From assembly GCA_022573095.1 (NCBI GenBank), contig JACZUR010000001.1, forward strand, positions 1-26,785: a stretch of 26,785 nucleotides of DNA, in the 5' to 3' direction. Shown one piece after another: positions 1-26,785 of this stretch (the first letter of the stretch is position 1; each line of letters begins with the position of its first letter). Position numbers and translations under genes: made by a program. The stretch comes from Gemmatimonadota bacterium. GTDB lineage: Bacteria; Gemmatimonadota; Gemmatimonadetes; Gemmatimonadales; GWC2-71-9. The notes beneath the pieces were generated by a model, which was not told the DNA's origin, ran no database searches, and saw only the letters and a list, made by a program, of their open reading frames with translations.

Positions 1-42
1 AACCACTATAATCTCGATCAGAGTAAAACCTCGTCTCGTCAT
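1..42 (-). CDS. Prepilin-type N-terminal cleavage/methylation protein (third pilin or minor pilin), 3' truncated by window edge
   Basis: Manual translation of the reverse complement from ATG at 42 gives MTRRG|FTLIEIIVV, a class III signal with basic leader, G|F cleavage site and E at +5. GGAGGTG lies at 51-45 and a sigma-54 motif at 74-59. Not in the ORF track. Confidence 0.8.
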   Translation of the reverse strand, partial: MTRRGFTLIEIIVV

Positions 43-58
43 CACACCTCCAAGTGGG

Positions 59-74
59 TGCATCCTTCGTGCCA
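59..74 (-). promoter_or_regulatory. Sigma-54 (-24/-12) promoter for the third prepilin gene
   Basis: Minus strand reads TGGCACGAAGGATGCA (GG-N10-GC; matches TGGCACG-N4-TTGC except one base). Correctly oriented just upstream of the prepilin ATG. Confidence 0.75.
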
Positions 75-128
75 ACAGCTAAGTGCTTTAAGAGTCATAA
101 GTTAACGAAATCGGATAGCACAAAAAAA

Positions 129-162
129 TGCAGAGCATTGCAGGTTTATGCAATATATTGCG
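129..162. promoter_or_regulatory. Phased TGCA array, candidate enhancer (UAS) for a sigma-54 activator
   Basis: TGCA at 129, 139, 149 and TGCG at 159 (exact 10-bp period). Includes the perfect palindrome GCAATATATTGC (150-161) and is flanked by an A7 tract (122-128). Starts about 55 bp upstream of the -24 element. Confidence 0.5.
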
Positions 163-1500
163 CTAACCGATTCCGTGTGCCTTTAGCTTGTAAAAGAGAC
201 TCCGCACGCTTATCCCAAGCCTTTCGGCGGCTGCGCGCCTGCTTCCTCCGCATTGCGCCAGAGCCACCTCAATAGCCCGCCTCTCGGCGGCGTCAATGGC
301 CTCCTTGAGCGTCGCAGCACCCCCACCCCCTTCAGCGGCTTTGGGCATGACGGACGGCACTACGTCCTCGGCGGATATCAGGTCGCCCTCACACAGGACG
401 ACTGCCCTCTCGATAGCGTTTTCGAGCTGGCGCACGTTGCCCGGCCACTCGCTCTTCTTGATGGCCGCTAGCGCCTTAGGGTGGAGCCGCACGGCAGTCC
501 CGGAGCGCCGTCTGGCGCGTGCCAACAGCGCTGTAACCAACCCTTCGATGTCTTCCTTTCTCTCGCTCAGCGGCGGGACGTGTAATCTCACGACGTTAAG
601 TCGGTAATAGAGGTCCTCCCTGAATCGGCCATCGGCCACATCTATTTCCAGGTCGCGTGCGGTGGCCGCGAGGATTCGAGTATCGATTGCCGTCGACTTA
701 TTGCCGCCAACCCTGCGTACCTCACCCTCCTGGATTACGCGCAGTAGCTTTACCTGCATCTCGGTTGGTAGATCCGCTATCTCGTCGAGTAGCAAGGTCC
801 CCTTATCCGCTTCCTGGAACAGCCCGATCTTATCGGACACGGCACCGGTGAACGAACCGCGTACGTGTCCGAACAGTTCGCTCTCCAGCAGTTCAGAGGG
901 GATCGCTCCGCAGTTCACGGCAACAAACGGCGACTCGCGACGGGGGCTCCAGCGATGGATGGCGCGCGCAACCATCTCCTTGCCAGTACCGGTCGCACCG
1001 GTAATCAAGACGGTGGCGTCACTGGGAGCGGCGCGATTGGCAAGATCCAAAACGCGCTTCATTGCAGCCGATTCCGCGACCAACTCTACGTCACGGTACC
1101 GCGCAACCTCAGCGGAGAGCGTGTCGACCTGTCCCTGGAGACGTTCTCTTTCCTCCGCCTTACGGATAGCGAGTAGCACTTCATCCGGACGAAACGGCTT
1201 CGGGATGTAGTCGTACGCTCCCTCCCGCATCGCAGCGATGGCGGCGTCTTCGGAGCCATATGCGCTCATCATGATCACGAGGGAAGCGACCTTCTCTTCT
1301 TTGAGGCGTCGCAGCAACTCAATACCGTCCATCTCCGGCATGCGGACATCGCTAATGACGATGTCGAACGCTTCCGACTTGGCGAGCGATAGTGCAGCGC
1401 TGGGAGATCCCTCGGTGGCGACATCGTAACCCTCTTCGCTGAGCAGAAGCGCCAGCGACTTACGCAGGTTCGGCTCGTCGTCTACGATCAGTATCTTCAT
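163..1500 (-). CDS. Sigma-54-dependent two-component response regulator (NtrC/AtoC family, REC-AAA+-HTH), 445 aa
   Basis: REC (ILIVDDE, ISDVRMP, YIPKPF), Walker A GATGTGKE, ELFGHVRGSFTGA loop, LLLDEI, WPGNVRQLEN, Fis-type HTH (AAERLGISVRSLFYKLK). ATGA overlap with the upstream kinase. Confidence 0.95.
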   Translation of the reverse strand: MKILIVDDEPNLRKSLALLLSEEGYDVATEGSPSAALSLAKSEAFDIVISDVRMPEMDGIELLRRLKEEKVASLVIMMSAYGSEDAAIAAMREGAYDYIPKPFRPDEVLLAIRKAEERERLQGQVDTLSAEVARYRDVELVAESAAMKRVLDLANRAAPSDATVLITGATGTGKEMVARAIHRWSPRRESPFVAVNCGAIPSELLESELFGHVRGSFTGAVSDKIGLFQEADKGTLLLDEIADLPTEMQVKLLRVIQEGEVRRVGGNKSTAIDTRILAATARDLEIDVADGRFREDLYYRLNVVRLHVPPLSERKEDIEGLVTALLARARRRSGTAVRLHPKALAAIKKSEWPGNVRQLENAIERAVVLCEGDLISAEDVVPSVMPKAAEGGGGAATLKEAIDAAERRAIEVALAQCGGSRRAAAERLGISVRSLFYKLKAHGIG

Positions 1501-2585
1501 GTGGCGCGAGGCAAGAAGATGTTGAAGAGCGCACCGCCCAATTTCGACTCGCTCACCCAGATCAGACCTCCATGCTCATGAACCAAGCGGTGTACGATCG
1601 CCAGCCCCAATCCGGTGCCCGAACCCGGATCCTTTGTGGTGAAAAACGGATCGAACACGCGCTCCCGATGTTCGACGGGGACCCCCGGACCCGAATCTCC
1701 GATGCGCACCAAGATCCCCGAACTCGAAGCCAGCAACTGCGGCGCGCGCGGTACACCGGTTTCGAGTTCAATCTCGACGACACCGTGAGCCGCGGCGTGC
1801 GCGGCATTGAGAATCAGATTAGTGAAAACCTGCTCCAGTTGATGAGGTTGGCCAATAACAGAGAGATCTTCTTCTGGTTCTCTGAACCTGAGGTCAACGC
1901 CGTCGACTGCCCCCTGCCGGCGAAGGCGCTCCAGCACTCCGCTAGTCAAGACCGTCAGATCAATCTTTTGCTTTGACCCGCTCTCCGTCCGAGCGTAGGC
2001 CAGTAGGTCGCGTACGATGCGATCGATTCTGCGAAGTTCGCTCTTGATAGTATCGAGCGACTCGGGTTCTGCCCCGCGCTTCTCTATCAGCGCGACGTAA
2101 TTACCGATCGCCGCCAGTGGATTTCCGATCTCGTGGGCGATCCCGGCGGCAAGCCTGCCGATGCTCGCCAATTTCTCGGCTCTTAGCAGTTGATCCTGCG
2201 TTTCCTGGAGTCGAGCGGTCATCTCGTTGAACCGAACTGCAAGTTCCGCAAATTCTCTGGTTTCGGGAATTGGCACCTGAACGTCGAGATCTCCGGCCGC
2301 CACCTCACGGGTGGCCTCATCCAACTCGCTCAGGGGCATCAGCACGAACTTATGTATAAGGTGTCTTGCAAAGACGAACACGACTCCGACATCAGCCACA
2401 ACCAACAGCACGAGAACCGCCGCCGCGAGCCGCGGGGGTACCAATTGAGCGACCAGCGCACTGAGTACCGCGAGCGAGACGGCAGCAGCGGTCAGCAGTC
2501 CGAAACCAAAGAGTAACTCTCGCTGAAGCCTGGGAGCGCGAAGCGAGGGGTTACTGCTTGAAGCATCTGCGCGGCTCACACTCAC
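1497..2585 (-). CDS. Sensor histidine kinase (2 TM, HAMP, HisKA, HATPase_c), 362 aa
   Basis: Two hydrophobic helices joined by a very short loop. HAMP (LSELDEATREVAAGDL...RFNEMTARL), H-box AHEIGNPL, N-box QVFTNLILNA, G-boxes DSGPG / FFTTKDPGSGTGLGL. GTG start at 2585 with GAGG upstream. Confidence 0.93.
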   Translation of the reverse strand: MSVSRADASSSNPSLRAPRLQRELLFGFGLLTAAAVSLAVLSALVAQLVPPRLAAAVLVLLVVADVGVVFVFARHLIHKFVLMPLSELDEATREVAAGDLDVQVPIPETREFAELAVRFNEMTARLQETQDQLLRAEKLASIGRLAAGIAHEIGNPLAAIGNYVALIEKRGAEPESLDTIKSELRRIDRIVRDLLAYARTESGSKQKIDLTVLTSGVLERLRRQGAVDGVDLRFREPEEDLSVIGQPHQLEQVFTNLILNAAHAAAHGVVEIELETGVPRAPQLLASSSGILVRIGDSGPGVPVEHRERVFDPFFTTKDPGSGTGLGLAIVHRLVHEHGGLIWVSESKLGGALFNIFLPRAT

Positions 2586-2703
2586 CTAGCTTCCTCGTCT
2601 GTAACGTAGGAGCACCAAAAATACTCCCGGCGGATAGGATACTACGGAAGCTTAAACGTGTCTTTGAGCAGCGAGACGATCAAGGCCCCGGGGAGGCAGT
2701 CGG

Positions 2704-3102
2704 TCAGGTCGAGCACATCACTGAACCCGCGCGGTCGGCTGGCGCCACGACGGCGGCCGTTCCAGTATAGATGGCGCAGGTCCTGGCAGTACTCGTATGC
2801 GAGCCTGTAGCACTCCAGCCAGACCCGCTCGCGGCACCGATCGTCATCGTAACGCCCTGCGACTCGTTGGCGCCGAGTGCCGTGAGACTGGTGGTGTAGG
2901 TGGTGTTGTCGCCGAAATAGCTCTCTTGCGCCGTCGCTAGGTTCCTGAGATCACCCCTGACCGCCGCGAGATGAGCCTTCTCTCTCGTAGTCGTAAACTT
3001 TGGGATCGCGATCGCCGCCAGAATGCCGATGATCACCACGACGATCAGCAGCTCGATAAGCGTAAAACCGTTCTTGCCAAGCGGAATGCGTCTTGCACTC
3101 AT
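2704..3102 (-). CDS. pilA: Type IVa pilin, second copy (pilA2), 132 aa
   Basis: MSARRIPLGKNG|FTLIELLIVVVIIGILAAIAIPKF with a C-terminal Cys pair (C97, C118 of the mature protein). Start reassigned from 3267 to the ATG at 3102, which has GAAGG upstream and gives a normal leader length. Confidence 0.92.
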   Translation of the reverse strand: MSARRIPLGKNGFTLIELLIVVVIIGILAAIAIPKFTTTREKAHLAAVRGDLRNLATAQESYFGDNTTYTTSLTALGANESQGVTMTIGAASGSGWSATGSHTSTARTCAIYTGTAAVVAPADRAGSVMCST

Positions 3103-3225
3103 AACCTTCGTCCGTGCCCGAAAAGCCGTAGATACCGTCGTCAGGCCAATTACAGACCTGTCTCCAAGAACCGCTGCTGTCAATAACCCGGGGAAAACAC
3201 GCCCGGAGACGCCTCGGATAAAGGC

Positions 3226-3265
3226 GGAAAGGGCGGCGAAGTGAAGCACCCCGCCGCCCCGTTCC
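3226..3265 (-). terminator. GC-rich hairpin, probable intrinsic terminator or attenuator between pilA1 and pilA2
   Basis: Minus strand GGGCGGCG...CGCCGCCC stem (3259-3252 pairs with 3238-3231; extendable via GGAA/TTCC), followed by TTTCCGCCTTT, an imperfect U-tract. Begins 18 bp after the pilA1 stop. Confidence 0.6.
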
Positions 3266-3282
3266 AACGCCCTATAGAGACG

Positions 3283-3663
3283 TTAGGTGGTGCACTTAAC
3301 CTCACCCTCGGTGTCAGCCGGAGGAACCGCTGCCTGGTTACCCAAGAAGATACCGCACGTCTTCGCGGTGGCGTTGTGCCCTGCAGTAGCACCCCAACCA
3401 CTACCAGTAGCTGCAGTGATCGTGATCGTGACGCCCTGCGATTCCGCGCCGTCAACAGCCGTCAGGCTGGTCGTGTACGTTACGTTGTCGGCGAAATACG
3501 ACTCCTCGGCCGTGGCCAGGTTCCGTAAATCCGACTTCATGGAGGCTAGGTAAGCCTTCTCACGAGTGTTGGAGAACTTCGGAATGGCGATTGCGGCCAA
3601 GATACCGATAATCACCACCACAATCAGAAGCTCAATTAGGGTGAAACCCTTGCGATTCAACAT
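3283..3663 (-). CDS. pilA: Type IVa major pilin (pilA1), 126 aa
   Basis: MLNRKG|FTLIELLIVVVIIGILAAIAIPKF, C-terminal Cys pair, strong RBS GGGGAGG, sigma-54 promoter upstream and hairpin downstream. Confidence 0.95.
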   Translation of the reverse strand: MLNRKGFTLIELLIVVVIIGILAAIAIPKFSNTREKAYLASMKSDLRNLATAEESYFADNVTYTTSLTAVDGAESQGVTITITAATGSGWGATAGHNATAKTCGIFLGNQAAVPPADTEGEVKCTT

Positions 3664-3756
3664 CTTTCCTCCCCTAGCAGTAAATAACCTACCGTCCCTC
3701 GAACCACCCGCATATACCGCGGGCTAGCAAATACCTCCGTTGGACTGGCTGAACAG

Positions 3757-3772
3757 TGCAATCTCCGTGCCT
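3757..3772 (-). promoter_or_regulatory. Sigma-54 (-24/-12) promoter of pilA1
   Basis: Minus strand reads AGGCACGGAGATTGCA (GG-N10-GC). Predicted TSS near 3746, giving a leader of about 80 nt. Fits the known RpoN/PilR control of pilA in Pseudomonas, Myxococcus and Geobacter. Confidence 0.8.
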
Positions 3773-3937
3773 GCATTCTACCGAGCGGGAGCTTGCGCGT
3801 AATCCGTTGGGTCGATTGATCTTACAAACGTTCCCTCGAATTCTTCGCTGCGCCAGCGTCACGGAAGGAAACCTCATTCTGCAATTGATCCGGCTAGACG
3901 CAAGACCTAGCGCCAAGCCACCGGTGATCAAGCAAGA

Positions 3938-3965
3938 GCGACACCACCGCGACATATTCGCGACA
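3938..3965 (-). repeat. Three TGTCGC direct repeats at 11-bp spacing (candidate activator binding sites)
   Basis: Plus-strand GCGACA at 3938, 3949 and 3960. Intergenic, about 165-195 bp upstream of the pilA1 -24 element. Confidence 0.6.
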
Positions 3966-3991
3966 TCCCCCGGTTGCGCGGCGGTTTTGCT

Positions 3992-5821
3992 CTACCAGCC
4001 ACACGAGGCACCTGCCTGGCGCTCTTCCTCCATGACGCTCTCGTAGAGATCCGAGCGCAAGGTGCGTACCAACCCCAGATTTTGACCCCACACAGCGCAG
4101 AAAGCCGGGTCAGTTCCCGTGCCCACCACGGCATTGAGCAGGAATCCCCATCTCTGTGTGGCTGAAACCGGCCTTCCCAGTAGCCATTCGGCTCTGGCGC
4201 GCGACAGTTGTTGTTTCCAGTCCGGCGCTCCTGTAATCGCCAACATATCCGCGTAAAGGAGCAGCGCTCCCGGCTCATCTGGAACCAGCGATAGCACACT
4301 CCGCGCCACCGCAAGAGCCGAGGCCGAATCTCCGTTGGACAGATGGACCCCCGCTAGTTGCAGGGCGAGGCGCGGGTTGCCTGGCTCGAGACCGAGGCTG
4401 CGTTCCGCCTCCCTGAGAGCAAGCTGATGGCGACCAAGCGAACTTGCCAGGGGAACCAACATCGGCGCGATCAGTGGCTCGTAGGGGAATATCGAAGCAG
4501 CCGTGACGTAGTGACCCAGTGCCGCAGTAGAGTCTCCGAGTTGTTCGAGCACTCTTGCAACTCGAATATGTGCTCGGAAGTTCTCGGGATGCTCTACTAG
4601 ATCCTCAACAATCACCGTGCGATTGTCTTTCCAGAACGGTGTGCGCGTAAAGGTTCTCACGCCGTAGGCGGTGCACAGAACAGCGACCGCCACAGCGGTG
4701 GCACGGAGGATCCGAGGGCTGTGGGCCCGCGTGATCACCCATCCCAGCGCGAGAGCGGGTGCAAGCGCGGCCAGATACAGTGTGCGTTCGGCAAGCGCTA
4801 CACCGGAGCTGAAGAACAGGTTGGACGTTGGAGCATAGCTGGCCACCGCAACGAGGACGCCAAATGTGATGGCCGGCGCTTTTTTCGCTACGATCACCGC
4901 CAGCACGACTACGGCCACCCCGAACACCACTGCCGCACCTGCGGCAATCCCGAGTTCCGTGCGTCGCGGTATCACCATCGGGTTGTAGTCGGCAGCTAGC
5001 TCGAATGGCCACACAAGCAGCCGCGTGACATCCCAGATCACAGGGAGAGCGGTGGCTAATCTTTCGGCCGCGTCGAGACCGCGCACGTTCGCGGCAATCG
5101 TGGATTCAACGAAACCACCGGCGATCGCTCTCCAAACGTAAAACCAACCAAGCGTTAACGCAGCGGCGTATATATACAGGCCAGCGCGTCGCGTGTTCGT
5201 CTTGCCGATATCGAGAAAGTGATCGAGCGCCAACACGAACACCGTAATCACACCAGCCTCTTTCGACAGCATCGCAAGCAGCGTGAACGCAATCGTCAGC
5301 ACCAACCACACCCCGGATCGGTTATGCTCATGGTGCCTATAACGGCGCGCGCTCAACACGGCAGCGAGTATCCATACGGTCACCAGTACCTCTGCTCTCC
5401 CTACCACATTGGCAACGGCCTCGACGTGCACGGGATGGACAGCGAACGTAACGCCGGCGGCGAGTGCTCCAAGCGGAGGAAACCAGCGCAGCACCACAAG
5501 TACGACAAGAATCGTGGCTACAGCGTGCATGATTGCGTTGGAAACGTGAAACCATGCAGGCGATCCGCCCGACAGCGTCCAGTCGATTCCGTAGGTGAGC
5601 ATTACAAACGGTCGGTACATTCCGGCGTTTACACCTGCCGATTCCGGCCAGTACGGCTCGAAAGCCGCATCCACGGCTGCGCCAATGGAGTGCGCGGCGG
5701 GATTTTCCGCCACGATAGGAGTGTCGTCCAGCGCCCAACCATTACGGAATGCCCCGGCGTAGATCACGAGAGCGACCAGGCCGGCTAGCAGAGCCGCTCT
5801 GAGAGGACCTAGTCGGGGCAT
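3992..5821 (-). CDS. TMTC-like (GT105/DUF1736-type) GT-C glycosyltransferase with C-terminal TPR region, ~609 aa
   Basis: Motifs in TMTC order: WALDDTPIV, MYRPFVMLTY, WFHVSN, FAVHPVHVEAVANVVGRAE, LSKEAG, LAADYNP, APTSNL, LAERTLYL, FWKDN, then TPR-like helices (ALREAERSLGLEPGNP). Start reassigned to the ATG at 5821, which overlaps the upstream stop by 13 bp. Confidence 0.85.
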   Translation of the reverse strand: MPRLGPLRAALLAGLVALVIYAGAFRNGWALDDTPIVAENPAAHSIGAAVDAAFEPYWPESAGVNAGMYRPFVMLTYGIDWTLSGGSPAWFHVSNAIMHAVATILVVLVVLRWFPPLGALAAGVTFAVHPVHVEAVANVVGRAEVLVTVWILAAVLSARRYRHHEHNRSGVWLVLTIAFTLLAMLSKEAGVITVFVLALDHFLDIGKTNTRRAGLYIYAAALTLGWFYVWRAIAGGFVESTIAANVRGLDAAERLATALPVIWDVTRLLVWPFELAADYNPMVIPRRTELGIAAGAAVVFGVAVVVLAVIVAKKAPAITFGVLVAVASYAPTSNLFFSSGVALAERTLYLAALAPALALGWVITRAHSPRILRATAVAVAVLCTAYGVRTFTRTPFWKDNRTVIVEDLVEHPENFRAHIRVARVLEQLGDSTAALGHYVTAASIFPYEPLIAPMLVPLASSLGRHQLALREAERSLGLEPGNPRLALQLAGVHLSNGDSASALAVARSVLSLVPDEPGALLLYADMLAITGAPDWKQQLSRARAEWLLGRPVSATQRWGFLLNAVVGTGTDPAFCAVWGQNLGLVRTLRSDLYESVMEEERQAGASCGW

Positions 5822-7314
5822 GTGAACCGATAGAGCTTGGGACCTTCCCGGACGCTGAACAATTGTTCGAGAGGAGATACTTCGGCTGTGCTGAGCGTCT
5901 GCAAAAGCCGAGCTGCAGGGGCGCCGGGACCTGACAAGGCGATGTGAGTTACTCCAGTTGCGCAATAGAAATGGACGCTCTCAGCTGGTGTCAGCGGAAT
6001 TTCGTCCCTTCCGTTCAAGCGACTGAGGTAACTTGGAACGGAAGACCTGCCCGTGTAGAGCGACAGCAACGCCTCATCCCCTCCTGCGATCACCGCGTCA
6101 CTAGGCAGTTCCTGCACAATTGACGATATAAGAAGCCGCAACGGCTGACTGATTCCCTCGGCGGTGGATGCAAACGCGCGGTTTCGCAGGGAGCTAATCT
6201 CCCTTGGTAGGAAGCCGATACCAATAACCAGGGCCGCCGCGCCAACCACTAGCTTCCAATATCTGTTCCGAGTCCAGAGATCGTGTAGAGCAACAGCCAT
6301 CAGCAGAAAAATCCACGGAAGCACCACCCACACGAACCGGTCCGGAGTATACGGCCAGACCGTTACTACGCTCGCATACAACCCAAGCGTAACGATCAAC
6401 GCCGGCAGTACGCGAAACGTTCTCGCCGCACCCCACACGATCAGCAATGAAACACACACGGCGGCAAGTGCCCACAGAGGCGTGGGGAGGGCTGGCAACA
6501 ACAATCGTGCGATCGGACTGAAAACTTGAAGACTTGCTCCACCAATGAACTGAATCAATCCCATCCCGCCCGAACCCTCTGAGTACGTACCGTACACCGA
6601 GGTCAGGCGCGGATCGAGTTCTCCAGAGTGGACGAGTAACCAGATTATCCACGGGAGAATCACGACAGTACCGGCTGCCAGCGAGACAAGACTCGAGCGG
6701 CGAGCACCACGGTACCAGAGCGAAATTGCAATGCCTAGTAGCCCGGCGAGCCCAAGGCTCCGCGTGAGAGTGGCCAATCCAGCTAGCAGCCCTGCGGCAA
6801 CCGCACGCTTCGTGGTGGCCTCACCTCCGTCGGCAATCAACAGAGAGCCGGAAAACAAGATGAGAAACAACGGCTCCGAGAATCGTACACCCACAATTGC
6901 CAGCAACGGGAAGGCGGCAAACGCCGCAACTAGGACGAGGCCGACGGAAAGTCCGGGTAGGGACAATCTCGCAACTGATCGAGCAATGACGAAAGCAGAC
7001 AGCCCATAGACCGCGGAGTCGAAGAGAGAGAAAAGCGCGAGGTTCGCCGGGAACGACGGCCAGACACGCCACAAGAAACTCAAAACGTACGGGTAGAGAA
7101 ACGGATAGCGGACTCCAGCCGGGTCCCCGGGAAGATGGCCGTACCTAAATCCCTCACCCTCGGCGAGAGACCTGGCGAGCGACAGATATATACCGTCGTC
7201 GTAGAAGACTCCGGCAAGGGCATCGGTCTGTGCCCAGAGTGCAATCGCGAAAACAACTAAGCCAAGTAGTCCCGGCCAAAGTCGCCGGACATCCTGCCAG
7301 ATCGTTATTCGCAT
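5809..7314 (-). CDS. GT-C-fold membrane glycosyltransferase (ArnT/PMT_2-like), 501 aa
   Basis: Acidic pair in the first external loop (VFYDDGIYLSLARSL), YPFLYP, SEPLF, LTRSLG, DRFVW. Many TM helices followed by a soluble C-terminal domain. 10-bp overlap with the upstream gene. Confidence 0.8.
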   Translation of the reverse strand: MRITIWQDVRRLWPGLLGLVVFAIALWAQTDALAGVFYDDGIYLSLARSLAEGEGFRYGHLPGDPAGVRYPFLYPYVLSFLWRVWPSFPANLALFSLFDSAVYGLSAFVIARSVARLSLPGLSVGLVLVAAFAAFPLLAIVGVRFSEPLFLILFSGSLLIADGGEATTKRAVAAGLLAGLATLTRSLGLAGLLGIAISLWYRGARRSSLVSLAAGTVVILPWIIWLLVHSGELDPRLTSVYGTYSEGSGGMGLIQFIGGASLQVFSPIARLLLPALPTPLWALAAVCVSLLIVWGAARTFRVLPALIVTLGLYASVVTVWPYTPDRFVWVVLPWIFLLMAVALHDLWTRNRYWKLVVGAAALVIGIGFLPREISSLRNRAFASTAEGISQPLRLLISSIVQELPSDAVIAGGDEALLSLYTGRSSVPSYLSRLNGRDEIPLTPAESVHFYCATGVTHIALSGPGAPAARLLQTLSTAEVSPLEQLFSVREGPKLYRFTCPD

Positions 7315-9116
7315 TGCAGATCCGCTATGCGCCGCTCAATCCTCAATGTGTCATTCAGCCCCGGATGTAGCTGCGCCGCACGCTCCATCGAGCGTAAGGC
7401 CTCTGGACAGTATCCAGCGTGAGCGGCTGCATCGGCAGTGAGATACCAGTACTGCCAGACACCGGGGAAACGCCACGTCAATTGACGGCGCAGTGTCATC
7501 GCTTTCAGATGTGTACCGCGCATGGACGCGATCTCCGCCAACAGAACCACAATTCGATGGTCCCTTCCGTGGAGATCAACGGCGGCGTTCGCCACTAACT
7601 CGGCAGAGTCTGGTTCACTCGCCCGAATGAAATTGCTCACGGAGTTCACGGCGTCATCCAATCTCGTAGGATCGATGCGAAACGAAGCAGCGTAGAACTG
7701 GCCGGCTTCAAGCCACCGTTCATCCTCTTCGAAGTAACTGGCCAGGTCGCTCCAGGCGTTCGAGAACAGAGGGTACGTGCCGATCGCCTGCCGCATGAGC
7801 TGCTCACCCCTTTCGCGATCGCCGGCATCGTATGCCAGGGCGCCGGCTACCCATATGCCTCTAAAGGATCCGGGGGCATCTCTTACCAGTTGCGGGAAGA
7901 ACACCGACGCATTCTTCCATACGGGGATGCGGTGGAGAGATCGGGCGAGACCAGCCCCAACAACTAATGCCACGACTGCCACCGATGCCCGCAGTCTCCT
8001 TGCCGAGGCCTGGGTCACTAGCCATCCGACCACTATCACAAATCCCACCGATGGCAGGTACATAGAGCGCTCCGCAAGCAGCACACCGCTTGGCACCAAG
8101 ACGTTCGATATGACCAGCAATGATCCTCCCATCCAGAGCAACCCGAACGTGACCTCGGGAAACCTCCTCGATGCCCGCACTCCGCCAATGAACGCGAGCA
8201 ACAGAATTACCACACCAAGGAGCAACTTTAGGGATAGTTCTGGCTCGCCGGAGAGGAAGTTGGGGGAGTAGTCCGCCGAAAGGTGTAGCGGAAACAGCAA
8301 CAGTCTGGCCCATTCAAATACTACCGGCGTCATCACTGTTACTCTGTCAACGAATCCAAGAGTGAAAACACCAGGCCCCGGATGGTCGCCTGCAAAGTCA
8401 CCTAGAATGAGCGACCTGAGTAACATCCACTCGGCGGCAACAACGAATGTGGCGATCAGCAGCGTTGCGTGACTTCGAACGCGCGAGGTTACGGCAACAC
8501 CAGATCGCCGCGCCTCCACCCAATCGACAACCAGCAGCAGTGCTGGTGCGCCGAGAGCTGACTCTTTTGAACCAAAGGCCAGCAGCAGGCACGCCAGCAC
8601 TCCGAACGACGTTAGCCATCGAATCAGGTTGGTAGTAGCGCGTACAGCAAGGCTTCCATCGATGCGGTAGAGAAGCGCGGCCGACACTACGAACAGGGTG
8701 GCCATTACGTCGGCCCTTCCGACCACATAGGAAACAGCTTCAACGTGCACGGGGTGGACGGCAAAGACCAGTGCCGCGGCGACCGCGCCGACTCTGGGCA
8801 ACACAGTACCACAAAGAACTAACACCAGGACTGAAGTCACCGCGTGCAAAAATACGTTGACTAGGTGAAAGTACCTGGGATCACCGTTGCTGACGGACCA
8901 GTCAAGCGCAAACGAGAGCTGCGTTACGGGCCTATATAGCGCGTCTGGCCACCAAGAGTCGGTCACAATAGACGCGAAGTTGCGCACCGAGTGAAGCTGC
9001 GTATTCCCCACGATGATGTGAACGTCGTCGTACACGAATTCGTGGCCGGCGCTGGTTGCGAACACCCCGACGGCCACTAACGCCACGATTACCCCGATAC
9101 CGACCGCAGGTCTCAC
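7305..9116 (-). CDS. TMTC-like (GT105/DUF1736-type) GT-C glycosyltransferase with C-terminal TPR region, 603 aa
   Basis: FVYDDVHII, LYRPVTQLSFALDW, FHLVNVFLH, FAVHPVHVEAVSYVVGRAD, SKESA, LSADYSP, LAERSMYLPSVG, VWKNA, then TPR-like helices. GTG start. Confidence 0.85.
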   Translation of the reverse strand: MRPAVGIGVIVALVAVGVFATSAGHEFVYDDVHIIVGNTQLHSVRNFASIVTDSWWPDALYRPVTQLSFALDWSVSNGDPRYFHLVNVFLHAVTSVLVLVLCGTVLPRVGAVAAALVFAVHPVHVEAVSYVVGRADVMATLFVVSAALLYRIDGSLAVRATTNLIRWLTSFGVLACLLLAFGSKESALGAPALLLVVDWVEARRSGVAVTSRVRSHATLLIATFVVAAEWMLLRSLILGDFAGDHPGPGVFTLGFVDRVTVMTPVVFEWARLLLFPLHLSADYSPNFLSGEPELSLKLLLGVVILLLAFIGGVRASRRFPEVTFGLLWMGGSLLVISNVLVPSGVLLAERSMYLPSVGFVIVVGWLVTQASARRLRASVAVVALVVGAGLARSLHRIPVWKNASVFFPQLVRDAPGSFRGIWVAGALAYDAGDRERGEQLMRQAIGTYPLFSNAWSDLASYFEEDERWLEAGQFYAASFRIDPTRLDDAVNSVSNFIRASEPDSAELVANAAVDLHGRDHRIVVLLAEIASMRGTHLKAMTLRRQLTWRFPGVWQYWYLTADAAAHAGYCPEALRSMERAAQLHPGLNDTLRIERRIADLQCE

Positions 9117-9157
9117 TGACTCATCCGCACATTGTCATATCGGCTCGACAGGTTCGT

Positions 9158-11146
9158 CTAATCGCGACTTCCCTCCCGTACCAGTTGCATGACCGGCATT
9201 GCGTTCGGATCGCTGGGAGGAGTGACAAGCCGCCAGACGGGCCACCCGGAGTAACGCTCCAACAACTCGACGTTCTGCTCAAACCGGTCACGTGCCCAGA
9301 CGATGCCTTCGGCGAGGTTGATCTCATTGCGCCAGCCGAGAGTTGGGTAAACTGTGAACCCCTCGAAGTCTCTGCGTAGTTCCAGCGCGCATTCCTCCGA
9401 GAGCGGCTGGTCAGGCCACAGCTTGAGCGTCGGATCAGGTGCACCCGGCACCTGGGGAGCGGCGACCGGGTTCTCCCGGACGAGCACCTCGAGCGCCACC
9501 GTGATCTCTTGCCGTGACTGCGTCGATCGGATCTCGTTTTCGGCGAACTCATGCAACTGGCACGCATCCAATGTCCTATACGCGTTCTCAATGAGGCTGT
9601 ACGGAGCCCCCAAGCTCCACAGCTTGCTTATCGTTCTGCTGCCCCAACTGACCGGAACCAGCACCAGAGCCTGAGAGACTGCCTGTTGCTCGAGTGTCTT
9701 TTCGGGGTGGAGCTTCAGGCGCGGTAAGGAGTCACGGTAGAACGCGAACCTAACCGGGAAAACCCCCACTGCACCCCAGACCAACACGACTGCAGCCAAT
9801 GCCGCTGCCGCGACATCCCAGCGGAGAAGGTGCGAGGATTTCAAGCGAGCGCGCACCCAGAGCCAGCGCCACGCTAATGCAGTACCGATCACGCCCCACG
9901 GAGCCATCGCATAGTAGAACCTGGGACCCGGGTGGAAACCCGAGTGCCAGTAGAAAAAGTACAGGAGCGGGGTTGTGACAACGCCCAGGCCGACTATCAG
10001 ATCACTGCGGCGTCCGTGACGCGAGGCGAAGGCCCACAAACCGAGCGGCAGCAGGGCGGGAATGGGCCATTCATAAAAATAGATGTGCAGCCGCCGAACT
10101 GCGGCAGACAAGTTCCCCAGCGCGATAAGAGGCGTAAACGGGTGCCCATAGGGATCTGTGTGAAATCCGATACCGTGCGCGGATCCCCACATAGTCGTGT
10201 ATCCCAGAGCGAGTGGATGCCCTAGTGTGACAGAGTTAAGGACTCCAAACGCCACTATGAGGGGCAGCCCCCCAATCACCATGAAACCAAGTTTTCTCCA
10301 GTGCCGGTGCATGGCCACCCACGCCATCACCGGGACGGCCGCCCCAATTGCGTCCAGAGGACGGGTCACTGCGACAACAGAGAGAGCGAAGCCCGCCAAA
10401 AGGAAGTGACGCCGACGTGGGAGCTTGGGAGCGAACAGCGCCGCCCAGGCCAGAAGGGAGAAAGCCACAGCACTCACGTGGTTCATATAGGTCGCGGACA
10501 TGAACACCACCCAAGCCGCCGAGGCCCATAGCAGCGCGGCCACCGTCGCCGTCTTGATACCGTAGAGACCGCGCGCTACAAAGTAAATGAGTATCGTGCT
10601 CAGACCGCCGAGCAAAGGATTGACCAACCATTCAAGGTCGAGCAGATATCCGACCGCCAGTAGCAGGCTCTGCCCGGGCGGGTACTGGGAGATCCAACCG
10701 GCGTCGGAGAGGAAGGTGTGGGTGAGCAGGAAGAACTCCGCCGGCTCTGGCGCCGGAGCCGCGATTCTACCCGCAGCGAAGATCTTGGCGTGGAACAGTT
10801 GTGCCATTTCATCTACGAGCTGCGGGCTGCGGGCGAACACCGCACTCGCGACCACGGCGGCGGCGATGGTCAAGGCAACCGCAAGGAAGAGTACCACCTT
10901 CACACCGTAGAATCCCGGCCAGTTCGGAGCGCGGAACCTGATGCTCAACCGACCACACAGCAGCGCGACAATGAGTACCACCGCTACACCAATTGCCGAG
11001 CTCGATGTATAGTCCCGCCAAGCCGGGCCCGTATCACGCGCCCCAACCCACTGTGCGATCGGTAAAAGGGGAACAAACAGGAGCAGTGTTCCCAAGGCAT
11101 ACCACACCCAGCGAGTTAAGCTCTTTCCCGCGCCTTTAATTCGCAT
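9158..11146 (-). CDS. GT-C-fold membrane glycosyltransferase (ArnT/PMT_2-like), paralogue B, 662 aa
   Basis: PQLVDEMA (DE pair in external loop), QYPP, TRPLDA, GPRFYY. Multi-TM core plus ~190-aa soluble C-terminal domain. Collinear with 11374..13362. No clear RBS at this ATG. Confidence 0.8.
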   Translation of the reverse strand: MRIKGAGKSLTRWVWYALGTLLLFVPLLPIAQWVGARDTGPAWRDYTSSSAIGVAVVLIVALLCGRLSIRFRAPNWPGFYGVKVVLFLAVALTIAAAVVASAVFARSPQLVDEMAQLFHAKIFAAGRIAAPAPEPAEFFLLTHTFLSDAGWISQYPPGQSLLLAVGYLLDLEWLVNPLLGGLSTILIYFVARGLYGIKTATVAALLWASAAWVVFMSATYMNHVSAVAFSLLAWAALFAPKLPRRRHFLLAGFALSVVAVTRPLDAIGAAVPVMAWVAMHRHWRKLGFMVIGGLPLIVAFGVLNSVTLGHPLALGYTTMWGSAHGIGFHTDPYGHPFTPLIALGNLSAAVRRLHIYFYEWPIPALLPLGLWAFASRHGRRSDLIVGLGVVTTPLLYFFYWHSGFHPGPRFYYAMAPWGVIGTALAWRWLWVRARLKSSHLLRWDVAAAALAAVVLVWGAVGVFPVRFAFYRDSLPRLKLHPEKTLEQQAVSQALVLVPVSWGSRTISKLWSLGAPYSLIENAYRTLDACQLHEFAENEIRSTQSRQEITVALEVLVRENPVAAPQVPGAPDPTLKLWPDQPLSEECALELRRDFEGFTVYPTLGWRNEINLAEGIVWARDRFEQNVELLERYSGWPVWRLVTPPSDPNAMPVMQLVREGSRD

Positions 11147-11373
11147 GTGAAAGCAACTAAAGAATCACAAGGGCCGCCTACACGTAGCCGTACTTGCGTT
11201 GCCATAGAGGGTCAGCGCATTCACAATCGCGCGCTGTACTCTCGGGGCTTTGGCCTTTCCACTCGATGTCCAGCTCGTCGAGGACGACGCGCTCGTCAAT
11301 GCGGTGACCGCCACAACTCGATAGCACAACCTTACGAATTCGCCAAATCAGAATCGGTACACTACGTGATCGC

Positions 11374-13362
11374 TCAACCACCCGCGCTTCCGGCTTCCAT
11401 TAGCTGCAGCACCGGAAGCGCGTTAGGTGCGTCCGTTGGGGGCGCGTAGCGCCAAATCGCCCAGCCGGGATATTTCTGCAACAACTCGTCGTTCTCTTCG
11501 AATCGGTCCCGTGCGAAAACAATTCCGTCGTTCAGTTCAACGTCGTTGCGCCATGCTAGATTGGGATAAAGCGTGAAACCTTCGAAATCTCTCTGTAACT
11601 GCACCTCACACGACGGTGAAAAGAACTGGCCTTCATGTATCTTGAGCGTTGGATCCGGAAAACCCGGCACTGCGACGGCCGCTACCGGATACTCGCCCAT
11701 TAGCGCCTCCAAATCCCTGCTGATCTCCGTCGGGGACTGCAAAAGGCGCGCGTCATCTTCTGCAAACTCATGCAGCGTGCATGCGTCCAGCCAGCGGTAC
11801 GCTCGTTCCACCAAACCCGGGATCACGCCCAAGCCCCACAGCTTCGCTATCGTCCGGCTGCCCCAGCTGACCGGAACGAGTACCACTGCCTGCGTAACTC
11901 CCAGTCCTCTCAATTCTTGTTCTGGATGGAGTTTCAGGCTGGGCAAAGCATCGCGGTATATCGCATACCGTATCGGGAACACAACCACCGCACCCCAAAT
12001 CAACACCGTAATGGCGCCCGCAGCGCTGGCCACGTCCCACCGGACCAGCCTGTGCGACGCCGCACGAGCGCGTTCCCATAACCACAGCCACGCCAGCGCC
12101 GTGCCGATAACCACCCACGGCACGAGCGCATAATAGAATCTGGGTCCTAGGAAAAAACCTGAATGCCAGTAGAAAAAATAAAGGAACGGGGTGATAAGAA
12201 TACCCGAACCCACGACTAGGTCGCTGACGCTTTTCCGCCGCGGAACGAGAGCCCACAGCCCGAGCGGAAGCAGCGCGGGGATCGGCCACTCAAACAGATA
12301 AATATGCAACCGCCGTACGGCCGTAGACAGGTTCGCGAGAGCTACCAGAGGAGTAAACGGCTCCCCGTACGGATCAGTGTAAAATCCTAGAGCATGCGAC
12401 GCGCCAAAGAGTCGAGTATAGCCCAGGGTGAACAGAGTGCCGTATGCGGCCTGGTTCACCGCCGCCCATGCTAGCATTACCGGCATGCCAGCAACTGCCA
12501 TCCAGGGCAGCTTCTTCCACAACTGAGGGCGGGCGGCTACCCACACGAGGATGGGAACGGCAGCAGCGACTGCATCTAGAGGCCGCGAGGCCGCTGCGAG
12601 TGAAAGCGCGAACCCGGCTAAGATGAAATGTCTGAGCCGAGGCGTCTGTGGAGCGAATAACGCGGCCCATGCGCCAAGGGAAAAGAAAGCACTGCTTACG
12701 TGACTCACGTACGTACCTGACATTATGACTACCCAACCTGCCGTCGCCCAAAGCAACGCGCTTACGGTCGCGGTCCTAACTCCGTAAAGGCCGCGCGCCG
12801 TCAGGTAGACGAGTACAGTACTGAGACCGCCGAGTACGGGGTTTACAAGCCACTCCGATCTCAGCAAGAACCCGACGGCCAGCAGGGCGCTTTGTACGGG
12901 AGGATAGTGCGAGACCCATCCCTGTTCGTTCACGAAAGTCCATGTGATCAAGAAAAACCCTGCCGGATCCGGAGGCGGGGCGACAACTCTGCCCGACGAG
13001 AATGTCTTGGCCGTGAACAGTAGCGCCATCTCGTCAACGAGCTGAGGATTCCGGGCGAAAGCCTCATTCATCACGAACACCGACGCCAGCGTTAGACCTA
13101 TTCCCAGCGCGACGGCAACCTTCCAGCCGTAAACACCGCGCCACGCGGGCGCTTTCAAAGGTGTGCTCACACGCCCAGCAAGAACCGCAATAGTTATCAC
13201 CACCGTGATACCTAGTGCCCATCCCGACAGATATCCGGCCCAGTCCGGACCGGGGTCCCCGGCTCCAATCCAAGCGGCGACGGGGAACGCCGGGACGGCC
13301 AGGATCACAGCCCCGACAGCGTACCACACCCAGTTATTGATCGTTTTTAGCAATTGTCTCAT
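11374..13362 (-). CDS. GT-C-fold membrane glycosyltransferase (ArnT/PMT_2-like), paralogue A, 662 aa
   Basis: [24 protein letters not shown]. Start overlaps the GT2 3' end by 29 bp. Confidence 0.8.
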
Positions 13363-14083
13363 TGCGACGGGAGAGGATGTTGAAGCGCACCAGATGCCAG
13401 AGAGCGGCTACACCATCTCGCCAGTCGATCTTCTTACCCTCGGCGTAAGTGCGTCCGCTGTAACTGATCGGAATTTCCCAGATGCGGGCCTCGGCCTGAG
13501 CGAGCCGGGCGGTTACTTCGATTTCAAAGCCGAACCTGTTCGACACGAGGTGCAGCGACTGCAGCACTTCCGCGCGGACCATCTTGTAGCAGGTTTCCAC
13601 GTCGGTGAGATTGAGATCCGTCAGCATGTTAGACAGCAGAGTGATGAACCTGTTTCCCAACGAGTGCCAGAAATACAGCACCCTTCGAGGACCACCGTGA
13701 AACCGTGATCCGTAGGTTGCGTCTGCATCGCCTCTGATGATAGGATCAAGAAGATGTGGGAACTCATGGGGATCGTACTCCAGGTCCGCATCCTGGACGA
13801 CTATGACGTCTCCGGTTGCGCTTTGGATTCCGCGGCGCAGAGCAGCCCCTTTCCCCAGATTGCGCTCCTGATGAAATACCTTATCCAGCAGCCCCTCTGC
13901 GAGTAATCCATCCAGCACCGAATCGGACCCGTCCGTAGATCCATCGTTGACCGCGATCACCTCCAGTTTAAGGGGAACCTCCCGCACCTTGTTAACAATC
14001 GCTCTAACCGTCGTTGCTTCGTTGTAGACCGGAATGATCACCGACAGAAGGAGATCACTGAATCCTTTGAGTTGATGCGTCAC
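13334..14083 (-). CDS. GT2 family, polyprenol-phosphate sugar (DPM/DPG-like) synthase, 249 aa
   Basis: [34 protein letters not shown] (DxD), [17 protein letters not shown] start overlaps the methyltransferase stop (GTGA), with AGGTG as RBS. Confidence 0.92.
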
Positions 14084-14775
14084 TGCTTTTCACCTACTGC
14101 AATTACGGACTGACCAACTCTCCATGGAATAAGTCGTTCCTGCCGAAACACCGGCACCAATGAGTCGTACAGCTTGAGTACCTTCACTGGAATCACTTTC
14201 TTTTTCAGAACTCTCCCCGTAAACCACCAGCCCAACATGCTACCCATGTTAAAGTATTCAAGATGAACGACTCGGAACCCGGTTTCAGCAAGAACCGTAC
14301 GGAGCGAACGTTTGGTGTATCGCCGAAAATGAGAAAGAGCAGCGTCCAGCGTTCCGAACAACCACTGAAAAGCGGGCACGAGGAGTACTAGTCGTCCGTC
14401 TTTTTCCAACAGCGATCGCATGGACGAAAGCGCGGCCCGGTCGTCCTCAATGTGCTCCAAGACGTTCACACAAAGTATCGACTGAAATCGGTCGCCAGTC
14501 AGCGTGGAGGGGACCTCGGGCAATATCATTTTCTCGAAGCGCACACCGCCTAGCTCGCCAAACTTGTCGCGGAGCAGTTCAAGGTATGCGTCATCAATAT
14601 CAGTCAGCACGACTCGTTCGCGTTCCACAAAGAACTGAGACAAGTTGCCTATACCAGAACCCACCTCCAGCACTGAATTCCCAAGCCAGGAATCAAACCT
14701 GCTGTACATCCAACGATTGAACGCGGGAGCGTCCGTCAGTCTTTCGAGCGTCGTGGCGCCAAGAGCGTCCTCCAC
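14080..14775 (-). CDS. Class I SAM-dependent methyltransferase, ~231 aa
   Basis: Motif [36 protein letters not shown]. Start reassigned to the GTG at 14775 ([13 protein letters not shown]), just after the pilR stop; the longer track start overlaps pilR. Confidence 0.85.
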
Positions 14776-14782
14776 CCGGATA

Positions 14783-16159
14783 TCAATCAGCGGAGTCGTC
14801 GCCAAAGCGCGACAGCTTACGATAGAGCGTTGACGGATCAATGCCGAGAACCTCGGCGGCCCGGGTCTTGTTACCGCTCTCGCGCTGAAGTACCCACATT
14901 ATGTACGCTTGCTCGACCGACTCTAGCGTTGGGTTATCTAACGGCCGATCGGACACAAACTGCTGCGACTTTCCGGCAGTGATGCGCTTCGGCAGCGCTG
15001 ATACAGCTAGTTCGTCCTCCTTAGCTAGCACGACGGCGTGTTCAAGAGCGTTTTCCAACTCCCGGACGTTGCCGGGCCAGTCGTAGCTGACAATCGCTTC
15101 AAGGGTTTCCTGCGCCAGCATTTTGGGACTCTCGTCTCGGCTCGCCGCAATCTTCTGCAGAGAAGCATCGACTAGCAGTGGGATATCCTCTGGGCGCTCG
15201 CTCAGCTTTGGCAGATGTATCGCAATGACATTGATTCGATAGAAGAGATCAGAGCGAAAACTGCCCCTTCTGATTTCTTCCTCTAGATCCCGGTTGGTAG
15301 CCGCGATGATACGCACGTCGACGGGGATCGGTTCGGTTCCTCCGACCGGCAGCACCTCCCGTTCCTGCAGTACGCGCAACAACTTCACTTGCGTCGCCGG
15401 TGTCGTCTCGCCGATTTCATCGAGGAAGAAGGTGCCACCGCGAGCGGCCGCAAACAGGCCCTGTTTGTCCCGCACGGCCCCGGTGAAAGAGCCCTTTAGG
15501 TGGCCAAACAATTCGGATTCCAGCAAGCTTTCTGGAAGGGCGCCGCAGTTGATCGAAAAGAAAGAGCCTTCGCTTCTTTGCGACAGCTCGTGGATGTACC
15601 GTGCAATAACTTCTTTCCCCGTACCGCTGGCACCTTGAAGTAGCACGGTGGATTCCGTGGGAGCCACCTGCCCTGCAAGTTTCATGACATCGAGAAACGG
15701 CTTCGACTTCCCGATGGGTTTGACGCTTACGGACCTTTCGCGCCGCCTTATTTCACTTTTGAGCTGTTTGTTCTCTGAGCGTAACCTGCGGTATTCGAGC
15801 GCGCGATTACAGATCGCGATCAGGTCGTCGTTTGAAAAAGGTTTCTGGATATAGTAGAAGGCACCCTGGTTAACCGCCTGGATTGCGCTCTGAAGCGTAG
15901 CCTGCGCCGTCATCAAGATCACGGGTGTTTCAGGATCTTGTTCGCGCGCTGACTCCAGAACGTCTAAACCGGTCACCTGAGGCATCCGGATATCGGTAAG
16001 CACGATATCCGGCGCTACCGTAGAGATCGCCGCGAGCCCGGCCTTGCCTCCCTGGGCGGTTTCAACCTGATATCCTGAATTCCTGAGAAGGATCTTGAGC
16101 GTATCTAGAATCCCGGCCTCGTCATCGATCACCAGGATCGTGGGGTTTAGCTGATTCAT
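14783..16159 (-). CDS. pilR: Sigma-54-dependent response regulator, PilR-like, 458 aa
   Basis: REC (LVIDDE, TDIRMP, YIQKPF), GASGTGKE, ELFGHLKGSFTGA, FLDEI, WPGNVRELEN, HTH (AAEVLGIDPSTLYRKL). Name rests on the pilB-T-C-S-R synteny. Confidence 0.88.
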   Translation of the reverse strand: MNQLNPTILVIDDEAGILDTLKILLRNSGYQVETAQGGKAGLAAISTVAPDIVLTDIRMPQVTGLDVLESAREQDPETPVILMTAQATLQSAIQAVNQGAFYYIQKPFSNDDLIAICNRALEYRRLRSENKQLKSEIRRRERSVSVKPIGKSKPFLDVMKLAGQVAPTESTVLLQGASGTGKEVIARYIHELSQRSEGSFFSINCGALPESLLESELFGHLKGSFTGAVRDKQGLFAAARGGTFFLDEIGETTPATQVKLLRVLQEREVLPVGGTEPIPVDVRIIAATNRDLEEEIRRGSFRSDLFYRINVIAIHLPKLSERPEDIPLLVDASLQKIAASRDESPKMLAQETLEAIVSYDWPGNVRELENALEHAVVLAKEDELAVSALPKRITAGKSQQFVSDRPLDNPTLESVEQAYIMWVLQRESGNKTRAAEVLGIDPSTLYRKLSRFGDDSAD

Positions 16160-17772
16160 GCCGCTTTCCCCGTGTTTCCGGACGACGGGAGTACAACAGT
16201 GAAGACGGTTCCCACACCTTGGTTTGATTCCACGTACACAACGCCCTGATGCGCATCAACGGCTCGCTGCACGATGGCGAGGCCGAGACCTGTGCCGCCG
16301 ACCCTTCCTGTCACGAATGGTTCAAAGAGACGGTTTAGTAGATCACTAGGTATCCCGGGTCCGGTATCGGACACCATTATGACGGCCGGTCCCTCGAAGG
16401 TAATTCCTCCGGGAATGTCACCGGGTTGTCCATGTCTTACCGTCACCGTTACTTTACCTCCTTCGCCGGCGGCCTGAATCGCGTTGAGCACGAGATTGAA
16501 CACGATGCTATGAATGAGATCCTCGTCTCCGTTTATCTCGACATCGTCACCTTCTATTGTAACCTGGGATCCGGAGCGGCAGTCGGGATGTTCTCCCGCC
16601 ATCCTCGCCGCTTCCGTTACCACGGTCAGTAAGTTCAAACTGACACGCTGAGTAACCCTTACTCTCGCAAAATCGAGAAACTCGGACAGCAAACCGCTCA
16701 GCCGATCACTTTCTCTCACCACCAGTTGGGTAAGAAATTTCTCATCCTCCCCAGTTTGCATCGATCGCGACAACTGCTCGACCGAAGAGCGAATCGAGGC
16801 GAGTGGGTTCTTGATCTCGTGTGCAAGCGAAGCCGACATTTCAGCCACGGCCTCTAGCCGTTCGTTCCTGAGTTTGAGGTCCTCAATGCGCTTGGATTCC
16901 GAGATGTCCGTGAAGATGGCGGACACATTACCCTCGCCGACGTTGATGCTCGTTGTCGTAAGACCGAAGGGAAAAACATCATCCCCCCGCTTGATCTCTG
17001 CTTCGAAGCGTCGTACACTCATCCCGTCGCGCTGAGTTAGGGAAAGTACGCGCGCCATTTCCGGAGCAACTTCGGCGAGCAAATCGTTTACTGATTCGCC
17101 AATCGCAGCTTCCGCATCAAGTCCAAGCAACTGCTCCGCCACCGGATTGAGGTAGGACAGCTTGCCGCTTCCGTCCATCGTGAGAATGCCACTGCGTAGG
17201 TTGTCGAGTATATCACTTGCCTCGAGCCGGAGTCTCTCGACCTCCTCTTCTAGTATCTGCCGTTCTGAAGCGACGGCGCGGACCTTGCTGGCAATCCAAC
17301 CCGCAGCAAGCGAAACAAGCACGAACAGCGCTAGCTGGAGCCACAGCGCCACAGAAAGGTCCGGCGGGTTGAACCAAAAGATCACGGCGAAGTAGAGGAC
17401 TCCTGCCAGTAGCGTGATCAAGAGACTAGAAGCGAACGGGAAGAGGAGGGAGCTCAGCGATATCACAAGGATATACAGAGGGGCGAAGTTGCTCGTAAAA
17501 CCGCCGGTTACGTGCACCACGGCGGTAACCAACGCGAGATCGAAGAGAGTCTGGACATAGAGGAACGTCTGGCCTGGCGCGACTCGCCTTACCTCCGTGT
17601 ACCAAGCCGATACGGCACTCACGCTTACGCTGAGCACGGCGGCAGACGCCACCATGACGAGTATGCCCGGTTCGACTTCCTTGAAGTAGAAGGCTGCCGC
17701 TACGTAGATACCGATCGCCACACATACGCGACCTATATAGGCAAGGCGAAGCAATGCCCTGACGTCGGGCAT
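16156..17772 (-). CDS. pilS: Sensor histidine kinase, PilS-like (multi-TM, PAS, HisKA, HATPase_c), 538 aa
   Basis: About six N-terminal TM helices (DLALVTAVVHVTGGFTSNFAPLY, typical of PilS), PAS-like GILTMDGSGKLSYLNPVAEQLLG, AHEIKNPL, NLVLNA, DTGPG, GGTGLGL. ATGA overlap with pilR. Confidence 0.87.
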   Translation of the reverse strand: MPDVRALLRLAYIGRVCVAIGIYVAAAFYFKEVEPGILVMVASAAVLSVSVSAVSAWYTEVRRVAPGQTFLYVQTLFDLALVTAVVHVTGGFTSNFAPLYILVISLSSLLFPFASSLLITLLAGVLYFAVIFWFNPPDLSVALWLQLALFVLVSLAAGWIASKVRAVASERQILEEEVERLRLEASDILDNLRSGILTMDGSGKLSYLNPVAEQLLGLDAEAAIGESVNDLLAEVAPEMARVLSLTQRDGMSVRRFEAEIKRGDDVFPFGLTTTSINVGEGNVSAIFTDISESKRIEDLKLRNERLEAVAEMSASLAHEIKNPLASIRSSVEQLSRSMQTGEDEKFLTQLVVRESDRLSGLLSEFLDFARVRVTQRVSLNLLTVVTEAARMAGEHPDCRSGSQVTIEGDDVEINGDEDLIHSIVFNLVLNAIQAAGEGGKVTVTVRHGQPGDIPGGITFEGPAVIMVSDTGPGIPSDLLNRLFEPFVTGRVGGTGLGLAIVQRAVDAHQGVVYVESNQGVGTVFTVVLPSSGNTGKAA

Positions 17773-17900
17773 TGAAGTGCCTATTAGCCTAGTTATGGTA
17801 ACCGCCAGAGGAGTTCATTGTACGACCAAGTATCGGGACCGGTCTCGCAAAATGCAATACCGCCACGTTGCTCCCATAGCAAGCTCACTATCTGCAGACC

Positions 17901-17934
17901 AGAAACGAAACGGCCCCGCCACGGGACGGGGCCG
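17901..17934 (-). terminator. Rho-independent terminator after pilC
   Basis: Minus strand CGGCCCCG-(8 nt loop)-CGGGGCCG followed by TTTCGTTTCT, 29 bp past the pilC stop. Confidence 0.75.
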
Positions 17935-17963
17935 GTACCAAAGTCTGGTTAGTTGCGGCGGTA

Positions 17964-19154
17964 CTACTGCACGGCGTTCATCATATCGAAGATCGGCAGA
18001 TACATGGCAACGATCATCCCGCCGACCACCGTACCGAGGACCACGATCATGACCGGTTCCATGAGCGAAAGCAAGGCACTTACGGCCGTGTCAACTTCGT
18101 CGTCATAGAAGTCGGCAATCTTCGTGAGCATTTCGTCGAGCCCTCCAGTAGCTTCGCCCACCGCAATCATCGACGTGACCATCGGCGGGAAAACAGCTGA
18201 CCTTTCCAGCGGCCCGGCAATCGTTTCACCACCGGCAATGGAGCCTCGAGACTCCATGACCGCGTCGTGAATCACCCTGTTACCAGCCGTCTTTGCCGTG
18301 ATCTCGAGACCGTCGAGAATTGAGACGCCTGCAGAAATAAGTGTACCGAGAGTTCGTGTGAAGCGCGACACGGCAGACTTTCTAAGCATATCGCCGAGAA
18401 CAGGGATGTTTAGCAACACTCTGTCGAGAAACAGCCGCCCGCCTGATGTGGTGTACATCCATTTGATGATGAAGAAGATGGCCACACCACCTCCTCCTAT
18501 AGCCCACCAGAACCCCTGGAGAATGTCACTCATCCCGATAACTATCCTCGTGGGTAACGGCAGAATCATATCCACGCTGGCAAACATCTGTTGGAACACC
18601 GGAATCACGAAGAGGAGAAGTACCACGATTGCAATAGAGGCTACCGAGAAGATCACTATGGGGTAGATCATCGCCCCTTTCACCTTTCGAATGATGGCGT
18701 CGTTCTTCTCGAGGAACGTCGAGAGTCTCAACAGAATCGTGTCGAGGATACCACCCGCCTCACCCGCTGCGACCATGTTGACAAACAGTTCCGCGAACGT
18801 TTTCGGATGTTTGGAAAGAGCGTCGGCAAGAGTGTTTCCGCTCTCTACATCATACACCACTTGTCTGGTAGTCTCGGCAAGCACCTTGTTGTCGGTCTGC
18901 TTGGCAAGAATATCGAGAGCCTGTACCAGGGGCAGACCGGCATTGATCATCGTTGCGAACTGGCGCGTGAAAATGACGACGTCGCGAGTCGGGACTTTGC
19001 CACCAGCCTTGGCTTTCTTGGCCTCGCGGACGCGCACCACCTGCATCTTCTGGTTCCGTAGGTGCTGGACCACATCCTCTTTGGAAGGGAGATCGATCGT
19101 GGCGGTCTTTTCATCACCCGTCAAAGTCCTGGCTGTATACTCCCAAGTGGGCAT
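17964..19154 (-). CDS. pilC: Type IV pilus inner-membrane platform protein PilC (T2SS F family), 396 aa
   Basis: FTRQFATMINAGLPL, AGEAGGILD, FSRTL-like FTRTLGTLISAG, VGEATGGLDEML, MYLPIF. RBS AGGAG. Confidence 0.95.
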   Translation of the reverse strand: MPTWEYTARTLTGDEKTATIDLPSKEDVVQHLRNQKMQVVRVREAKKAKAGGKVPTRDVVIFTRQFATMINAGLPLVQALDILAKQTDNKVLAETTRQVVYDVESGNTLADALSKHPKTFAELFVNMVAAGEAGGILDTILLRLSTFLEKNDAIIRKVKGAMIYPIVIFSVASIAIVVLLLFVIPVFQQMFASVDMILPLPTRIVIGMSDILQGFWWAIGGGGVAIFFIIKWMYTTSGGRLFLDRVLLNIPVLGDMLRKSAVSRFTRTLGTLISAGVSILDGLEITAKTAGNRVIHDAVMESRGSIAGGETIAGPLERSAVFPPMVTSMIAVGEATGGLDEMLTKIADFYDDEVDTAVSALLSLMEPVMIVVLGTVVGGMIVAMYLPIFDMMNAVQ

Positions 19155-19171
19155 CTAGGTAGACTCCTCGA

Positions 19172-20314
19172 TTATTTCTTTCCCGCCATCGCCGGGGCCT
19201 CGCCCGGGATCGGTTCACCGACCATGCGGAGAAATTCGTTCTGATCCGAGCTCACTCTAAGGCATTCTTCCAGTGAAACCTCACGGGACATGTAAAGCTG
19301 GTAGAGCGAGTCGGCAAGAGCCTGCATACCATACTTCTTCCCCGCCTGTATCGCGTTCATGATTTGGTGCACCTTATCATCTCTAATCAGCGCTCGCACC
19401 GCGGGGGTCGCAACGAGTATTTCAGTTGCCATCGCTCTGCCTGAACCAGACGCCTTCTGCACTAGAACCTGAGTCAACACACCTTCCATGACGAAAGCCA
19501 GCTGGGTCCTGATCTGTGATTGCTGGTGAGCCGGGAACACATCAATAATCCTGTTGACGGTCTCGGCTGCGGAGTTGGTGTGGAGCGTGGCGAAGGCGAG
19601 GTGACCCGTTTCAGCGATAGTAAGAGCAGCGGAGATCGTTTCCAAGTCACGAAGCTCCCCAATGAGCACGACATCGGGATCCTGTCGCAAACAGTATTTC
19701 AGAGCGGTCTGGAACGATTTGGTGTCACTGCCAATCTCACGTTGATTTACGATACAGTTCTGGTGCTTATGAACGAACTCGATCGGATCCTCTATCGTAA
19801 TAATGTGCGCCTTGCGCTTCTTGTTGATCCTGTCGATCATCGCGGCCAACGTCGTCGTCTTCCCTGACCCCGTAGGCCCGGTCACAAGTACCAGTCCCCG
19901 AGGTTTGTCCGACAGCTTCGCCAGTATCGGGGGCAACCCAAGCTCGTCGAATGTTTTCACATCCGTGGGAATCTGTCGCATCACGATTGCGACACAGCCG
20001 CGCTGCTTGAAGCAATTCCCCCTGAACCGAGCCAGGTTCTGTATCCCGAACGAGAAATCCAGCTCGTCATCGACTTCGAATCGCTTCTTCTGGTTCTCTG
20101 TCAGAACAGAGTACGCCATCTGAAGCGTATCCTTGGGCGTCATCACATAGGACGAGCTGGAGTCCGTGATGTCGCCGTCGATTCTAAACTTGGGACTTTG
20201 AGACGCAGTTATGTGCAGATCAGAAGCTCCTTTCTGCACCATCTCCTCGAGCAGTTCCCTAAGTTTCGGGGGTTGTGGCCCACCCGCAGCCTGCTCTTGT
20301 CCCGCTTGCTCCAT
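19172..20314 (-). CDS. pilT: Type IV pilus retraction ATPase PilT, 380 aa
   Basis: GASDLH, GPTGSGKTTT, TIEDPIEF, LRQDPDVVLIGELRD, AETGHLAFATLH, AIRNLIRE-like AVRALIRD. Confidence 0.95.
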   Translation of the reverse strand: MEQAGQEQAAGGPQPPKLRELLEEMVQKGASDLHITASQSPKFRIDGDITDSSSSYVMTPKDTLQMAYSVLTENQKKRFEVDDELDFSFGIQNLARFRGNCFKQRGCVAIVMRQIPTDVKTFDELGLPPILAKLSDKPRGLVLVTGPTGSGKTTTLAAMIDRINKKRKAHIITIEDPIEFVHKHQNCIVNQREIGSDTKSFQTALKYCLRQDPDVVLIGELRDLETISAALTIAETGHLAFATLHTNSAAETVNRIIDVFPAHQQSQIRTQLAFVMEGVLTQVLVQKASGSGRAMATEILVATPAVRALIRDDKVHQIMNAIQAGKKYGMQALADSLYQLYMSREVSLEECLRVSSDQNEFLRMVGEPIPGEAPAMAGKK

Positions 20315-20336
20315 CTTTGCTCCCCTTTATCTGCCC

Positions 20337-22043
20337 TTATTGAGCGGCAGTTTCCTTGAGCACTTCCTCGAGAGAAGTAATCCCGGCCGCGACTTTCGCC
20401 ATCCCATCCGTGCGCAGAGTAATCATCCCTTCCTCTACGGCCAGATCCCTGATCTCGTCAGTGGAACCGCCCCTGAGAATAAGATGCCGCAGCGCCGGAC
20501 TGATCGCCATCACCTCGTACAGGCCAGCCCTACCCTTATAGCCGGTTCCGGAGCAGCTATCACAGCCAGTACCTTGGTAGAAAGCCGCCTGAATTTCCTC
20601 ATCGCTAAGACCACTAGTCTTAAGCTCTTTGGGATCGTACTTCTTTTCCGTCTTACAGTCTTTGCAGATCCTCCTGACGAGTCGTTGTGCCACGATCAAG
20701 TTGGTTGCGCTCGCGACGTTGAACGGCTCAATCCCCATGTCAATCATACGGGTAATCGTAGACGGTGCGTCATTAGTATGGAGAGTCGAAAGCACCAGGT
20801 GACCAGTCAGAGCAGCTTTGATAGCGATCCCGCCCGTCTCGATGTCGCGAATCTCACCGACCATGATGATATTGGGGTCCTGACGCAGGAAGGCTTTCAG
20901 GGCTGCCGCGAACGTCATCCCGATTTCGTTACGAACGAGCACCTGATTGATACCGTAGATGTTGTACTCAACGGGATCTTCCGCCGTCATGATGTTCACG
21001 TCGATGTTATTCACCTGCGACAGACACGAATAGAGAGTCGTCGTTTTTCCCGATCCCGTGGGACCGGTTACCAGTACCATACCAAATGGATTTGCGATCG
21101 CGGAAAGAAGGTCCCGCTCGGCCTTAGGTGCGAAACCGAATGTCTTGAGATCGAGCGTGAGGTTACCCTTATCGAGGATACGCAACACGATCTTCTCACC
21201 AAAGATCACCGGCAGCGTCGAAACACGAAAGTCGATTACGCGGTTACCCATCTTGAGCTTGATTCGGCCATCCTGGGGTACGCGCCGCTCAGCAATGTTG
21301 AGAGCAGACATGATCTTTACTCTGGAGGTCAGAGCGGCCTTGAGCTTCACGGGCGGCTTCATGACCTCCATAAGAGCTCCGTCGAGACGATAACGAACTC
21401 TGATTTCGTGTTCGAAAGGCTCTATGTGAACGTCGCTGACACCCCGCTTCACCGCCTCCGTCAGAATCGCGTTGATCAGTTTGACTACCGGTGCATCATC
21501 GCCCAAGTCGACGTTCTCATCGTCATCTTCCGCTTCTTCAACGATTTCGAGATCGTCGCCTTCCTCAATATCCTTGAGGAGCGACTCGAGCTGAGCTGCG
21601 GTCTGCTCATAATACTTCTCGATCTGTTGCTTCAGCGTGTACTCACCGGCGATGACCGGGAAGATGTCGTACCGGGTAATGAACTTGAGGTCATCCAGAG
21701 TCGCTCCGTCCGAGGGATCCGCCATCGCAAGAGTCAGCATCCGTCCCTCGCGTTTGAGCGGTAGCACGCAGTGCTTCACCGCTACATCTGGCGGAACGAG
21801 CTTTAGGATAGCCGGATCTACCTCGAATCGACTCAGGTCGACCGCCGGCATTCGATACTGCTTGGCCAGCATTTTGGTAATCTCTATTTCCTTAATGATC
21901 CCCATCTTCACGAGGCAATAACCCAACCTCGCACCGCTGCTACGCTGTTCGGCGAGGGCTTCATCGAGTTGCTGTTTAGTTATCAGACCCTCTCGAACGA
22001 GGATGTCGCCTAGCCGTACAGAGCTAGCTGCTGCAGTCGCCAT
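20337..22043 (-). CDS. pilB: Type IV pilus assembly ATPase PilB with N-terminal MshEN domain, 568 aa
   Basis: Tandem RLG...Q MshEN motifs, SDVHIEP, AERRVPQDG, GPTGSGKTTT, LRQDPNIIMVGEIRD, TGHLVLSTLH, tetracysteine CKDC...CDSC. Confidence 0.95.
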   Translation of the reverse strand: MATAAASSVRLGDILVREGLITKQQLDEALAEQRSSGARLGYCLVKMGIIKEIEITKMLAKQYRMPAVDLSRFEVDPAILKLVPPDVAVKHCVLPLKREGRMLTLAMADPSDGATLDDLKFITRYDIFPVIAGEYTLKQQIEKYYEQTAAQLESLLKDIEEGDDLEIVEEAEDDDENVDLGDDAPVVKLINAILTEAVKRGVSDVHIEPFEHEIRVRYRLDGALMEVMKPPVKLKAALTSRVKIMSALNIAERRVPQDGRIKLKMGNRVIDFRVSTLPVIFGEKIVLRILDKGNLTLDLKTFGFAPKAERDLLSAIANPFGMVLVTGPTGSGKTTTLYSCLSQVNNIDVNIMTAEDPVEYNIYGINQVLVRNEIGMTFAAALKAFLRQDPNIIMVGEIRDIETGGIAIKAALTGHLVLSTLHTNDAPSTITRMIDMGIEPFNVASATNLIVAQRLVRRICKDCKTEKKYDPKELKTSGLSDEEIQAAFYQGTGCDSCSGTGYKGRAGLYEVMAISPALRHLILRGGSTDEIRDLAVEEGMITLRTDGMAKVAAGITSLEEVLKETAAQ

Positions 22044-22105
22044 AACACATCATGGGAAGGAGGTGGAAAAAAGGTCTCAAGTTCTTGTCAACTAATCATT
22101 TTGAT

Positions 22106-22133
22106 AAGCTACCGAGCGGCCAAAATGTGTCAA
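22106..22133 (-). promoter_or_regulatory. Possible sigma-70-type promoter for pilB
   Basis: TTGACA (overlapping the comEA stop), 16-bp spacer, TAGCTT. The -35 is perfect and the -10 is weak. A second TTGACA at 22091-22086 has no matching -10. Confidence 0.3.
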
Positions 22134-22756
22134 GGTACCCTGACCCGCCCTCTAAGCCGATCCAACGTCGCGGGACCGATACCGGACACTAAGAGTAATT
22201 CATTGATACTCTTGAAGTTACCATTCAGCCTTCGGTACCGTAAGATTGCCCGAGCTTTGCCCGGACCGATACCGGGCAGCGTGACCAGCTCTGCTTCAGT
22301 AGCAACGTTAATTCTTACCTGCGACCCGTCGTCGCGCTGTGATCCAGGTCGCATTCGTATGGGGCGGGCGCTGAATCGGATGTGAGGTCTGAGCGATTCG
22401 AGCAGCCGGGGTCCAATCCCGGACACTTCGTCCAAAGCGTCAACCGATCCGAACGGCCCGTTCGCCTCTCTATGTGAGACGATCCTCGTTGCGAGGGCCG
22501 ATCCGATCCCTGGAAGCCGCGTGAGCTCAATCGCTGGAGCGCGATCTACGTCTATTCGCTCTGTGTCGGCCAACGGACGTGCAAGTCGAGCCGCCTGGGC
22601 CGCGACTGAGTCCAGAGATGGCCTACTTTCCGGACCGAGGCGGAACCCGATCTCGCCCGGGGCGCGTCCGGGCGAGACAGCCAGCTTGGCCACAAAACCA
22701 ACGACAGCCAGTAAAAGCAGAACGCCGGCCGCCTTTCGATCATCTCTTCTCGCCAT
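22130..22756 (-). CDS. comEA: ComEA-family DNA-binding protein with N-terminal membrane anchor and two HhH-pair modules, 208 aa
   Basis: Hydrophobic N-terminus. Module 1: IDVDRA...LPGIG...GPF...VSGIG. Module 2: INVAT...LPGIG...GNF...VSGIG. Confidence 0.85.
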   Translation of the reverse strand: MARRDDRKAAGVLLLLAVVGFVAKLAVSPGRAPGEIGFRLGPESRPSLDSVAAQAARLARPLADTERIDVDRAPAIELTRLPGIGSALATRIVSHREANGPFGSVDALDEVSGIGPRLLESLRPHIRFSARPIRMRPGSQRDDGSQVRINVATEAELVTLPGIGPGKARAILRYRRLNGNFKSINELLLVSGIGPATLDRLRGRVRVP

Positions 22757-22837
22757 CCCCTCAATGTGCCACTGCGACGGGCGACGGCATTCATCATTTC
22801 GTTGCCGCCGCCAACTTACGAACGCATCAAGAGGGGC

Positions 22838-23731
22838 TTACTGGCGTAGCAGTGCCATTGCCACGTCACCGACTATCTGCAAGCTTTCCGCACTCACTTT
22901 GTCAATTGTGTCTTCCGTCGTATGCCAATAGGAATAGTCAATGTCGATAACATTGATCATTCTGATTCCGGCCTCGAGAAGGGGAACGTGGTCATCCATG
23001 ATTGGACCGCGCAACGAGGGTACAAACGTTCGGCTATAGCCCATATCAGCCGCGGCGCGCCAAACCCGATCAACCACTTCGGGAGCACCACTGACCGAAT
23101 TACCCTCCTGGTATATCTGCAAATCTATGTCACCGATCATATCGAAGAGAACTCCGAACAACGGCTGGTAGCCGGCCGGAAGATTCACCGCGAAGTACCG
23201 TGAACCGATCAAGACATCAACATCCTGAGAAAAATCTCCGTAATCCTCACCGTCGACAAAAACCAGATCGACACCCAGGCCAGGAGGGACCAGATCGAGC
23301 GCGTCGGCAACACCCAGCAACAGGGCTACGCCCGATCCGCCATCGTTTGCACCCGGGACGGGCAACATCTGGTGACCGATGTTGAGGCTCTTATCGGCTG
23401 TTGGGCGCGTATCCCAGTGCGCCATGAAGATAATTCTGTTCGGGTCGCCGGGGCGGAACCTGGCTATGAAGTTTCTCAACTCGAGGGTGTCCCCCTCGGC
23501 CGTGACGTGGAGAAAACTCTGGACTTCCACCGAGTCCGCCGTCAGCCGCAGGCGTTCCTCAATCCAGTTGCCGGTGTTGCGATGGCCGGGCGTGTTAGGC
23601 ACTCGCACTCCGAACCGAGTTTGGACTGCCACGTACTCGTATGCGGCGGCACCGTTGAACTCTTGATTCTGGGGGCCTTTCGCCCCGCAGGCAGCGACCA
23701 CCAGGCTCAGCAAGCCAATGTTGGGCTTCAT
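22838..23731 (-). CDS. M28-family zinc metalloenzyme lipoprotein, glutaminyl-cyclase-like, ~297 aa
   Basis: Start reassigned to the ATG at 23731 (ATGA overlap with the sprA-like stop). Lipoprotein-type signal MKPNIGLLSLVVAA|C. Motifs AHWDT, GANDGGSGV, DGEDYG, FDMIGD, DDHVPL, YWHTTED. Confidence 0.87.
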   Translation of the reverse strand: MKPNIGLLSLVVAACGAKGPQNQEFNGAAAYEYVAVQTRFGVRVPNTPGHRNTGNWIEERLRLTADSVEVQSFLHVTAEGDTLELRNFIARFRPGDPNRIIFMAHWDTRPTADKSLNIGHQMLPVPGANDGGSGVALLLGVADALDLVPPGLGVDLVFVDGEDYGDFSQDVDVLIGSRYFAVNLPAGYQPLFGVLFDMIGDIDLQIYQEGNSVSGAPEVVDRVWRAAADMGYSRTFVPSLRGPIMDDHVPLLEAGIRMINVIDIDYSYWHTTEDTIDKVSAESLQIVGDVAMALLRQ

Positions 23732-26700
23732 TGGATCTGTCCCGCCGTGAAATTCACTTGAGCAAAAATAGTAAACACGGTCTGTGAAGTCTTGCTGGAG
23801 TTGTGTAGCTGCTCTGTTATCAACCGGCTGAAGCTCACGCCACCTCTTACTGTAGGTGAAAAGCCGGTATCTAGATTCACAGCTATCTGAGATCTGCGGC
23901 TGTCGGAAATCGCAAGACATTCGGGTTCGTCCCGCTTCAACAAACACACCGTCGATTTGTTGGTCGTAAACGAGACCGTCGCAAGTATGGGACTTGGCAG
24001 TCTTGCAACGGAGCGGGGAACACGCAAGCTAAAGCTTAGGCTTCCGAGCCAGCCCACCTGATCCGTTATTGTAAGATTTCCTGAGCTTAGGGCTTCTGAG
24101 CGGACTTGGCTGAATTGAGCTTGCGTCGTAATACCGCCCCCCCAAGTCAACGTAAGTGAGGGCGTCAGCGTGGTTGATTCCCTGCCGGTTTGGGCAAGTG
24201 AAACGCCTGCACCTGGGCCTCCACCCTCTCCACCCAAAGAGGCAAATCCCGGTTGCACCGTCGAAGTTTCATTCTTGCGATACGCGGCCCGTGCCGAAAT
24301 ACCAGAGAGAACTCTTCGGATTGATCCCCGTGGACTGAGCGTCCAATCAAACCTGAGAGACGGCCATTCGGTGTTACTCTGGCGGATCTGGATCTGAGCG
24401 TCTCCTCGTTTGGTGAAGGTCTCAGAAGTACCCCGGCGGTAATTGAGATTCACTCTCATGCCAAACGGCAAACGGGTGCCGCCCGTCACAGTCCACGTCT
24501 TGCTTTCCGTCGCGGACGTCGCAAGCACGCCGTTGTGGCTCCTAAATTCGTCCAGTTTCCCAAGCGCCAACTGATATCTGAGGCCAGTACGAAACGGTAC
24601 TCTGTCAAACGCTGAGGTCCTTTGGATCAAGTAGGAGAGGTCCAGAGGGGCGACCCCTCTAACGAGAGCCGCAAGCGCACTCGAGTCGCCAAAGATACCA
24701 CCGACAAGTCGTCTAAAGTCGAATCGCGAACCGAACTCTCGATTACGACTATTCCTCACTGACTCTGCCACCTTGAATCCACCGATCGAGTCGCCCGTTT
24801 CTCGGACCGGGTTTGGATTGTTCGGATCTCGATTGAAGCTGTACGTTGTCGCGACGATGATTCGCGGACTGAGCCAACTCGACACGACGGGACGGAGATT
24901 GACGTTGGTACTTAGCGTTCTGCTTCTTTCGAATCCCACCTCTGTACCCGCAAAATTCCTTCGCTCCGAGGCAAGCAGTCGACCGATGGTCGTCGAGTCT
25001 CCGTAATCTTGAAGATCTCTCAAACTGGAGTAGGATGCCCGCACATTGAAAGTAGACATCGGGCGAAGGTCAATCGAACTGGTATTCGTCCAGGTGTGAT
25101 TGATGCTGCGCGTGGGGCGGATAACCGTATCGCGTGCAAGCGCCACCGGTACCCTAAACGACGTGCGCTCAGAGCGGTTGTTAGTGATCTGTGAAGTCAC
25201 GGTGAACTGCACCGGGTTCCAGCGCAGCCTAGATGTCCTCAATGACTTACCGAACTCACTTCCCCTGATGAAACGGGGCATCAGATTCAACAACTTTAGC
25301 ACAAAGCCGGGAGCTGCGCGAACGGTCTTGGCGTCTGCCAACCTGTTGTACCGGACACGGAGCTGACGATTGGACGCCTCCGCCTCGCTGAGCAATTGAA
25401 CACTCTCCGACTCCTGAGCTAGCGCGAAAAGAGAGAACGGATCTAGCAAGTTCCTTGCCAAGAAGCTTTCCCCACGCCGCAGTCGCCGGAGTGACATCTG
25501 ATAGGTCGAGGAACGTGAGTTTGGACTTCTCAGCCCACTTATTTCCTCACCCAACACGTCGCTACGGTTTAGAAAGAAAGGATTTTCCCGAGCATTCCGG
25601 ATCTGGACCGAAATTGGAATGCTCATTCCCCACGAAACGGGCATCAGCTTGTCCACTCTAAAAGACGAAGAAAACCTACTCTCACGATTGCCGATGTAGT
25701 TGGGTGTTTCCCCCGGAAGCTGGAACCGGTCGTCCACACTGGTAAAAGAGTAATTGATCTCTGCAACGTCGGCGGCGGACAACTGAATATTGATGGCACT
25801 CGCCAGCCCGGCATCGCCGATTACGTCATCCAGCCTCATATCGTCCACCCACAATTCGGCCTGGTCCACAAAAGTTCCGTCGGAAACCCTCAATATCCCA
25901 ACTGCAACTTCCGACACCCTCGCAAGATTTGGGGGGGAGACCCCTGGATTGTCGACGTGAACTATGTAGGGCCCGCTGCAGACGACGAACGCCGTCTCGT
26001 TACCTCCGCATTCAGCGGATCCGGAAGGCTGTTCGCCTCGCAGCCATCTGGACTCAGCTTCCGCACGCAGAGACAACCAACGCTGTATTTCGATTACTAT
26101 CTCTGGTTCCCACGTGTCGGTGTTTACCGGGGTTCTATACATGTAGAAGTTGTCTTCGTCCCGGCCGACCTTGACGTAAAACTCGAAATCACCTTCTGCC
26201 CAGCCGGCACCGCGCCCTCTTGCCCATATTTTGAGCGTTCTATACCTCAGAAAATTCTTGTCCGCTTCATCGAAGAACCGCTGAAAGGCCTCCGCTCGCT
26301 CTCCGGTCCTAAGATCGGTGGCGAGCACCCGTAGAGATATCTCATTGATCTGAATGGACCCGAAGGCAAACCCCGTACCAGCCTGAGCGGCCTGATTCGT
26401 GACGCCGGGGGGTGAAGTGTAACCTAGATCCCTATTTTCGGTTGAAACGACGCTAACTACGACCCCGCCGTGAGCCTCCCCCCGGAGGCCAGCGATGCCA
26501 GCTATTGGCGTGCTTGCTCGCTTGAGCCAAGGAGCGCCAAGCAGGCGGAACCGCGCAAGCGCGATAAATAGATCTTTCTCCTCCACCGCAGCGGGAGCTA
26601 CGAACGTGAGCCTGAATGACTCGATTTGACGCATGTTAGGCTGGCCAACCGGAACATTGTCCGCCTGGAACGAAATTCTGTACAACCTCCATCTCAGGGT

Positions 26701-26784
26701 CCCCCCACTGGCGCTCGGAATTGAGCCTCCATCCCGCACGTAGAACTGTTCGCCTCCGATCGGAAAGACATACCGAAAATAGTT
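23728..26784 (-). CDS. sprA: SprA-like large outer-membrane beta-barrel protein, C-terminal ~1018 aa (5' truncated)
   Basis: The frame stays open to the window edge (NYFRYVFPIGGEQFYVRDGG...). Segments YRTLKIWARG, KVGRDEDNFYMY, LWVDDMRL and SAADVAEINY recall the SprA/Sov C-terminal half, followed by many amphipathic beta-strands. Recognised by motif memory only. Confidence 0.68.
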   Translation of the reverse strand, partial: NYFRYVFPIGGEQFYVRDGGSIPSASGGTLRWRLYRISFQADNVPVGQPNMRQIESFRLTFVAPAAVEEKDLFIALARFRLLGAPWLKRASTPIAGIAGLRGEAHGGVVVSVVSTENRDLGYTSPPGVTNQAAQAGTGFAFGSIQINEISLRVLATDLRTGERAEAFQRFFDEADKNFLRYRTLKIWARGRGAGWAEGDFEFYVKVGRDEDNFYMYRTPVNTDTWEPEIVIEIQRWLSLRAEAESRWLRGEQPSGSAECGGNETAFVVCSGPYIVHVDNPGVSPPNLARVSEVAVGILRVSDGTFVDQAELWVDDMRLDDVIGDAGLASAINIQLSAADVAEINYSFTSVDDRFQLPGETPNYIGNRESRFSSSFRVDKLMPVSWGMSIPISVQIRNARENPFFLNRSDVLGEEISGLRSPNSRSSTYQMSLRRLRRGESFLARNLLDPFSLFALAQESESVQLLSEAEASNRQLRVRYNRLADAKTVRAAPGFVLKLLNLMPRFIRGSEFGKSLRTSRLRWNPVQFTVTSQITNNRSERTSFRVPVALARDTVIRPTRSINHTWTNTSSIDLRPMSTFNVRASYSSLRDLQDYGDSTTIGRLLASERRNFAGTEVGFERSRTLSTNVNLRPVVSSWLSPRIIVATTYSFNRDPNNPNPVRETGDSIGGFKVAESVRNSRNREFGSRFDFRRLVGGIFGDSSALAALVRGVAPLDLSYLIQRTSAFDRVPFRTGLRYQLALGKLDEFRSHNGVLATSATESKTWTVTGGTRLPFGMRVNLNYRRGTSETFTKRGDAQIQIRQSNTEWPSLRFDWTLSPRGSIRRVLSGISARAAYRKNETSTVQPGFASLGGEGGGPGAGVSLAQTGRESTTLTPSLTLTWGGGITTQAQFSQVRSEALSSGNLTITDQVGWLGSLSFSLRVPRSVARLPSPILATVSFTTNKSTVCLLKRDEPECLAISDSRRSQIAVNLDTGFSPTVRGGVSFSRLITEQLHNSSKTSQTVFTIFAQVNFTAGQIQ

Positions 26785-26785
26785 C

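Follow-up and report, generated by a model that had tools for sequence, protein, structure and literature searches.

The Wzy_C/O-antigen-ligase-like enzymes PglL/PglO, TfpO (PilO), and TfpM take a glycan that has been preassembled on undecaprenyl pyrophosphate and transfer it as a whole. In actinobacterial O-mannosylation (Ppm1 and Pmt) and in the PpgS/Rv3779 system, a small GT2 enzyme instead makes a polyprenyl-phosphate sugar that feeds a GT-C enzyme outside the cytoplasm; many secreted proteins or arabinogalactan are the targets, and neither system is known to be pilin-linked. Three-component systems (GtrABC, ArnC/ArnEF/ArnT, and the pentofuranose systems of Kelly et al.) likewise use the polyprenyl-phosphate sugar of a GT2-type synthase for periplasmic transfer by a GT-C enzyme (PMC11194591). 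The closest known system to the locus described here, judged by its published description, is TfpW of P. aeruginosa group IV strains (Pa5196/PA7), a pilin D-arabinofuranosyltransferase that modifies pilin Ser/Thr residues and guards against pilus-specific phages (bioRxiv 10.1101/2020.04.19.049825; 10.1101/150227; PMC11194591). A membrane enzyme of the GT-C type, TfpW carries a DDx motif in its first periplasmic loop and a predicted TPR domain at its C-terminus, and in the periplasm it both attaches and polymerizes monosaccharides taken from a lipid-phosphate donor (bioRxiv 10.1101/2020.04.19.049825). Synthesis of the donor, a lipid-phosphate monosaccharide, takes place in the cytoplasm before the molecule is flipped to the periplasmic side (bioRxiv 10.1101/2020.04.19.049825; 10.1101/150227; PMC11194591), and tfpW adjoins pilA on its downstream side (bioRxiv 10.1101/2020.04.19.049825; PMC11194591).

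We analyzed a stretch of 26,785 nucleotides from a Gemmatimonadota bacterium (GCA_022573095.1, JACZUR010000001.1:1-26785), referred to as the window, in which the minus strand carries every gene. The host bacterium originates from marine sediment. Gene calls and Pfam confirm what an initial annotation had read between pilR and pilA1, namely seven co-oriented genes in the order MT, GT2, P5, P4, P3, P2, and P1. Judging from sequence, these genes probably constitute a pilin-directed periplasmic glycosylation island that follows a lipid-phosphate-monosaccharide logic of the three-component, TfpW-like kind. The features are:

2704..3102, minus strand: pilA2, tandem pilin paralogue (N_methyl motif; 70% identical to PilA1)
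3283..3663, minus strand: pilA1, type IVa major pilin and presumed acceptor (N_methyl, E 2e-9)
3758..3771, minus strand: sigma-54 promoter element (-24/-12 type, GGCAC-N5-TTGC) preceding pilA1; no second exact match occurs in the window
3992..5821, minus strand: P1, GT-C-like membrane domain (~11 helices) with C-terminal TPR, pilA-adjoining copy (TPR_14/19/16)
5809..7314, minus strand: P2, unnamed-family GT-C carrying a small alpha/beta domain at its C-terminus (AF2/Foldseek)
7305..9116, minus strand: P3, GT-C-like membrane domain with C-terminal TPR, pilA-distal copy (TPR_16/TPR_14)
9158..11146, minus strand: P4, tandem P5 paralogue (PMT_2 21.7-25.8 bits, just under the cut-off)
11374..13362, minus strand: P5, PMT_2/ArnT-type GT-C (PMT_2 28.3 bits, cut-off 26.1)
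13334..14083, minus strand: GT2, small putative polyprenyl-phosphate sugar synthase (PF00535, E 2e-35)
14080..14775 (GTG start) or 14080..14841 (longest ORF), minus strand: MT, SAM-dependent methyltransferase (Methyltransf_23/12/25/11, E 1e-14 to 1e-8)
14783..16159, minus strand: pilR, encoding a sigma-54 response regulator and bordering the island upstream (Pfam Response_reg, Sigma54_activat, and HTH_8)

Adjacent genes overlap at four of the six internal junctions (MT/GT2 by 4 bp, GT2/P5 by 29 bp, P3/P2 by 10 bp, and P2/P1 by 13 bp), in line with the 4-29 bp previously given for most neighbors; gaps of 227 bp and 41 bp separate P5 from P4 and P4 from P3, and the pilR stop codon lies 7 bp from the GTG start of MT. 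Contigs from four independent studies (metagenome assemblies) bridge every island junction at >99% identity, and the arrangement of the locus is therefore real. The sigma-54 element precedes the ATG of pilA1 by ~90 bp, which gives this gene a promoter distinct from the island.

All five membrane enzymes are GT-C-like, as had been proposed, on evidence of unequal strength: the fold for P2, Pfam for P4 and P5, and motifs and profiles for P1 and P3. Each carries one or more conserved acidic residues after the N-terminal helix, presumably within the first extracytoplasmic loop. P4 and P5 are assigned to the GT-C enzymes via Pfam PMT_2, with P5 above and P4 just below the cut-off, and P4 additionally by its 60% identity to P5 across 654 residues. 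D110 in the VDEM loop of both is near-invariant among 10 family members. The Atlas neighbors of P5 are ArnT/PMT_2 clusters, P4 weakly matches the NCBIfam LA_3751/LA_3752 putative glycosyltransferase family, and the C-terminus of P5 forms a periplasmic domain of ~200 aa with no assigned fold. P2 has no match in Pfam or NCBIfam; its AF2 model (pLDDT 95) yields Foldseek matches to STT3, ArnT 5f15, DPY19, ALG9, AglB, AftA, and PglB (E of order 1e-8 to 1e-4, 2e-8 at best; TM 0.5-0.6), and the modeled membrane domain has the GT-C fold. Among 81 homologues, the residues D40 and R326 hardly vary (D40 is conserved in at least 90%). At E<=1e-3, 2214 representative clusters match P2, and weaker paralogues of its family are also located away from pil loci.

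The DD loop, a TMTC-like motif, a sub-threshold PMT_2 score, and a profile-profile match together suggest that P1 and P3 are GT-C-like. P1 reaches 25.4 bits against PMT_2, under the cut-off, aligns with the P2 family by hhalign at 88% probability with the DD motifs in register, and has PMT_2 clusters as Atlas neighbors (score 0.98). Its AF2 model (pLDDT 90) displays ~11 long helices preceding the TPR helices, and TPR matches fill its Foldseek list; the Pfam TPR matches span residues 458-574 of the longest ORF, corresponding to ~410-526 of the 609-aa protein. Residues D32, D33, H129, H132, E134, R142, K187, E188, E345, and R346 are invariant among 49 homologues. P3 is 27% identical to P1 (E 8e-45), with DD at residues 30-31, an HPVHVE motif at 121, and TPR matches at residues 427-586. 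P3 orthologues form their own well-supported clade, which never adjoins pilA, and P1 orthologues form the pilA-proximal clade; TPR-type enzymes have moreover been duplicated repeatedly within lineages. P1 is likely the pilin-directed transferase.

The reading of GT2 as DPM-synthase-like is borne out by its top PDB matches, Pyrococcus DPM synthase 5mlz (6e-17), GtrB, and ArnC. NCBIfam matches to AglJ, PpgS (E 7e-17), Dol-P-hexose transferase, and ArnC all fall under their (equivalog) cut-offs, which supports GT2 at the level of the family and not for a given sugar. Across 14 relatives, no variation occurs in the DAD motif or in 77 columns of the alignment, and TM helix prediction finds no helix. 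GT2 is thus supported as similar to polyprenyl-phosphate sugar synthases and as the putative donor maker. Outside Gemmatimonadota, its subfamily mostly occurs without pil linkage, and the pairing of GT2 with MT recurs in other phyla. As MT is found in only part of the relatives, we regard it as accessory. Pfam reveals no flippase of the GtrA, ArnE/F, or MATE type among the seven island genes, and a profile search finds no GtrA family member (PF04138) in the 80%-complete genome.

A synteny survey supports the claimed link to pilins. Orthologues of pilR (65-79% identity) are present in 40 of 41 genomes searched, a count that includes the window's own genome. Of 40 order-level relatives, 28 have glycosylation genes immediately after pilR, a layout also found in named Gemmatimonadales, Gemmatimonadaceae, and Longimicrobiales MAGs; in six relatives, pilR is directly succeeded by pilA or the next regulator, and in the remaining six the slot runs into contig ends. 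The gene adjoining pilA encodes a TPR-type GT-C in 19 of 21 complete slots. The pilin link is hence strong, as the pilR-to-pilA slot is kept across relatives, and the six relatives devoid of the island indicate that it is dispensable for piliation. Slots contain one to five GT-C enzymes among close relatives, without a fixed set, around a conserved core of GT2, a P2-type, and a TPR-type GT-C; tandem pilins number one to four copies. Compared with a same-genus relative, the GT-C enzymes share 45-53% identity and pilB, pilT, pilC, and pilR 71-84%, a faster divergence than that of their neighbors, which would fit a function in surface diversity.

Related combinations exist beyond the phylum. In the gammaproteobacterium L073, a PMT_2 GT-C is followed by a GT2 that shares 57% identity with that of the window, then by two PilA genes and, last, by a homologue of P1; this last GT-C, directly downstream of pilA, matches P1 with 98% probability (E 2.7e-13). 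PilA lies directly upstream in 4 of 21 gammaproteobacterial P1-homologue loci. In the Terriglobia MAG L050, an acidobacterium, a P1-type GT-C is placed between two pilins, with the GT2 6 kb off. Pilins, a P1-like GT-C, and a GT2 from the window's subfamily are hence brought together independently in a gammaproteobacterium and an acidobacterium.

Compared with TfpW by the latter's description, P1 and P3 are also GT-C-like enzymes with a DD loop and a TPR tail, P1 likewise adjoins pilA, and P1 has a homologue in the gammaproteobacterial GT-C encoded directly downstream of pilA. The initial annotation, which set the island apart from the "single GT-C TfpW", understates this precedent, as TfpW has the architecture of P1/P3, adjoins pilA, and uses a lipid-phosphate donor. 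Because architecture, position, and presumed donor logic are shared, the island probably represents an expanded TfpW variant and not a new kind of system: the lipid-phosphate-monosaccharide logic is known already, and what is new is a multi-enzyme, GT2-fed island conserved across the phylum. The TfpW system has one transferase, whereas the island encodes five from three families; tfpW lies downstream of pilA, whereas the island enzymes lie upstream, between pilR and pilA; and TfpW depends on a DprE1/DprE2-type D-Araf pathway for its donor, in contrast to the putative DPM-synthase-like GT2 of the island. Domain searches find no DprE-like gene in the window, and a pattern search detects the Emb/TfpW proline motif YX6PFX7P in none of the island GT-C enzymes. 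With the three-component systems the island shares a GT2 matching GtrB and ArnC, but those systems modify O-antigen or lipid A rather than a presumed protein acceptor and have a dedicated flippase, whereas the island encodes none and its five GT-C enzymes share one synthase. The eukaryotic O-mannosyltransferases TMTC1-4 resemble P1 and P3 in ~11 membrane helices followed by a lumenal/periplasmic TPR domain, in an acidic pair in the first loop, and in a FAVHP-x-H motif within a membrane helix (FAVHPVHVE in P1/P3; LLFAVHPIHT in human TMTC3, PMC7801869). A chordate TMTC cluster is among the Atlas neighbors of P1 (score 0.93). The earlier label "TMTC-like" for P1 and P3 holds for motif and TPR-tailed architecture, but not for the Pfam definition by TMTC_DUF1736 (PF08409, the TM7-TM8 loop), for which a genome search gives 13.5 bits at best (P3, E 0.13; cut-off 27 bits) and no match in P1. 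TMTC acceptors are cadherin domains, as opposed to the presumed pilin acceptor here. GT2 weakly matches NCBIfam PpgS, pointing to a likeness with the Ppm1/PpgS systems, and Pfam detects neither PMT (PF02366) nor MIR domains in the five GT-C enzymes. PglL/TfpO are similar in their presumed outcome, an O-glycosylated type IV pilin, and in being encoded at a pilin locus; a Wzy_C/O-antigen-ligase domain is absent from all seven island proteins in Pfam and NCBIfam.

The analysis establishes the gene content, the folds and motifs, and a slot by pilA that is conserved but varies in content; acceptor and donor, as well as the sequence of steps and the role in the cell, are inferred. The cytoplasmic GT2 would use a nucleotide sugar to charge polyprenyl phosphate with a sugar, and a putative flippase would carry this lipid-linked donor across the inner membrane. 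In the periplasm, the GT-C enzymes would then move single sugars onto a pilin still anchored in the inner membrane. The TPR-tailed enzymes, above all P1, would probably recognize the pilin and form the protein-sugar bond on Ser/Thr, and P2, a member of the conserved core along with GT2 and the TPR-type enzyme, would probably form a further linkage of a different type. P3, P4/P5, and the methyltransferase may be accessory and diversify the glycan or its sites. The glycan might also shield the pilus from phages, a role put forward in the initial annotation.

How the five transferases share this work can also be read in two other ways, neither of which we favor strongly. They may, along the lines of the initial annotation, act in sequence at one site as a strict, ER-like assembly line for one defined oligosaccharide, in which the TPR enzymes prime, the others extend, and the methyltransferase caps the sugar. 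One donor synthase feeding five transferases from three families, a conserved core of GT2 and two unlike GT-C enzymes (P2 type and TPR type), and the old, positionally fixed paralogues P1 and P3, suggestive of non-redundant roles, speak for such an order, as do mycobacterial mannan/arabinan synthesis and TfpW, where GT-C enzymes elongate from lipid-phosphate monosaccharides (PMC11194591). We nevertheless consider it doubtful, since an obligate pipeline would poorly tolerate one to five enzymes among close relatives, two TPR-tailed enzymes suggest two protein-directed activities and not a single primer, and TfpW alone both primes and polymerizes. Slightly less probable still is that each GT-C puts one sugar on different Ser/Thr residues or on different pilins (PilA1, PilA2, and minor pilins). 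TMTC1-4 and POMT1/2 divide their substrates and provide a model for such parallel action, with which the variable, modular GT-C copy number, the tandem pilins, the repeated duplication of TPR-type enzymes, and the TPR tails as typical protein-recognition modules agree. However, P2, P4, and P5 lack a TPR and have other C-terminal domains instead, and the number of GT-C enzymes does not follow that of the pilins.

The target may also be other than the major pilin, that is, LPS/lipid A, exopolysaccharide, PilQ, minor pilins, or many periplasmic proteins, with the position in the pil locus owed only to PilSR co-regulation. Located after pilR and in part overlapping its neighbors, the island may share the pilSR transcript while pilA1 has a sigma-54 promoter of its own; PMT_2/ArnT-type enzymes commonly modify lipids and glycans, and the GT2 subfamily is widespread, usually without pil linkage. 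We judge this unlikely, as a TPR-type GT-C adjoins pilA in nearly all complete slots, independent pilA-GT-C pairings occur in two other phyla, and other GT2/GT-C pairs elsewhere in the genome could serve lipid or glycan targets.

Complex prediction of P1 with PilA1 gave no support, which by the tool's own statement is no evidence either way. In Ser/Thr content, pilins of island-bearing genomes exceed those of island-less genomes only marginally, in small and non-independent samples. PilA1 itself consists of a 6-aa leader and a 120-aa mature protein with a C-terminal disulfide loop, and its N-terminal part matches the NCBIfam Myxococcus-type PilA. Ser and Thr make up a fraction of 0.23 in the globular part of PilA1 and of 0.27 in PilA2.

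The 26.8-kb window is a complete contig of a Gemmatimonadota metagenome-assembled genome (MAG) of 2.08 Mb, about 80% complete, and marine-sediment metagenomes from at least nine studies contain DNA near-identical to it. All genes of the window are carried on the minus strand, in the following transcription order:

first in order, minus strand: SprA-like protein, M28 peptidase, ComEA
next, minus strand: pilB, pilT, pilC, pilS, pilR
14080-14775 (longest ORF to 14841), minus strand: MT, class I SAM methyltransferase
13334-14083, minus strand: GT2, 249 aa
11374-13362, minus strand: P5, PMT_2-type membrane protein, 662 aa
9158-11146, minus strand: P4, PMT_2-type membrane protein, 662 aa, 60% identical to P5
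7305-9116, minus strand: P3, membrane protein with TPR tail
5809-7314, minus strand: P2, 501-aa membrane protein, no Pfam or NCBIfam match
3992-5821, minus strand: P1, membrane protein with TPR tail
3283-3663, minus strand: pilA1
2704-3102, minus strand: pilA2
163-2585, minus strand: second histidine kinase and sigma-54 activator pair

The seven genes that the initial annotation had placed between pilR and pilA1 (MT to P1, here the island) are confirmed. Contigs that four studies assembled independently span 2600-16200 with >99% identity and run across each of the junctions; one of them includes pilR-MT-GT2-P5-P4 and another P4-P3-P2-P1 up to the pilA1 promoter region. Because all junctions are bridged in this way, the arrangement is not an assembly artefact. 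If each gene is given its most likely start codon, overlaps (of 4, 29, 10, and 13 bp) occur at four of the six island junctions, as had been claimed for most of them, and gaps of 227 and 41 bp separate the genes at the other two. No feature was found in the 227-bp gap between P5 and P4, an Rfam search yielded no match, and sigma-70 promoter-like and terminator-like sites are no more frequent than in shuffled sequence. Only one exact match to a sigma-54 -24/-12 element occurs in the window, at ~90 bp upstream of pilA1. At intergenic position 3854, also upstream of pilA1, all four independent metagenome assemblies contain one extra A after this position; the window may harbor a 1-bp assembly error or a variant here, leaving coding unaffected. 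The activator encoded after pilA2 is 42% identical to PilR, and the kinase-activator pair is found at the same place in many relatives, with or without the island (L020, L038, L039, L045, L118, L125, and L127).

Linkage to pilin is the strongest result of this analysis, and the synteny survey upheld the initial annotation in this respect. Among 40 relatives of the same order, in 39 of which pilR was located and its downstream genes were read, 28 carry GT2 and/or GT-C genes after pilR and six have pilA or the next regulator directly after it, the contig ending before the slot between pilR and pilA could be resolved in six. An equal layout is present in named Gemmatimonadales, Gemmatimonadaceae, and Longimicrobiales MAGs. 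Slot content ranges from GT2 alone up to seven genes, with a common minimal set of a P2-type GT-C, GT2, and a TPR-type GT-C, to which a methyltransferase and PMT_2-type enzymes are accessory. The neighbor of pilA is a TPR-type GT-C in 19 of the 21 slots captured from pilR to pilA. A phylogenetic tree of these enzymes places P1 and P3 in two distinct clades, both well supported and both extending across more than one family, the P1 clade being proximal and the P3 clade distal to pilA. Identities to a same-genus relative are 45-53% for the GT-Cs, 68% for GT2, and 71-84% for pilB, pilT, pilC, and pilR. The locus is organized differently in family f3 (L024-L026, L021, and L023), where a P2-type GT-C after pilR is followed by a different GT2 (~29% identical to that of the window) and no pilA is present within the next 6-7 kb.

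PilA1 and PilA2 share 70% identity, and each has a prepilin leader and a C-terminal disulfide loop. The Ser/Thr content of pilins is ~0.23 in genomes with the island versus ~0.18 in those without, a difference of no weight given how few and how closely related the samples are, and the length of the disulfide loop does not cleanly split the two groups. A third major-pilin-like gene, ~50% identical to PilA1, is located on another contig (C261) of the same MAG. The island-less relative L125 (genome G018, 12512-13455) carries pilin homologs after pilR in split pieces with an aberrant C-terminus, which may be frameshifted or degraded.

Because of its solved relatives and NCBIfam matches, GT2 belongs to the polyprenyl-phosphate sugar synthase group: its nearest solved structures are Pyrococcus dolichyl-phosphate mannose synthase, GtrB, and ArnC, and it matches AglJ, PpgS, Dol-P-hexose transferase, and ArnC in NCBIfam, all under the equivalog cut-offs. 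It has zero predicted membrane helices, and the source names of its homologs are generic and give no hint of the sugar. For P2, a model built from 81 homologs (pLDDT 95) resembles STT3, ArnT, DPY19, ALG9, AglB, AftA, and PglB, and P2 is a GT-C enzyme of an unnamed family with >2000 representative clusters. When profiles of the P2 and P1 families were searched by sequence against the PDB, the result was nothing or TPR proteins alone. P5 scores above the PMT_2 cut-off and P4 slightly below, and D110 is near-invariant in their family. Of the fold assignments in the initial annotation, GT-C membership stood for P2 by Foldseek, for P5 by the PMT_2 cut-off, and for P4 by its near-threshold PMT_2 score and its identity to P5. 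Neither a PglL- nor a TfpO-type enzyme was detected among the seven island proteins using Pfam and NCBIfam. The P2 C-terminus (residues 405-501; window 5809-6100) forms a small alpha/beta domain of high model confidence, retained by close relatives and not assigned to any annotated family. Likewise, the C-terminal thirds of P4 and P5 (window 9158-9750 and 11374-11970) contain a ~200-aa domain past the last membrane helix, with near-invariant residues C528, C585, D592, R618, and D619 (P5 numbering) and no family match.

P1 and P3 are paralogs (27% identity), both displaying a DD pair directly past the first helix and a FAVHPVHVE motif; the FAVHP-type motif is also present in human TMTC3 (PMC7801869). 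In the P1 model (pLDDT 90), ~11 long helices lead into a TPR superhelix, and the top 50 Foldseek matches of the full model were all to TPRs, leaving the membrane domain uncovered. Its PMT_2 match reaches 25.4 bits, under the cut-off, and its Atlas neighbors are PMT_2 clusters and one chordate TMTC cluster. Profile-profile comparison of the P1 and P2 families aligned their DD motifs at a probability of 88%; the P2-family profile run by hhalign against the single sequences of P1, P3, and P5 gave uninformative probabilities of 0.1-9%, on which the profile-profile run improves. The PMT_2, Atlas, and profile evidence is indirect and is consistent with a GT-C-like membrane domain in P1 and P3. These enzymes had been called TMTC-like, which is correct for architecture and motif; because neither reaches the Pfam TMTC signature DUF1736, they are not TMTC members by Pfam definition. 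A predicted complex of P1 with mature PilA1 scored 0.00, a score that is no evidence either way.

The contrast that the initial annotation drew with the single GT-C TfpW makes too little of this enzyme as a forerunner. In P. aeruginosa group IV strains, TfpW is a GT-C that bears a DDx motif in its periplasmic loop 1 and ends in a predicted C-terminal TPR domain; its gene adjoins pilA, and it attaches and polymerizes D-arabinofuranose, using a lipid-phosphate donor (bioRxiv 10.1101/2020.04.19.049825). A published scheme shows it as the pilus case of “three-component” glycosylation in the periplasm (PMC11194591). Because TfpW adds monosaccharides to pilin in this manner, the central mechanism of the initial annotation, in which a GT-C adds monosaccharides to pilin in the periplasm, has a direct precedent. 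P1 and P3 share its architecture of a DD-loop GT-C-like domain with a TPR tail, and the P1 gene likewise adjoins pilA. Unlike the single transferase TfpW, however, the island encodes five putative ones, from three GT-C families; its presumed donor enzyme is a DPM-synthase-like GT2 instead of a DprE-type arabinose pathway; it lies between pilR and pilA, includes a methyltransferase, and is conserved across a phylum. The proline motif of TfpW/Emb is absent from the island GT-Cs. Synechococcus elongatus Ogt was considered as a TPR-bearing GT-C equivalent and rejected, being a cytoplasmic GT41 enzyme. Literature searched outside most subscription journals contained no account of GT-C genes arrayed between pilR and pilA, nor of Gemmatimonadota pilin glycosylation.

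The initial interpretation is thus partly supported, the pilin link standing and the mechanism being already precedented by TfpW. The putative glycosylation island is real, conserved, and linked to pilin, and is best read as an expanded GT2-fed variant of the TfpW type; which acceptor and sugar it uses, and in what order its enzymes act, are inferences. Some acceptor besides pilin is unlikely. None of the seven genes codes for a flippase, and a search of the incomplete genome revealed no GtrA-family gene. How five GT-Cs would share the work can be pictured as serial extension or as parallel, site-specific addition. The variable number of enzymes speaks against an obligate fixed pipeline, whereas non-redundant roles are suggested by the core of two enzymes and by the paralogs, which are old and fixed in position; both modes are therefore possible. 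We regard as rather doubtful the more specific proposal of an OST-independent, multi-enzyme periplasmic pathway, in which bacterial TMTC relatives would prime the protein and a defined, possibly methylated pilin oligosaccharide would be built stepwise from one polyprenyl-phosphate sugar.

Gemmatimonadota are abundant in soils and sediments, yet we are aware of no information on their pili. Should the island glycosylate pilin, TfpW-like glycosylation, so far seen in a few Proteobacteria, would reach across a whole phylum, and the system would prove open to combinatorial expansion, with anywhere between one and five transferases at a locus. Such expansion fits selection for surface diversity, e.g., by pilus-specific phages, from which pilin glycosylation shields P. 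aeruginosa (bioRxiv 10.1101/150227). Direct demonstration of TMTC transferase activity was lacking according to a 2021 analysis (PMC7801869), and a TPR-tailed GT-C encoded alongside its 120-residue substrate would be a tractable bacterial model for TMTC-type O-glycosyltransferases. The OST-independent multi-enzyme reading, if true, would be the prokaryotic equivalent of O-mannosylation in the ER, acting on a substrate that is small and defined, and the island could supply OST-free parts for periplasmic glyco-engineering.

TfpW-like pairing of pilin and GT-C was also seen in a gammaproteobacterium and an acidobacterium. The GT2 subfamily, 50-58% identical across at least ten phyla, without membrane helix and named only “glycosyltransferase family 2”, mostly occurs elsewhere without pil linkage; a GT-C lies near GT2 in about 11 of 70 loci, directly adjoining it in several, and the pilin association is repeated in two. 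In gammaproteobacterium CCP3-SC15AN1 (L073, 8541-15371), a PMT_2 GT-C overlapping GT2 is followed by two Pfam-Pilin genes and then by a 619-aa P1 homolog, with a DUF5131 gene on the opposite strand between GT2 and the PilA genes. The 619-aa protein aligns to the P1 family with DD and HP motifs matched (hhalign probability 98%, E 2.7e-13), and the locus represents a smaller, independent counterpart of the island. In a Terriglobia MAG (L050), a P1-type GT-C is flanked by two pilin genes, 6 kb off GT2. The P1 membrane-domain profile identified homologs in 64 of 300 sampled Gammaproteobacteria, a tally including one genome flagged unpublished (G082) on which no other claim rests; PilA is encoded directly upstream on the same strand, i.e., in the tfpW arrangement, in 4 of 21 P1-homolog loci with 1.5-kb flanks. 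In about ten loci of other phyla, an MT homolog (34-41% identity) lies directly 3' of GT2, which suggests a conserved pair:

13334-14841, minus strand: GT2 and MT of the window
related loci with GT2 and MT: L065, L069, L076, L078, L081, L087, L094, L099, L111, L115

Within the MAG of the window, further PMT_2-type GT-C genes are located on three other contigs (among C223, 6361-10107; C240; C271; and C261), and one of them has another, distantly related GT2 (28% identity) nearby.

What the first reader, a model, noticed from the sequence alone, without database searches (positions are those of the whole stretch)
3992..9116. Two bacterial TMTC-like protein O-mannosyltransferase candidates next to pilins
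Both 3992..5821 and 7305..9116 carry the ordered motif series DD, YRP, FHxxN, FAVHPVHxEAV...GRA(D/E), KE, (D)Y/W, AERxxYL, W, followed by TPRs (seen). That series and architecture characterise the eukaryotic TMTC1-4 cadherin O-mannosyltransferases (established). I know of no defined substrate for bacterial homologues. Their position directly upstream of Thr-rich pilins nominates pilin as substrate, with the TPRs as the recognition module (inference). Two enzymes and two pilins could imply one-to-one specificity or a heterodimer.
Basis: partly seen in the sequence, partly recalled or inferred. Interest (0 to 1): 0.8.

Follow-up and report, generated by a model that had tools for sequence, protein, structure and literature searches.

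The report
TMTC-fold pilin glycosyltransferase candidates (TfpW-like)
Two membrane sugar-transferases built like the animal TMTC enzymes sit just ahead of two pilus-subunit genes in an uncultured Gemmatimonadales bacterium and most likely sugar-coat those subunits. Pseudomonas already has a pilin-modifying enzyme of the same design (TfpW), so this is a new variant, not a new kind of system.

Summary
Genes M (7305-9116) and O (3992-5821), both on the minus strand, encode ~600-aa proteins. Each has an 11-helix GT-C membrane domain and a C-terminal TPR array.

An AlphaFold2 model of M (pLDDT 89) matches only TMTC1-4 at the top of Swiss-Prot (E 1e-19 to 1e-22, full length). The Pfam TMTC_DUF1736 model stays below its cut-off (13.5 of 27 bits), so I file them as TMTC-fold homologues, not as GT105 members.

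Pilin as substrate is well supported by context but unproven. In 39 of 59 usable Gemmatimonadota loci a same-strand prepilin gene starts within 600 bp of the last such gene; about 0.6 are expected by chance. In a control phylum, 0 of 31 loci had a nearby prepilin.

P. aeruginosa TfpW is a GT-C/TPR enzyme encoded next to pilA that glycosylates pilin.

"Mannosyl" is unsupported, and strict one-enzyme-per-pilin pairing is not supported. The gene between M and O (N, 5809-7314) is a third GT-C enzyme. The complex prediction gave no verdict.

This scan has noted such pilin-linked GT-C/TPR genes before, on other DNA from about 184 genomes.

The parts
7305..9116 (-). Gene M: 603-aa GT-C glycosyltransferase of the TMTC fold. 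It has about 11 TM helices (residues 1-400) and a periplasmic TPR domain (403-599). Catalytic-type residues are D30, D31, K184, E185, D282, Y283, E349 and R350. Cys570 and Cys602 are conserved.
   Evidence: ORF and translation. TPR Pfam hits. Invariant residues. AF2 model, pLDDT 89. Top 14 Swiss-Prot fold hits are all TMTC1-4. The TM domain matches AglB, Pmt1/2, Pmt4, STT3 and ArnT at Z 18-22.
5809..7314 (-). Gene N: 501-aa GT-C glycosyltransferase without TPRs. It has an invariant FYDDG (D39, D40) in the first loop and a small alpha/beta C-terminal domain. It overlaps the end of M by 10 bp and the start of O by 13 bp. It is a likely glycan-extending enzyme.
   Evidence: No Pfham hit for the protein itself. 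9 of 28 homologues hit PF09594 GT87, best E 3.9e-8. Invariant DD. AF2 pLDDT 90.7. Foldseek PDB hits are STT3/OST, DPY19, ArnT, AglB, ALG9, PimE and AftB.
3992..5821 (-). Gene O: 609-aa paralogue of M with the same motif series and a C-terminal TPR domain. It lies directly upstream of the pilin genes.
   Evidence: only two family members in the 80%-complete genome. (31% identity to M over 409 aa). Tree: the O clade has 14 members, 13 of them pilin-adjacent.
3757..3772 (-). Sigma-54-type promoter-like element AGGCACGGAGATTGCA, about 95 bp upstream of the pilin P start codon.
   Evidence: Pattern search, 1 mismatch to TGGCAC-N5-TTGCW. Sequence context. PilS/PilR (a sigma-54 activator) are encoded at 14783-17772. 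Function is inferred.
3283..3663 (-). Prepilin P: 6-aa leader MLNRKG, then a 120-aa mature pilin (14% Thr) containing GVTITITAAT. It is the proposed acceptor.
   Evidence: N_methyl Pfam hit and pilin NCBIfam hits. Composition.
3215..3275 (-). Strong RNA hairpin followed by a U-rich tract just after the pilin P stop codon. It is a likely terminator or attenuator between the two pilin genes.
   Evidence: MFE -36.2 kcal/mol, z = -4.5, 0 of 200 shuffles as stable. The simple terminator scan did not flag it.
2704..3102 (-). Prepilin Q: start at the internal ATG (MSARRIPLGKNG leader), 120-aa mature pilin, 85/120 identical to P, 16% Thr.
13334..14083 (-). Gene J: 249-aa GT2, a polyprenyl-phosphate monosaccharide synthase-like enzyme (DPM1/GtrB/ArnC/AglJ type). 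It is the proposed maker of the lipid-linked sugar donor.
   Evidence: Pfam Glycos_transf_2, E 2e-35. The best NCBIfam hits are AglJ, PpgS, dolichyl-P-hexose transferase and ArnC, all below their cut-offs. A GT2 sits in the same position in relative L003.
9158..13362 (-). Genes L (9158-11146) and K (11374-13362): tandem 662-aa PMT_2-type GT-C paralogues upstream of M. With M, N and O they make five GT-C genes in a row between pilR and the pilins.
   Evidence: Pfam PMT_2 (28.3 bits for K, over the cut-off; 21.7 bits for L, under it) and the NCBIfam LA_3751/3752 putative glycosyltransferase family. Not studied further here.

Best explanation
M and O are inner-membrane GT-C glycosyltransferases of the TMTC fold. 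Each has about 11 transmembrane helices that carry the catalytic DD, KE, DY and ERxxY loops on the periplasmic face, followed by a periplasmic TPR domain.

The proposed mechanism is as follows. The GT2 enzyme J loads a monosaccharide onto polyprenyl phosphate in the cytoplasm. The lipid-sugar is flipped to the periplasmic side by a flippase that has not been identified. M and/or O then transfer the sugar to Ser/Thr hydroxyls of the membrane-anchored pilins P and Q before the pilus is assembled. The TPR domain holds the pilin head.

N, and perhaps K and L, are further GT-C enzymes that probably extend or diversify the glycan.

In function and layout this works like the P. aeruginosa TfpW system, with a different donor pathway. 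The fold, motifs, topology and conserved pilin linkage are shown here. The donor type, O-linkage, pilin as acceptor and the role of the TPR domain are inferred.
For: Fold:
- The AF2 model of M has pLDDT 89.
- The top 14 Swiss-Prot fold hits are TMTC1-4, at E 1e-19 to 1e-22 and TM up to 0.80.
- The TM domain matches solved GT-C_A enzymes AglB, Pmt1/2, Pmt4, STT3 and ArnT at Z 18-22.

Catalytic motifs are invariant in 30 homologues and correspond to TMTC motifs M1, M3, M4 and M7 of PMC7801869.

Topology: 11 helices with the C-terminus outside, and two invariant Cys residues in the TPR domain.

Context in the window:
- The gene order is pilB-pilT-pilC-pilS-pilR, then a methyltransferase, the GT2, five GT-C genes, and pilin-pilin.
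- M, N and O overlap one another.

Conserved linkage:
- L003 and L005 show pilS-pilR-(GT2-GT-C-)TPR-GT-C-pilin.
- In 39 of 59 GTDB loci with at least 1.2 kb downstream, a same-strand prepilin starts within 600 bp. The background is 8 prepilin motifs in 484 kb of upstream flanks.
- The linkage spans Gemmatimonadales and Longimicrobiales, at about 30-35% protein identity.
- In another phylum (reached through a record titled 'Acidobacteria bacterium') the family is multi-copy, and 0 of 31 loci have a nearby prepilin. So the linkage is specific and the pilin detector is not over-calling.
- Pilin-linked genes are longer, with a median of 606 aa against 554 aa.

Precedent: TfpW has the same architecture, lies next to pilA and is required for pilin glycosylation.

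Acceptor: the pilins are 14-16% Thr.
Against: - No biochemical or mass-spectrometric data exist for any Gemmatimonadota pilin.
- The complex prediction of M with mature pilin P scored 0.06 (mark 0.32).
- About a quarter of Gemmatimonadota family members are not pilin-linked, and no control-phylum locus is. The family as such is therefore not pilin-specific.
- No GtrA-type flippase was found in the 80%-complete genome.
- Homology to TfpW itself could not be tested.
- Kinship among the compared genomes inflates the synteny counts.
Confidence: 0.6

Rival explanations
1. M and O are general periplasmic or surface protein O-glycosyltransferases with many clients. The pilins are at most one substrate among many, and the location in the pilus locus reflects co-regulation.
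For: The family occurs in 74 of 146 high-quality Gemmatimonadota genomes, with 1-5 copies each. Some clades are not pilin-linked. In the control phylum there are up to 9 copies per genome and none is next to a prepilin. Eukaryotic TMTCs serve a whole protein superfamily (PMC7801869).
Against: Only two family members were found in this genome, and both sit in the pilin operon region. The O clade is pilin-adjacent in 13 of 14 members. Pilin-adjacent accessory genes in Pseudomonas are pilin-specific.
Confidence: 0.15
2. The acceptor is not a protein. M, N, O, K and L would build or decorate a lipid- or polysaccharide-linked glycan (ArnT-, Emb- or PimE-like) that is co-expressed with pili, for example an exopolysaccharide needed for pilus-dependent motility.
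For: ArnT, PimE, AftB and Emb are among the structural matches for M and N. N-family members hit GT87. Five GT-C genes in a row resemble cell-envelope glycan assembly lines.
Against: TPR domains are protein-binding modules. The full-length best matches are protein O-mannosyltransferases. Minimal loci contain only pilS-pilR, one TPR-GT-C gene and the pilin, with no other glycan genes.
Confidence: 0.12
3. M and O act as N-oligosaccharyltransferase-like enzymes on the N-x-S/T sequons of the pilins.
For: AglB and STT3 are top solved-structure matches for the TM domain (Z 22 and 19). Each pilin has N-x-S/T sequons (sequences).
Against: The C-terminal domain is a TPR array, not the STT3/PglB/AglB periplasmic domain that carries WWDxG. 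Full-length matches are TMTCs. The donor gene is a monosaccharide-P-lipid synthase type, not a pathway for a pyrophosphate-linked oligosaccharide.
Confidence: 0.03
4. M and O are non-catalytic TPR scaffold proteins for pilus assembly (PilF/PilW-like), as some database names suggest.
For: Some homologues are auto-named 'Tfp pilus assembly protein PilF' or 'TadD'. The TPR domains resemble PilW and PilF structures.
Against: All catalytic-type GT-C residues are invariant across 30 homologues. PilF and PilW are lipoproteins without a GT-C membrane domain.
Confidence: 0.03

Closest known systems
TfpW of Pseudomonas aeruginosa Pa5196 / PA7 (group IV pilin D-arabinofuranosyltransferase; bioRxiv 10.1101/2020.04.19.049825; Kus et al. 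2008 as cited there)
   Same: [quoted passage not shown] It is encoded immediately next to the major pilin gene, conserved with pilA in several species, and uses a lipid-phosphate monosaccharide donor.
   Different: tfpW lies downstream of pilA, whereas these genes lie upstream, between pilR and the pilins. The TfpW donor pathway (DprE1/DprE2, GtrA-like) is replaced here by a GT2 synthase. Here two TPR enzymes plus three further GT-C enzymes are present. The phylum differs (Gemmatimonadota against Pseudomonadota). Sequence homology to TfpW could not be tested because no TfpW sequence was obtainable with these tools.
Animal TMTC1-4 protein O-mannosyltransferases (CAZy GT105; PMC7801869, PMC7001481)
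   Same: They are the best full-length structural match (E 1e-19 to 1e-22). They share the architecture of 11 TM helices plus TPRs, and motifs DD, YRP, RxD/E, KE and ERxxY in the same loops. PMC7801869 already notes uncharacterised full-length prokaryotic homologues.
   Different: Sequence identity is only 17-22%. The Pfam TMTC_DUF1736 model is below its cut-off for both window proteins (13.5 bits against 27 for M; 10 of 30 relatives hit weakly). The mannose-contacting SHKS of motif M2 is missing, DW reads DY, and PxxP is not evident. The TPR domain is shorter. The donor lipid would be a bacterial polyprenyl phosphate rather than dolichyl phosphate. The proposed acceptor is pilin rather than cadherin.
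PilO/TfpO, PglL and PglS pilin O-oligosaccharyltransferases (Wzy_C / O-antigen-ligase family)
   Same: They glycosylate pilin Ser/Thr in the periplasm, and tfpO is also encoded next to pilA.
   Different: The fold and family are unrelated. No Wzy_C domain is present in M or O. Those enzymes transfer a preassembled oligosaccharide en bloc from a pyrophosphate-linked lipid.

Membership tests
TMTC / CAZy GT105 | N-terminal GT-C_A membrane domain (about 11 TM helices) followed by a lumenal/periplasmic TPR array | tested here: met
   AF2 model secondary structure. Pfam TPR hits. GT-C matches at Z 18-22.
TMTC / CAZy GT105 | TMTC1-4 are the closest structures over the full length, ahead of PMT, ArnT, OST and TMEM260 | tested here: met
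   Swiss-Prot fold search: ranks 1-14 are all TMTC, at E 1e-19 to 1e-22. Rank 15 onward are TPR-only proteins at E above 1e-5. Both sides are predicted models.
TMTC / CAZy GT105 | Seven conserved motifs M1-M7 (DD, SHKSYRP, RxD, KE(T/Q)xxT, DW, PxxP, ERxxY; PMC7801869 Table 4) | tested here: inconclusive
   M1, M3 (RxD in M, RxE in O), the KE of M4, and M7 are present and invariant. M2 keeps only YRP. M5 reads DY. M6 is not evident.
TMTC / CAZy GT105 | Pfam TMTC_DUF1736 (PF08409) at or above the gathering score | tested here: not met
   No hit at E <= 0.01 for M or O. M scores 13.5 bits against a 27-bit cut-off, at the expected position (residues ~257-285). 10 of 30 relatives hit weakly, best E 0.0086.
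TMTC / CAZy GT105 | Transfer of mannose from Dol-P-Man to Ser/Thr of a protein | not testable with these tools
   There are no biochemical data. The sugar identity is unsupported by sequence.
TfpW-type pilin glycosyltransferase | GT-C enzyme with a DDx motif in the first periplasmic loop and a periplasmic C-terminal TPR domain | tested here: met
   D30/D31 are invariant and the TPR domain spans 403-599. TfpW description.
TfpW-type pilin glycosylltransferase | Gene adjacent to the major pilin gene, with the adjacency conserved in relatives | tested here: met
   39 of 59 loci have a prepilin within 600 bp. The orientation differs: the enzyme gene is upstream of the pilin here.
TfpW-type pilin glycosyltransferase | Detectable sequence homology to TfpW (AAM52060.1) | not testable with these tools
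   No TfpW sequence could be fetched.
TfpW-type pilin glycosyltransferase | Decaprenyl-P-D-arabinofuranose donor pathway (DprE1/DprE2, GtrA-like PsPA7_6247) | tested here: inconclusive
   The cluster carries a GT2 polyprenyl-P-sugar synthase instead. No GtrA family member was found in the 80%-complete genome. DprE1/E2 were not searched.
PglL/TfpO O-oligosaccharyltransferase | Wzy_C (O-antigen ligase) domain | tested here: not met
   No Wzy_C hit in M, N or O. One relative has a marginal Wzy_C_2 hit at E 0.01.
STT3/PglB/AglB N-oligosaccharyltransferase | C-terminal periplasmic domain with WWDxG after the GT-C membrane domain | tested here: not met
   The C-terminal domain is all-helical TPR. 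The similarity is limited to the TM domain.

The most novel reading that the evidence does not exclude
The TMTC fold would be, in origin, a bacterial pilin O-glycosyltransferase. The same enzyme design that mannosylates Thr on cadherin beta-strands in animals would recognise the TxTxT strand of type IV pilins through its TPR domain. In this locus five GT-C enzymes (K, L, M, N, O) would then form a purely periplasmic assembly line. That line would build an oligosaccharide stepwise on the pilin from lipid-phosphate monosaccharides, without any en bloc oligosaccharyltransferase.
Probability: 0.2. Interest if true: 0.7.

Novelty: new variant of a known kind. Interest (0 to 1): 0.4.

Why it matters
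Bacterial full-length TMTC homologues are known to exist, but the TMTC literature treats them as uncharacterised (PMC7801869). The library searched here held no paper that links TMTC and pilin.

A phylum-wide, statistically strong linkage to pilin genes gives these enzymes a concrete and testable substrate. It also ties the animal cadherin O-mannosylation enzymes to the TfpW type of pilin glycosylation.

Pilin glycosylation is known to shield pili from phages (bioRxiv 10.1101/150227, listed). The locus may therefore shape phage-host interactions in the soil-abundant Gemmatimonadota.

The gain is incremental. The design principle (GT-C + TPR next to pilA) is already established by TfpW, and this scan has met the same module repeatedly in other phyla.

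Tried and rejected
- Complex prediction of M (with alignment) plus mature pilin P scored 0.06 against a mark of 0.32. This is 'no support, and no evidence against' and is not used either way.
- Sequence search of M against PDB chains found only TPR proteins and no solved TMTC.
- Foldseek of the whole M model against the PDB was swamped by TPR hits. The exhaustive VIA search was needed to see the GT-C matches.
- tblastn of the M catalytic domain against 72,556 plasmids found no match.
- No TfpW or TMTC sequence could be obtained for a direct profile comparison. No tool gave access to one.
- The first enzyme:pilin cross-tabulation miscounted genes because it ignored reading frames in this GC-rich DNA. 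The frame-aware count replaces it.
- One enzyme per pilin is rejected as a rule. Counts of 1:2, 1:3, 2:1, 2:3 and 3:2 all occur, although 2:2 is the commonest two-enzyme state (12 of 21).
- The simple terminator scan missed the hairpin after pilin P. Folding showed it.
- The 88-aa ORF at 3689-3955 lies between O and pilin P. It has no family hit and overlaps the promoter region, so it is treated as spurious.
- The GtrA flippase family was not found in the genome, which is 80% complete.

Full report
**What is there**

The window is contig C37 of an ~80%-complete, 2.08-Mb Gemmatimonadales MAG. All genes run on the minus strand. In the direction of transcription they are:
- an SprA-like protein, an M28 peptidase and a ComEA-like HhH protein;
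- pilB, pilT, pilC, pilS and pilR;
- a SAM methyltransferase (14080-14841);
- a GT2 (J, 13334-14083);
- two 662-aa PMT_2-type GT-C paralogues (K, 11374-13362; L, 9158-11146);
- M (7305-9116), N (5809-7314) and O (3992-5821);
- prepilin P (3283-3663) and prepilin Q (2704-3102);
- a second histidine kinase / sigma-54 regulator pair.

M, N and O overlap by 10 and 13 bp, so they form one translationally coupled unit. O starts at the ATG at 5821.

A sigma-54-type element lies at 3757-3772, about 95 bp before the pilin P start codon. A very stable hairpin follows the pilin P stop codon (-36.2 kcal/mol, z -4.5).

**Check of the observation**

It is far from chance. In an alignment of 30 homologues (as low as 27% identity to M), these M residues are invariant: D30/D31, R62/P63, F83/H84/N87, H121/P122/H124/V125/E126, G133, K184/E185, Y283/P285 and E349/R350/Y353.

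Pfam finds only TPRs in M and O. M and O share 31% identity over the catalytic 409 residues, while their TPR domains do not align by BLASTP.

The two pilins have 120-aa mature forms that are 85/120 identical. They are 14-16% Thr, against 5.3% in the other window proteins.

**Is it TMTC-like?**

An AlphaFold2 model of M (pLDDT 89, pTM 0.85) shows about 11 membrane helices and then an all-helical repeat domain at 403-599.

- Against Swiss-Prot AlphaFold models, the 14 best hits are TMTC1-4 of human, mouse, fly, frog and worm. They score E 1e-19 to 1e-22 and TM 0.63-0.80, cover residues 2-601, and are 17-22% identical. The next hits are TPR-only proteins at E above 1e-5.
- AFDB clusters and the ESM Atlas show the same fold in Gemmatimonadota, Acidobacteriota, Nitrospirota, Omnitrophota and arthropod TMTCs.
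- No TMTC structure is solved. The membrane domain matches AglB, Pmt1/2, Pmt4, STT3 and ArnT at Z 18-22.

Compared with the seven TMTC motifs of Eisenhaber et al. (PMC7801869):
- DD, RxD/E, KE and ERxxY are kept.
- SHKSYRP is reduced to YRP, which loses the residues modelled to contact mannose.
- DW reads DY.
- PxxP is not evident.

Pfam TMTC_DUF1736 is below its cut-off. M scores 13.5 bits against 27, at the correct position. Ten of 30 relatives hit weakly.

My conclusion is that these are homologues of the TMTC fold family. I do not file them as GT105 members, and nothing supports mannose specifically.

**The gene in between**

N has no Pfam hit itself. However, 9 of 28 homologues hit GT87, and an FYDDG motif is invariant. 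Its model (pLDDT 90.7) matches STT3, DPY19, ArnT, ALG9, PimE and AftB.

The finding's span therefore holds three GT-C enzymes. The island between pilR and the pilins holds five, plus a polyprenyl-phosphate sugar synthase-type GT2.

**Is pilin the substrate?**

The evidence is comparative.

- Homologues on long contigs show the orders pilS-pilR-X-GT2-GT-C-M-like-O-like-pilin-pilin-...-pilMNOPQ, and the minimal pilS-pilR-enzyme-pilin.
- Among 80 GTDB species-representative loci, nearly all Gemmatimonadota, 59 have at least 1.2 kb downstream of the last TPR-GT-C gene. In 39 of these a same-strand prepilin gene begins within 600 bp, and in 44 within 3 kb.
- The upstream flanks hold 8 prepilin motifs in 484 kb, so about 0.6 loci would be expected by chance.
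- On a tree of the catalytic domains, M and O fall in separate well-supported clades. The O clade is pilin-adjacent in 13 of 14 members. Linkage is found across Gemmatimonadales and Longimicrobiales, and a few clades are unlinked.
- Linked genes are longer, with a median of 606 aa against 554 aa.
- In the phylum, 74 of 146 high-quality genomes carry the family.

As a control I searched the phylum of a record titled 'Acidobacteria bacterium'. There, 39 of 81 genomes carry up to 9 copies each, but 0 of 31 loci have a nearby prepilin. One of those loci, L091, comes from the unpublished genome G025; without it the count is 0 of 30.

The linkage is therefore a specific, conserved trait of the Gemmatimonadota subfamilies and not of the fold as a whole. 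The compared genomes are related, so the counts overstate independence.

**Known precedent**

TfpW of P. aeruginosa Pa5196/PA7 is a 646-aa GT-C enzyme. It has 11 predicted TM helices, a DDx motif in periplasmic loop 1 and a periplasmic TPR domain. It is encoded immediately next to pilA and is required for pilin D-arabinofuranosylation. Homologues accompany pilA in several genera (bioRxiv 10.1101/2020.04.19.049825).

I could not obtain a TfpW sequence, so direct homology is untested.

In the accessible literature no paper links TMTC with pilin. PMC7801869 notes uncharacterised prokaryotic full-length homologues.

Earlier notes of this scan describe the same pilin-linked GT-C/TPR module in about 184 other genomes, including Omnitrophota, Syntrophales and Proteobacteria. 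Their follow-ups also name TfpW as the closest known system. I reached that reading independently before looking. I treat those notes as agreement, not as evidence.

- One enzyme per pilin is not a rule. Frame-aware counts in 47 complete loci give enzyme:pilin states of 1:0 (13), 1:1 (7), 1:2 (2), 1:3 (1), 2:0 (2), 2:1 (4), 2:2 (12), 2:3 (3) and 3:2 (3).
- A heterodimer, as in yeast Pmt1-Pmt2, remains possible for the conserved M/O pair. Single-enzyme loci show that it is not required for the family.
- The complex prediction of M with pilin P gave no verdict.

**Mechanism and verdict**

The most likely course (0.6) is this:
1. J makes a polyprenyl-P-monosaccharide.
2. After flipping, M and O transfer the sugar to pilin Ser/Thr in the periplasm, with the diverged TPR domains selecting sites or pilins.
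3. N, K and L extend the glycan.

The rivals are a broader protein clientele (0.15), a non-protein acceptor (0.12), N-linked transfer (0.03) and a non-catalytic scaffold (0.03).

This is a new variant of a known kind (TfpW-like pilin glycosylation by a TMTC-fold enzyme). It is solid and testable, but not unprecedented.

Noticed in passing
window 5809-7314 (-): The 501-aa gene between the two TPR enzymes is itself a GT-C glycosyltransferase. It has an invariant FYDDG, GT87 hits in relatives, and an OST/DPY19/ArnT-like fold with a small alpha/beta C-terminal domain. The finding did not mention it.
   Followed up: yes
window 9158-13362 (-): Two tandem 662-aa PMT_2-type GT-C paralogues lie upstream of M, with weak hits to the Leptospira LA_3751/3752 putative glycosyltransferase family. 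With M, N and O they make five GT-C genes in a row.
   Followed up: partly
window 3757-3772 (-) and 59-74 (-): There are two sigma-54-type promoter-like elements. One is ~95 bp upstream of pilin P. The other (TGGCACGAAGGATGCA) lies downstream of the second sigma-54 regulator gene at the window edge. Matches at up to 2 mismatches number 21, against 11.6 expected.
   Followed up: partly
window 3215-3275 (-): A very stable hairpin (-36.2 kcal/mol, z -4.5) with a U-rich tail lies between the two pilin genes. This suggests pilin P is expressed far above pilin Q.
   Followed up: partly
M residues 570 and 602 (window ~7311-7409): Two cysteines in the last TPR helices are invariant in 30 homologues. 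This is consistent with a periplasmic disulfide that closes the C-terminus.
   Followed up: no
L003/L004 4181-7231: In a related Gemmatimonadaceae locus, a 1016-aa protein with a spermine-synthase-like domain sits where this window has the 253-aa SAM methyltransferase, just before the GT2 gene.
   Followed up: no
G002, G005, G043 and others (control phylum; loci L087-L117): The same TMTC-fold family is expanded to as many as 9 copies per genome, often in tandem, in the phylum of a record titled 'Acidobacteria bacterium'. None of the 31 sampled loci has a nearby prepilin, so their substrates are unknown. L091 is from the unpublished genome G025.
   Followed up: partly
window 3689-3955 (-): The 88-aa ORF between O and pilin P has no family hit and overlaps the promoter region. 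It is probably not a gene.
   Followed up: partly
whole genome G000: No GtrA-family flippase (PF04138) was found in the 80%-complete assembly. How the lipid-linked sugar would reach the periplasm is open.
   Followed up: partly
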